Shown piece after piece: positions 1 through 48,803 of a DNA stretch of 48,803 bases. The position numbers and the translations under genes are program-made. Source of the stretch: a virus (Duplodnaviria; Caudoviricetes); IMG/VR virus record IMGVR_UViG_3300035014_000025, positions 1 through 48,803 of that record; one strand, 5' to 3'. Numbering within the stretch: position 1 is the first letter of the stretch; the number at the start of each line of letters is the position of its first letter. The notes under the pieces are model-generated. The model was not told the origin of the DNA, did not search any database, and saw only the letters and a list, made by a program, of their open reading frames with translations.

Positions 1-963
1 TCAGTAGCCCGTTTGCCAGCGCGTGCTGTTCTGGTGGTCCGTCGACATGAACGCGTTGTTGTTCCCAGCCACGTCGTGCGTCGAATTGCCCGCGCTGGCC
101 CGGTTGGCGTCGCCAATGGCCTTCCCGAGGGCTTCACGCTTGGCCAGTTCCTCGGCGGAGTAGCCGACGTTCTTGCCGTTGACGTAGGTGTAGCCGTTCG
201 TGCCGACGCCCGTGAACGCGGCCCGTCGCTGCTGCGCCGCGATCTGGCCGAGCGCATTGGCCGCCGCGTAGGCATCGGCGGGCCGCACCGATGCGCGCGG
301 ATTGCCGAACAGCCCCGAGAGCGACGTGCCGGGCGCCGCCCCTGCCAGATTGCTCGTCGCGTTGACCGCTGGGTTCGGCCGGCGCGATGGCGACGAGCTC
401 TGGGCATAGGCCAGAAGATCGCCGAGCGTCGCATCGGGCGAAAGAGCTGCGGCGAGTTCAGGCGCCCACGGCGCGCTGGCGGGCCGGGCGCGCGGCAGCG
501 GAACGGAGGCCGAGGCGACCTGCGACACACCGGGCAACGAGATGCCACGCCCGAACATGCCTGCCAGCATCGTCGGCGATTTGCCCGCGATAGCGAGCTG
601 CTGCGTCATGGGGCCGGACGCTCGGCCATAGTCTCCGGTGTCTGCGAAGCTGAAGCCCCGCGGCTCGTTCGGGAGGTTGAGCGGCTGGTTCGGCGGGCGC
701 TGATAAGAGTTCGCCGGCACGGCCCGGATGGCCTGGAGCGCCTGAAGTTGCTGCGCGGTCAGGCCGGGCGTCGTGGGGGTCGACACCGGCTGGCCGGTGT
801 ACGGGTCGATCTTCACCGTCTTCACGCTGCGCGTGGTGAGCTCGCCGCTCGGCGCGGCCGAGGCGCCGGGCAGGATGCCGTCATAAATGCCGCCTCCGTC
901 GGTGCCCTGATAGACGCCGCCCGAGGGGTTCAGGATGCCGGAGTAGAAACGCTCAACGCCCAT
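1..963 (-). CDS. Hypothetical protein, probably virion/ejection-associated
   Basis: 320 aa Ala/Gly/Pro-rich ORF, last visible gene of the late operon, TGATG-coupled to the upstream gene. Confidence 0.6.
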   Translation of the reverse strand: MGVERFYSGILNPSGGVYQGTDGGGIYDGILPGASAAPSGELTTRSVKTVKIDPYTGQPVSTPTTPGLTAQQLQALQAIRAVPANSYQRPPNQPLNLPNEPRGFSFADTGDYGRASGPMTQQLAIAGKSPTMLAGMFGRGISLPGVSQVASASVPLPRARPASAPWAPELAAALSPDATLGDLLAYAQSSSPSRRPNPAVNATSNLAGAAPGTSLSGLFGNPRASVRPADAYAAANALGQIAAQQRRAAFTGVGTNGYTYVNGKNVGYSAEELAKREALGKAIGDANRASAGNSTHDVAGNNNAFMSTDHQNSTRWQTGY

Positions 964-1247
964 CAGCGCCTCCCGTAAAGAGCGGGCCGTTCTCCGCCGA
1001 GGAGATCGCTGGCCAGGTTCATAATCAGCTCGTCGAGATGCACGGGGGCCAACGCTGGCCGCTGATCCTGCATAGGAACCGGATTGCGCAACGCGTCGAG
1101 GATGAAGTCGTAGTTGCGATCATCCGCCGAGTACGAGGGATCGACGGCGGCGCTCCCGAACGGCGACCGCAGATCCTCGATGTTCGTGCTCTGCGGCCGC
1201 CCGACGAAGCCGGCGGCAGGCTGGTAGAGGCTAGCGAGGTCTGCCAT
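963..1247 (-). CDS. Hypothetical protein
   Basis: 94 aa, coupled at both ends; contains RPQSTNIEDLR. Confidence 0.6.
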   Translation of the reverse strand: MADLASLYQPAAGFVGRPQSTNIEDLRSPFGSAAVDPSYSADDRNYDFILDALRNPVPMQDQRPALAPVHLDELIMNLASDLLGGERPALYGRR

Positions 1248-4234
1248 CAGTCGGCCTCATCCATGATAGCCTTGGTTTCGGTGTCCTCGTCGTCGCCGCT
1301 CATGGCGTTGATGATCGACGAGGCCTCGTTGCCGAACCACGTCTTGGCCCAGCGGTTCAGCGCCTTGCGGTTGGCCGGGTTGTTCTCCTTGAGCAGCAGC
1401 GCCGCCGCGTCGGGGTTCAACAGCACGTCGTCGAGCATCCGCGTGATGCCCTCGGTTTGACGCGCTCCGACCGACTTGCGCGCGAGCGTGGCGAAGAACG
1501 AAGTCAGCAGGTAAGTGCCGCTGATGCGGCCGCTCTTGTAGGCGTAGAGCCGGCTCTGGATCGTCGCCGGCGACAGCTGCTCGTTGTGGACGGCCTGTGC
1601 CGTGCCCGACGAGTTCGCCGCCCGTGCGCCGTTGCGGACCTCAGTGCCTTGGATCGCCTTGGCGATCTCGCGGATGTTCTTCAAGTGGTCCGGGTTGGCG
1701 CGATAGAGCCGCTCGAGCACGGCCGAGTTGACCGGATCGTCGAGGAACTTGTTCAGCGAATAAGGCGACCAAGGCTGGGCGCCGTTGATGTCGCCCGTCG
1801 TGCGGCCGCCCGACCGGGCGTCCTTCTGCATGATGTTCCAGAAGGTCTTACGCGCGCCCTCGACGGCTTTCGGATCGTCACCGACGAAGGTCAGCAGCTC
1901 GTCGACGGCCTTCTTCGGGTCTTTGGCCGACAGCACGCCGCGCATCGCCCGATCGGCGTTCTCGTTGCCGTACTGGAGGTAGTTCGCCACCGCGCTCTTG
2001 CCCTGCTTGGTCAGCTGGTCGATGAGCTCGGAGGAGGCCGTCGTGGCGGTGTCCATCTCGGCGCGCAGGTTCTTCGCGTCGCCCAGCTGCGCCTTGAGGG
2101 CGGGAAACTTGGCGAAGACGTTGCTGTAGCCGTCGAGATAGGACTGGAGCGCCTCTGGTTTCTCCAGCAGGCCGCGGTCCTTCACGTCCTGGAGGATCTG
2201 ATCGCGAACAGCCGTCTGCACTCGGCCGTCGTTCCCGGCCTCCTTCATCAGCGCCTCGAAATCGGCGATGCGGCCTTGATCGTCCTGCACGAACTTGCCC
2301 GCGACGGTGCTGTCGGGGTAGCGCGGCATGCCCTCGCGCTCGGAGAGCGTCTGGCCGATGGCCGTCTGCGGCCGGGTGAAGCGGTCGTTGAAATCGACGG
2401 TGGCGGCGCGCGCGGCTTCGTACTGCTGGCGCAGATCGTCGGGCAGGTTGTTCGCCATGTAGCTGTCGATGCCGTCGATGTACTGACCGATGATCCGCGC
2501 TTCGTTGGCGCGGCCGGCGGTCGTCGCCTCGCGCGCCGCGTCGGTGAGCGCCGAGCGGATGCCGGTGATCTCATTGAGCGGCGCTTCGCCGGAAGGCGGA
2601 ACAGCCGCTTTCATGATCGGCTTACCTCGTGCGTCGAGGATGCCGGTGGGCTTGGCCGGTTCGCCGGGATCGATGAACTGCGACGGGATGTCGGCCTCAC
2701 CGGGGCGGAAACGGTTCATTTCAGCAACCGACAGATTGCTGTCATTGCCACGGAAGATCGCGTCCAGCGCTTCCATGTCGACATCCTGCTTGGAGCCGTT
2801 GATCGGCGCCCACGCCTGCTCGAGGACCGCCTTGGCGCCGTCGCTGGCGTCCTGGAGCGCAGTGCGGATATTCGCGCCGCGACCTTCAGCCGTAAGCGCC
2901 GGCAGCAGCGAACGGGTTGAGTTCTCCCACGCCTTGGTGGCAGCGTCGGCCTTGACGGCGGCCTCGCCCAGCCGCTTGTTACGCTCGGCGATTGCCGCGT
3001 CGGCGAACGCGCCCGGCGTCTCCGTCGGCTCGAACGGTTTCATGGCGTTGTCGACGGCCGCCGTGTTGGCGCCGCGCTGGGCGTTGTAGAGGCCGGCGTT
3101 CGGGCCGGACTGCTGCGCATATTCGAGCGCGGCAATGCCGGGGTTCTTCGTGCGATCCGCCAGGCTCTCCTTGAAACCGGGGATCGTTGCGCCGACTTTC
3201 TGCCCGCCCATTATTTGGGCGACCAGCGGGTCGGTATCGACGACCTCGCCCGGCTTCTGCTGGAGGCCGGACGCACGGATGATCCGATCGGTGACGGCCT
3301 CCTTCACCACGTCGTCGACGTAGTTGCCGCTGCCGAAAATGGCGCGGATCAAGTCGCGCGTGGAACCGATCATTGCCGTGCCGAGGCCGGTGGCGCCGGC
3401 GCCTGCAACAGCACCGCCAGCATCGGCCAGCGACCCGAGCGGCGTGCCCTGGTCATTGCCGGACGCCGCTACGAGCCCGGCACCCGTACCGGCGCCAGTG
3501 GCGACGCGCAGCTCGTCGCCGACATACTTGGCCGGATCGACGGCCGCCTTGTCGATGCCGAAGAGCGTCTTGAGCACTGAAGGCGCTTCGCGGGCTTCGG
3601 CGGCCGTCATGCGGCCTGCCGCGCCGAGTGTACCGAGCATCGGAACGGAGGCCGCGCCGATCTCTTGGCCCAGACGAGACGAAAAGCGCTTCACCGGGTC
3701 GGTCGTCTCGGGCAGCGGTTTCACGAGGCCGTTGCCGCTCAGCCAGTCGCCCAGCATCGCCGAGCCACCGACCGGCTTCTCGCTGATCGGACCGACGCCG
3801 CTCACGCCGGGGACGAGGTTCGCCAGTAAAGGCGCGTAGTTCACCGCGTCGACGGCCAGACCGGCCGTATTTGCCACGCCTTGGCGCGCACCTTCAGCGG
3901 CGTAGGCGGCGTTCTCCAGACCGGCCTGACCAGCGGCCATAATCATGTCGACGATGTTGCCTTCGCTGCCGCGATAGCGGTCATAGGCCGAACCGCCTTG
4001 CTCGATGGGGACGGGGCTGCCGTCCGGCATGACCTGACCGGGAATGGGGAGGTCACTGACAACCGAACCGTTGGGCAGCACAGTGCCGACCGGTTCTTTG
4101 CCGGTGTAGGCCGTCGACGGAATGACAGGCGCGGGCGCCGGAGGCGGCGCGACGGGCTGCGGTTTTTCATCGAACTGATCGAAGAAGTTACCGCTCTGGG
4201 CCGGCGCGTCGAACTGATCGAAGAAATTCGCCAC
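1247..4234 (-). CDS. Large internal virion/DNA ejection protein
   Basis: 995 aa; duplicated N-terminal NFFDQFD; Ala/Gly-rich helical composition; position after the tail tube genes. Confidence 0.75.
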   Translation of the reverse strand: MANFFDQFDAPAQSGNFFDQFDEKPQPVAPPPAPAPVIPSTAYTGKEPVGTVLPNGSVVSDLPIPGQVMPDGSPVPIEQGGSAYDRYRGSEGNIVDMIMAAGQAGLENAAYAAEGARQGVANTAGLAVDAVNYAPLLANLVPGVSGVGPISEKPVGGSAMLGDWLSGNGLVKPLPETTDPVKRFSSRLGQEIGAASVPMLGTLGAAGRMTAAEAREAPSVLKTLFGIDKAAVDPAKYVGDELRVATGAGTGAGLVAASGNDQGTPLGSLADAGGAVAGAGATGLGTAMIGSTRDLIRAIFGSGNYVDDVVKEAVTDRIIRASGLQQKPGEVVDTDPLVAQIMGGQKVGATIPGFKESLADRTKNPGIAALEYAQQSGPNAGLYNAQRGANTAAVDNAMKPFEPTETPGAFADAAIAERNKRLGEAAVKADAATKAWENSTRSLLPALTAEGRGANIRTALQDASDGAKAVLEQAWAPINGSKQDVDMEALDAIFRGNDSNLSVAEMNRFRPGEADIPSQFIDPGEPAKPTGILDARGKPIMKAAVPPSGEAPLNEITGIRSALTDAAREATTAGRANEARIIGQYIDGIDSYMANNLPDDLRQQYEAARAATVDFNDRFTRPQTAIGQTLSEREGMPRYPDSTVAGKFVQDDQGRIADFEALMKEAGNDGRVQTAVRDQILQDVKDRGLLEKPEALQSYLDGYSNVFAKFPALKAQLGDAKNLRAEMDTATTASSELIDQLTKQGKSAVANYLQYGNENADRAMRGVLSAKDPKKAVDELLTFVGDDPKAVEGARKTFWNIMQKDARSGGRTTGDINGAQPWSPYSLNKFLDDPVNSAVLERLYRANPDHLKNIREIAKAIQGTEVRNGARAANSSGTAQAVHNEQLSPATIQSRLYAYKSGRISGTYLLTSFFATLARKSVGARQTEGITRMLDDVLLNPDAAALLLKENNPANRKALNRWAKTWFGNEASSIINAMSGDDEDTETKAIMDEAD

Positions 4235-5686
4235 TTACGGCCCTCCGAGCAGCTTCGCTGCTGATCCGGCGCCGTACTTCGCGTCGAACTCGGCTGCCTT
4301 GTCCGGGTTGGCCTTCAGCGCTGCGACAGCAGCCGGCGGGATAGAGACGGCGGGGGCAGGCGCTGGATTGAGGGCTCCGCCCGTATCCTGGGGATGCAGC
4401 AGCTTATCCGCCTCGAGACGAGCACGGGCGATGCGATCTTTTGCGACGGTCAGCGTCGCTTGAAGCGACTGATCGTTGCCGAGGAGGCCCTGCCCGAGCG
4501 CCTCGATTTCACGATCGAGCGCGGCGCGCGACACTTCGGCCCCGCCGTTGTTGAGGCGTGCGTTCTGGTACGCCAGTTCGAGGATCATCGCGTTGGCCTG
4601 GGCGTAAACCGGGTTGTACGGGCCGTCGGCACCGATGGCATTGAGCGCCTGATCGGTGACGCCGCGAATATCGTCGAGCGTGATCGGAGCGTCTGGCCCC
4701 TTGCCGAACTTCTGCATGAACTCGGCGAGAACCTGCTTGGCGTCCTGCGCGAAGCCGATCACGTTGCCGGCGAGGCCGGTGACTGCGGGGTTCGACTTGA
4801 CCAGCGTCTCTAGCCGGTTGACCAGATCCTCCGACGACGTGGCCGTCGCGAGAAGCGCTTGAGCGCGGGACGTATTTGCGGTCGTCGGCGCCAAACCGGT
4901 TTCCGCTGCGCCGCCCTGGAGCGACGAGTTGAACGTGATCGCGCCCTGCGGCAGCGGTTGCTGGGTCGACGTGTCCTTCCACGAGTTCGTGGTCGCGTCG
5001 AAATAGGCCGTGCCCGTCTTGCCGTCGGTCGTCTTGTAGTTCTGGGTTTCGGTGGCGCCGCTCGGCTTGTCGTAGGGCCGCTTGCCGACAGCATCGGGCC
5101 GGCGGACGATGATCGGCCCGTCGGTGCCCATGATCGTCTCGACAGGAATGTCACCCGTGACGACGGCCCGCTGGTCGGGCTGCGGCATGCCCTGAAGGAT
5201 CGCGCCCTTGACTTCGGCCTCCGACAGCGGCTTGGGGAGGCCCTGCGCCGCGTCGATCGCCGGCAGCCCAACAAGTCCGGCGACATCGGCGGGAACAGCG
5301 GGCCGAACGTCGCCCGGCGCCAGGTTGTCGTAAAGGCTGCTGATCGTGCTGCCGAGAACGGTGTTCTTGTTGTTGATGATCGACGCTTCGGCGCTCTTGT
5401 CATAGCCGTAGCGCTGCGTGGCGTTACCTTGGTCGGTGGCGTAAGTGAAACCGGCTGGTGTCTGGCCGTACCCCTGCACTCCCGTCAACGCAGAGCGCGC
5501 CGATGCGGTGGGGTCGTTCGGGTGATCGAACAACCACGCGAGTTGCCCGGCCGCTTGCTTCGTCGCAGCGGCGGAGGCGTACCCTGACAAATCGCTGCCA
5601 CTGGGCGGCGCGAAGGCCGCGGCGAGATTGCTAAAGGCCGCGCCAAGCGCTGGGTCGTTATACAGCCGGTTCATTGCCACAGCCAT
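4235..5686 (-). CDS. Internal virion/DNA ejection protein
   Basis: Start moved to ATG 5686 (TGATG overlap); ends ...ANPDKAAEFDAKYGAGSAAKLLG, a tail style I associate with podophage ejection proteins. Confidence 0.7.
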   Translation of the reverse strand: MAVAMNRLYNDPALGAAFSNLAAAFAPPSGSDLSGYASAAATKQAAGQLAWLFDHPNDPTASARSALTGVQGYGQTPAGFTYATDQGNATQRYGYDKSAEASIINNKNTVLGSTISSLYDNLAPGDVRPAVPADVAGLVGLPAIDAAQGLPKPLSEAEVKGAILQGMPQPDQRAVVTGDIPVETIMGTDGPIIVRRPDAVGKRPYDKPSGATETQNYKTTDGKTGTAYFDATTNSWKDTSTQQPLPQGAITFNSSLQGGAAETGLAPTTANTSRAQALLATATSSEDLVNRLETLVKSNPAVTGLAGNVIGFAQDAKQVLAEFMQKFGKGPDAPITLDDIRGVTDQALNAIGADGPYNPVYAQANAMILELAYQNARLNNGGAEVSRAALDREIEALGQGLLGNDQSLQATLTVAKDRIARARLEADKLLHPQDTGGALNPAPAPAVSIPPAAVAALKANPDKAAEFDAKYGAGSAAKLLGGP

Positions 5687-6396
5687 CAGCCAAAAACCCC
5701 GTTTTCCTTGGCGCGCTTCCACCGCGCGACCGCTGCTTGCCGTAGTTGCTCGCGCCACTCGGGCGTCATGATCCGGCCTGCCGAAGCCCGTCGAAGTTGC
5801 TCGCGTCCCTCCGCTGTTGCGGCTCGCTGTGAGGCCGAACGAGACATCTTCTCGCGCGCTTCTGGAGTGCTCGCCCCCTGTTTGGCCCTTGCCTGCTGTT
5901 GCTTCTCACGCGAGATCGGCTTTCGCTTAGACCTTGCTCGCTCAAGCTGTTCGCGCCCTTCAGGCGTCTTTGCGCGTTCGACCGCTGCTTGGCGCCGCTT
6001 CTCGATAGCCTCCGGCGAGTTCATTCTCGCTACCGCATTACTCCGGAACGCCGGATCGTCCCATCGGGCTCGGTGAGCTGCGGAAATCCGCGCTCTAGTG
6101 GCCTCGGACTTTTTCGGCGCGTAGCCCCCTTCGGCCACATTCAGCCCGTTCGGTTCCAACGTGCCAAACTTAGCGATCCAGAAGCATTCGCGGGCTTGCA
6201 GGTCTGCCAGCGGAACGCGCTCGATGACGGCAAAATCAAAGGCTTCTGGCCCGAGCAACTGTAGCGCTCGGCCTACGCGGGTGCGAGCATACGAATGAGC
6301 GCGCCACCGCCGCTCCGGCTTGTTGCGGGTCTGGCCGACGTAACACGGCTTAGCCGCCCCCTTGAGGGTGATCGTATAGATGAAGCCTTCGGTCAT
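5686..6396 (-). CDS. Free-standing GIY-YIG homing endonuclease with NUMOD3-like basic repeats
   Basis: GFIY...YVGQT, RWRAH, RECFWI, NGLN motifs; repeated SEATRARIS/TPEAREKMS/TPEWREQL units. Confidence 0.85.
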   Translation of the reverse strand: MTEGFIYTITLKGAAKPCYVGQTRNKPERRWRAHSYARTRVGRALQLLGPEAFDFAVIERVPLADLQARECFWIAKFGTLEPNGLNVAEGGYAPKKSEATRARISAAHRARWDDPAFRSNAVARMNSPEAIEKRRQAAVERAKTPEGREQLERARSKRKPISREKQQQARAKQGASTPEAREKMSRSASQRAATAEGREQLRRASAGRIMTPEWREQLRQAAVARWKRAKENGVFG

Positions 6397-7100
6397 CCGA
6401 ACAAGCTCCCCAACCGGATGCCCTGATTGGGCGCTGCGGCCACCATCGTACCGACGCCCGGAATGACGCTCACCCCGCGGGACGTGGCGGCGCTGGTCAT
6501 GAACGGCAGGTTTCCGCCCGCCAGCCCTGCGCCCGTGGCGACCGTGCCGAGACCGCCGAGCAGATCACCGAGGAAATGTGCGCCGTCGCCGGCGTGCCCG
6601 GCCTTGTCGAGCTCGTAGGGCACCACCGAGGCCGAACCGGTCTTGAAGCCGCCGATCTGGGCGACCTGGCCGGCGTCACGCGCCGTGGCGAGGCTCTTGT
6701 CCGCCAGCACGTCGCCGAACGCCCGCAATTCACCGAGCGCGTCGGCCTGCTGATTGGTGAAGTCGCGTGCGTCGGTGCGCTGTTGGTCTTCATTCCGGAC
6801 AACGATGTCCGACGACGAGGTCGGTAGCGCTGCAACGGGCGCGGGCTCTTCGACGGCCTGCCCCCGCAGGTAATCGCCGAGCGCGACGCTCCGGTCGGCC
6901 TGATCGGCGCCGAAGTCCTGATAGCGCTGGCGCGACGTGAGGTTGATCGCGTCGGCCTCCTGGTTGAGGCCGCGCTGCCGAATGCGCTCCGCCGCGAGCG
7001 CGTCGTTGCGCGCCGCCTCGATCTGCGTCTGCGCGGAGTAGTTCGCGACGGTCGAGCCCAGCGTCAGGGCGATGCCGGCGATGGTCAGCGGATCACAAAT
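6393..7100 (-). CDS. Internal virion protein with putative ATT start (235 aa, (M)CDPLTIAGIALTLG...)
   Basis: Frame stays open 124 codons upstream of the track's TTG at 6728; GGAGG-CCGAT-ATT at 7110-7098; in-frame TAG at 7112-7110; MCDP-type N-terminus. Confidence 0.8.
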   Translation of the reverse strand: MCDPLTIAGIALTLGSTVANYSAQTQIEAARNDALAAERIRQRGLNQEADAINLTSRQRYQDFGADQADRSVALGDYLRGQAVEEPAPVAALPTSSSDIVVRNEDQQRTDARDFTNQQADALGELRAFGDVLADKSLATARDAGQVAQIGGFKTGSASVVPYELDKAGHAGDGAHFLGDLLGGLGTVATGAGLAGGNLPFMTSAATSRGVSVIPGVGTMVAAAPNQGIRLGSLFG

Positions 7101-7109
7101 ATCGGCCTC

Positions 7110-7733
7110 CTATCGCACGACGACGGCGTTTGACGAGGGGGTGAACAGCCCCGTGTTATACCGGCCGCCTGTCTGGCCTCCGGAATAGTAGTTCGCCTTT
7201 TCCAACGCGGCCTGCGTGCCGAGCGTCGACGTGAAGTCGGCGAAGAGATTGGTCAGCGGACTGAAGGCGGCCGGCTGCGTCAGCGCCGAGGCCCGCGTGA
7301 TGGCCGAATTGGCGGCGCCCTGCGCATCGCCGGTGGCGTTGAGCATGGCGATCAGGTTCGAGCGGGCGTCTTCCACCGAAGCCTTGGACTGGTTGACGTA
7401 GGAGAGCGCCTGGTCGCCAACCTGCTGTTTCGTCAGGTCGTACTTCTTCTGGAGTTCGGCCGCTTTCGTACCGCGCGCCGAACTATCCAGCAGGCCAGCC
7501 CGATCGAGTGCATACGCGAGCTCGCGCTGCGCCCCGGAATACTGGTCCTCGAGCTGCGGGTTGGCGTAGTCGAGAAAAGCCTTCTTGCGGGCGTCGTAAA
7601 AGCCGTTCGTGAACTGGTCGTCGAACGTCTTGTTGATCTGCGTCGTGCCTTCGCGGACACGCTTCTGGCGCGCCTGCTCGTCGGCGCGAGCCAGCGCCGC
7701 CTCGTTGCCCCCGCCCTTGTTGCTATCGCCCAT
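7110..7733 (-). CDS. Internal virion protein
   Basis: 207 aa helical protein with MG-x-GGG N-terminus, in the ejection gene block. Confidence 0.65.
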   Translation of the reverse strand: MGDSNKGGGNEAALARADEQARQKRVREGTTQINKTFDDQFTNGFYDARKKAFLDYANPQLEDQYSGAQRELAYALDRAGLLDSSARGTKAAELQKKYDLTKQQVGDQALSYVNQSKASVEDARSNLIAMLNATGDAQGAANSAITRASALTQPAAFSPLTNLFADFTSTLGTQAALEKANYYSGGQTGGRYNTGLFTPSSNAVVVR

Positions 7734-8181
7734 CCGGCATCGCCCGTCTCATCGAGAACCCCACGCGCTTGAAGCCAAAATGCTCCAGAAACCTTGCGGT
7801 GCGCTCGGAGTTGAACTCGTTGTCATTGCCGCCCACAATCTCACGGGCGCCGAGCTGATCGCTCCAGGCAATGAGTTGTTTCATCAGGATTGCGGCTGCT
7901 CGACTTCCGCGGCGTTCGGGCAGGACAAATATAACCTCCTGCGTGGTGAAAAGTCCATCCGCTGCGCGATACTCGTAGAAATCGCAAGTCAGGAAGGCGA
8001 TGACCTCCCGCTTGTCCTCGACGACGAAGAACGTCGGACTGGCGCGGTCGAGATACGACTGCAACGTGCGCCGGCAGCGCTCCTCGTTGAACACCATGTC
8101 GGGACGGGTGTCGGCGACGTTCATTCGAGCCATGCGAACAATGGCGTCGAAGTCGTCCTCAAGCGCCAGGCGAACGAACAT
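7723..8181 (-). CDS. GNAT-family acetyltransferase-like protein
   Basis: Start moved to ATG 8181; VRLA-EDD, FVLPERRGS-AA (motif A), FLEHFGF (motif B). Confidence 0.8.
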   Translation of the reverse strand: MFVRLALEDDFDAIVRMARMNVADTRPDMVFNEERCRRTLQSYLDRASPTFFVVEDKREVIAFLTCDFYEYRAADGLFTTQEVIFVLPERRGSRAAAILMKQLIAWSDQLGAREIVGGNDNEFNSERTARFLEHFGFKRVGFSMRRAMPDGR

Positions 8182-8446
8182 CGCGATACCCCGGCCATAT
8201 GTCATCGGCAACGCCGCCCGCGGCCTCGTACCCTGCGATGTAGCCGTACACGTAGCCGTTATCGGCGCGGCCTCCACATTCTAGGCAGTCGTACTTAGCG
8301 CCCAGCGTGGCCTTCCCGCCCACGAAACGGTGCCGCTTGCAGCCTGCCAGACGCACCGAGTTCGCCTTTGCAGCGGCGGCGATCTCCAGCAGGTCGCTTC
8401 GAGATAGCCCGGTGAAACCCGCGATCTTGTCCAGACTGTCGCTCAC
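8159..8446 (-). CDS. Small Cys/His-containing hypothetical protein
   Basis: GTG 8446 overlapping the upstream stop (GTGA), with GAGGA RBS; CKRH...CLEC motif. Confidence 0.6.
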   Translation of the reverse strand: MSDSLDKIAGFTGLSRSDLLEIAAAAKANSVRLAGCKRHRFVGGKATLGAKYDCLECGGRADNGYVYGYIAGYEAAGGVADDIWPGYRDVRSPGA

Positions 8447-8919
8447 GTTTTGATCCTCGCGAACTGGATGAAGGCTTCGCCGTGACGCCCGTAGTTCAGC
8501 ATCGGAGCCGTCTCTTGCTTGAGACCGAACAGCCGAAGCCACTGATGCGTCTGCGCGTAGTCGTGAAGCGAGATGGCCTGGATGCGGTGAATGCCGGCCG
8601 CCTCGTACCGGTCGAAGAGCCGACGGAAGAAACGCGTCACGGGCAGCGCCACTTTCGGGAAGTCGTCCGTGGCGAAAAACAGCAGCGTAATGACGTTCGG
8701 CCAAGCCTCTATCGTTCCGGCGATGCCGACGGGCGCCTGCTCATGATAGATCGCAAATACGTCCTCGCGGCCGCCGTAAGACCGGGACAGCACCCCGGCC
8801 AATTGCTCGCGGGTATCGGCTGGCGACACGGCGGAAAACTCGGCGAAGTCGCGGTCGCGCATATTCAGCGCGACGTGCCGTACGGCGTCGGCTGTGGCGC
8901 GCTCAATCTTCATCGGCAT
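8443..8919 (-). CDS. GNAT-fold virion assembly protein (T7 gp13-like position)
   Basis: VALNMRDRDFAEF...QWLRLFG...GEAFIQF pattern, directly after tail tube B. Confidence 0.6.
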   Translation of the reverse strand: MPMKIERATADAVRHVALNMRDRDFAEFSAVSPADTREQLAGVLSRSYGGREDVFAIYHEQAPVGIAGTIEAWPNVITLLFFATDDFPKVALPVTRFFRRLFDRYEAAGIHRIQAISLHDYAQTHQWLRLFGLKQETAPMLNYGRHGEAFIQFARIKT

Positions 8920-10969
8920 CGAGATCGTGATGGATGACGACGGAGCTCAGCCGCGCTGCGCCGGTGCCTTGCGACCGGAACCGCAAGCTCAGGTGGGTGG
9001 ACGAGCCGATCTGCGGCAGTTTGTCGCCGTTATAGGTCGTCTTGGACAGCACGTTGACCGGGTCTTCGACCGTCAACTCCGTTGGCTGCATCGCCGCCGC
9101 AACCGCCCACTGCCCTTCGAGCGCGGCGTCCATGCTCTCCCACGTCTTCGCCCGCGTGGGCTGGTTCGCGTCGAGATACGGCAGCCAGGCCTCGGCGACA
9201 GTGCTGTCGTAGACCTCTTCGGCGCCGAGCCCACCGTAGACGTAGATCGTGTTCCCGGAGCGCAGATAGACGCGCTGCTTGAAGACGACCATCTGCTCCA
9301 CCGTGAACCCAGGCTCGTAAGTGGTCCATGCGCTGACCTTTGCTCCGCCGAAGTACGAGAAGACGAAAATCTGATCCTTCACCGCAAGCCAGTAGCGGCC
9401 GGTGCTGGGCTCGATGCAGCTTGTCACCAGCCCGGCCTCGTCTTCGGCCACTTCCTTGAGGGCGGCGCGCACCAGCGTGTCGATGGGCACGCCGATGTCG
9501 GTCGTCGACGCCGCGTTGGAGCTGTCGCGCGCTCGTAGCGACCGCACGCCGCCGTCGACGTAGAAGATGTCGTTGTCGCCGAATTTGGTGACGCTGTTCG
9601 GGTAACGCGTGCCCGTATTTTCGAGCGTCTGCACTTCACGGTTCAGCGTCGGATCCGGGTCGACGTACTCGATCTGGGTCGTCTTCTCGGCGAACACCGC
9701 CACCGAGCTCTGGTACTTGGCCAGCGCCACCATGTCCTCGAGGCCAGCGGCGATCGACGACATGTCGATGAAACCGGCGCCGGTCGTGTCCGTCGTGAAT
9801 TTGGTCGGCTGCTTGAGGCCGGAGAAGTGCAGGTTCGGTCCCGATACCGAATACATCTTGCGGCCGACGGTCTTCACGAAGGGGCCGGGCTGAAACGTCG
9901 TCGTGGCGTCGGCCCCGTCCGCGAGCGCGAGACCGGTAGCTGGACTGACGACGAGCCCGTTCGCCAGCGTGAACACGACGGCGCGGCCGTTGGCGCTGGC
10001 GCTGGCTACCGCAGCGATGATGTTGACGCGCGTTCCGGCCGCGGTGGCTGTATAGTCTGGCACCGAGGTCAGGGAGTTGATGGCGGCGGCAATGAGGGAC
10101 GCCGTGTTCTCATGGCTGGTTGCCCAGGAGACCGGCCCCGTCAGGACCGAAACGCCGTCCACCTTCAAGTCGGATAGCTGCGACGTGATGGCTGCCGCGC
10201 CGCCCGACATGACCACGCCATTGCCCGTCGTCGCGTTGCCCGCGACGCTAACGACGATCGCTGTGCCGTTGATGGCGGTCCCTGTTGCCGCGGCGGTGAC
10301 ATTTACCGTCGGCCCGTTCGAGGTCGCGGAGTAGTCCGGGCTCGAGGAGAACGAGTTGATCGCGGACGCGAGGGCGGCCGCGGTCGTGGAGTTGTCGCCG
10401 GTGTGATCGACGGCGGCGCCGATGATCGACACCCCGTTGATCTTGATGTCGGTGATCTTGTTGACGCCCGCCGACAGCGTGCCGCCCGTCACCTGGAAGG
10501 AGCCCGTGGCGGCTACAGCCGGGGTAACGCCGCCGCCCGTCACGTCGAAGGACGCCCGAGCGCGGCCATCGAACCAATCGGTGACGCGCACGCCGTCGTA
10601 GAAGTGGAATATCGTGCCGTCGACGAAGAGCCCCACCGCGTAAATCTTGCCAGCGTAGAGCTCGGCGCAGAGAACCTCGTCGAGTGCCGTAACACCGTCG
10701 GAATGCTGAAGACGCTGATACGAAACGCCGCTCGGGAGCAGTGGCGCCGGATCGCTGCCGAAGACGTAAACGCCGATCGAGTTGTACCAGAGGCCGAACG
10801 TGCCGGCGGGGAGGCTGTAGGTCGGCACGAAGGCCGCGCGCTTCTCGAACTCGCCACCGCTCGTGATGTGCCCGTTGACGGCCTTCACCAGAACGCCACC
10901 AGCCGTCGTCTCGGGCAGACGCCGGGCGTCTAGGCCGCCGGTGAACTCTTTGATCCAGATGTCGCCTAT
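8903..10969 (-). CDS. Tail tubular protein B/nozzle with putative ATA start (688 aa)
   Basis: Frame extends 27 codons above GTG 10888 to GGAGG-CCGAA-ATA; the extension carries IWIKEFTGGLDARR; beta-rich body, follows the adaptor gene. Confidence 0.75.
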   Translation of the reverse strand: MGDIWIKEFTGGLDARRLPETTAGGVLVKAVNGHITSGGEFEKRAAFVPTYSLPAGTFGLWYNSIGVYVFGSDPAPLLPSGVSYQRLQHSDGVTALDEVLCAELYAGKIYAVGLFVDGTIFHFYDGVRVTDWFDGRARASFDVTGGGVTPAVAATGSFQVTGGTLSAGVNKITDIKINGVSIIGAAVDHTGDNSTTAAALASAINSFSSSPDYSATSNGPTVNVTAAATGTAINGTAIVVSVAGNATTGNGVVMSGGAAAITSQLSDLKVDGVSVLTGPVSWATSHENTASLIAAAINSLTSVPDYTATAAGTRVNIIAAVASASANGRAVVFTLANGLVVSPATGLALADGADATTTFQPGPFVKTVGRKMYSVSGPNLHFSGLKQPTKFTTDTTGAGFIDMSSIAAGLEDMVALAKYQSSVAVFAEKTTQIEYVDPDPTLNREVQTLENTGTRYPNSVTKFGDNDIFYVDGGVRSLRARDSSNAASTTDIGVPIDTLVRAALKEVAEDEAGLVTSCIEPSTGRYWLAVKDQIFVFSYFGGAKVSAWTTYEPGFTVEQMVVFKQRVYLRSGNTIYVYGGLGAEEVYDSTVAEAWLPYLDANQPTRAKTWESMDAALEGQWAVAAAMQPTELTVEDPVNVLSKTTYNGDKLPQIGSSTHLSLRFRSQGTGAARLSSVVIHHDLDADED

Positions 10970-10982
10970 TTCGGCCTCCCGC

Positions 10983-11720
10983 TCAGGTTGGCGGGCGGTA
11001 GGTCGTGATGGCCGGACGGCGACGCGCCGGCTCGTCGGACCCGAACATCTTGAACCGGCGGCGCGGCATCAGCTTGCCGCGCGCCTTGGCGTAAAGCCGG
11101 CTGGCCTGGTCGAGCTTCAGCTGCGCGTCCTTGGCGCCGGTGGCGGCCAGATAGTCCGCGGCGGCCGACTTGACGAGGATCTGGTCGTCGAGGTCCGCCG
11201 TATCGCCGTCGTCAACAAGCGGACGCAGCTTGCGGATGCCCGTGATCCGCAGGCGGCCTTCCAGCGTCGTGCTGTCGGCGTTCACGTCCGGGATCGGCCA
11301 GATTTCGATCTGCTCGTCTTCGTAAATGCGCCAGCGGCAGGCCGGGGACGAACGCACATCTAGCTCGCTGTCGTGGGCGGCGTAGTGGCCATCGTCGATG
11401 CCGGGATCGAGGGGTACGTAAGCACCCGACACGCGGACGCAGACCGTCTGGACGCGATCGATGACGAGATCGTCGAGGACTTCGCCGTCGAGGTTCACCG
11501 CCGTGGCGAGGTCATAGAAACGCTGGCCTGCCTGAAGATCGATGAACCGATCGACGCGCAAATGGGGCCAGTCGAAATCGTCCCAGAACCACTCCTGCTT
11601 GCGCTGGAGTTCCTTGACCTGGGTGTCGCGCACCTGGTTGTTGTGCGCTGCGTTGAGGGACAGGCGGCACGCGGCCCGATAGTCATCGAGCAACTTGATG
11701 AGGGTCGTTCCGCGCGCCAT
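10983..11720 (-). CDS. Head-tail adaptor/tail tubular protein A
   Basis: 245 aa; WDDFDWPHL and IEIWPIPD motifs; synteny. Confidence 0.7.
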   Translation of the reverse strand: MARGTTLIKLLDDYRAACRLSLNAAHNNQVRDTQVKELQRKQEWFWDDFDWPHLRVDRFIDLQAGQRFYDLATAVNLDGEVLDDLVIDRVQTVCVRVSGAYVPLDPGIDDGHYAAHDSELDVRSSPACRWRIYEDEQIEIWPIPDVNADSTTLEGRLRITGIRKLRPLVDDGDTADLDDQILVKSAAADYLAATGAKDAQLKLDQASRLYAKARGKLMPRRRFKMFGSDEPARRRPAITTYRPPT

Positions 11721-11732
11721 TGAAGCTCGCCC

Positions 11733-12323
11733 TTACTTGAACATGTCGGCGTCGGGCATGTCCTCGATGCCGTCTTCGGGCTCCTCGGACTGCGCTTCGG
11801 TGGCGCCACCGACCGGCGCCGCTTCCTGCTGCGCGGCATCGCCGGGCTCGGCGTCGGCCTTCTTGGCACGCTTCTTCGCGCCGCCCTTCTTGCCGTCGCC
11901 GTCGTGGTCGAGCGGATGGACGACTTCCTTGCCGATGACCGGAGCTTCGCGCGACTGCTCGGCCTCGCGGCGTTCCGCGGGCGTGGCGCCGGCGTCGCTG
12001 ACGCGGGAGGCCGGCTTGTAGAACTCTTCGGGAAGCTCCAGCTCGGAGAAATCCTCGAACAGGCGGGCCGCGACGCCGGGGAACAGCATCTCGACGGCCT
12101 GCGCCGTGGTGCGGCCCTCGACACTGCGACCGTACCGCTCGACGAGGCGCTGGCGCTCCTGGCGGCTGGTGCGTTCGACCTGGCCGTAGGGCTCGATTTC
12201 CTTGACGCTCTCCTCGCCGTGGATGATGCGGAGAACCGCAACCTCGGAAGGGGTGACGGCGCTCTTCGGTACCGTGTTGCCGGCATCACCGCCGAGCGAA
12301 AGAAGAATATGGGCGAGCTGCAT
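11733..12323 (-). CDS. Hypothetical structural-region protein with acidic tail
   Basis: AGGAG RBS plus ATG; 196 aa; ends DMFK. Confidence 0.65.
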   Translation of the reverse strand: MQLAHILLSLGGDAGNTVPKSAVTPSEVAVLRIIHGEESVKEIEPYGQVERTSRQERQRLVERYGRSVEGRTTAQAVEMLFPGVAARLFEDFSELELPEEFYKPASRVSDAGATPAERREAEQSREAPVIGKEVVHPLDHDGDGKKGGAKKRAKKADAEPGDAAQQEAAPVGGATEAQSEEPEDGIEDMPDADMFK

Positions 12324-12360
12324 TTCAGGCTCCTATTGGGTGGTTGGTCGGTCGGGCTGG

Positions 12361-12390
12361 CGAGGACGGGACCGAAAGCCCCGCCCTCTG
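12361..12390 (-). terminator. GC-rich stem-loop (terminator or mRNA-stabilising hairpin)
   Basis: GAGGGCGGGGC-TTTC-GGTCCCGTCCTC on minus; no clear U-tract. Confidence 0.4.
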
Positions 12391-12405
12391 ACCCCTGGGA
12401 GGGGA

Positions 12406-13086
12406 TTACTGACGATCGCTATCGTCGAGACGGATGCGCACGAACACCGTGCCCGAGCCTTCGGCGAAGGCTGTCACCGACGCGGCTTCGATCGAAATCG
12501 CGTCCTTCTTGGTGATGCGGTTGTTACCGGTGATGTCCGTGCCCTGCACGATCTTGCCCATCGTGTTGACGCCGACAGTGGTGAGCGCCAGCAGACCGCC
12601 AGACAGGTTCGTCGTGTTGATCTCGGCGTTCAGAGTTGCCAGCTTCGACGCCGTGGTGGCGGGAACGTTGGTGACGAACGAGATGTCCTCGACGTAACCG
12701 TCAACGCCCGGACGGAAGTCCGTGACCACGTCCTGCGTGCCCGTGATCGACGCGAGATTGACCGGGAAGGCCAGCTCCAGCACGTTGTTGCCGTTCTGGG
12801 TGTCGAAGAAAAGCTCGACGGTCGAGCCGGCGGCCCAGGTCACGCCCGAAGAGTTCGTCACGGTGATGAGCGACGCGCCGTAGGTCGCCGAGACCTTGGA
12901 GGCCGCGCCGGTCAACTTGTCGTTGCCGTTGACGATGGCGTAGAGGCCCGCCGAAACGAGGAGGCCGGCATTGAAGTCGCCCTGCGAGAAACCCGAGGGG
13001 TAGGCGATGGTGAAAGTGCCGCTGTTCGCCACATCCGCCGCGAGAACGGTGGGCACGCGAGCGAAGCGATCTTTGACCTGAGGCAT
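12406..13086 (-). CDS. Probable capsid decoration/minor structural protein
   Basis: 226 aa, Thr/Ala/Gly-rich and beta-like, immediately after the major capsid gene; GGAG RBS. Confidence 0.6.
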   Translation of the reverse strand: MPQVKDRFARVPTVLAADVANSGTFTIAYPSGFSQGDFNAGLLVSAGLYAIVNGNDKLTGAASKVSATYGASLITVTNSSGVTWAAGSTVELFFDTQNGNNVLELAFPVNLASITGTQDVVTDFRPGVDGYVEDISFVTNVPATTASKLATLNAEINTTNLSGGLLALTTVGVNTMGKIVQGTDITGNNRITKKDAISIEAASVTAFAEGSGTVFVRIRLDDSDRQ

Positions 13087-13113
13087 TTGCGATCTCCGCT
13101 ATGCGATGAGGGG

Positions 13114-13139
13114 AGCCGGGCGCCTTATGGCGTCCGGCT
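13114..13139 (-). terminator. Stem-loop after the major capsid gene
   Basis: AGCCGGGCGCC-TTAT-GGCGTCCGGCT on plus; no U-tract, so possibly a stabiliser or partial terminator. Confidence 0.45.
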
Positions 13140-13152
13140 TGTCCGTTCCGTC

Positions 13153-14232
13153 TTACGCGATGTCGTACACGCCCGACGTGTTGAGCTGCTTCGCCACCAT
13201 CACACCGGTCATCGTGATGCCGTTGTACATGACGTAGCGGTCATACGGCCGCGCGGGGTTGTGCTTCTTCATGCGGTTGCCGTCCATGTAGAGCAGACGG
13301 ACACCGGTACGGCCCATGTCGATGACGTACATACGCTTCGACAGACCGAGATCGTCGAGGGTCGGATCCCAGACGATGTCGATGCCCTTCCACTCGACCG
13401 GCCCCTGCGAACCATCCACCGTGCCCTTGAGGCCGGTGTTGGTGTAGTAGCCGTTGGCGCGCATTTCCTTGCGGTAGGCGGCGATCCAATCGGAGCCGGC
13501 GAACAGCTTGTAGCGGCTCGAGCCCTGACGGTACTTCGAGAGCTGGAGCCACTCCTTCTCCATGAACTCGATGAGCGCGCCGCCGTTGGCGGTATTCGAC
13601 GTGATGGCGCCCTGGCCGCCGGCGAGGCCGTTGGCGACAGTGGCGGCGCGGTTGCGCCACCAGGTGTTCGCCACGCGGCCGATCGTGCCGGTCGTGCCGA
13701 CAGTCGGGCTGTCGAGGATGAGCGCCTGGATGCCGGCGATGGCCTTGGCGTCCGACGAGCCGTCACCGTGGATCAGGCGGTCGAGCGAGTAGGCGTAGTC
13801 TTCGCCGAGCGTGTCGTTCTTTTCCTCGAGAAGGTTGGCAAGCGCCTGGTTCTCGCGGTCGTCCATCGGGGACGTATTCTGGTCCGCACCGTCCTCGGTG
13901 ACGTTGATGCCGTCGACCTTGAGCTCGGTCATGGTCACGACCATGCCGATGTGGTGCTCCTTCCACGGGAAGCGCGCACGCTTGATGCCGGTCGGGTTGT
14001 AGTAGTTGACCTGGTCGTCGCCCGAGTAGCCCTGAAGCGACCCGCCGCCCTGCCCGGCCTTCACCGCGAAGGAGACGTTGTCCTTGCCGCCGGTGAACTT
14101 GCCGGCAGCGGCGTTGAACGCCTCGAGCATCGGCTTGTTGGCGACATTCTGCTTGAAGACCGTGCCGCGGTCGATGAAAGTCTCGAGTACCGCGTTGTTG
14201 ATGTTCGCGATCTCGTCGGAAGTGAAAGGCAT
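13153..14232 (-). CDS. Major capsid protein
   Basis: 359 aa after portal and scaffold; strongly biased codon usage; IHGDGS, WWRNRA and IVWDPTLDD segments. Confidence 0.85.
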   Translation of the reverse strand: MPFTSDEIANINNAVLETFIDRGTVFKQNVANKPMLEAFNAAAGKFTGGKDNVSFAVKAGQGGGSLQGYSGDDQVNYYNPTGIKRARFPWKEHHIGMVVTMTELKVDGINVTEDGADQNTSPMDDRENQALANLLEEKNDTLGEDYAYSLDRLIHGDGSSDAKAIAGIQALILDSPTVGTTGTIGRVANTWWRNRAATVANGLAGGQGAITSNTANGGALIEFMEKEWLQLSKYRQGSSRYKLFAGSDWIAAYRKEMRANGYYTNTGLKGTVDGSQGPVEWKGIDIVWDPTLDDLGLSKRMYVIDMGRTGVRLLYMDGNRMKKHNPARPYDRYVMYNGITMTGVMVAKQLNTSGVYDIA

Positions 14233-14251
14233 CGCGCCTGACCCCTATTGC

Positions 14252-15244
14252 TTAGGCCGTCGCCCGATTGGCGCGCACGATGTCGAGCACGCTCAGGTTT
14301 TCGGGCTTCTGGCCGCCTGCGACCGTGCCGCCTGTCACTGGACGGATCGCCGGTTTCTTCTGCGGCTGGGCGGGCTGGCGGACCTGCTGGGGCAGTGCAT
14401 CGTTGACGGCCTTGTAGGCCTTCTGCAACTGCGCCACGACGCCTTGCGGCGTGGTCGGCTTGCCCTCCGAGTGCTGGAGAAACAGGATTTCCTTCTGGAG
14501 CGAAGGCAGCTTGCTCTCGAAGTTCGGGTCTTTCTGGCGGCGGTTTTCTTCCCAGGTCGCCGCGGCGCCGGTTAGGGCGCTCGCTGCGGTGTTCGCTTCC
14601 TGCCGTTCCCGCTGTTGCTGCTGGAACGACGTGCGGACCTGCGTCGCCTGCACGGCGGCATTGGCCCGGCTCACCTGAAGGGCCGCTTCCTGGCTCATCT
14701 CACCGTTCTGCACCTTGAGGCGCAGGTCTTCGGGGAGGACTTCGCCGGCCGCTACGAGTAGGGCCTGGACACGCGGCTTCAGGCGTTTCCATGCTTCCAC
14801 CGGATCGGTCTTCATCAGGCTCATGATGAGCATGCCGTCGGCGGCTTCTTCCGCGCTCAGACCGTTGGTGTCCAGGAAGTTCTGGACGTTCTGGTAGCGG
14901 GTCGCGTCCTGCTTGTAGGCGTTCGACTGCCGCAGGAGTTGCTGGAAACGAGGATGCTTGTGGAACGGAACGTCCGAGAAGTTCTCGTTGTCCTGCTCCT
15001 TGGGAAGCTCAGCGCCGGTCGACTGACCGTCATCTTCGCTTTCGGCGGGCGAGGCCGACTGATCCGGCGCCCGGCTCTTGTCGATCGCATCGCGAGCAAC
15101 AGAAAGCAGGTCGGCATCAGTTTCGCCGGTCGCGTCGGACGAGTTCGCGGTGTCAGGCGCGGCCTGCTGGCTTGCCTTATCGTCCAGGGCGGAACTGGTG
15201 GACGGCTCCAGTTCCTCGATTTCGTTATCGTCCAGGGTGGGCAT
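14252..15244 (-). CDS. Scaffolding protein
   Basis: Acidic disordered N-terminus, VPFHKHPRFQ, coiled-coil body, between portal and capsid. Confidence 0.7.
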   Translation of the reverse strand: MPTLDDNEIEELEPSTSSALDDKASQQAAPDTANSSDATGETDADLLSVARDAIDKSRAPDQSASPAESEDDGQSTGAELPKEQDNENFSDVPFHKHPRFQQLLRQSNAYKQDATRYQNVQNFLDTNGLSAEEAADGMLIMSLMKTDPVEAWKRLKPRVQALLVAAGEVLPEDLRLKVQNGEMSQEAALQVSRANAAVQATQVRTSFQQQQRERQEANTAASALTGAAATWEENRRQKDPNFESKLPSLQKEILFLQHSEGKPTTPQGVVAQLQKAYKAVNDALPQQVRQPAQPQKKPAIRPVTGGTVAGGQKPENLSVLDIVRANRATA

Positions 15245-15316
15245 GAAAGCTCCTGTAGTTTGCCGGTGAATTTACGGGATGTCGGTCGTTGTCGCAAGTC
15301 ATTCCATACAAATGAC

Positions 15317-17524
15317 CTACACTGGCGCGGCCACCTGGTTGGAGCCGAAAGAAGGACCGCTTTCGGCCGCGCCCGGCGGCTGGGGCGCGTTGTTGGCGCC
15401 CTGCCCTCCTTGCTGGTTCGGGTCGGCCTGCGGGTCGGCCTGCGCACCCTGGGGCGGCGCGAGCTGCTTCTGCTGGTTCATCGCGACGATCGACGGAATG
15501 CCCGAGGCGATGGCCTCGGTCACGTCCATCCGGTCGTCGAGGCGGCGCAGCGTCTCCTTGAGCATCCAAGTCGGCTCGAGGCCCGGCATCTGGAGCAACA
15601 GCGGTACGATCTGCTTCCAGTTGTTGATCTCGATGGCCTGGTTGGGCTTGCCTGTGGAGCCAGCCTGCACTTCGAGGAACACTTCGCTGGCAATGTCGGC
15701 AAGTGACATTTCCGGCCACACGGCGCCAGGACCGACGATCTCGGTGACTTTCTCTGGCGACATCTCGCGCTGAAGGATCTGGCCGGACGAGCGAGCGATG
15801 ACGGTCAGGAAGCTGTCGAGATCATCGATGCTCGACCCGTCGGACGAGGCCGAGGAATTGGCGGCGATGGCGCTCTCGGTCGCGGTGGCCTTGGCCACCC
15901 CGCCGAACTGCGCTTCCTGCGTCCCGACAACCAGCTGCGTGTCGGTGAAAATCTGCTCCGTGGCGTAGAGGTTCGGGTCAACGCCGGGCACCGGCAAGGT
16001 CTGGAGAATTTTGCCGATCTCGGATTGCGGGTCGATGTTGAGGCCGAGTGCCTCGAACGGCTTGAGGTTCTTGAGGATGAGCGGATCTTCCTCGTCGCCG
16101 AACGAACCGTTGGCGAACACCCAGCGCGGCCGGGCGGCGTCACGATGCTCGCGCATGCCCTGCCGGGAGCGGTTGTGTTCCTTCTGCATGTCGATCATCA
16201 GCGACACGTCGGACGGCGGGAACAGTTCGTCTTCGCTCTCGACCGCGTTGAAGGTCAGCGCGTAGACGGGCCAGAAGTCCTCAACGAAGACATCGGGCGC
16301 TGCGGGCTCACGGAGAAAATCCTTATAGCCGTCCGCCACATAGTAACAGAGGCCGGAAGCCTTGTCGTAATGCTTCCAGACGCAGACCATGCCGGCCTTC
16401 TTGTCCTGCGGAAGCGACCACTCGTAGTCGTCGTCCATCACGTCGTTGGCGCTGATCTCGCGCGACGATCCCGCATTGGCGTTGTAGCTGGTATAGCCAT
16501 CCTTCAAGTCGATACCGAACATCTCCTCCACTTCGTCGGTGGTGAAGAGATACTCGACCGAGATGTGCCGGGCGCCGATGAAACCGTCGAGAGACTTGCA
16601 CAGCTTGTCGGGGATGACCTTCGTCGACTGCGGGAAATCGATGATGAGACCCTCCCGCATGATAACCTCAGGCTCCTGCTGGAGCTGCTGGATCGAGAGC
16701 TCCAGTTCGGCGCGCTCGGCGCTATCCTCGTCGATCTCGCCTTCCGCAAGGTCCTGAGCGAGATGCTTCAGATGGTCGAGGCGGCCGCGCGCGTCGGCGA
16801 GGCTCTCGGTCAGGCCGGGTCGCGGGCCGTATTCACGCTGAAAGCCAAGCTCGACATAGGCGACGCCGCACGTGCAGGCCCGGCGAACCGTCTGCTTCAT
16901 GCCCCGCTTGAAGTCGAGCGGCTTTTGCTCCTGGAGGGCGTAGGCGAACAAGACCTCGAGGGTCTTACCGTACTTCGTGATGAACTGCCGGCGTGAGTAG
17001 CCCTGCTGAAAGTCCTGGATGAGCGCCATCGCCTGATCGAAGCCGGGAGGCAGCTGCGGCTGCGCCGGAGTGGCCGTGCCGAAGATCGGATCGATCGTTG
17101 GCGGCGTCATCTGCGCCTGCTGCATGGCAAGCTGACCGGCCTGGATCGTCTGGTAGGCCAGCATGAGCGACTGCGGGTTTTCGTCCCAGATGGCGAAATC
17201 GAGTGTCTCGCGGCGCGCGGCAGTCGCCTTCGGGTTCTTGGCGTAGAGCGCGGCCGTCTTCTGCTTCACATGCCGGCCGGCGATGTTGGCGCGGTACTTG
17301 TCCTCGCCCCAATCCTTCTCGGCGCCCCACATCGCGACCTGCATGTCGCGGCGCATGCGCTTGAAAGCCTTCTCGTGGTGCTTCTTGTCGGCCTTGATGG
17401 TCTGGAGGATCTGCTTGACGAGCGCGGCGCGCTGCGCCGGCGTCTGGCCCTGCCCTTCGGCCTCGTTCGTCGCGGGCGCGGCCGAAATGTCGGTTTGTCC
17501 GGCGCTGTCGTCCTCGAAATCCAT
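15317..17524 (-). CDS. Portal protein
   Basis: Start moved to ATG 17524 (GGAGG RBS, TGATG); about 735 aa after TerL; ATATE motif and Gln/Pro-rich tail. Confidence 0.85.
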   Translation of the reverse strand: MDFEDDSAGQTDISAAPATNEAEGQGQTPAQRAALVKQILQTIKADKKHHEKAFKRMRRDMQVAMWGAEKDWGEDKYRANIAGRHVKQKTAALYAKNPKATAARRETLDFAIWDENPQSLMLAYQTIQAGQLAMQQAQMTPPTIDPIFGTATPAQPQLPPGFDQAMALIQDFQQGYSRRQFITKYGKTLEVLFAYALQEQKPLDFKRGMKQTVRRACTCGVAYVELGFQREYGPRPGLTESLADARGRLDHLKHLAQDLAEGEIDEDSAERAELELSIQQLQQEPEVIMREGLIIDFPQSTKVIPDKLCKSLDGFIGARHISVEYLFTTDEVEEMFGIDLKDGYTSYNANAGSSREISANDVMDDDYEWSLPQDKKAGMVCVWKHYDKASGLCYYVADGYKDFLREPAAPDVFVEDFWPVYALTFNAVESEDELFPPSDVSLMIDMQKEHNRSRQGMREHRDAARPRWVFANGSFGDEEDPLILKNLKPFEALGLNIDPQSEIGKILQTLPVPGVDPNLYATEQIFTDTQLVVGTQEAQFGGVAKATATESAIAANSSASSDGSSIDDLDSFLTVIARSSGQILQREMSPEKVTEIVGPGAVWPEMSLADIASEVFLEVQAGSTGKPNQAIEINNWKQIVPLLLQMPGLEPTWMLKETLRRLDDRMDVTEAIASGIPSIVAMNQQKQLAPPQGAQADPQADPNQQGGQGANNAPQPPGAAESGPSFGSNQVAAPV

Positions 17525-19185
17525 CAAAAACCTCCAGCCGAGATCCGGGCGCGCTTCTCCTGCTCCCAGCGGTCGGCCTGCTTGACCCAATCGAGCGTCC
17601 CGAACGTGGGCTGCTTGACCGCCTTAGTATCAGCTTTTTTGCCCGGTGCGAACTGGCTCTGCAAGCCCAACCCGATCCAAGCGAGCGCGTCGACGAAGTC
17701 GTCGTGCGTCCCGTTGGGGAACGCCATCATCTCGTTGATCGCTTTTTCCACCCACAGCATGCCGAACGGAAAAAAGACCTTGCCCATCGCCACGCGGCCG
17801 ACAATCGACTGCGCGCGCTGGGCCTTGTCGGCGACGGGCGTCACTTCGCGGATGTTGACGTAAGTCCCCGTCTCGACCATTCGCTTGCGCAGAAACGGGC
17901 CGATCGATTTGCTGATGTGGCCGCGCTCCGCCCACCAGAGAAGAGGCTTGTTGGCTCCGCGGCACATGGCCAGCATCGCCTCCACCGCCACGTCGGCCTT
18001 CATCTTCCGCCAGACGCACTCGAGCAGGTAAATGTTGTTGTCGCGATCGACGCCGATCTTCAGGAAGCAGCTGGGATCGTTGCGCTGCCCGGTGCCGACA
18101 GCGTGGTCGGACGACGCATAGATGCGCAGATCATCGGGAAGCGCCACGTTCGTTCCGGGGCCGTAGAAGCGGATGTCCTCGCGCTTGAACAAATCGCCGT
18201 CAAGCAAGCTGGGCCGCTGCTGGTAGAGCGCGGCGAAGCCAAGTGGATCGAGCGCCTGCTGTTCCTGGAGGAAATCGAGCCCGAAGGCATCAGGGCCGTC
18301 CGGCCACAGCGGTTCGCCCGGCGCGCGGCCCAGCGGATCGTCCTCTTCGGCGATCGCCGGCAGGTTGATGATTTTGATCTTCTCGGCGAGCTTGACGTTG
18401 TAGTTCGGGTTCTCCGGGTCCGTCAGACGCCCGATCGGGTCGTCGGAATGCCACCGGGTGAAGGTCATGATGACCAGCTTCTTGCCCATGCGCCGGCTCA
18501 TGGCGACCTTCGTGAACCAGTTCCACGCCTGGTCGCGGATCGCCTGGCTCTGAGCTTCCTTGTCGTCCTTGATGAGGTCGTCGATGATGAGCAGATGCGC
18601 GCCGCGGCCGGTCAGCGAGCCACCGCGGCCGACAAATGACCATTGCCCGCCCTGCACGGTCTGAAGGCGGTCCGACGCGCTGCCGCCGCGCTGGAGCGAC
18701 ACCGTCGGGAAGACCTGCTTGAACTGCGGCATCTTCACGATGCCGCGCACGTCCTTGCCGAAGTCCATCGCGAAATCGTCGTTGTAGGTCGCGACAACGC
18801 CGTTGAGCTGCGGGAAGCGCCCGATGAACCACGCCGGCAAGCGACGGCTGACCTGCTCGGATTTGCCGTGCCGCGGCGGCATGGTGAGGATCAGAAACGG
18901 GATGTTGCCCTCGACGACCTCCTCGATCACGCGAGCGATGGCGTCGTGATGGCGGGCGTTCTTGTACTTCGATCGCTCGACATCGTTCGGATCCTCGGGG
19001 TCCGGCGACGTGAACTTGATGAAGGACATGAACTTGGTGCGCGCTTCGACGGCCTTCTGCTGGCGCCTGAGCAGGGCAATCTGCTGGTTGATCGCCTTGA
19101 GATCGTCGGCCTCTTTGCTGGCTTCAGCCTGCCGCGCCTCCCACTCGTAGCGTCGGCCCGTCTTAGGGTTGATGCCGCCGGCCAT
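17524..19185 (-). CDS. terL: Terminase large subunit
   Basis: Walker A MPPRHGKS, TGRGAHLLIIDD Walker B, TRWHSDD, ALYQQRP, FPNGTHDDFVDA nuclease motif; start moved to ATG 19185. Confidence 0.95.
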   Translation of the reverse strand: MAGGINPKTGRRYEWEARQAEASKEADDLKAINQQIALLRRQQKAVEARTKFMSFIKFTSPDPEDPNDVERSKYKNARHHDAIARVIEEVVEGNIPFLILTMPPRHGKSEQVSRRLPAWFIGRFPQLNGVVATYNDDFAMDFGKDVRGIVKMPQFKQVFPTVSLQRGGSASDRLQTVQGGQWSFVGRGGSLTGRGAHLLIIDDLIKDDKEAQSQAIRDQAWNWFTKVAMSRRMGKKLVIMTFTRWHSDDPIGRLTDPENPNYNVKLAEKIKIINLPAIAEEDDPLGRAPGEPLWPDGPDAFGLDFLQEQQALDPLGFAALYQQRPSLLDGDLFKREDIRFYGPGTNVALPDDLRIYASSDHAVGTGQRNDPSCFLKIGVDRDNNIYLLECVWRKMKADVAVEAMLAMCRGANKPLLWWAERGHISKSIGPFLRKRMVETGTYVNIREVTPVADKAQRAQSIVGRVAMGKVFFPFGMLWVEKAINEMMAFPNGTHDDFVDALAWIGLGLQSQFAPGKKADTKAVKQPTFGTLDWVKQADRWEQEKRARISAGGF

Positions 19186-19463
19186 CAGGGATGAAGCCGT
19201 AGCCCGCCGCTGACAACCCACGCTATCACGGCGGCTACAACGCTGCCCCCAATCGCGGTGAGCAGCCAAAAGCCCAACCGGTTCCAGCCCTCGATGCTGG
19301 AGTTCATGTTGGTCAGCTTCAGCTCGATCAGCTCGCGGAGTCCATCGAGCTTGTCGTCGAAACTTTTCGTCGCCGCCTCGATAACGGCGAGGCGCAACGT
19401 GAAGTCGTCCACTCGGCGGGTAAGCTGCGTGATGTCGCTCCGCATGCGTTCCATCTCATCCAT
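19185..19463 (-). CDS. Coiled-coil protein with C-terminal membrane helix (lysis cassette)
   Basis: Heptad N-terminus followed by LGFWLLTAIGGSVVAAVIAWVV. Confidence 0.7.
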   Translation of the reverse strand: MDEMERMRSDITQLTRRVDDFTLRLAVIEAATKSFDDKLDGLRELIELKLTNMNSSIEGWNRLGFWLLTAIGGSVVAAVIAWVVSGGLRLHP

Positions 19464-19503
19464 TCCGCCGCAATATCCTATCGAGCCCTGATCTATCGGC
19501 GTC

Positions 19504-20037
19504 TCAGACGACGCCGGCCTTCTTTTCTTCGCTGCGCTGCCAGATCTGAACGCCGAGCACCGCGCAGCCCGCCGCGAGCATGGTGATGAGCAGGCCCGTG
19601 ACTGCCTCGACGCCCTGAAGCTGGCCGATCCAGATGCCGCGGCAGACGGTGACGGCGATCATCACGAAGCAGAACGTGAAGGCGAGCGCGAAGATCGGGC
19701 GCCAGCGCTGTGCAAGCCATCCTTCGGTCTTGGCGTCGTTCAGGAGCACCTGCTGGTAGCCCACCATAACGTCGCGATTGGCTTCAGCGATCCGTGCCAT
19801 CTCGTCGGTAAAGCGCTGCTCGACATCGCGAACGACCGGCGCCGCCGCCACGGGATCGCGCTCAATGGCCTGCGTTACCGCTTCGGGCGTCGGGTCGGTA
19901 TGGAGCGCCTCGGCCAGAGCGTCGATAGCCGCGCCCGCCAGCATGCCGCCGACCCCGCCGATCGACTTCTGCACGACGGATTTCAGGACGGGCGCGCCGG
20001 CCTGTAACAGCTTGTCACCGAGCGATTTGAGGTCCAC
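19504..20037 (-). CDS. Holin (3TM/GTA-holin-like)
   Basis: WLAQRWRP motif followed by two hydrophobic helices and RSEEKKAG; adjacent to the endolysin. Confidence 0.75.
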   Translation of the reverse strand: MDLKSLGDKLLQAGAPVLKSVVQKSIGGVGGMLAGAAIDALAEALHTDPTPEAVTQAIERDPVAAAPVVRDVEQRFTDEMARIAEANRDVMVGYQQVLLNDAKTEGWLAQRWRPIFALAFTFCFVMIAVTVCRGIWIGQLQGVEAVTGLLITMLAAGCAVLGVQIWQRSEEKKAGVV

Positions 20038-20049
20038 GACGTGCTCCTG

Positions 20050-20997
20050 TCAGAGTTTCTTGAAGGCGGCGACGAGCTCGTCACGATAGCGCCAGGCCAG
20101 CCAGGCAAGAACCGCCGCGGCGACGGCGAGCCCACCCCACGGCAGCACATCGCCGACCCAGCCGAGATCGTGAACGGGCGCGTCGGCGGGCAACTGCACG
20201 CTATCGCCGGCGCCGGTCACGTCCTCGCCAACGCCCGCCACGACCGAGCCGCCGCCAATCGTTACGGTCGTGGTGGCGGCCTTCTTCAGGTCGATAGCGC
20301 GTTGCAGCGCCGAGAGCGTGGCGGCTCCGATAACGCCGTCGACGAGCAGATTGCCGTGATCTTTCTGAAAGCGCTTGGTCGCCTCGATGGTGCGGCCGCC
20401 CGGAATGCCGTCGGCCCGGCCACAGTCGTAGCCGAGGTCATTGAGCCAGAGCTGCGCCTGCTGGATGTCGACCGTATCGATGTGCGGCGCAGGGGCGGTA
20501 GTCGCTTCAGTCACCCACGACGGCCAGGTGTTGTATTCGGCGATGTCAGCTTCTTCGCCGCGCCGGCGCACAAGGCCGGGCAGACGCTTGCCGCCCGCAG
20601 TCGTGCCGGTCTTGCGCAGAAGTTCAGCGCCGGCGGCTACAGCGCCGCGAGCGATCGATCCGGCCCACTTCCAGCCCAGAGCACCGGGGCCGAGATTGTA
20701 AACGGCCGAGCACCCGGCCTCGATGACGTTGATGGGCTTGCCGCCGAACTTGGCCTGGACCGCCGGCAGCGCGTCGTGCTCGAGGATGGCCAACAGCACA
20801 GCGTAGGCGTCGGCCTGAGTGATGGTGTCGCCGCGGCGCATCTTGCGGCCGTGCTTCTGCATCCACCAGTCGCGAAATACCGGGTTGCCCCAGGTGAAGC
20901 CGTACCCGATGGTCGGCACGCCGGCGGGGTCGAGATACCAGCTCGAAACGAACCCCTCGTGGCCACCGATGAAGTTTACGATGCGCGCGGTGAGAAT
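20050..20997 (-). CDS. Endolysin: GH24 lysozyme + peptidoglycan-binding domain + C-terminal TM; putative ATT start
   Basis: HEG...YLDPAGVPTIGYG catalytic E/D/T, LPGLVRRR, DGIPGGRT...VDGVIGAAT; GGAG-CACCGAA-ATT at 21008-20995. Confidence 0.85.
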   Translation of the reverse strand: MLTARIVNFIGGHEGFVSSWYLDPAGVPTIGYGFTWGNPVFRDWWMQKHGRKMRRGDTITQADAYAVLLAILEHDALPAVQAKFGGKPINVIEAGCSAVYNLGPGALGWKWAGSIARGAVAAGAELLRKTGTTAGGKRLPGLVRRRGEEADIAEYNTWPSWVTEATTAPAPHIDTVDIQQAQLWLNDLGYDCGRADGIPGGRTIEATKRFQKDHGNLLVDGVIGAATLSALQRAIDLKKAATTTVTIGGGSVVAGVGEDVTGAGDSVQLPADAPVHDLGWVGDVLPWGGLAVAAAVLAWLAWRYRDELVAAFKKL

Positions 20998-21089
20998 TTC
21001 GGTGCTCCGCAGTGTCGGCCAATGTCTGTCGCTAATCCGGACATTACACGACAAGCTGCCGCGCTGGAAGAGGCTGCGGCCGGGGGTGA

Positions 21090-22403
21090 TTACTGATCGC
21101 CGAAGCAGACGAAATCCCAACCGATGCCGGGAGCGACCGAGCCCGCGTTCGAGCTCACGTCGTAGCGGGTCAGCACGAAGCTGTTCGTGGTCTTGCCGGA
21201 CACTGTCGCCACACCATCATCATTGCTGGAACCGGTGCTCGTCGCCACAACAACGTAGTTCGTCGACGAAAACGGCGTCGTCAACGTCACGGTGACGGTA
21301 TTCCCGTTATCCGTAATCGACGCGACGTTGTAACCGCTAGAAAGCACGGAAGTGCTGCCGCCGGTAATGACGCCCCACGCTTTGGCGGCTGACGGATGCC
21401 GATGCTGCGTCCCCGGAGCCACGTAGACGTTTGTCGCCGTTCCGGTCTCCTGCTGCGCTGCCGAGGCGGCTGCCGTGGCCGCCGAGCTTTGCAAGTACCG
21501 AGTATCGAAAAACGCCTGGAGCGTGGCTTTCAGATTGGCCCAGGTGAGCTTCTTGGTAGCACTCGACGCAGCGCTATCGGACATCGGCAGCGTATCGGCA
21601 TCGACTGGCGTGACCTTCGACGTACCGCCGGCGGTCAGCGCGCCAAGTGCGGCCCACACACCGGCCTTAAGGCCGGACCAGGACAGGCTCTTGGTCGCGC
21701 TCGATGCTTCGCTATCGGCGATCCCGAAAGTATCGCCGTCAACCGGCGTCGTTTTGCCCGTCTGCGCCGCAATAAGCGGCCCCAGCTTCGCCCCGACCCA
21801 GGTGGCGAGCGCGCCGAAGGTCAACCCGCGCAGATTGCCGGAGTTCTCGCTGTCGACGAGCGGCAGCTTGTCCGCATCAACGGGCGTCGCCTTCGTCGTG
21901 ACGTTGGCCACGCCTTCGGCCACGCTCTCTTCCTGGCCGATGACGTTGCGGAAGCCCGCGGCCGCCGTGGCGTCCAGCTTGATAGGCGTCACCGAGCCGT
22001 CGGTGAGCGCGATGGCGGAGAAGGTGAGCAGGAACGTCCAGGTCAGCGGGTCGAGATCCGGGCGCGTGCCCGGCGCCGACGTGTGCGTCAGGTTGGCCTT
22101 GTAGAAGGTGTTTCCGTAGGTCACACCATCGCCGGCCTTGTACGCGGTCGCCGTCGCCCAGCCGCCGCGGAGGGTAAACCCGAGCACCAGCGTGTCGGAA
22201 AGCTGGTCCGTCCCGACCACCTTGTTGGCCAGCGCCCCGTCGGAACGCCGGATATTGCCCAGCGCGTCGATCGTCTCACTGATGGATTGCCCGATCTGGG
22301 AGAAATCGTTGTCGAGCTGCGCGCCGGGCTTGGGCGAGGCCGGATTGACGCTCTCGAAGCCGGAATACGAGTAGCTCGGATCGTACTTGGTCGGAACCGA
22401 CAT
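21090..22403 (-). CDS. Tail fibre/spike-anchoring protein
   Basis: Start moved to ATG 22403; anchor-like N-terminus, WATATAYKAGD module, three K-TPVD-D...DS repeats, C-terminal AKAW...YNVASITDNG domain. Confidence 0.75.
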   Translation of the reverse strand: MSVPTKYDPSYSYSGFESVNPASPKPGAQLDNDFSQIGQSISETIDALGNIRRSDGALANKVVGTDQLSDTLVLGFTLRGGWATATAYKAGDGVTYGNTFYKANLTHTSAPGTRPDLDPLTWTFLLTFSAIALTDGSVTPIKLDATAAAGFRNVIGQEESVAEGVANVTTKATPVDADKLPLVDSENSGNLRGLTFGALATWVGAKLGPLIAAQTGKTTPVDGDTFGIADSEASSATKSLSWSGLKAGVWAALGALTAGGTSKVTPVDADTLPMSDSAASSATKKLTWANLKATLQAFFDTRYLQSSAATAAASAAQQETGTATNVYVAPGTQHRHPSAAKAWGVITGGSTSVLSSGYNVASITDNGNTVTVTLTTPFSSTNYVVVATSTGSSNDDGVATVSGKTTNSFVLTRYDVSSNAGSVAPGIGWDFVCFGDQ

Positions 22404-22419
22404 CAGGGCGCCCTTGAAT

Positions 22420-22459
22420 TTGTCGGCCGACAATACCGGACGGCAACCTACACGGTCAA
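22420..22459 (-). promoter_or_regulatory. Putative late promoter with 14-bp palindrome
   Basis: TTGACC-N18-TATTGT overlapping TTGTCGGCCGACAA (22420-22433). Confidence 0.55.
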
Positions 22460-22812
22460 GCAGCGGCCTTCCATTGCCCGCGCTCGACGAGACTGTAGCC
22501 CTGCCCCCACACCGTGTTGATCTTGACGCCGAAGGGCTTCAGCTTTTTCCGGATCTTGCAGACGAAAACGTCGATGATCTTGATCTCGGGCTCTTCGTCG
22601 GGCCGACCGGAGTACAGCGCGGTCATAAGCTGCTCCTTGGTCGCCATGTCCCGCGCCGTCAGCGCCGAGAACAGTCGGGCCTCGGCCGCTGTCAGCCCCC
22701 ACTCGACGGGCAGCGGCGCGTTCGGCATCAGCGCCTGTTCAAGCTGACGAACGCGCTCGCGCAACGTATCGATCTCGGCCCGAAGATCGTCGACGATGTC
22801 TTCACGCAGCAT
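22456..22812 (-). CDS. CtrA-like OmpR/PhoB winged-helix protein lacking a receiver domain
   Basis: EPEIKIIDVFVCKIRKKL...INTVWGQGY closely matches the CtrA recognition helix and wing as I recall it (EPELKIIDVFICKLRKKL...IETVWGRGY); N-terminal coiled coil. Confidence 0.85.
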   Translation of the reverse strand: MLREDIVDDLRAEIDTLRERVRQLEQALMPNAPLPVEWGLTAAEARLFSALTARDMATKEQLMTALYSGRPDEEPEIKIIDVFVCKIRKKLKPFGVKINTVWGQGYSLVERGQWKAAA

Positions 22813-23620
22813 TCTTGAACTTCCGCCGGTTCATGAAGATCACCGATGCCAGCGCCCGCCAGAACGCCACCTTGCGCTCAGTGGCGAAGCGTTCGGCCTC
22901 CGCCTCGAGCGAACTCAGGTTCGCCGAAATCGCGATAGCGACACGCTCGTCGCTCATCTCGCCCTTGTACTCGGCGGCGAACAGCAGGTACTCAACCGCC
23001 TTCAGCAGGCCCGCCGAGATCGGCGCGGCGCCGCCCTTGACGCAAATATCCAGAATGCGCCGGGCGCCAGCGGCGTGTCGGCGGTTGATGAGCGCCCGCA
23101 GCGTCGTGACCGCCACCAGATCGCCGACATCGTAGCGGCCCATCGGCGGCGGGTTCTTGAGCACCTTGGCGCCAGCCCGTTCGCAGACCTGCTCGATCGT
23201 CACCGCGTCCTCGTCGCCAGCCGCTACAAGCGCACTGTGCAGCTGCGTCGGCGTGACCTGGATGCGGTCCCGGTTGTGCCGGACAAACGCCGTGGCCCGC
23301 GTCGCCTTCTCGTCGGCCTCGATTACTAGGACCGGCAACTCGGTGATGCCGCCGTGGGTCACCGCGGCGATGGCTGTGTGCTGGCCGTCGATGACCTCGA
23401 GCCGGCCTTCAACTTCGACTACGACGGGCGGCTTGAAAGCCCGCCAGTCCCAGCCGGCGACGATCTTGCGGATGAGCCGCATCGAGCGCTCGGAGAGGCC
23501 GCGCTGGTAGCTCTCGTCGACCCCCAGAGTGCGCGGATCGACAAGGCGGATTTCCGGCGGAGCGGTAGGGATCGCGTTGGGCGTTACGTCGGGGAGGTTA
23601 AGGGCCGTGATGGCGCGCAT
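22802..23620 (-). CDS. ParB/Srx-like N-terminal domain protein (DUF6551-like)
   Basis: VDESYQR and VIDGQHT motifs; overlaps the downstream wHTH gene. Confidence 0.75.
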   Translation of the reverse strand: MRAITALNLPDVTPNAIPTAPPEIRLVDPRTLGVDESYQRGLSERSMRLIRKIVAGWDWRAFKPPVVVEVEGRLEVIDGQHTAIAAVTHGGITELPVLVIEADEKATRATAFVRHNRDRIQVTPTQLHSALVAAGDEDAVTIEQVCERAGAKVLKNPPPMGRYDVGDLVAVTTLRALINRRHAAGARRILDICVKGGAAPISAGLLKAVEYLLFAAEYKGEMSDERVAIAISANLSSLEAEAERFATERKVAFWRALASVIFMNRRKFKNAA

Positions 23621-23650
23621 GGGGTTCTCGGTTGGTCGTGTTGGTCGTGT

Positions 23651-23696
23651 CTGATTTGTAGACCGACATTTGACGACAAGTCAACAGAGAGTTAAC
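23651..23696 (-). promoter_or_regulatory. Sigma70-like promoter with overlapping near-consensus CtrA box
   Basis: TTGACT-N18-TACAAAT; TTAA-N7-TTGA on minus at 23695-23681. Confidence 0.55.
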
Positions 23697-23830
23697 GCGG
23701 CTCGCCTCGCCATTCGCCCCTCCTATGGCCCCCGACCTAAGCCGAGGGCGGGGTTCCGGGCACTGCATGGGAGGCTGAGATTTCGCCTACATCCGCTTCG
23801 GCTCGAAAGGAGGAACCCCTATGAATTGGG

Positions 23831-24151
23831 TTATTCGGGGGCGCGGGCCGCGGCGGCCAGCCGCTCGCGCAGCAGGTAACCCTCGAGCTGCCAGATCTTG
23901 CCGCGGGCGTTGTCCCGGGCGATCTTCCGGCCGATCTGCTCGTCGAAGTTCTCGGGCGAGGCGGCCGCGCTTTCGCCGACGACCTGGAAGCCGTTGCGCA
24001 GCGTGAGCGCGCAGACGGTGAGCGTGGTGCCGGGGAAGACGTGGTAGGCCTCGGCGACGATCGTGTCGTCGATCAGCTGCGGGGTGAGGCGGGGAGCGTT
24101 GAGGCCCTTGGCCTGGATTTCGTTCTCGATCGCGGCTTCGTCTTTGCTCAT
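23831..24151 (-). CDS. Gp49/Sf6 gp66-family protein (candidate nucleotide-signal sponge)
   Basis: TLTVC-LTLRNGF-VVGESA-ASPENFD-QIGRKIA...KIWQLEGYLL signature; own promoter and GAGGA RBS. Confidence 0.8.
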   Translation of the reverse strand: MSKDEAAIENEIQAKGLNAPRLTPQLIDDTIVAEAYHVFPGTTLTVCALTLRNGFQVVGESAAASPENFDEQIGRKIARDNARGKIWQLEGYLLRERLAAAARAPE

Positions 24152-24184
24152 GACTTCCTCTTCGGGTTGAGCGTCGGGTGTCTC

Positions 24185-24221
24185 GTGTCCGGAATGTAGG
24201 CCGACAATTCCGACGCGTCAA
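24185..24221 (-). promoter_or_regulatory. Sigma70-like promoter
   Basis: TTGACG-N17-TACATT-CCGGACAC. Confidence 0.55.
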
Positions 24222-24463
24222 GCGGGCTCGATCGGGCCGGGGAGGCGGGGCGGACGGGTCGTCCGGTTCGTTTTTGGGGCGAATTTTTCTGTGCGCGTCT
24301 GACGCGGCTTCCGGTTCCGCCGGCCGACCCTATGGCAGGGGCCGGGTCCGGCCACAGGCCGGCCAGGCGGACGCCGCAACGCCGCAACAGTCTATCGCAT
24401 ACTGTTGCATACGCTTGAGCGGCAAGGCTTTGCGGCGTTGCGTTGGGCACTAGTTGGGCACAC

Positions 24464-24919
24464 TCACCCAAAAACGCCAGTATCGGGTTCATCGACGCGA
24501 TGCGCGTTGACCTCTTTGGCTTGGGCTGCGGCGTTGCGCTCGAGCTCGCCAATCGTCCGAGCGATCTGCTCTGGCGTCATCTCGTGAGGCTCGAGCGTGT
24601 CGGTACCTTCGGCGCTGATGCCTGAGTGCTTCACCAGGTTGACAGCTGCGTTGACCCGCGCGCCCGATGGCTGTTTCACGTCGCTGGCAATCTCGATCAG
24701 CACCCGCACCCCAACTTCGGCCCCTTCCGAGCGCAACCGGTCGCGAGCTGCGGCCCGCGATGCGGCCTGAATGCGCGGATCCTGCCGCTTCTGGCTTCCG
24801 ATGACGACCGGCTGCGAGTAGCCAGCCTTAGTGGCCGCATAGGTCGCGTCGCCCGTTTCGCCGTAGTGCTTAGCGAAGATACCCTCCATAGGCGTCAAGC
24901 GCCCCGTCTTATCCGGCAT
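24464..24919 (-). CDS. Terminase small subunit
   Basis: LTPME-IFA-HY...ATYAATKAGYS HTH pattern typical of TerS; ARVNAA helix. Confidence 0.7.
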   Translation of the reverse strand: MPDKTGRLTPMEGIFAKHYGETGDATYAATKAGYSQPVVIGSQKRQDPRIQAASRAAARDRLRSEGAEVGVRVLIEIASDVKQPSGARVNAAVNLVKHSGISAEGTDTLEPHEMTPEQIARTIGELERNAAAQAKEVNAHRVDEPDTGVFG

Positions 24920-24988
24920 GACCGTTAACCTGTTTCGAGTTTACGCTCCAAAACCTTAAGCTCGCTTGAGGTATGGCGCAATGCGATT

Positions 24989-25049
24989 TGTCGGTTTCGT
25001 CTGTTGACTTGTATGGCAATGCGACATACATATCCGACACACGCAACCC
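24989..25049 (+). promoter_or_regulatory. Early promoter, copy 1 of a ~60-bp element
   Basis: TGTCGGTTTCGTCTG-TTGACT-N17-TACATATCCGACACACGCAACCC; near-identical inverted copy at 32815-32876. Confidence 0.65.
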
Positions 25050-25062
25050 ACGGAGCGGACAA

Positions 25063-25695
25063 ATGCCACACGTCTTGACCAGAAGAGCCTACCACTTCGA
25101 CGAGCTTTCCCCAGCCGCAAAGGAACGCGCCCGCGATTGGTGGCGCGCCCTTGAGAACCAGGACTTCGACACGGAATACGTGATCGATGATGCGCAGCGC
25201 ATGGGCGCAATTCTCGGCATTGAGCTCGATACCAAGCCCGTCAAACTCATGGGCGGCGGGACGCGATACGACCCCGTCGTCTATTGGTCGCAAGGCGACG
25301 GCGCCTGTTTTGAAGGCCGCTATCGCTACGCCAAAGGCGCCAGCAAGGCTATCCGCGCCGAAGCGCCGAAAGACACGGAATTGCACCGTATCGCCGACGC
25401 GCTCCAGCGCGCGCAGCGCAAAGCCTTCTATCGCCTTGAAGCGCGTTGCCAGCACCGGGGACACTACTGCCATTCAGGCTGCATGAGCGTCGACGTGTCG
25501 GACGCTGACGACGATTACCGGACCTTGCCCGACGGCGCCGAGGACGCCATTACCGACGCGCTGCGCGACTTCGCCAACTGGATCTATCGCCAGTTGGAGC
25601 AGGAATACGAGTGGCGCATGGCCGACGATCAGGTCGACGACGCCATAACCGCCAACGAGTACGACTTCGACGAGCGCGGCAACCGCTTGGCCTAA
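25063..25695 (+). CDS. Conserved phage/plasmid hypothetical protein
   Basis: Start moved to ATG 25063 (GGAG RBS); FDELS-AAKERARDW, SQGDGACF and ANEYDF motifs. Confidence 0.75.
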   Translation: MPHVLTRRAYHFDELSPAAKERARDWWRALENQDFDTEYVIDDAQRMGAILGIELDTKPVKLMGGGTRYDPVVYWSQGDGACFEGRYRYAKGASKAIRAEAPKDTELHRIADALQRAQRKAFYRLEARCQHRGHYCHSGCMSVDVSDADDDYRTLPDGAEDAITDALRDFANWIYRQLEQEYEWRMADDQVDDAITANEYDFDERGNRLA

Positions 25696-25749
25696 CCCGT
25701 CCGTAATCGCAGCCGACACACCCGCCACACCCGACAAGGAAGCCCCGCC

Positions 25750-26028
25750 ATGACGATCATCGTCCGCATTCACGGCAAGCCCGTCACGCTGACCGACGCC
25801 ACGCTAGACGCCACTTGGCAGTGGTTTGCGAACCATGAGCGCGAATGCGCCCGCGCAGCCCAGGCGGGCGAATTTCGCGTGAACGATCTCGCCCGCTACG
25901 TCGAGCATTGCAATCAGAACGCTGCGCGCTATGACGCCCACAACACCGAGGGACGCCCCTTGTCCCTGACCTTCATCCAGCGCGCCTACTTCATCCAGAG
26001 CGGCGAAAGCGTGCCGATGCTCGCCTAG
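25750..26028 (+). CDS. Hypothetical protein
   Basis: AAGGA RBS plus ATG, 92 aa. Confidence 0.65.
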   Translation: MTIIVRIHGKPVTLTDATLDATWQWFANHERECARAAQAGEFRVNDLARYVEHCNQNAARYDAHNTEGRPLSLTFIQRAYFIQSGESVPMLA

Positions 26029-26087
26029 ACTGTCCGCAATAGCGACCGACAACCCCGACACACCGACCAAGCCAAGGAAACCGACCG

Positions 26088-26603
26088 ATGATTACCCCCG
26101 AAAATCTTGTTGCCCGCGAAGTGCACTACTGCGTTTCGTATCTCGTTTCGACGCTAGCCAATGGCGCCGGGCAGATGCTCAACGCCGCGCGCATGCGGGA
26201 GAGCTACAGGACCGCACCAGGTGCGGATCTGGCTGAGCTAACCGAACAAGCGGCCGAACTAGCTGCGCCCGTCGATGACTGGGAGGAAGCCGCGCGGCAA
26301 GCCGGATGGGTATCAGGCCCGGAAGGCACACCCCAGGATTGCGACTTCACCCACCCCGACAGCGATCAGGTTTACAACAATTGGGAGACCCTCTGCGATA
26401 GCGAGGGGATCGAGCCGTACCAGTGGGAAGTCTTCGAGCACTGGATTATTTCCGACTGGCTCGCCGACAAGCTCGAAGCGCATGGCGAGAAGGTCGACAA
26501 GGATTTTGCCGGCATGACGGTTTGGGCGCGCACCACAAGCGGCCAGGCTATCGCGGCCGATAGCGTGGTCGAGAAAATCTGCGCGGAGCTCAACGCCGCA
26601 TGA
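26088..26603 (+). CDS. Hypothetical protein
   Basis: AAGGA RBS; EVFEHWIISDWLADKL...VWARTTSGQAI segment. Confidence 0.7.
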   Translation: MITPENLVAREVHYCVSYLVSTLANGAGQMLNAARMRESYRTAPGADLAELTEQAAELAAPVDDWEEAARQAGWVSGPEGTPQDCDFTHPDSDQVYNNWETLCDSEGIEPYQWEVFEHWIISDWLADKLEAHGEKVDKDFAGMTVWARTTSGQAIAADSVVEKICAELNAA

Positions 26604-26696
26604 TTTTCCTGCTCGCCCTGGGGTGCGCACTGATCCTTTTGATCGCACTCCCCGCCCATATCATCGGCCGACTAGGCCACTACGTGGCAACCCGCC

Positions 26697-26876
26697 TCAG
26701 AAGATAACCAGCCGCCGCGCCACCCATAGCGCGGCGGCTTTGCTTCCGACATAGACCAGGCGCAACAGCCGGAACGGCCATGAGACAATCGCCCATGCGA
26801 TCTCGGCGCCGATCACCAGCATGCCTAACAAGATCGGCACCGCGAACAAGGCGCACACCGCCATCAGCACCAGCAT
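26697..26876 (-). CDS. Small membrane protein
   Basis: GGAGG RBS, ATG 26876, hydrophobic 59 aa. Confidence 0.45.
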   Translation of the reverse strand: MLVLMAVCALFAVPILLGMLVIGAEIAWAIVSWPFRLLRLVYVGSKAAALWVARRLVIF

Positions 26877-26937
26877 AATCCATCCTCCGCGCAACGCCGC
26901 GCCAGATGTATATCACCAGTGTTCGGCCCTTCCAAGT

Positions 26938-27101
26938 TTGCCGCAGTCCGTGCCGCAGTTGGTGCCTCAGTCGTGCCGTGCCGCAGTTGCCGCAGTGTAG
27001 TATACCCCTAAAGGGGTATGTACTAACTGCGGCAAGGCTACTGAGGGGAGGGTTGCCGCAGTCCGTGCCGCAGTTATTTTCAGACTGCGGCAACTGCGGC
27101 A
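26938..27101. repeat. Iteron-like TGCCGCAGT array around a hairpin; putative replication origin
   Basis: 6 exact forward copies, 3 exact inverted copies and 1 variant; ATACCCCT-AA-AGGGGTAT at 27002-27019; directly downstream of the primase-helicase. Confidence 0.7.
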
Positions 27102-27106
27102 AACCG

Positions 27107-29344
27107 CTATCCGAACACTCCATTGGACAATTCGTCCGCCAAATCGGACACTTCAACGAACGTTTTTTGCATGCGTTTGGCGTCCAGCCGTGTGACTTCG
27201 CGCAGCGTTCCGGCCTTGATCCACTCCGAAATCACCGCCTTAACGCGCGCCCTGTCGGTGTCGTCGCCAACGTCCAGCCGCATTGCTTGCGCGATCGGCA
27301 CGCCAACCCAGGCCTCACCGCTACGCACGTCCCGACGCCATACACCCGCCCGGATCAAGCTCAACGCCACTCCCCTCTCATCGCTAGGCAGGGAGGCCGA
27401 CGCTTCGGGCAGTTCATAGCGCGTCACCACACCGACGCTATCCCCGCCCATCAGCCGATCAACCCCATCGCCAAGCCCGTTACCCAGCGCCACGGACGCC
27501 AGCTGCATCCATTCGGCCCGTTCATCGGCAGGCAGCGCTAGGTTGTTCTTTGCATCGCCAAACCGGAACAGCCGCTTGTGCGAGCCTTCCGCCAACCCCA
27601 GCCGCGAGCATTCGCCCCGCGTCATCTTGGTCAGCGCGCGGGTGCTACGCGACGTGGCGATCAGCGCGCCGGCGCCACGGCTATCCTCCACCGTGATCTC
27701 CGCCCCGTTGAGCTTACGAACATGGTGCACCAGCTCGATAGACGTTCGGGTTGCGTCCGCTATCCTCGCCCATTGCTTGGTCACCAGGTCGATGGCGCCG
27801 TTGTCGTTTTCGCTCACCCGGTGTGACGAAACGAACGGATCGATCTGCACAACATCAAGGCGATTTAGCTTGATCGCGGCAACGAGGGCCGACGCCACGG
27901 GCGCACTGATCCGCACGCCCTCACGCGTTTCGGTCGCCAGTACGATTTCCGTCTCGCGGCCCGTGTCGAGAAACAGCCGGTCGCCGATGTCCTCAGGTGT
28001 CAGCCCGTAGTGCATCATGGCGGCCGCGATGCGGCGTTCCATCTCCTCGCGCGGATCCTCCCCGTTCCACAGCCACACGCGGAATAGCCCGCGCGGCCTC
28101 ACACCCAGCAGAGGCTTGCCCGAGGCCATCGCCAAGGCCTCAACGACCTCCAGGCTCGACTTGCCCACGCCGGAGGGCGCGACCGTCGCCGAGACGAACT
28201 GGCGCACGTAGTGAACCCCGTAGATGAACTGGCGCGGCGCGATGCTGGCTGGGTCGGGGAACGAATAGGGCGTGGCGTTGATCGACGGCCCGGTCTCATC
28301 GCTGCCACCCTTAAGGGCATTTAGCTCGATCTCGGCGAATGGGTTGTCGGGCTCGGCGATCTGCTGGAACCACGCCTCGGCGCGATCGAACGACCCATAG
28401 CTCTCGGCCTGCTCGTAGAGCCACGAGGCGCCGCGCTTGTACGGCCCCTTCATGCGGCGCCAGTCGCCCTCGACGGTGCCGGGCTCGTTCTCGCCCTCCA
28501 CCCAGCGGTCGCACCACTCCGAGAACAACTCGAACGCTTCCTCGGGGTGGTCGGGCAGCGCGGCCTTGATCGCGTAGCCGAACCCCAGATAGGTCTCGCG
28601 GGTCGGGAAGTGGGCCGACGTGTTGGGCGTGGCGTTGACCGCCTTGCGGACGGTCTCCAGATCGCCTTTCAGCACGCCCTGGTCGACATCCTTTCCGCTG
28701 CCTTCCTTGATGACCTTCGAGGCCTCGGGCAGCTTGGCGCGAAGCGCCTCGAGCAGGCCGGTGAAGTCGTCGGGCTTGAAGACGGGCAGCTGGTCGTAGG
28801 GGACGATCTCGCGCGGCCAGGCGTAGGGCTGGCCAGTCTTGGGGTGGATGCCCGCGGCGACGAACTGCCGGCCCTCGGTCAGCAGCTCAACCCGCTCGGT
28901 CCCGAACTCGATGCGCTGATATGGCAGCAGGCCGTCGACGCGGCACACGTAGAGGGCTTTCGGATGGTTGCCGATGCGAACGGGCAGCCGCCCCAGCCGG
29001 GCATCGATCTCGTCGAGGATCAGCTTGGCGTAGTCCTTGTTCAGCGTGTCGGCGTCGATCGCTACCAGCCCGGACCCGGTCTTGACGCCGACGCCGGCGC
29101 CCATGCCCTGCCAGCGGCGCAGATCGTCGCGGTCGGCTTCATACTGCGCCCAATCGAACGACGACCACTTGCCGTCGCGGCCCTTGGTGCCGGGCGTCTT
29201 GCCGCGGCCGTCCTGCTTGGTGCCGACGCGCTTGAAGAGCGTCGAGTGCGGGCTGATCTCCGCCTGCGGAGGCACGATAGGCAGAACACGGTGATAACCC
29301 AGAGCCCAGAAGCGCTCGAAGGCGGAGAGGTCTGTGTCGATCAT
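27107..29344 (-). CDS. Primase-polymerase/PriCT-2/RepA-like AAA helicase fusion
   Basis: LVAIDAD, QFVAAGIHP-TG-PY-W, APSGVGKS Walker A, VVQIDP, LVHHVRK, SRGAGAL. Confidence 0.9.
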   Translation of the reverse strand: MIDTDLSAFERFWALGYHRVLPIVPPQAEISPHSTLFKRVGTKQDGRGKTPGTKGRDGKWSSFDWAQYEADRDDLRRWQGMGAGVGVKTGSGLVAIDADTLNKDYAKLILDEIDARLGRLPVRIGNHPKALYVCRVDGLLPYQRIEFGTERVELLTEGRQFVAAGIHPKTGQPYAWPREIVPYDQLPVFKPDDFTGLLEALRAKLPEASKVIKEGSGKDVDQGVLKGDLETVRKAVNATPNTSAHFPTRETYLGFGYAIKAALPDHPEEAFELFSEWCDRWVEGENEPGTVEGDWRRMKGPYKRGASWLYEQAESYGSFDRAEAWFQQIAEPDNPFAEIELNALKGGSDETGPSINATPYSFPDPASIAPRQFIYGVHYVRQFVSATVAPSGVGKSSLEVVEALAMASGKPLLGVRPRGLFRVWLWNGEDPREEMERRIAAAMMHYGLTPEDIGDRLFLDTGRETEIVLATETREGVRISAPVASALVAAIKLNRLDVVQIDPFVSSHRVSENDNGAIDLVTKQWARIADATRTSIELVHHVRKLNGAEITVEDSRGAGALIATSRSTRALTKMTRGECSRLGLAEGSHKRLFRFGDAKNNLALPADERAEWMQLASVALGNGLGDGVDRLMGGDSVGVVTRYELPEASASLPSDERGVALSLIRAGVWRRDVRSGEAWVGVPIAQAMRLDVGDDTDRARVKAVISEWIKAGTLREVTRLDAKRMQKTFVEVSDLADELSNGVFG

Positions 29345-30306
29345 GCGAAGACATCCACTTCGACCGGCGATAGCCCGAGACGGCGTTTCGCAATGGCGAT
29401 GTAGCCGGGGTTCAGTTCAATGCCGATGGCGTTGCGGCCATGTCGCTGCGCGACGAGGCCGGTCGTGCCGGCGCCGAAGAACGGGTCGAGCACTGTGCCA
29501 CCGGGAGGGCATCCAGCTAGGATGCACGGCTCGATCAGGTCGGGCGGGAAGGTCGCGAAGTGGGCCTCCTTGAACGGCTTGGTCGTGATCGTCCAGACGC
29601 TACGGCGGTTGCGCGTCTCGACGCCGCCTACTGCTTTCATGTTGCCGTTGGTCTTACCGGGTACGCGGACGCTGCCAACTTGCTCAGCCAACGTCGGCTG
29701 TGACAATCGCACTTTGGTGCTCTCAGCGACCGGCTCCTGCATGGCCTGCTTGTCGATGTAGTAATCCGGGCTTTTCGAGAGCAGGAAGATGTACTCGTGC
29801 GCCTTGGTGCAGCGGTCCTGCACGCTCTCCGGCATCGGGTTCGGCTTGTGCCAGATGATGTCCTGCCGGAGATACCAGCCATCGGCCCGCAGCGCCAAGG
29901 CGACGGTCCACGGGATGCCGATCAGGTCTTTCGGCTTCAAGCCTTCCTGGCGGATCGTGCCCGTCTGCCGACCCCGCTTCGGGTGGTTGGCGATCTGGTA
30001 CTTGCTGGTGCGCTGGTCGTTCGTGCTGCTCTCGCGGTGGCCCTGCGCGCCCCAACTGCCGGCGTAACTATCGCCGAGGTTCAGCCACAGCGTGCCGTCA
30101 TCGCGAAGCACTCGCCGCGCTTCACGGAGCACACCGACCAGTGCCTCGACGAACTCATCGGGCGTGGGCTCCAGACCCATCTGACCGGCGACGCCATAGT
30201 CGCGCAGACCGAAGTACGGCGGGCTGGTCACGATGCAGTTGATGGAAGCCGACGGCATGATCTCTAGCACGTCGCGGCAATCGCCGTTGATGATCTCCAC
30301 GCTCAT
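29341..30306 (-). CDS. Orphan amino-DNA methyltransferase, beta class (probably N4-cytosine)
   Basis: TSPPY (motif IV) N-terminal, HFATFP, VLDPFFGAGTT (motif I) C-terminal. Confidence 0.9.
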   Translation of the reverse strand: MSVEIINGDCRDVLEIMPSASINCIVTSPPYFGLRDYGVAGQMGLEPTPDEFVEALVGVLREARRVLRDDGTLWLNLGDSYAGSWGAQGHRESSTNDQRTSKYQIANHPKRGRQTGTIRQEGLKPKDLIGIPWTVALALRADGWYLRQDIIWHKPNPMPESVQDRCTKAHEYIFLLSKSPDYYIDKQAMQEPVAESTKVRLSQPTLAEQVGSVRVPGKTNGNMKAVGGVETRNRRSVWTITTKPFKEAHFATFPPDLIEPCILAGCPPGGTVLDPFFGAGTTGLVAQRHGRNAIGIELNPGYIAIAKRRLGLSPVEVDVFA

Positions 30307-30599
30307 CGTGCGTCACTCCCCTGCCCCATCCGCGCCGCCTTGCGCCGCGCGCTCCACTGCGCCCACGGCTCGGTCAGCCGCTCCTCCGTCCAGAACGATC
30401 GCGTATCGCCGGTCTTCTGCTGGCGGCTCTTCGGTTTCCGCTCGTCCGGTGTCGGCGCGCGACGCAGCGCCCTGGCGATGGAGCCCGCGGTGGTGCCCAG
30501 CTCAGCAGCGGCCGCACGATAGGTCAGCTCGCGTTCATGCACCAGCCGGGCCGCGGCTTCGGTCTGCTCGAGGGCGGATAGTTCTGTCCAGCGGGTCAT
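30303..30599 (-). CDS. Small HTH protein
   Basis: LTYRAAAAELGTTAGSIARALRR helix-turn-helix. Confidence 0.65.
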   Translation of the reverse strand: MTRWTELSALEQTEAAARLVHERELTYRAAAAELGTTAGSIARALRRAPTPDERKPKSRQQKTGDTRSFWTEERLTEPWAQWSARRKAARMGQGSDAR

Positions 30600-30790
30600 T
30601 TGCGGCCCTCCACAGCGGCCTGCGCGCGGCTATCCACCGGATTGAGCAGATCGTTGACGGGACTGTCGAAGGAGAACCAGCCGAACACCCCGAGACGGAT
30701 GCGTTCGTAATGGCGGAGCCGGTGGTAGCGAGGTAGGAAGCGAACCTGCCGCCGGGCTTGCCGGAAGTTCCAGCGCTGTGTCGGGGTCAT
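30596..30790 (-). CDS. Hypothetical protein
   Basis: ATGA-coupled at both ends. Confidence 0.5.
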   Translation of the reverse strand: MTPTQRWNFRQARRQVRFLPRYHRLRHYERIRLGVFGWFSFDSPVNDLLNPVDSRAQAAVEGRK

Positions 30791-31011
30791 TTGCGCACCA
30801 GCACGTCGAGCGCGTTCTGGACCTGACGAGCCATCGTCTCATCCATCGGCACTTGCTCAAGGCCGGGGTAGCGCATGCCGATCAGGTTCTTGGGATCGCT
30901 GCCGAACCGGAGACAGTACTTAGTCCACTCGTAAGTAGCGCGGTCCCTGTAGTCGCTGTCTGTCGGCTGGCCTACAAAATCTTGCGCATCGTCGTGGTCT
31001 TTGGTAGTCAT
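30787..31011 (-). CDS. Hypothetical protein
   Basis: GGAG-CACCGAC-ATG RBS, 74 aa. Confidence 0.6.
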   Translation of the reverse strand: MTTKDHDDAQDFVGQPTDSDYRDRATYEWTKYCLRFGSDPKNLIGMRYPGLEQVPMDETMARQVQNALDVLVRK

Positions 31012-31109
31012 GTCGGTGCTCCGGTTTGGTCGCTGGGGTCTTGTCGGTCAGTCGGGGGCGGTGGGCAGAAATGTCCGCCGCCTTCGATGCTTCGGAGGGC
31101 TACTGTAGA

Positions 31110-31475
31110 TCAGTGCCCGGCGCTGTTGGAAGTGTCTTTCGCCATATCATACTCGATGGCGGACAGCATCGCGTCGAACGCCGGATCGTCGCGGCGGTCT
31201 TCGACGCGGGCCAGCGCATAGCCCAGCGTCCGCTTCTCGACACGGCATCGCCGGATCGTCTCGGCCCGCCCGCCGGTGAAGATCGTCGCGCAGACGTACC
31301 ACCACACGTCGCGGGCTGCCGTCACGTCGCGGATCCGGGATCCCGACAGCACGGTCGAGGCCGGCACCCGCATGGCCTTGCTGACGATCCGCAGCACCAG
31401 CTCCTCGGGCTGCCAGGTCCGCGTGTTCGAGCGGGACCGGTAGCTGGCGACGGCACGGGCATTGGCCGGGGTCAT
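31110..31475 (-). CDS. Stand-alone DnaA domain IV-like HTH protein
   Basis: IVSKAMRVPASTVLSGSRIRDVTAARD-WWY...RTLGYALARVEDRRDDPAFD resembles DnaA C-terminal-domain proteins of alphaproteobacteria. Confidence 0.6.
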   Translation of the reverse strand: MTPANARAVASYRSRSNTRTWQPEELVLRIVSKAMRVPASTVLSGSRIRDVTAARDVWWYVCATIFTGGRAETIRRCRVEKRTLGYALARVEDRRDDPAFDAMLSAIEYDMAKDTSNSAGH

Positions 31476-31601
31476 CTACGCCTTCGCGGACGTAAAGAAG
31501 ATGATGAGCGCGACCGCCACGGCAGTGCCGACGCCCAGCCCGTAGCCTCCCCAGAAAGACCACTCGGTGAGCCAGGGGAATGAGAGGGTGATGCTCATCA
31601 T
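31476..31601 (-). CDS. Small membrane protein (41 aa, not in the ORF track)
   Basis: MMSITLSFPWLTEWSFWGGYGLGVGTAVAVALIIFFTSAKA; fills the gap exactly. Confidence 0.5.
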   Translation of the reverse strand: MMSITLSFPWLTEWSFWGGYGLGVGTAVAVALIIFFTSAKA

Positions 31602-31930
31602 TCGACACCCGTTGGCGGAATGACACGCACATCCACGTCGACGCCCAGCGAAGCACGCAGGGCCTCGGCGGCTGCTTCGGCGTCGATTTTATAGGTCGTG
31701 TCGCCGGGGTCGGCGATTGTCACGGTGGCCTTGAGCTCAGGCGTCTGGAATACCGCTTTGGGTACTCGCAGCTCCATCTTCATCTTGCGCCCGGTTCGCT
31801 CAACGCTGGGTTCGCCTCGACTAAGCTTCATGTCGCCGTCGGGGTAAAGCGTCAGCCAGAAGTGGAAGACGAGGCTTTTGTAGCGGCCCTTGTCGTCCCA
31901 ATCGGCCTCGGTGGTGAAGCGCATGCTCAT
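31598..31930 (-). CDS. Hypothetical protein
   Basis: ATG 31930 via TGATG coupling. Confidence 0.6.
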   Translation of the reverse strand: MSMRFTTEADWDDKGRYKSLVFHFWLTLYPDGDMKLSRGEPSVERTGRKMKMELRVPKAVFQTPELKATVTIADPGDTTYKIDAEAAAEALRASLGVDVDVRVIPPTGVE

Positions 31931-32103
31931 CAGCACACCCCGCCGCGTTGCATGAAGGCGCCGATCATCAGCACCACGACGAGCAGACCGGCGCCGATCG
32001 TCGCCCAGGGAAAGACGCGTGGGCTTTCCAGCCAGAACGCGAAGCGGGCGGTGCCTTCGGCGGCGCGCCAGCCCAGATGCTTGAGAACGTCGATGTAGGC
32101 CAT
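31930..32103 (-). CDS. Small membrane protein (57 aa, not in the ORF track)
   Basis: MAYIDVLKHLGW...GAGLLVVVLMIGAFMQRGGVC; GGAG RBS. Confidence 0.55.
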   Translation of the reverse strand: MAYIDVLKHLGWRAAEGTARFAFWLESPRVFPWATIGAGLLVVVLMIGAFMQRGGVC

Positions 32104-32104
32104 C

Positions 32105-32329
32105 TCAGTTCTCCGTCGCCTTTAGCTCGGCGCCGATGGCGTCGTAGAGCAGCTTCAGCTCGTCGCGCCCGAGCACGGCATAGGCGTTGCTGTTCAGCAC
32201 TTCCTGGAAGTTGAGGACGCTGAAGCAGTACGACGTGCGGTCGTCGCTGACGGCGAAGCCGATCGAACAGCCGAACTCGTTGGGGTCGTGCCGCTCGCCG
32301 CCGTGGGTCATGTAAAGGGTGTTGGCCAT
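32105..32329 (-). CDS. Hypothetical protein
   Basis: AAGGA RBS, 74 aa. Confidence 0.6.
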   Translation of the reverse strand: MANTLYMTHGGERHDPNEFGCSIGFAVSDDRTSYCFSVLNFQEVLNSNAYAVLGRDELKLLYDAIGAELKATEN

Positions 32330-32360
32330 AGTCGCTTTTCCTTGCCGGTCGTTGGTCGGT

Positions 32361-32603
32361 TTAGTCGAAAATGTCGGGCGTCATTGCGGACGCTTCGGGC
32401 TCAGGTTCCTGCGGCAGCGGCCACGGGAAGGCCGCCTCGAGGGCCTCGGCCAGCGTCTTCCCGTCGAAGCGGTAGACCTGCTGGTCGGGAGTGACGAGCT
32501 CCAGCGCCACGCCCCCGACCACCGCGGCCGTGACGTAGAAAGCCACTTCGGGGTGCTGGGCGCGGATCGCGTCGAAGTCAGGCGAAGAGGTCGGGTGCGG
32601 CAT
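32361..32603 (-). CDS. Hypothetical protein
   Basis: GAGG RBS, 80 aa, ends DIFD. Confidence 0.6.
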   Translation of the reverse strand: MPHPTSSPDFDAIRAQHPEVAFYVTAAVVGGVALELVTPDQQVYRFDGKTLAEALEAAFPWPLPQEPEPEASAMTPDIFD

Positions 32604-32799
32604 CGGCCTGCCCTCGCTGTTCGTCGGCCAGGACCAGGTCGCGGATGTCCTTGATCGAGCGCTCGTCCATGAAGTCGAGCAGCACGACCTCGATCAGCTT
32701 GTTGCGGCTGATCCCGGCCTTTCTGGCCGCGGTGTCGACCTTCTTCCGCAGCGACGGCTGCCAACGCAGCGTCGTCGTTTCCGTCTTGGCTTCAGGCAA
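32578..32799 (-). CDS. Ribbon-helix-helix (Arc/CopG-like) regulator
   Basis: TTTLRW-PSLRKKVDTAARKAGISRNKLIE; GGAG RBS, TTG start. Confidence 0.7.
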   Translation of the reverse strand: MPEAKTETTTLRWQPSLRKKVDTAARKAGISRNKLIEVVLLDFMDERSIKDIRDLVLADEQRGQADAAPDLFA

Positions 32800-32814
32800 T
32801 TTTCGTCTCCGCCG

Positions 32815-32876
32815 GGGTTGCGTGTGTCTGATTTGTATGTCAGATGTGTTGCATTAGTCAACAGACAAAACCGACA
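32815..32876 (-). promoter_or_regulatory. Early promoter, copy 2 of the ~60-bp element
   Basis: TGTCGGTTTTGTCTG-TTGACT-N18-TACAAATCAGACACACGCAACCC on minus. Confidence 0.65.
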
Positions 32877-32893
32877 CGACCAAGGAGACAAAA

Positions 32894-33445
32894 ATGGGTG
32901 CCGACATTCACGCTTACGTTGAATACTCGGACTTCAAGACCGCCGACGGCGAGCAATACTGGACCAATTTCACCCGCAACGGTGGCGAACGGAACTACTA
33001 CCTGTTCGGGCTCTTGGCCGGAGTTCGCGGCGAAGAGGCTCCGCTGTTCTCGCCCCGCGGTCTGCCGGATGGTCATTTGGGCTATTGGACCGAGGACGAT
33101 TACTGGCTTCACGTCGCCCCGGCCGACAAGCCCGGCCTCGCCGATAGTGACGGCTGGACGAGCACTGCCAATGCGGAGCGGTGGCTGGAGCGCGGGTACG
33201 TGAAGGCAGACCGACGCGAAGACGGCAGCTTGTCGCGCGTGTCGCATCCCGACTGGCATAGCCATAGCTGGCTGACGGCCGATGAACTCGCGCAGGTGCT
33301 CGACCGGTACGCGAAAGGCGTGCAACGGGTCTGGTCGCAGGAAAAGGCCGACGCCCCGACCGAGTGGAAGGCGGTCCTTGCCGCGATGAGGAGCTTCGAG
33401 GCCGACGGCCACCAGGCGCGCGTCGTGTTCTGGTTCGATAACTGA
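32894..33445 (+). CDS. Conserved phage hypothetical protein (MG-DIH...VFWFDN type)
   Basis: AAGGAG RBS; RNY-LFGLLAGVR, HSHSWLT-DEL, RVVFWFDN. Confidence 0.8.
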   Translation: MGADIHAYVEYSDFKTADGEQYWTNFTRNGGERNYYLFGLLAGVRGEEAPLFSPRGLPDGHLGYWTEDDYWLHVAPADKPGLADSDGWTSTANAERWLERGYVKADRREDGSLSRVSHPDWHSHSWLTADELAQVLDRYAKGVQRVWSQEKADAPTEWKAVLAAMRSFEADGHQARVVFWFDN

Positions 33446-33452
33446 GGCCGCG

Positions 33453-34124
33453 ATGACCGACCTCTACTCCACACTCGGCGTCCCGCCCGACGCTTCGCCC
33501 GCCGAGATCAAGGCGGCCTACAAGCGCAAGGCCAAGGAGACGCACCCGGACGCCGGCGGCGATCCGGCGAGCTTCCAGCAGGTCGCGCTGGCGCACCGCA
33601 TTCTGTCGGACGGCGAGAAGCGCGCCCGCTACGACGAAACGGGCAAGGCCGACGAGGAGGTCGACACACTCGACACCGCCGCGCTTTCGATCATCGGCGG
33701 GTTGGTCGAGGAGATCACCCAGCAGATCGTGCAGCGTGACGATCTCCAGTTCGTCGATCTCGCCAAGCAGATGCGCGATCGGCTGAAGGGTCAGCAGGCG
33801 CGGGCCGAAGAGAACATCGCCGAGGCGAAGAAGTTCGAGAAGAAGGCCGTCGCGCTGCGCAAGCGGTTCAAGGCCAAGGCCAAGAAGGGGCCGGACTACA
33901 TCGGCAACATGCTCGACGGCAAGGTCACGACCTGCCGCAACGCTATCCGTGCCGGCGAAGACCATCTGGCCCGGCTGAAGCGCGCCGCCGAGATACTCGA
34001 CGACGTGGACTACACCGTCGAGCAGCGGCCGGACGCGCCGGAGCAGAGATACGGTTTCGGTTCAAACTCGCTCATGGACCAGATCAGGGCAGCTCAGAAC
34101 AGCACGTTCAGGTGGGACCGATGA
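33453..34124 (+). CDS. J-domain (DnaJ class C) protein
   Basis: DLYSTLGV...EIKAAYKR-AKETHPD...LSD-EKRARYD with intact HPD; coiled-coil C-terminus. Confidence 0.9.
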   Translation: MTDLYSTLGVPPDASPAEIKAAYKRKAKETHPDAGGDPASFQQVALAHRILSDGEKRARYDETGKADEEVDTLDTAALSIIGGLVEEITQQIVQRDDLQFVDLAKQMRDRLKGQQARAEENIAEAKKFEKKAVALRKRFKAKAKKGPDYIGNMLDGKVTTCRNAIRAGEDHLARLKRAAEILDDVDYTVEQRPDAPEQRYGFGSNSLMDQIRAAQNSTFRWDR

Positions 34125-34354
34125 CCGTCGCTTTCCTCGACCGCAGGAACGACCAGTGTTGCACTCCGATGAGCGGCGATCCGGGGCCGCGGATGGAAGT
34201 CTGCGGCGCCCCGGTCAAGCCGGGCACGGTGTACTGCTCGAAGCACTACCATCGGTTCTACGTGCCGGTGACGCGCGGCACCGTGCGCATGGTCAAGGAA
34301 ACCGCGATCCGGTCGGGTCGGAAGCAGCGGATGACGGTGCTATCCGAGGATTGA
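34121..34354 (+). CDS. Stand-alone GcrA C-terminal-like domain
   Basis: FLD-RNDQCCTPMSGDP...CGAPVKPGTVYCSKH follows the GcrA C..P.GDP...CG.P..PG..YC..H pattern; ATGA-coupled. Confidence 0.75.
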   Translation: MTVAFLDRRNDQCCTPMSGDPGPRMEVCGAPVKPGTVYCSKHYHRFYVPVTRGTVRMVKETAIRSGRKQRMTVLSED

Positions 34355-34384
34355 ACAAGTCGGCCTTGTCGGGTATTGTCGGCC
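34351..34384 (+). promoter_or_regulatory. Putative late promoter
   Basis: TTGAAC-N17-TATTGT; shares GGTATTGTCGGCC with the promoter upstream of the tail fibre. Confidence 0.55.
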
Positions 34385-34406
34385 AATATTCCGACGGAGC
34401 GCCGAC

Positions 34407-34715
34407 ATGGCTTACAACGATGGCCGGATCAAGCTGATCGACAACGCGGCGGTCAGCGGCAACGCCGCGGATTGGTCGGGCGGGCGCGGAACGTTCTCGG
34501 TTCCGGCCGGCACGTTCAGCGGCGCCACCGTCAAGCTCCAGTGGAGCCCGGACGACGGCACGACCTGGCTGGATGTGGACCGCAGCGGCGACACCTACGT
34601 GACGCTCACGGCGGCCGGCGGCGGTCTGTTCGATCTGCCGGTCTGCAAGATCAAGGCGGTCGTTTCGGGCGGCCCGCCGAGCGGCATCTACGCCTATGCG
34701 GCGGGCGTTCCGTGA
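34407..34715 (+). CDS. Small beta-rich virion-type protein (possible tail-spike adaptor)
   Basis: GTFSGATVKLQWSPDDGTTWLDV; GGAG RBS. Confidence 0.65.
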   Translation: MAYNDGRIKLIDNAAVSGNAADWSGGRGTFSVPAGTFSGATVKLQWSPDDGTTWLDVDRSGDTYVTLTAAGGGLFDLPVCKIKAVVSGGPPSGIYAYAAGVP

Positions 34716-34906
34716 GCCAATCGCTCGCCCTGACGCGAGGGCTCAGCTCCGGCTTGTCGAAAGCCATCGCCCGGCCTGAGGGCGTGGGGGTGGCCGGCCC
34801 CTATCCTGCGCCGGATGGCTACCACTGGGAATATGTCGCTGAAGACGGCGTGATTAATGCTGAAGACGGCGTGCCGGAAGTCGAACTGATGAGGAACGCC
34901 GCATGA
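34712..34906 (+). CDS. Small hypothetical protein (64 aa)
   Basis: GTG 34712 (GTGA overlap) and ATGA overlap with the next gene. Confidence 0.55.
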   Translation: MSQSLALTRGLSSGLSKAIARPEGVGVAGPYPAPDGYHWEYVAEDGVINAEDGVPEVELMRNAA

Positions 34907-36300
34907 ACATCGCGACCGCAAGCACCCGCAACGCTCTCTTCGTCAAGCTGCGCCAGGCCATGGCGGCCCAAGGGCGGCCGCTATACAACCGCCCGTACAA
35001 GGGGCCGGTCGCTTGGGTAACCGCCACCGCCTACAAGTCTGGCGATGTGGTCAAAAACAGTGCATCTCCGGCGCAATGGTACGTTGCAGCAAACTCCGGC
35101 ACTTCTGGAGGCACCGAGCCGACCCACGTCACCGGTTCCGCTACGACTGACGGCGGGGTGCTCTGGACACACATCTGCGGTCGCGTGGGCGATGCTGCTG
35201 ACGACCCGGATGCGCCGACGATAGTTGACACCGGCAGCGCTTCAACTCCATCAGGTCTGACGGCATTGGACGTGTGGGCCAACCGGAACCTGTTCCGGTT
35301 CCGTGGTTGCTATGACGTGTCGGCATTTGCGACCAACCGAATGACCTTGGGGGTCTTCAGCCGAGCATCGGGCCAGGTACTCGCGGGCGGAGCGTCGCTC
35401 GCGTTTTGGTCCGACGCCCTGAAGATCGGGTTCGAGGCCCCCTCCGGGACACCTGCGCCGGGCATTCATGTCGATGGGCGCCCCGTGCGCCTCGGCGCCG
35501 GTGTAGCTAACGCCCCGGCTGGCAACTACTACTCCACCCTGGAATGGGCAGGGCGTCGTCCTCGGCTTTACGAGGTGTATTTCCGCCGCGGCTGCAACCT
35601 GTTCATGCAGATCGCATCAACGTCGATTGACCAGTTCTGGCCCGAGAAGCCGGCGGTAGACGTGCGCGGGATCTTCCTGGGGGACAGCTATCTCGACGGT
35701 TCGAGCTACGGCCCGTTCCTGCCGGGGAACACGTTGTCAGAAGCAATCGGACGCCTCACTGGCGTGACCGACATGTGGAATTACGGCGTCGGGGGTACTG
35801 GTATCGTCAATCCTGGCGCCGGCCCATATTACACCTATGTGCAGCGCGTTCCCGAGTTGCTGACCCGCAATCCGGACGTGATCTGGATTTATGGCTCGAC
35901 CAACGACGTCGGCTACACCGCGCAGCAAGTTTACGACGCTGCCTACGCTCTCCTCGCTGCAATTCGCGCCGGGTCCAACGCGCCGATCTTCTGGATCGGG
36001 CCAGCGCCTCTCTCGACCAACTATTCGGGCATCCAGACGGTGGACACGCAAATCGCTGCCGCTGTGGCAGCTTTTGCAACCGCTTCATCGCCCACACCCG
36101 CCCGCGTCTACTACAAGAGCATGGTGACCGACGCGCCACCGTGGATCACGGGCGCGCACAACAACGGTTCGTATACTTGGTCGAGCAACATCGCCCAGTA
36201 CATTGGGGGCGACAATACGCACCCGGTGGACAAGGGCACCGACTACCTCGCTGACCGGGCCGCTCGGTGGTACGCCGAGACGTTGAAGCTGGCCGCCTAG
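34903..36300 (+). CDS. SGNH/GDSL esterase, probable tail spike
   Basis: FLGDSY, GVGGTG, GSTND, DNTHP blocks; N-terminal WVTATAYKSGD module also found in the tail fibre. Confidence 0.8.
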   Translation: MNIATASTRNALFVKLRQAMAAQGRPLYNRPYKGPVAWVTATAYKSGDVVKNSASPAQWYVAANSGTSGGTEPTHVTGSATTDGGVLWTHICGRVGDAADDPDAPTIVDTGSASTPSGLTALDVWANRNLFRFRGCYDVSAFATNRMTLGVFSRASGQVLAGGASLAFWSDALKIGFEAPSGTPAPGIHVDGRPVRLGAGVANAPAGNYYSTLEWAGRRPRLYEVYFRRGCNLFMQIASTSIDQFWPEKPAVDVRGIFLGDSYLDGSSYGPFLPGNTLSEAIGRLTGVTDMWNYGVGGTGIVNPGAGPYYTYVQRVPELLTRNPDVIWIYGSTNDVGYTAQQVYDAAYALLAAIRAGSNAPIFWIGPAPLSTNYSGIQTVDTQIAAAVAAFATASSPTPARVYYKSMVTDAPPWITGAHNNGSYTWSSNIAQYIGGDNTHPVDKGTDYLADRAARWYAETLKLAA

Positions 36301-37154
36301 AGCCAGCCCTTCGACTTAACCTCGGTGACGATGGCCTCGGCCATCGCTTCAAGCGGTGCCTGCCCAAGATGTACGGTGTCGGTGTCAGGTTTGGCGTACT
36401 GATCCGTCGCAATGACACCATTGGCATTAGGGATAATCGGGCGCCAATCGAGAGTATTTTTCGGCCACTTCGCCTTCAGCAAGTCGGTGACCATCTGCTC
36501 GGTGGCTGCACCGACCTCCCCAGGATGCGCCGGCAGGACGATGAGAAAGTGATCGTGACCCAGCGCCTCGATGCCGGTGGCTAGCTTTTCGACGTAGGCG
36601 GCCGCGTCGGTGGCGCCATTGATCGAGCCATCCCAGAAAATGGTGACCTCATTCAGCAGGGCCTTGTTCGCCGGATCGACGATGCGGTCGACTTCTTCGT
36701 CGACGGTGGAACTGCCGACCGCCGTGTTGGTGACCTTGGTCTTGAGTTGCTTGGCGAGCATGTCGGTCAGCCGGAAACCGTAAGCACCGTTCATATAGCT
36801 GTCGCCTTCAGTGCGAACGAACGACGAAAGATAAGTCCGAGGCTTGCTCTGCTCTTCGCGAATGCGAGCCCACTTCTGTTGCTCAGCGCTTTTGACGGTC
36901 AGGCCGTTCCCGTTGTCCACTGTCATAAGGTCGCCGGCTACGAAGCCAGTGCCTTTGATAAGGCAGTAAGCACCTTCGGCGAAGCAAACATCTACGGCGA
37001 CCTGCGTTCCAGGCGAAAGAGACCCAACTGCTTCGGCGCCCTGCTGAGGCGCAGCTCTCACAGTAGCGTTTGCGTTGATGGTTGCGTGGTAGTCGACCGC
37101 AAGGGCCGCCGACGACGACAGGAAAAGCGCCAAAGCGGCAAGGATAGACTTCAA
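36297..37154 (-). CDS. Secreted SH3b + SGNH esterase (moron-like)
   Basis: GGAGG RBS, TTG 37154; signal peptide (M)KSILAALALFLSSSAALA; ANATVRAAP SH3b-like region; EGDSY, GSIN, DTVH. Confidence 0.75.
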   Translation of the reverse strand: MKSILAALALFLSSSAALAVDYHATINANATVRAAPQQGAEAVGSLSPGTQVAVDVCFAEGAYCLIKGTGFVAGDLMTVDNGNGLTVKSAEQQKWARIREEQSKPRTYLSSFVRTEGDSYMNGAYGFRLTDMLAKQLKTKVTNTAVGSSTVDEEVDRIVDPANKALLNEVTIFWDGSINGATDAAAYVEKLATGIEALGHDHFLIVLPAHPGEVGAATEQMVTDLLKAKWPKNTLDWRPIIPNANGVIATDQYAKPDTDTVHLGQAPLEAMAEAIVTEVKSKGWL

Positions 37155-37261
37155 GGTCGCCTCCAGAATTGCGGCGAACACTAGTGGATCACGGCGTTTG
37201 CTTCAATTGCGGCGGATGCACGCCTGCCACCCCCACGCCCTAGGACAATGTGTGGGGTCTG

Positions 37262-39502
37262 TCAGTCCTTTCGATACCGCTTGCCGCGCCATCCTGACGC
37301 GGTGAGCGGCAAGCCCTCGGCCCACGCCGGCAGCTCGCAGATCAGCCGCTCGAACTCCGCGACCGACCCGAAGCCCTTCGGCACTTCGGTCAGGATCTCG
37401 TCGTAGACGTGAGCGATTATCTCGTACCCCGCGGAGTCGGCCTTCAGCATGCCGTTTACGAGGATGTCGCGGGCCGTCGCCTGAGTGTTGTTCTCGCAGA
37501 TGATGCCGCCGTAGAGCGCGTACCGCTCCCACTTCTTCGTCACCGCATTGACGCCCAGCACCGTGACCTTGGCGCTCGTCGTGCCCTCGATCTTCACCGT
37601 GCCGCGCCGCTCGCCGGCTTCCGCCGCATCGCGATCCATGACCTCGCTGTCGGCCCACGTCCCGTCGGGCAGTTCGATCCGCGCCCAGACCTGGTCCTTG
37701 AGCCGTGGCGAGCCATAGGCAAGGCAGCGGCCGGACGGCAGTTGCGCCCACAGGAAGCCCTGGGCGACCCGGTAGCGCGTCCGGGCGGCCTCAGTGATCG
37801 AGCCGGGGTTCTGCACCGCCTCGCGCACCGCCGTCTCGAGGTCGCGCCACGAGCGCGTAATGGCCGAATTTGCCGCCCGCCAGCCCAGCTTGACGACCTC
37901 GCAGGCGATCCACGCGTCCTTGCTGAGAATGGTCGTGCCGCTGCGGCCGCGCTGCATCTCGCTCTCGTACCGTTTCGCTGCTTTGGCCAGCCGCTCCTCG
38001 TCGGCCTGGGCGAGAATGGCAGGCGCCAGCCCTTCGAGGTTCACGCCATAGCCACGCGCGAAGGTGACGAACGCCATGACGCCACCGCCATAGGAAAGGC
38101 CGAGCTCGGCGGGCTTGCCGACCGCCTGCCGCGCCCAATGCTTCTTCGTGACCTCCTCTACGGGCAGCCCGAGGATCGCCGCCGCGGTGCGCCGGTACAT
38201 ATCGGGCAGCGACGGGTCGGCGATCAGCTCGCGGATCGCCTCCAGCTTCCATTCCTCGCCGGCCAGCCACGCAACGACGTTGCCCTCGATATTGCTGTAG
38301 TCGGCCTGCACCAGGTCACGCCCCGGCGCCGCCCAGATGAAGCCGCGGATCGCGTCGCTTATCAGGTGGAGCGGTCGGCCCAGATCGCCCTCGTAGAGGT
38401 AGCGCAGCACGTCGGGGTCTTCGGAGCGGAAGGCCTGGAACAACGTGTCGGTGCGCAGATGCGCGTCCTCGTAGAGCTTCCTCGGGCGAGGAAGATTGGC
38501 CAGATTGACGCCGGTCGAGATCCAGCGCCCCGTCGATGCGCCGTGATACATGAAGCCGCCACGGACGCGGCTGTCCGGGCTCGATCGGTTAAGCATGGCT
38601 TGAAGTTTCGAGACCGAAGTCTTCGCGGCCTCCTGCCGAACTTCTAGCGCCTTTCGGACATGCGCCGGCAGATCGTCGGCCGCCAGCAGATCGGTGATCT
38701 CAGCCTTTGCCGCCGAGTTTAGGACTACGCCTTGCCCCTGCACCCACTCGATGAGCTTGCCGGGCTGAGAGCAAGCCGGAACGGCGCCGCCTGTGATGGC
38801 GCGCATCTCCTGATCCATGCCGCGCTTCGCCTTATCGGCGATGACCAGAGCGGCCCGCGCCGAACGTGTGTCGATGCGAACGCCGCTCGAATTGATCTTG
38901 GCGTCAAGCACGGCGACGCGGCGCTCGAAGTCGGACAGAGGCACCAGCCGGCGCTTCGCCAGCCGTTCGACGGCCACGTCGTCGCCGCAATAGCTGACGA
39001 ACTTGGCGAAATCCTCGGGGTGGTCCTCCGGCTCGTTCCAATAGAGGCCAGGCGGCTCGTCCTTGCGGGGCTTGCGCGGCATCGAGAACTTGCGGATCAG
39101 CCGAATACCCTCCTTGTCCTTCTTGACCGGCAGATCGAGCACTTCGGCAGCGGAGCCTAGCGAGCGCGGCAAGGACATAGCCGCTGCGGCGTGCATCGTG
39201 TCGTCATACTGATCGAGGCGCGGAACCGGCCAGCCGTAGCGAGGGCCAAGCACGGCGTCGAAGGCCAAACGCTCGAAGCCAAAGACGTTCCAGCCGCTAA
39301 CCTTGCCGCCGGCCTCGATATGGGCACGGACCTCGGGCGGGCACGGCATGCCGCGCAACCACGTACCGATGGGGCCGTCGTCGAGAGCGTAGCGGACGAT
39401 CAGCACGTCGGTGTTCGGGCTCTCAAAATAGACATACGAACCGCACGTCTTCAGGTCGATGTCGGATCGGGTCTCGTCGTCGGCAAAAAGTAGGTCAGAC
39501 AT
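37262..39502 (-). CDS. Family A DNA polymerase (phage type)
   Basis: DDET/WNVFGFER/YCGDD exonuclease motifs, GASTGRW, DYSNIE, RQAVGKPAELGLSYG, ENNTQATARD, HVYDE. Confidence 0.92.
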   Translation of the reverse strand: MSDLLFADDETRSDIDLKTCGSYVYFESPNTDVLIVRYALDDGPIGTWLRGMPCPPEVRAHIEAGGKVSGWNVFGFERLAFDAVLGPRYGWPVPRLDQYDDTMHAAAAMSLPRSLGSAAEVLDLPVKKDKEGIRLIRKFSMPRKPRKDEPPGLYWNEPEDHPEDFAKFVSYCGDDVAVERLAKRRLVPLSDFERRVAVLDAKINSSGVRIDTRSARAALVIADKAKRGMDQEMRAITGGAVPACSQPGKLIEWVQGQGVVLNSAAKAEITDLLAADDLPAHVRKALEVRQEAAKTSVSKLQAMLNRSSPDSRVRGGFMYHGASTGRWISTGVNLANLPRPRKLYEDAHLRTDTLFQAFRSEDPDVLRYLYEGDLGRPLHLISDAIRGFIWAAPGRDLVQADYSNIEGNVVAWLAGEEWKLEAIRELIADPSLPDMYRRTAAAILGLPVEEVTKKHWARQAVGKPAELGLSYGGGVMAFVTFARGYGVNLEGLAPAILAQADEERLAKAAKRYESEMQRGRSGTTILSKDAWIACEVVKLGWRAANSAITRSWRDLETAVREAVQNPGSITEAARTRYRVAQGFLWAQLPSGRCLAYGSPRLKDQVWARIELPDGTWADSEVMDRDAAEAGERRGTVKIEGTTSAKVTVLGVNAVTKKWERYALYGGIICENNTQATARDILVNGMLKADSAGYEIIAHVYDEILTEVPKGFGSVAEFERLICELPAWAEGLPLTASGWRGKRYRKD

Positions 39503-40037
39503 GCTGCCAGTTCTCCCGGCGCTTAATACGGCTTATTTGCTCACGGCTGACGCCGAACCGCTCCGCAATGTCGTGGTGAAATCCGCTCGCGGCCCTTATC
39601 TCGATGACCTGGGCAGCGGTCAGCTTGTGCTGGGCGATCCGTTCCCCTACGGCTAGCGTGCCGGCAATCCGACTATCCTCGCGGTTCAAGCTTCGGGCGC
39701 CGTATAGAAGGTTGTCGGCCCGGTTATTGAGGTTGTCGCAATCGCGATGGCGAACCTCTTCGCCGGCCGGGCACGGTCCGATGAAGGCCTCGGCTACGAC
39801 CGTATGGACAGTCCGTGTGTCCGTTACGCCGAGCGCGGAGAACACGACGGCGAAATAGTGGTGCGTTCCAATGTGCTGGCAGAGCACGCGGCCCTTCCAG
39901 CGTTTCCAGAAATGCGTCCCGGCCTTGGTTCTAGCCGGAACCAGCCGGTCAAGCGATCGGACGCGCCCGAGGTTCGATACCTCGTAGGCGCCCTCATAGC
40001 CGACGACCGGCCTCCATATCTCTGCCGGGGCGCTCAC
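39495..40037 (-). CDS. NUMOD4-HNH homing endonuclease
   Basis: EIWRPVVGYEGAYEVSNLGRVRS; VHTVVAEAF...VRHRDCDNLNNRADNL; C-terminal HTH. Confidence 0.9.
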   Translation of the reverse strand: MSAPAEIWRPVVGYEGAYEVSNLGRVRSLDRLVPARTKAGTHFWKRWKGRVLCQHIGTHHYFAVVFSALGVTDTRTVHTVVAEAFIGPCPAGEEVRHRDCDNLNNRADNLLYGARSLNREDSRIAGTLAVGERIAQHKLTAAQVIEIRAASGFHHDIAERFGVSREQISRIKRRENWQHV

Positions 40038-40144
40038 CAGCGCGCTCCCAGCCAGACGATGGCCTCGATGACGCCGACGACGGCGAGCCAGGCGAGCACG
40101 GCTAAAATCAGGACGACGAGGCCGTTAGGGAGACGCAGTCTCAT
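40034..40144 (-). CDS. Small membrane peptide (36 aa)
   Basis: ATG 40144 coupled to the upstream stop; single hydrophobic helix. Confidence 0.5.
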   Translation of the reverse strand: MRLRLPNGLVVLILAVLAWLAVVGVIEAIVWLGARW

Positions 40145-40359
40145 GAGAAAATGTCCTTCTCGTCCTTGGTGTCGGTCGTCGTCCCAGACAGCACGCGGCG
40201 CAGCGCCTCGACCGGATCGTCGTCGGTCGCCACGTTCCACCCGATGCGGTCCTCGGTCGTGCTGGCCTGCCAGCGGGCGCCGCTGGGCCAGAGCGTCAGT
40301 CCGGCGAGACGGCCGCTGCGGGCCGCCTCGCCGATGAGTTTTTCGAGTGGGGTGCTCAT
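40141..40359 (-). CDS. Hypothetical protein
   Basis: 72 aa, coupled at both ends, ends DIFS. Confidence 0.6.
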   Translation of the reverse strand: MSTPLEKLIGEAARSGRLAGLTLWPSGARWQASTTEDRIGWNVATDDDPVEALRRVLSGTTTDTKDEKDIFS

Positions 40360-40508
40360 GGCGCACCGAAGGCGATGGCGAGCAGGCCCACGAACAGCAC
40401 GACCAGGCAGAAGCCTTGATAGGCCACCACGAGCCAGTCGGGCACTTCGACGATGTGCTTGATCGTCTGGAGGGGCAGCCGGTAGCGCTTGACCACGATC
40501 TCGCGCAT
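40356..40508 (-). CDS. Small membrane protein (50 aa, not in the ORF track)
   Basis: [12 protein letters not shown]...FCLVVLFVGLLAIAFGAP; TAATG and ATGA overlaps. Confidence 0.55.
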   Translation of the reverse strand: MREIVVKRYRLPLQTIKHIVEVPDWLVVAYQGFCLVVLFVGLLAIAFGAP

Positions 40509-40792
40509 TAGCCGAAGATGCCTTCCATACCCAGCGCGGCCAGGTACAGCTCGAGGAGGGCCTGCTGCTCCATCAGCTCGTTGCGGTCGCGCTTGCGGAT
40601 CGCCACGATCTTGCGGAGCACCTTCGTGTCGAAGCCGTTGCCCTTGGCCTCGGCGTAGACCTCCTTGATGTCGAGCGCGATCGTCGCCTTCTCGTCTTCG
40701 AGCCGTTCGATGCGCTCGATGAAGGCCCTGATCTGGTCGGCCGATACGGTCTGGCTGTTGTCGCCGCCCGCGATGTCGGGGTTGTCAGCCAT
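40508..40792 (-). CDS. gapR: GapR/DUF2312 DNA-binding protein
   Basis: [17 protein letters not shown]...[28 protein letters not shown]...LYLAALGM. Confidence 0.9.
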
Positions 40793-41122
40793 TTACCAGC
40801 CCCCGCCGGCCTGCTGCGCGGCGCCGCTGACGGTCGATTTGACCGACGGCGATAGCGTGTTTTCGAGTTCGCCGAGCGCGAAGGCGGTGTTGCTGAGACG
40901 GCGTTCAAGCTCGTCGAGCATCGAGCGCAGCGTGTCCACGCGGCCATATGGCTCGTCGCCGGTCGACGCATTCTCGTTGGGCGTCGGGAAGGGGCCGCTG
41001 AGCGACGAAGCGGCCTCATAGGCCCGCGACGCGTTACGGCCAGCGGCATCGATGAGCTGGGCCAGCCGGTCCATCTGCTCGCTGAGAGTGGTGCGCCCGC
41101 GAGGGGCAGAAGTAGTGTTCAT
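40793..41122 (-). CDS. Hypothetical coiled-coil protein
   Basis: GGAG RBS, 109 aa. Confidence 0.6.
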   Translation of the reverse strand: MNTTSAPRGRTTLSEQMDRLAQLIDAAGRNASRAYEAASSLSGPFPTPNENASTGDEPYGRVDTLRSMLDELERRLSNTAFALGELENTLSPSVKSTVSGAAQQAGGGW

Positions 41123-41149
41123 TTGTCAGTCTCCGTTGTTGAGGGTCAG

Positions 41150-41173
41150 CACTGGCCGACATGTCGGCCAGTG
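41150..41173. promoter_or_regulatory. Perfect 24-bp palindrome
   Basis: CACTGGCCGACA-TGTCGGCCAGTG, intergenic after the SSB gene. Confidence 0.6.
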
Positions 41174-41198
41174 TCGTTCGTCATTTCAGACAGATGGC

Positions 41199-41816
41199 TC
41201 AGCCGAAAAGGCCGCCGGCGCCCTGCCCGCTCTTGGTCTCGGCGGGGGCTTCGCCCTCGTCTTCGATCTTCTCGGCCCACTTGTCGACATCGACGCCGCC
41301 ACCGCCGCCGAGACGGTCGCCGTCCTTGGCCTTCTGGATCATCGAGACGCCGAAGGAGATGCCCTTGCCGTTCTCCTTGTTCTCCCAGGTGAAGGCGTTG
41401 ACGACGGCGTAGCCGTAGCAGCCCGAGTAGAGCTCGTCCTTGCTGGTGATCGGCAGCACCTTCTGGTTGACCAGCTTGGGCCGGTATTCCTCGCCGGAGA
41501 TCACGCGGATGAACGTCGAGCCGGGGAAGCCGGCATGGGCTTCGCCGGTCTGCTTGTTCTTGCCCTGCTTGCTGTCGCCGTCGAGGAAGGGGTTCTTGAT
41601 GATCTCGTTCTTAATCATCTCGATCGCCTTGTCGCCCCACTCCAGCTTGGCGGCTTCGAGCGCCGCATTCTGGAGGGCCGACAGGTCGGTGCCCTTCGGC
41701 CACAGCAGCGAGCAGCCGTACTGCTTCTTGCCGTTGTCCCGCTGCTGCGGGGTGAAAAGGTTGTCCGCGAACGCGATGCGCGCCAGCGGGGTCTTCAGGT
41801 CTTCGCTCCGAGCCAA
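41199..41816 (-). CDS. Single-stranded DNA-binding protein (DUF2815/gp2.5-like)
   Basis: Start moved to TTG 41816 (AAGGAGG RBS); NPFLDGD, ELYSGCY, KGISFG...IQKAKDGDRLGG. Confidence 0.85.
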   Translation of the reverse strand: MARSEDLKTPLARIAFADNLFTPQQRDNGKKQYGCSLLWPKGTDLSALQNAALEAAKLEWGDKAIEMIKNEIIKNPFLDGDSKQGKNKQTGEAHAGFPGSTFIRVISGEEYRPKLVNQKVLPITSKDELYSGCYGYAVVNAFTWENKENGKGISFGVSMIQKAKDGDRLGGGGGVDVDKWAEKIEDEGEAPAETKSGQGAGGLFG

Positions 41817-41827
41817 AATGGCCTCCT

Positions 41828-43165
41828 TTATTCGAGCACGTTGAAGTGTTGGTGGACGGCAGCGGGGACCGCCGGCCGGGTCGATTTCTCCGACGCCACG
41901 AGGTTCGTGCCGCGGACGGGCCGTTCGACGATGCCGTCGAGCGCTCCCTTTTTCTTGGCGCCCAGCGCCTTCTCGGCCTGGGCGGGGCTGACCAGCTTGC
42001 GGACGTAGATGCGGTCGTCGGTCAGGCCGGCGAGCGCGAGCGCCCCCGCGACCTGTTCCTCCGGCACGCTCCACGCCCGGTTGCCGATCTCCTCGACCAG
42101 CTGGTAGCCGGGGATGTCGACGCCGCTCTCGGCCTGCCCGTGGGCGTAGCTGCGGACGGCGTTGCACCATTCCTTGATCATGCCGAGCATCCCGAGGGTC
42201 TCGGCCAGCTTTTCCGGGCTCATTGCGTCCGGAGTGTTGGACAGGCGCGGCTGGTCGAGATCGTCAAACCAGACACCCGCCGCGTCGGTGGCGCGCCGCT
42301 CGAGCGCCGGGCAGAAGCCCGCCGCCTTGCAGAACTTGCAGTGGTCGCCGGCCTTCAGGTAGGTCGAGTTCCACTCCGCCACCGACATGCCTTCCTGACG
42401 ATCCTCGTTTGACCACCGCGTGATGTCGGCGAGGTTCCGCCGGTCGAGCTTCGGCCGCTTTGCGATCTGCTTGGCCGCGTCGGCAGAGCGGTGCATCGCC
42501 GCCACCAGGTCGGTCGTCCACTCCGCCAGATCGGCGACGTGGAAGGTCTCCGACCGGATCCGCCCGCTCTTGTGGGGAGCGCGCGGCTGGACGATCGTCA
42601 CCATGACCTGTTCGACGCGGAGGTCCGAGTTGGCCAGCATGGCGCCGAGGGCATACGTGCGGAGCTGCGGATTGCCCACAACCTCGACGACATGACCGCG
42701 GCCGCCCTTGAGATCGATGACGTGCAGCTTCTTCTCGGCCGGGTAGTAGATGACCGCGTCGGCCGTGCCGCCCGCCTCGAAAGGCGGGTTGAGCGAGGCC
42801 AGCGTGAAGTGCTGCTCGACCTTGAGCAGATCGGCCGGGTTCGCATTCGGGGGCGCGGCTTCGATCGCCGACTTGCGCACGAAGTCCACATAGACCTGCG
42901 CCGTGTCGGCCATCTCGTCGTCGACCTCGAACTCGTACTTCTTGCCCTTCTGCGTGGTGCCGATGAACCCGGAGGCCTGCACACCATCGAGAATGCACTT
43001 CTCGGCGATCTGGTGCGCGCAGGTTCCCCAATCGGCGGCCTCGCTCGTCTTCTCGGGCAGGCCGTCGGTCAGGGCGAGTGCGCCCGGACAGTTCCAGTTG
43101 CGCTCGGTCGCCGAGGCAGACCATTGGGCGTGGTCGCGGGCTCCGTGGTCACTGAGCTCGGCCAT
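41828..43165 (-). CDS. DUF2800/Cas4-like PD-(D/E)XK exonuclease
   Basis: SAS...W-NCPG, GTADAV...VIDLKGG, NPQLRTYALG, HCKFCKA---CP. Confidence 0.85.
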   Translation of the reverse strand: MAELSDHGARDHAQWSASATERNWNCPGALALTDGLPEKTSEAADWGTCAHQIAEKCILDGVQASGFIGTTQKGKKYEFEVDDEMADTAQVYVDFVRKSAIEAAPPNANPADLLKVEQHFTLASLNPPFEAGGTADAVIYYPAEKKLHVIDLKGGRGHVVEVVGNPQLRTYALGAMLANSDLRVEQVMVTIVQPRAPHKSGRIRSETFHVADLAEWTTDLVAAMHRSADAAKQIAKRPKLDRRNLADITRWSNEDRQEGMSVAEWNSTYLKAGDHCKFCKAAGFCPALERRATDAAGVWFDDLDQPRLSNTPDAMSPEKLAETLGMLGMIKEWCNAVRSYAHGQAESGVDIPGYQLVEEIGNRAWSVPEEQVAGALALAGLTDDRIYVRKLVSPAQAEKALGAKKKGALDGIVERPVRGTNLVASEKSTRPAVPAAVHQHFNVLE

Positions 43166-43521
43166 CAGAACGCCTTGCCGCCGGCCTTCAGCCGCGCCTC
43201 ATGAGTGTGGTCGGCGCGCGTCGCGTTGAACGCCATCTTCTCGTCGAACGCGCCCTGGAGGTCGTACCCGAAGGCGCCTGCGTAGTCGAAGATGCGGATC
43301 ATGGCGTCGACCAGTTCGACTTCAGCCATACGCCGATGCGGCAGCTTGTCGTCCATGAGGTTCTTCCGCTCGCCCTCCATCGCCTCGGAAATCTCCGAGT
43401 GGATGAGACAGAGCAGTTCGCCCTTGTTGCGTTCGATCCGCTCGCCGGTGGCGGGGTTCTGCCACCACTTGGCGTTGGCGGCGTGGCAAATGCGGGCCAG
43501 TTCGTTGAGGTCCGCCATCAC
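43165..43521 (-). CDS. MazG-like NTP pyrophosphohydrolase
   Basis: LIHSEISEAMEGERK...EVELVDAMIRIFD...EKMAFN. Confidence 0.8.
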   Translation of the reverse strand: MMADLNELARICHAANAKWWQNPATGERIERNKGELLCLIHSEISEAMEGERKNLMDDKLPHRRMAEVELVDAMIRIFDYAGAFGYDLQGAFDEKMAFNATRADHTHEARLKAGGKAF

Positions 43522-44072
43522 GACACCTTCGTCCGCTCATCCTTGCCGGCCGCCGCGAGCCACGCGTCGCGGCACGCCGCGAGCTTGGCCTGGTCGGCAG
43601 GCAGGATCGACAGCTTCCAGTACGGCGCGCCAGCAGGCGGAGCGCCCAGCACGGACTTGAAGATGCCGGGGCCGTCTTCCTGGGTGGCTGGCACCTCGAA
43701 CCTCGCCACGTACTTGCTAATCGCCGCCTTCACGTCTTCGACGGTGACGGGTTTGTCGGGCACCTGCTCCGAAGCGGTCTCCTCGGCCTCGTCAGCCGCG
43801 TCCTGCGCTTCGTCCTCGGGGTTCTGCGGGTCGATGCGGTTCTCGGGATCGGTCGAGATCGCCAGCTTGGCGTCGGCCCCCGCAGCGACTTCCTCGGCCT
43901 TCGGCTTGCGCGAGCGGGTGGCCTTGGTGGGCTCGGCGGCTACAGGCGCCGATACGGAAGCCGCGGGCGTCGGCGCGACCGGCGTCAGTGCCGTCGTACC
44001 CTTGGCGAACACTGCCAGTTCGTTGAGAGCATCTTCGGCGGTTGCGCCGAAAATTTCGATCTTCACGGTCAT
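43518..44072 (-). CDS. Hypothetical protein (replication module)
   Basis: ATG 44072 coupled to the helicase stop; Ala/Glu/Pro-rich linker. Confidence 0.65.
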   Translation of the reverse strand: MTVKIEIFGATAEDALNELAVFAKGTTALTPVAPTPAASVSAPVAAEPTKATRSRKPKAEEVAAGADAKLAISTDPENRIDPQNPEDEAQDAADEAEETASEQVPDKPVTVEDVKAAISKYVARFEVPATQEDGPGIFKSVLGAPPAGAPYWKLSILPADQAKLAACRDAWLAAAGKDERTKVS

Positions 44073-45385
44073 GTCGATAAAACCTCGCGTATACTTGCCC
44101 ACAATCTGAGCAAGATTTCCTGAAGCGCTTCGTCAATACTGCCTTCCAACACGCAAACCCGGACGAGCGCTTGGCGGGTCTGACTGTGGTTCGTAATTCG
44201 GAGGGACATTTGTTGCATCGACTTCGGCGAGAACACTGTCTCCACGAAATACAACACTGCTGATGCACTTAGATCGATTGCCTCGCCGGCCGCCTCGATT
44301 TGCGCGAGGAACACGCGCGGGCCATCCGGTTCCAGGAAGGACTGCTCGGCCTGCTCGCGCTTGTCGGCTGACGTAGAGCCGTCAATCCCGACAACGCCAT
44401 ACGTCGAAAGGCCTTCCTTGAGGATCGCCCCGACATCCTTGTGCCAGTAGGCCAGCACGATCTTGTCGAGGCCGCCGTCGAACTCTTCCTTCACGGCGTC
44501 GACCACGGCTCGGGCCTTGACCTCGCCGGTGATGCGGCGGATCGGCCCCAGGTGCATATCCAGCGAGCGCGTGTCGCCGGCTTTCGCCGCGGCGAGGATT
44601 TCCGAAGCGACCAGGTCGCCCTCCACGTCGCGCAGCATCTTCGGCGACACGGCCAGCGGCATCGTCTCGTAGATCGGCGCGCGGATGCCCACGTCCTGCT
44701 GAGTGCGGCGGAGGAAGAAGCCGTCGAGCCGTTCGGCCAGCTCGGCCTCGTTCTTGCCGCCCATGATGACGATGATCGTCCGCCAGTTCGACAGCTTCTT
44801 CGGCCGCCACTTGCAGTAGCGGTCGCGGAAGTCCTCGAACTTCGTCACGTCCGGCCAGCCTTTGGTCTCGTCGGCGCGCAGCCGTTCCGGGCAGAGCGCT
44901 CGCATCATCGGGTAGATGTCCGACGGGTCGTGCGGGAGCGGGGTGCCGGTGAGGCACCAGACGCCCTTGGCCTTGGAGATGAGCGCCGTCGAGGTCAGCA
45001 GCCGTGCGCCGCCCTCGTCGAGCTGGCCGAAAGCCGCCTGCGTGCGCTTGGTAGCGAAGTTCTTGGCCGCGTGGGCCTCGTCGAGGATGAGCCGGTCCCA
45101 CTTGTGGCGCAGCAGCTCGGCGCGCGTGCCGGCGTTCGCCAGTTCGCCCCAGCCGACGATGCGCAGCCGCTCGCGCTTGAAGGGGCTCCAGCTGGCGAAG
45201 GCGCGCTTCCACACTGGTCTGCCTGAGGCCGTCGTCACGACCAGAATGCTGTCGTCGAGGTTGTAGTCCGCCGCGAGGATCGCCGTGCCGGTTTTTCCAA
45301 CACGCGGAGCGTCGGCGAGCAGGGCGTGCTGGCGCTGCGAGAGGAACTGAGCGCCGGAAATCTGGGTTGGGAATGGGGTCAGCAC
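44069..45385 (-). CDS. SF2 (SNF2-like) helicase
   Basis: LLADAPRVGKT, LILDEAH, LTGTP, GEAIDL; motif VI degenerate (QMSLRI). Confidence 0.85.
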   Translation of the reverse strand: MLTPFPTQISGAQFLSQRQHALLADAPRVGKTGTAILAADYNLDDSILVVTTASGRPVWKRAFASWSPFKRERLRIVGWGELANAGTRAELLRHKWDRLILDEAHAAKNFATKRTQAAFGQLDEGGARLLTSTALISKAKGVWCLTGTPLPHDPSDIYPMMRALCPERLRADETKGWPDVTKFEDFRDRYCKWRPKKLSNWRTIIVIMGGKNEAELAERLDGFFLRRTQQDVGIRAPIYETMPLAVSPKMLRDVEGDLVASEILAAAKAGDTRSLDMHLGPIRRITGEVKARAVVDAVKEEFDGGLDKIVLAYWHKDVGAILKEGLSTYGVVGIDGSTSADKREQAEQSFLEPDGPRVFLAQIEAAGEAIDLSASAVLYFVETVFSPKSMQQMSLRITNHSQTRQALVRVCVLEGSIDEALQEILLRLWASIREVLST

Positions 45386-45470
45386 AGCCAGGCTCGCAGG
45401 AAAGCAGGATCGTCAGGAAAGGGGACGCCGGGCTAGGTTTGTCCGGCGTTGTCGGTCGGTAAATCAGACA

Positions 45471-46085
45471 CTAGGCCTGCGACTTGGCGAGCGTCAAGGG
45501 CTGCACGCCGTTGACCTCGGCGCCGGTGAGCGCGTAGCCGACCAGGTCGACATAGCTGTCGCGGTGATCGGGCGTTTCGGCCAGCCGGGCGACCTTCATC
45601 AGGGCCATCATCAGCGAAACGTCGCCCGGCGTGATGCCGCCTTTGGCTTCGGGGTCGCCCAGCACGTCAGCGTCGAGAATGCCGACATTGACGAGATGGC
45701 TGTTCCACAGCCGGGCGATACGGCCGAAATTGTTCTCGGGCGTGCCGTAGGCGCTGCGGCGAGCGCCGGTGACGATGCGCTTGGCCTCGTCAGCGATCTC
45801 GGCCTTCACATCGACCTTCTCGGTGGCGGCCAGGTCTTGCATCATCTCGGGGATCGAGGCCGGGGCGGGCTCGTCGGTCCATTCGGCGACGAGGTCGTTA
45901 GCGTGGTTCGGCTGGTTCTGCGGCCACCACTGGCCGTCGCCGTGGTAGTGGCGAACGAAGCCCTCGGCGTCCTCTGCGCCGTAGTCCTCGCCGAACGCGC
46001 CGGGCGACCCCAACGCTGTCACGGGACCGGCTTTTCGGCCGTCTCTCGTCCGGTAGAACTTGCCTTCTTCGAGTTGGATGGTCAT
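45471..46085 (-). CDS. DUF6378-like domain protein
   Basis: GARRSAYGTPENNFGRIARLW...DVSLMMALMKVAR...HRDSYVDLVGYA; N-terminal GKFYRTRDGRK module. Confidence 0.75.
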   Translation of the reverse strand: MTIQLEEGKFYRTRDGRKAGPVTALGSPGAFGEDYGAEDAEGFVRHYHGDGQWWPQNQPNHANDLVAEWTDEPAPASIPEMMQDLAATEKVDVKAEIADEAKRIVTGARRSAYGTPENNFGRIARLWNSHLVNVGILDADVLGDPEAKGGITPGDVSLMMALMKVARLAETPDHRDSYVDLVGYALTGAEVNGVQPLTLAKSQA

Positions 46086-46525
46086 CCAAAAACTCCGCTT
46101 GTCGGTTGAGGTTGGAGAGGCCGAACACGGATCTCCATGCGCGGCTGATCGCTGTAGAACTTCTGCACCCGGCCCTCGACGATCTGGCTGTCATCGACCC
46201 AGACCACGAGGTTGAGGGCGTCCAAAATCTTGCCGAAATTGTCCCAATCGGGCTTCTTCGTCGGTCGGATGTCGCCCGCCAGGGCGGCGGCCTTCCACTT
46301 CTTCGGCTTGCTCTCGGCGACGGGCATGTGCGCCTCGACGAAGACCTCGAGCGGGCCGTCGAGCAGCGCCCGGCCGGCCATCGCCTGCTGGGCGGCCAGC
46401 GCCAGCCGGCTCTCGTAGTTCACCGTCCGCTCCGGCGTGTAGGCGTGGCCCTGACGGGTCATCCGGACACGCTCCTTGCCCATCGGGGCGCCGGCGAGGA
46501 CAATGGTGATTATGTCGGTCGTCAT
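46082..46525 (-). CDS. rusA: RusA-family Holliday junction resolvase
   Basis: PTKKPDWDNFGKILDALN-VVWVDDSQIV. Confidence 0.9.
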   Translation of the reverse strand: MTTDIITIVLAGAPMGKERVRMTRQGHAYTPERTVNYESRLALAAQQAMAGRALLDGPLEVFVEAHMPVAESKPKKWKAAALAGDIRPTKKPDWDNFGKILDALNLVVWVDDSQIVEGRVQKFYSDQPRMEIRVRPLQPQPTSGVFG

Positions 46526-46550
46526 TTCCTACACTCGCAAGCTGGTCAGG

Positions 46551-46766
46551 CTAGGCGATGTTCGCGGCAACGGGTCGCCCATACTGAAGGCGCGCTTCGA
46601 TGCATCTCTGCCGAAGCAATTCGTTTTTCGTGTGGAGCTCCGTGCCGAGCAACTCGTCGAGATGGTAGTCGATCAGGTCTTGCGGCGCGCCGTCGGTAAC
46701 AGCCTGGCGCAACTCGCCCATGGCGCACCAGAAATTCCGCAGTTCAGTTGCTTCGGCGATGGTCAC
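46551..46766 (-). CDS. Hypothetical protein
   Basis: GGAGGAG RBS, GTG 46766. Confidence 0.5.
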   Translation of the reverse strand: MTIAEATELRNFWCAMGELRQAVTDGAPQDLIDYHLDELLGTELHTKNELLRQRCIEARLQYGRPVAANIA

Positions 46767-46995
46767 GTCTCTCCTCCGTGAACAACATATGTGATAATAC
46801 TGACACCGGCGCCCCACGATCAACTTCGAGCATCAAGAGGATTAAAGCCAATTTGTCCCCTGATATGCTGTCCCGCTCAAACCACTTACGCACCGTGTCG
46901 ATGCCCACGTCGAAACCGTGAGATGAGAACAGAGCGTGAACATTTTGCGCAGGACCGATCTCCGCCGTCAAGAAGTCTCTAACCGGAAATCGCAT
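46744..46995 (-). CDS. Cro-like protein
   Basis: ATG 46995; DTVRKWFERDSI helix; first gene divergent from the repressor. Confidence 0.6.
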   Translation of the reverse strand: MRFPVRDFLTAEIGPAQNVHALFSSHGFDVGIDTVRKWFERDSISGDKLALILLMLEVDRGAPVSVLSHMLFTEERRDHRRSN

Positions 46996-47150
46996 TGGTC
47001 GTGTCCGTCGTTTGTCGTCTATCCGACATACATGCCGGACAATACGTCTGCGGTCAAGCTTTAATGTTGGACATTTTGTCCTTGACAGCCAACACACGAC
47101 ATACGTAAGACATACATCAGCGACATAACCCTCCACAGGACGCAACTAAA
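46996..47150. promoter_or_regulatory. Divergent lysis/lysogeny switch region
   Basis: AT-richer intergenic; TTGACC on minus (47057-47052) and TTGACA on plus (47082-47087); GACATAC at 47025, 47098 and 47109 plus variants at 47038 and 47122. Confidence 0.7.
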
Positions 47151-47591
47151 ATGGCTCGATCGACCCGGACGCACGTCGGCCCTGACAGCATCCCCTCCGT
47201 AGGATCGGCGTTCACGCCGAAGCACCTTACGAAGCAGGAATTCGGCCGGCGCATCTACGAACTCATCAACGAGCGAGGCTGGAGCCAGAGCGATCTTGCC
47301 AGGGCTGCGGACCTGCCACGCGATAGCATCTCGACATACGTCAACGGCAAGTCGCTCCCGCAGGGAAAGAGCCTCAAGAAGCTGGCCGAGGCGTTCGGTC
47401 TCCGTCCCCTCGACTTGCTGCCCAACGAGACCGAGGCGGCGATCGACGCGGATTTCCCGGCCTTCGAGATGAAGATCAGTCCGAGCGCGCCGCAGATGGC
47501 GTGGGTGCGGATCAACCGCGCCATGCCGACGCCGATTGCGCTGAAGATCGCCGGGTTGATCGGCGAGGCCGACAATGACGTTGCTGACTGA
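47151..47591 (+). CDS. CI-like XRE repressor
   Basis: RGWSQSDLARAADLPRDSISTYVNGKSLP...LKKLAEAFG; no S24 peptidase domain. Confidence 0.85.
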   Translation: MARSTRTHVGPDSIPSVGSAFTPKHLTKQEFGRRIYELINERGWSQSDLARAADLPRDSISTYVNGKSLPQGKSLKKLAEAFGLRPLDLLPNETEAAIDADFPAFEMKISPSAPQMAWVRINRAMPTPIALKIAGLIGEADNDVAD

Positions 47592-47868
47592 ACCCGAGGT
47601 CGCCATACGGCTGCGGTGCTCCACATCCAAGGTGAAGCGGCTGCGCCTCGGCGGCAAACTGCGGTACGTGGCCGGGCGGCCCGTGCTGATCGATGAAAGC
47701 GACCTCAACGAGTATCTGGAGCGTATGAAATGGCGATCCCCGTCCTCCGACAAGCCGACAACGGGTTCTATTACGCCCACTGGTCCGACGGCCGGCGCAG
47801 CAAGCGCTCGAGCATGGGCACTAAGCAAGAAGCTGAGGCGAAGGAGCGGTTCGCGCAGTGGCTCCTGA
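47575..47868 (+). CDS. Excisionase-like HTH protein
   Basis: LLTEPEVAIRLRCSTSKVKRLRLGGKL...VLIDESDLNEYL; overlaps the integrase. Confidence 0.75.
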   Translation: MTLLTEPEVAIRLRCSTSKVKRLRLGGKLRYVAGRPVLIDESDLNEYLERMKWRSPSSDKPTTGSITPTGPTAGAASARAWALSKKLRRRSGSRSGS

Positions 47869-48803
47869 TCGGCGGCCAGACCGAAGCGCTGGGCGTGTTG
47901 ACAGTGGCCGAGCTGTGGAAGGTCTACCGGCAGCGCCACAAGGTCGCCTCGCCCGAAACGCTTGACCGCTCGTGGAAGAACCTGGAGCCGCACTTCGGCG
48001 CCATGACGCCGGCGGAGATCGACGACGAGGCCGCCCAGGCCTACCTGGCGAAGCGCGCGGCCGGCAAGATCGGTCGGCCGTCCAAGGCGCCGACGGTGCG
48101 CCGCGAGCTCGTGGCGATGCGCGGGGCGCTGAACTGGTGCGCAGATCCGAAGCGCAAGCTGCTCGACCCCGCCGCCCTGCCCCACTTCGATCTGCCCGAG
48201 GCCGGTGAGCCGCGCGACCGCTGGCTGAAGGCCGACGAGATCAAGCGGTTGCTCGCCGGCGCCGAGACGTTGCGCCGCGGCCCGAAGCTGGCGCGCGTCG
48301 AGATATTCCTGTGGCTGGCGTTGGAGACGGCCGCTCGCAAGCGGGCTATCCTCGAGCTGACGTGGGATCGCGTCGACTTCGAGACGAAGGTCATCCACTA
48401 CAACGTGCCAGGCCGAACGCAGACGAAGAAGCGGCGGACCGACGTGCCGATCTCGAAGGCGTTGCTGCCGGTGCTGGAGCGAGCCTACAAGGAACGCGAG
48501 AACGACCTGGTGATGATGAACGGGGCGGACGTGTGGGCGTCGGTCCAGTGGGCGGCGATCCGCGGCGGCTTCTCGAAGCAGGTCACGAAGCACTCCGAGC
48601 GGCCCAAGGCGACTGGTATCAGCCCGCACGTCCTGCGCCACACGGCGGCCACCCACATGGCGCGGCGCGGCGTCGCGCTGTGGATCATCGCCAAGGTGCT
48701 GGGCAACACGCTGGCGATGGTCGAGAAAGTCTACGCGAAGCACTCGCCGGACGACCTGCGGGCGGCCGTCGACACGATTACTGGCGATCTGGAGGATGCG
48801 TGA
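47730..48803 (+). CDS. int: Tyrosine integrase
   Basis: TAARKRAILELTWDRVD, KKRR, HVLRHTAAT, LGNT, VYAK. Confidence 0.92.
   Translation: MAIPVLRQADNGFYYAHWSDGRRSKRSSMGTKQEAEAKERFAQWLLIGGQTEALGVLTVAELWKVYRQRHKVASPETLDRSWKNLEPHFGAMTPAEIDDEAAQAYLAKRAAGKIGRPSKAPTVRRELVAMRGALNWCADPKRKLLDPAALPHFDLPEAGEPRDRWLKADEIKRLLAGAETLRRGPKLARVEIFLWLALETAARKRAILELTWDRVDFETKVIHYNVPGRTQTKKRRTDVPISKALLPVLERAYKERENDLVMMNGADVWASVQWAAIRGGFSKQVTKHSERPKATGISPHVLRHTAATHMARRGVALWIIAKVLGNTLAMVEKVYAKHSPDDLRAAVDTITGDLEDA

Follow-up and report, generated by a model that had tools for sequence, protein, structure and literature searches.

The genes for the first ejection (internal virion) protein and the tail nozzle of a tailed prophage very likely begin at true, weak start codons, ATT at 7100 and ATA at 10969, each behind a strong Shine-Dalgarno (SD) sequence. 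Among relatives, the ejection gene occurs mostly in two layouts. One has an ATG near the upstream stop and a weak SD; the other has a weaker codon (ATT, ATC, ACG, TTG) that stands off from the same stop and follows a strong SD. Lineages have switched between the two many times. Together with a third candidate, the ATT of the endolysin gene, we regard these sites, with modest confidence, as genuine but inefficient start codons that probably limit how much protein is made. The window denotes the whole 48,803-nt stretch analyzed (IMG/VR record IMGVR_UViG_3300035014_000025), and its features are listed in Table 1.

Table 1. Features of the window that bear on the three rare starts.
Feature	Coordinates	Strand	Basis or remark
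Second ejection protein gene (gp15/gp20-like by position), ATG start	4235..5686	-	used as control
GIY-YIG homing endonuclease gene; its ATG overlaps the ejection gene stop	5686..6396	-	phrog_314 (E 5e-18), PF01541
First ejection (internal virion) protein gene, T7 gp14 / P22 gp7-like, 235 aa, inferred ATT start	6393..7100	-	Atlas cluster, homologues' Pfam matches, gene order
SD AGGAGG, 5 nt from ATT, overlapping TAG stop of upstream gene	7106..7111	-	
Conserved virion gene upstream of ejection gene, 207 aa	7110..7733	-	stop in frame with ATT, 9 nt before it
Tail nozzle gene (tail tube B; T7 gp12 / P22 gp10 fold), 688 aa, inferred ATA start	8903..10969	-	AlphaFold and Foldseek
SD GGAGG, 5 nt from ATA, just past adaptor gene stop	10975..10979	-	gap 13 nt
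Tail adaptor (tail tube A) gene, ATG start	10983..11720	-	PF24175 SU10_adaptor; used as control
GH24 endolysin gene (PG-binding domain, C-terminal hydrophobic segment), 315 aa, inferred ATT start	20050..20997	-	weakest of the three cases
SD GGAG, 7 nt from endolysin ATT	21005..21008	-	
ATG-started ORF, 74 aa, same spacer type	30787..31011	-	GGAG-CACCGAC-ATG

On the minus strand, GGAGG-CCGAT-ATT opens the ejection frame (I-CDPLT...), GGAGG-CCGAA-ATA the nozzle frame (I-GDIWIKEF...) and GGAG-CACCGAA-ATT, at 20997, the endolysin frame (I-LTARI...). The first-pass annotation had picked out these Ile codons behind strong SDs at the expected N-termini of three late genes, along with the ATG gene at 31011 and its nearly identical ribosome-binding site; both readings hold, and in alignments the initial methionine of the relatives falls exactly on all three codons (M-CDPLT, M-G(T)IW(V/I)(K/R)EF and M-LT(A/T)RI, respectively). 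The nearest canonical in-frame start of the ejection gene is a TTG at codon +124, with a stop four codons upstream of the ATT; the nozzle has a GTG at +27 (position 10888), and the endolysin TTGs at -19 (position 21054) and -41 and a GTG at +26. None of these nearest canonical starts is preceded by a GGAG SD, and the lack of a better canonical start is clear for the ejection gene. The strong SD at normal spacing is that of SD-compensated starts of the infC/ccpN type. GGAG followed after 5-9 nt by ATH is common in itself (36 sites in the window), and what exceeds chance is the coincidence of SD and ATH with a family N-terminus, not the pairing of SD and ATH. The three starts share no mRNA fold, their local energies (-7 to -15 kcal/mol) overlapping those of ATG genes; a promoter and terminator scan stayed near chance, and the window encodes no tRNA.

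The CCGA(A/T)-AT(T/A) context that had been taken as a common mark is indeed present at all three starts, but it is neither tied to rare codons, since the ATG-started 74-aa ORF has the same spacer type, nor conserved. N1-3 CCGA follows 19 of the 339 GGAG sites in the window, two of which precede ATG (31011 minus, 34407 plus). Among near-cognate alleles, it is confined to the window and its closest relative, L169 (2/25 ejection, 1/6 nozzle), and the L001 nozzle retains ATA after losing CCGA. The spacer was rejected as a signal on these grounds.

The ejection protein belongs to an ESM Atlas cluster assigned to PF24072 T7_gp14 (score 0.95). Weak matches to PF24072 at E<=0.1 occur in 13 of 51 aligned homologues (best 1.8e-4), and the window protein has no match of its own to that family. 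Its gene is the first of three ejection genes, followed by those of 483 and 995 aa; no 19-residue hydropathy window exceeds 1.5, and a sequence search of the PDB gave no match. The nozzle, likewise unmatched in the PDB at the sequence level, is assigned from its modeled fold and its place after the adaptor: the AlphaFold monomer (pLDDT 83.5) matches podophage tail nozzles in Foldseek, including T7 gp12 (7boy), at E 7e-13 to 1e-8. Its first 25 residues are of low confidence, so the structure cannot show that a product begun at GTG +27 would be useless.

We surveyed distinct alleles, reading the codon at the family N-terminal column and scoring ATT, ATC, ATA and ACG as near-cognate. Such codons stand in 25 of 123 ejection alleles (ATT 12, ATC 10, ACG 3, besides TTG 11 and GTG 1), in 6 of 120 nozzle alleles (ATA 2, ATC 4), and in 0 of 463 alleles of five control late genes (adaptor 0/111, capsid 0/97, second ejection gene 0/107, portal 0/63, gene 11733 0/85). 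Ejection rows L224, L164 and L165 and the uncalled rows (one second ejection gene, two portal, two gene 11733) were removed before counting; L240 and one further short row are absent from the tree. The 7110, 8443 and 12406 genes, scaffold, terminase and third ejection gene were not used as controls because their N-termini do not fall on one column. The acetyltransferase gene, also left out, gave ATH calls in 4 of 100 alleles, three directly after an in-frame GTG and one without an SD.

Start-agnostic DNA scans, over contigs largely those of the allele survey, found near-cognate codons in 8 of 40 ejection and 3 of 40 nozzle relatives, and the ejection position held ATG, TTG, ATT, ATC or ACG in all 40, with no other residue. 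GC content shows no difference (0.638 versus 0.643). Shortened gene calls are found in all eight of the nearest nozzle relatives (87-90%) and in 14 of the 15 members listed for the nearest ejection cluster. In a census of families common to at least five of 26 genomes, SD-backed rare starts are limited to these two genes, and the window has no further rare start among families with a definable start column.

Codon, SD and distance from the upstream stop vary together. A strong SD (at least a 5-nt match to AAGGAGG) precedes 25/25 near-cognate and 11/12 GTG/TTG ejection alleles versus 14/85 with ATG, and 3/6 near-cognate nozzle alleles versus 4/102 with ATG (GGAG alone, 6/6 versus 6/102). The median gap to the upstream stop is 12 nt for near-cognate and 1 nt for ATG ejection alleles (21 versus 81 alleles), and 13.5 versus 1 nt for the nozzle. 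Well-supported branches of the ejection tree force at least 11 codon-state changes, with 19 overall, although a protein tree may misdescribe junction history in recombining phages; across 11 independent pairs, SD follows codon in 9.2 and opposes it in 0 (median p 0.004).

This link would also be expected if a strong SD merely rescued mutated starts. Under such tolerated drift, small amounts of product suffice and nothing selects for low output, a reading we consider rather unlikely. It accords with the strong SD at every near-cognate ejection allele, with the 14 alleles that combine ATG and a strong SD, with codon states scattered over the tree and barely more clustered than shuffles (15/500 as low), and with a slightly higher dN/dS in near-near pairs (0.13-0.24, four pairs, against 0.06-0.09 in three pairs with an ATG allele). 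Yet near-cognate codons make up 25 of 50 strong-SD ejection alleles and 0 of 169 strong-SD controls, which never drift. GTG, a transition from ATG and the strongest alternative start, is nearly absent (1 of 37 non-ATG ejection alleles, from which ATA is missing altogether), giving GTG:TTG of 1:11 in the ejection gene versus 10:4 in controls. The strong-SD share and the GTG:TTG ratio together point to a preference for weak codons over free drift. In the nozzle, moreover, window and L001 retain ATA across a dS of 0.71 while the spacer has changed, with dN/dS of 0.125, equal to that of the capsid (0.125). The ejection genes of window and L169 (ATT/ATC) are at dS 0.61 and dN/dS 0.24.

Recurrence in relatives under purifying selection bears out, for the ejection gene and nozzle, the earlier contention that these codons are not decay. 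Decay or an error in the sequence, for which the endolysin by itself is the likeliest case, is scarcely credible as a general account: equivalent or identical codons recur in relatives, including records with direct terminal repeats (G003, G004, G006, G007), the prophage core genes are full length, and CheckV completeness is 100. The endolysin has no parallel at the DNA level, as decay would have it, and the Logan contig (49,474 nt) identical to the window over 6300-21300 may be the window's own source data and is thus not independent.

Homing endonucleases could shape the same junctions, either by altering the start region when they insert (through target immunity or co-conversion) or because a nuclease gene coupled downstream would be held in check by a weak start. 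Eight ejection alleles (seven near-cognate, one TTG) and 0 of 81 ATG alleles have an HNH/endonuclease VII-like gene inserted immediately before the ejection gene, its end reaching or overlapping the start codon; ATT is the start in the window and L087, the two alleles followed by a GIY-YIG gene, and 9 of 25 near-cognate alleles adjoin an endonuclease gene. As the driver of the pattern this is nevertheless highly improbable, since no insert precedes 14 of the 21 near-cognate alleles that could be measured, 13 codon changes are still counted without insert alleles, HNH genes occur in only 3 of 26 genomes, the overlapping HNH frame would not be broken by ATG, and four of six nozzle cases and the endolysin are left unexplained. 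Equally a matter of the junction is the idea that the Ile/Thr codon is internal and the ejection protein a readthrough fusion with the upstream gene, which we find barely conceivable. The upstream stop is in frame in 13 of 13 near-cognate alleles with gaps of 8-99 nt, versus 9/16 with ATG and 3/7 with GTG/TTG, but a 9-nt gap follows by geometry from TAG-GAGG plus a 5-nt spacer; L104 and L202 have tandem double stops, the frame is not shared in L182 (gap 4) or in the HNH alleles, the nozzle has gaps of 12, 13, 13 and 14, and the start position holds start-capable codons only.

A regulated gate along the lines of the first-pass annotation, with the codons making both the finishing of virions and lysis hinge on IF3, on ppGpp or on some phage factor, is very unlikely. 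IF3 excess and poor medium lower AUU/AUA initiation (PMC5499595), and IF3 overexpression blocks M13 (PMC2268962). Ejection and nozzle states do co-occur weakly (3/5 versus 10/80, p=0.024, one of the three being the window's own contig), but 12 of 15 genomes have one such start without the other, endolysin parallels are lacking (below), and sister ejection proteins 97% identical differ in codon (L111 ATT, L006 ATG). The supposed relief factor likewise failed to appear: none of 293 families across 26 complete genomes tracks the trait (best uncorrected p 0.022), and no IF3_C homologue was found in 24 relatives or the window, although a factor common to all family members may exist. Codon and context are not fixed across relatives and no linked regulator was found, unlike in IF3-regulated circuits of the infC or sigR type.

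For the endolysin, relatives begin MLTARI, and one protein, P0243 (83%), has Ile at the start position. A canonical start is missing in 0 of 42 other distinct homologues with DNA, making the window the only one of 43 alleles that lacks one; endolysin relatives in 401 genomes are all <50% identical. We consider it reasonably likely that this ATT is a start codon, and it is probably the same device, recently arisen in the window's lineage.

Weak starts that set a low output remain our favored reading, so that the damping part of the earlier proposal likely stands, while a dedicated switch does not. The ATG layout would act by termination-reinitiation; in the rare-codon layout the SD would drive initiation at a codon that is decoded poorly, and selection would favor a low initiation rate in both. 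Pressure may be strongest on the gp14-like protein: its counterpart in T7 is insoluble and forms pores, and T7 gp14 is present at 8-20 copies (PMC8954989). Minor virion proteins would thereby be kept scarce without a dedicated switch, any IF3 or ppGpp sensitivity being a by-product. Copy number alone fails to predict the pattern, as the low-copy portal, adaptor and second ejection protein never use such starts, and a strong SD with ATG is viable, given 14 such alleles. The damping may also be small, since AUA and AUU gave 0.95 and 0.74 of AUG in vitro, in optimized context and rich-medium extracts (PMC5499595).

Natural AUU starts include one inside T4 gene 26, not found in the literature searched, and that of pcnB, and Streptomyces sigR reportedly begins at GTC, a codon type discriminated against by IF3. 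E. coli infC (AUU/AUC, IF3 autoregulation) likewise has an SD-led start at such a codon (PMC5499595); infC and sigR are fixed regulatory circuits, whereas in this phage family neither a conserved element nor a partner turned up, and sister lineages return to ATG. S. aureus cvfC1 (AUU) and ccpN and infC (AUA) also pair a near-cognate codon with a strong SD, and in that species a non-canonical start preceded by an extended SD yields about 10% (up to 30%) of what AUG does (PMC13009471). Those cases are chromosomal, with a conserved codon and Ribo-seq proof; the putative phage start codon is labile (ATG/TTG/ATT/ATC/ACG), is swapped against stop-start coupling, and lies in virion genes. Translational coupling requires overlaps or very short gaps (PMC10666635), and most ATG alleles, a few nt from the upstream stop with a weak SD, resemble termination-reinitiation (PMC10666635; M13 gene V-VII, PMC2268962); near-cognate alleles differ in lying 9-14 nt or more from the stop with their own SD. 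Phage start mutants use the same codons (T4 rIIB AUA, cut about 85%; T7 0.3 ACG; HB-3 murein hydrolase AUA/AUU/AUC, output 5-7.5%; all as cited in PMC5499595) but are engineered or mutant rather than natural family-wide variation. The cultured Rhizobium phage RHph_N65 (MN988536) shares the genome plan (nozzle ~60%, ejection gene 59% identical) and has no near-cognate start at either gene: its ejection gene starts with TTG and its nozzle with an ATG adjoining the adaptor stop.

Gene callers that accept ATG/GTG/TTG cut short or wrongly extend about one-fifth of the ejection genes in this family, along with some nozzle and lysis genes, and virion proteomics and structure prediction are distorted as a result. 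It is decidedly unlikely that a pore-forming ejection protein and its nozzle are made at a selected low rate by two interchangeable designs of which the rare-codon one renders the last virion steps, and here also lysis, sensitive to IF3 or ppGpp, so that starved lysogens would finish fewer infectious particles. The family offers a natural experiment, replicated many times, on whether rare bacterial start codons set output at a constant level, serve as regulatory sensors or are merely tolerated as noise, and its close allele pairs (L111/L006, L178/L184, L109/L087/RHph_N65), together with a cultured phage, make direct tests possible.

Three late genes of the window carry ATT or ATA behind a strong Shine-Dalgarno (SD) site at the family N-terminus, as the first-pass annotation claimed: the ejection gene, the nozzle (tail tube B) and a GH24 endolysin. 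Reading frames and homologues both support this placement, with homologue N-termini at the rare codons of MCDPLT (ejection), MG(T)IW (nozzle) and MLT(A/T)RI (endolysin). The first canonical start in the ejection gene does not occur before codon 124, and the nearest canonical alternatives in the nozzle (GTG at +27) and endolysin (TTG at -19) both lack GGAG. A Logan contig roughly the size of one phage (49,474 nt) matches window positions 6300-21300 base for base, but it may be the source of the window, so this agreement is not independent. An AlphaFold model and its Foldseek matches point to a T7 gp12/P22 gp10-type tail protein for the nozzle; the gp14-like identity of the ejection protein is weaker, and a search of the window protein for a clear hydrophobic helix found none.

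At CheckV completeness 100, the window holds an entire temperate podophage provirus (65% GC), with an integrase and repressor at its right end. Its gene plan is that of Rhizobium phage RHph_N65, whose nozzle gene (MN988536.1, L003, 3251-5014) is labelled 6-phosphogluconate dehydrogenase, an apparent mis-annotation. In the source contig (L168), the tRNA-Thr(GGT) beside the left end is the probable attachment site, and endolysin relatives named Devosia suggest this host type.

Rare starts, junction inserts and other features of the window and related loci
Feature	Location	Strand	Details
Ejection gene, probable start ATT	7100	-	5 nt after GGAGG; 235-aa frame
Nozzle, probable start ATA	10969	-	5 nt after GGAGG; 688-aa frame
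Endolysin, probable start ATT	20997	-	7 nt after GGAG; 315-aa frame
GIY-YIG homing endonuclease between first and second ejection genes	5686-6396; L087:1984-2760	- (window)	phrog_314
HNH/endonuclease VII-like insert just upstream of ejection gene	L111:9310-10008		also L116, L175, L194, L107, L219, L240, L243
DNA methyltransferase	29341-30306	-	
DnaJ-domain protein	33453-34124	+	family in 6/26 genomes
GDSL-family protein	34903-36300	+	
GapR-like DNA-binding protein	40508-40792	-	family in 25/26 genomes
tRNA-Thr(GGT)	L168:17195-17269		~95 nt outside window position 1

Each gene was scored, across 247 loci, for the codon in its family start column, and alleles, window included, were counted as distinct combinations of 25 upstream nt, codon and 12 residues after dropping three ejection rows (divergent or uncalled) and five uncalled control rows; seven further genes were omitted for poor N-terminal alignment or ambiguity. 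Near-cognate starts (ATT, ATC, ATA or ACG) occur in 25 of 123 ejection alleles (ATT 12, ATC 10, ACG 3; a further 11 use TTG and one GTG) and 6 of 120 nozzle alleles, and in 0 of 463 alleles of the adaptor, capsid, second ejection gene, portal and gene 11733. Start-codon-blind scans, on contigs largely those of the main survey, returned 8/40 and 3/40, respectively. An automatic census of families in at least 5 of 26 complete genomes, able to define a start column for only ~30 families, found SD-backed rare starts in the ejection gene and nozzle only. Separately, AGGAGGA in the acetyltransferase gene of three loci (L150, L151, L154) precedes a GTG, and the ATT/ATC that occupies the family start column comes next; either codon could be the start.

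Gene calls truncate every one of the eight nearest nozzle proteins (87-90%) by 18-26 residues, while farther ones mostly begin with Met; in the closest ejection cluster (28 members), 14 of the 15 members listed are called short. Relative L001 keeps the nozzle ATA behind a changed spacer (dS 0.71, dN/dS 0.125 versus the window, equal to the capsid gene), and the L169 ejection gene has ATC (dS 0.61, dN/dS 0.24). Shared rare codons and these low ratios rule out decay for the ejection-gene and nozzle starts, which the first reading had also judged unlikely.

Strong SDs, defined as matches of at least 5 nt to the consensus AAGGAGG, precede 25/25 near-cognate, 11/12 GTG/TTG and 14/85 ATG ejection alleles, and 3/6 near-cognate versus 4/102 ATG nozzle alleles. 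The median distance to the upstream stop is 1 nt in ATG alleles and 12-13.5 nt in near-cognate ones. Recombination could blur the tree-based counts. A quick IQ-TREE run on 121 proteins requires 19 start-codon changes, of which well-supported branches force 11; a FastTree tree gives 11 independent pairs, in which SD strength goes with the codon 9.2 times and never against it (median p 0.004). Among strong-SD alleles only, half of ejection genes are near-cognate versus 0/169 controls, and GTG is avoided (GTG:TTG 1:11 versus 10:4 in controls). There are two layouts, with repeated switching between them and gene specificity.

Eight alleles carry an HNH/endonuclease VII-like gene at the ejection-gene junction (seven near-cognate, one TTG, no ATG); the SD lies within its last codons, and its stop codon lies at, or among, the opening codons of the ejection gene. 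Where the first ejection gene meets the second, only 2 of 104 junctions measured carry an insert, both behind an ATT-started gene, and that of the window overlaps both flanking junctions. Such inserts fit a weak start rebuilt after broken coupling, or a homing-related change; homing as the driver of the pattern is very unlikely. At the adaptor-nozzle junction of L109, L130, L234 and L106, 510-717-nt inserts have no convincing same-strand gene and look like opposite-strand genes; the starts that follow are ATC (two), GTG and ATG. Readthrough into the ejection gene is scarcely credible: the upstream stop is in frame in 13/13 insert-free near-cognate alleles with 8-99 nt gaps, but tandem stops and the nozzle gaps argue against it.

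The three starts had been read as a possible gate on virion completion and lysis, sharing a CCGA spacer and perhaps relieved by a phage factor. The spacer is not a signature of such starts, being retained in 2/25 ejection and 1/6 nozzle near-cognate alleles and also preceding two ATGs. Nor did a relief factor emerge: in 8 near-cognate versus 14 ATG genomes, the 293 ORF families include none that follows the start-codon state, and IF3_C is absent from 25 records by a search positive in 10 of 14 control bacteria. Ejection-gene and nozzle states co-vary weakly (3/5 versus 10/80, p=0.024, window's own contig included). The rare codon recurs among homologues of these two genes but not among the endolysin loci that were readable (56 of 79, giving 43 distinct alleles; relatives 33-65%), of which the window alone lacks a canonical start, which leaves a joint gate unsupported. 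An 83% endolysin relative, P0243, has Ile at this site after an 8-residue called extension; the sequence at a TTG that lies 25 nt ahead of the ATT in another frame (window 21022-20998, minus strand) resembles that extension at a one-base offset (judged from protein only), which suggests a non-coding leader. Sensitivity to IF3 or ppGpp may be a side effect (PMC5499595, PMC2268962); gating is a quite improbable explanation.

SD-compensated rare starts are already known in chromosomal genes and as phage mutants; the pattern in these phage genes is real, and the literature searched, which included few subscription papers, gave no account of phage virion genes whose start codons are naturally rare across a family. 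An ATG adjoining the upstream stop may work by termination-reinitiation (PMC10666635), a strong SD with a rare codon would give low de novo initiation, and both layouts would keep output low; rare starts behind a strong SD in S. aureus are reported to yield ~10% of AUG output (PMC13009471). The T7 protein gp14 is insoluble, forms pores and occurs at 8-20 copies (PMC8954989), which could make a surplus of ejection protein costly. Against low output, AUA and AUU can reach 0.95 and 0.74 of AUG in vitro in good context (PMC5499595). Fourteen ATG alleles also have a strong SD. The portal, adaptor and second ejection protein are likewise minor proteins, yet lack any rare start. Tolerated drift is an unlikely alternative, and we lean modestly towards selected low output as the explanation of the rare starts in this phage family.
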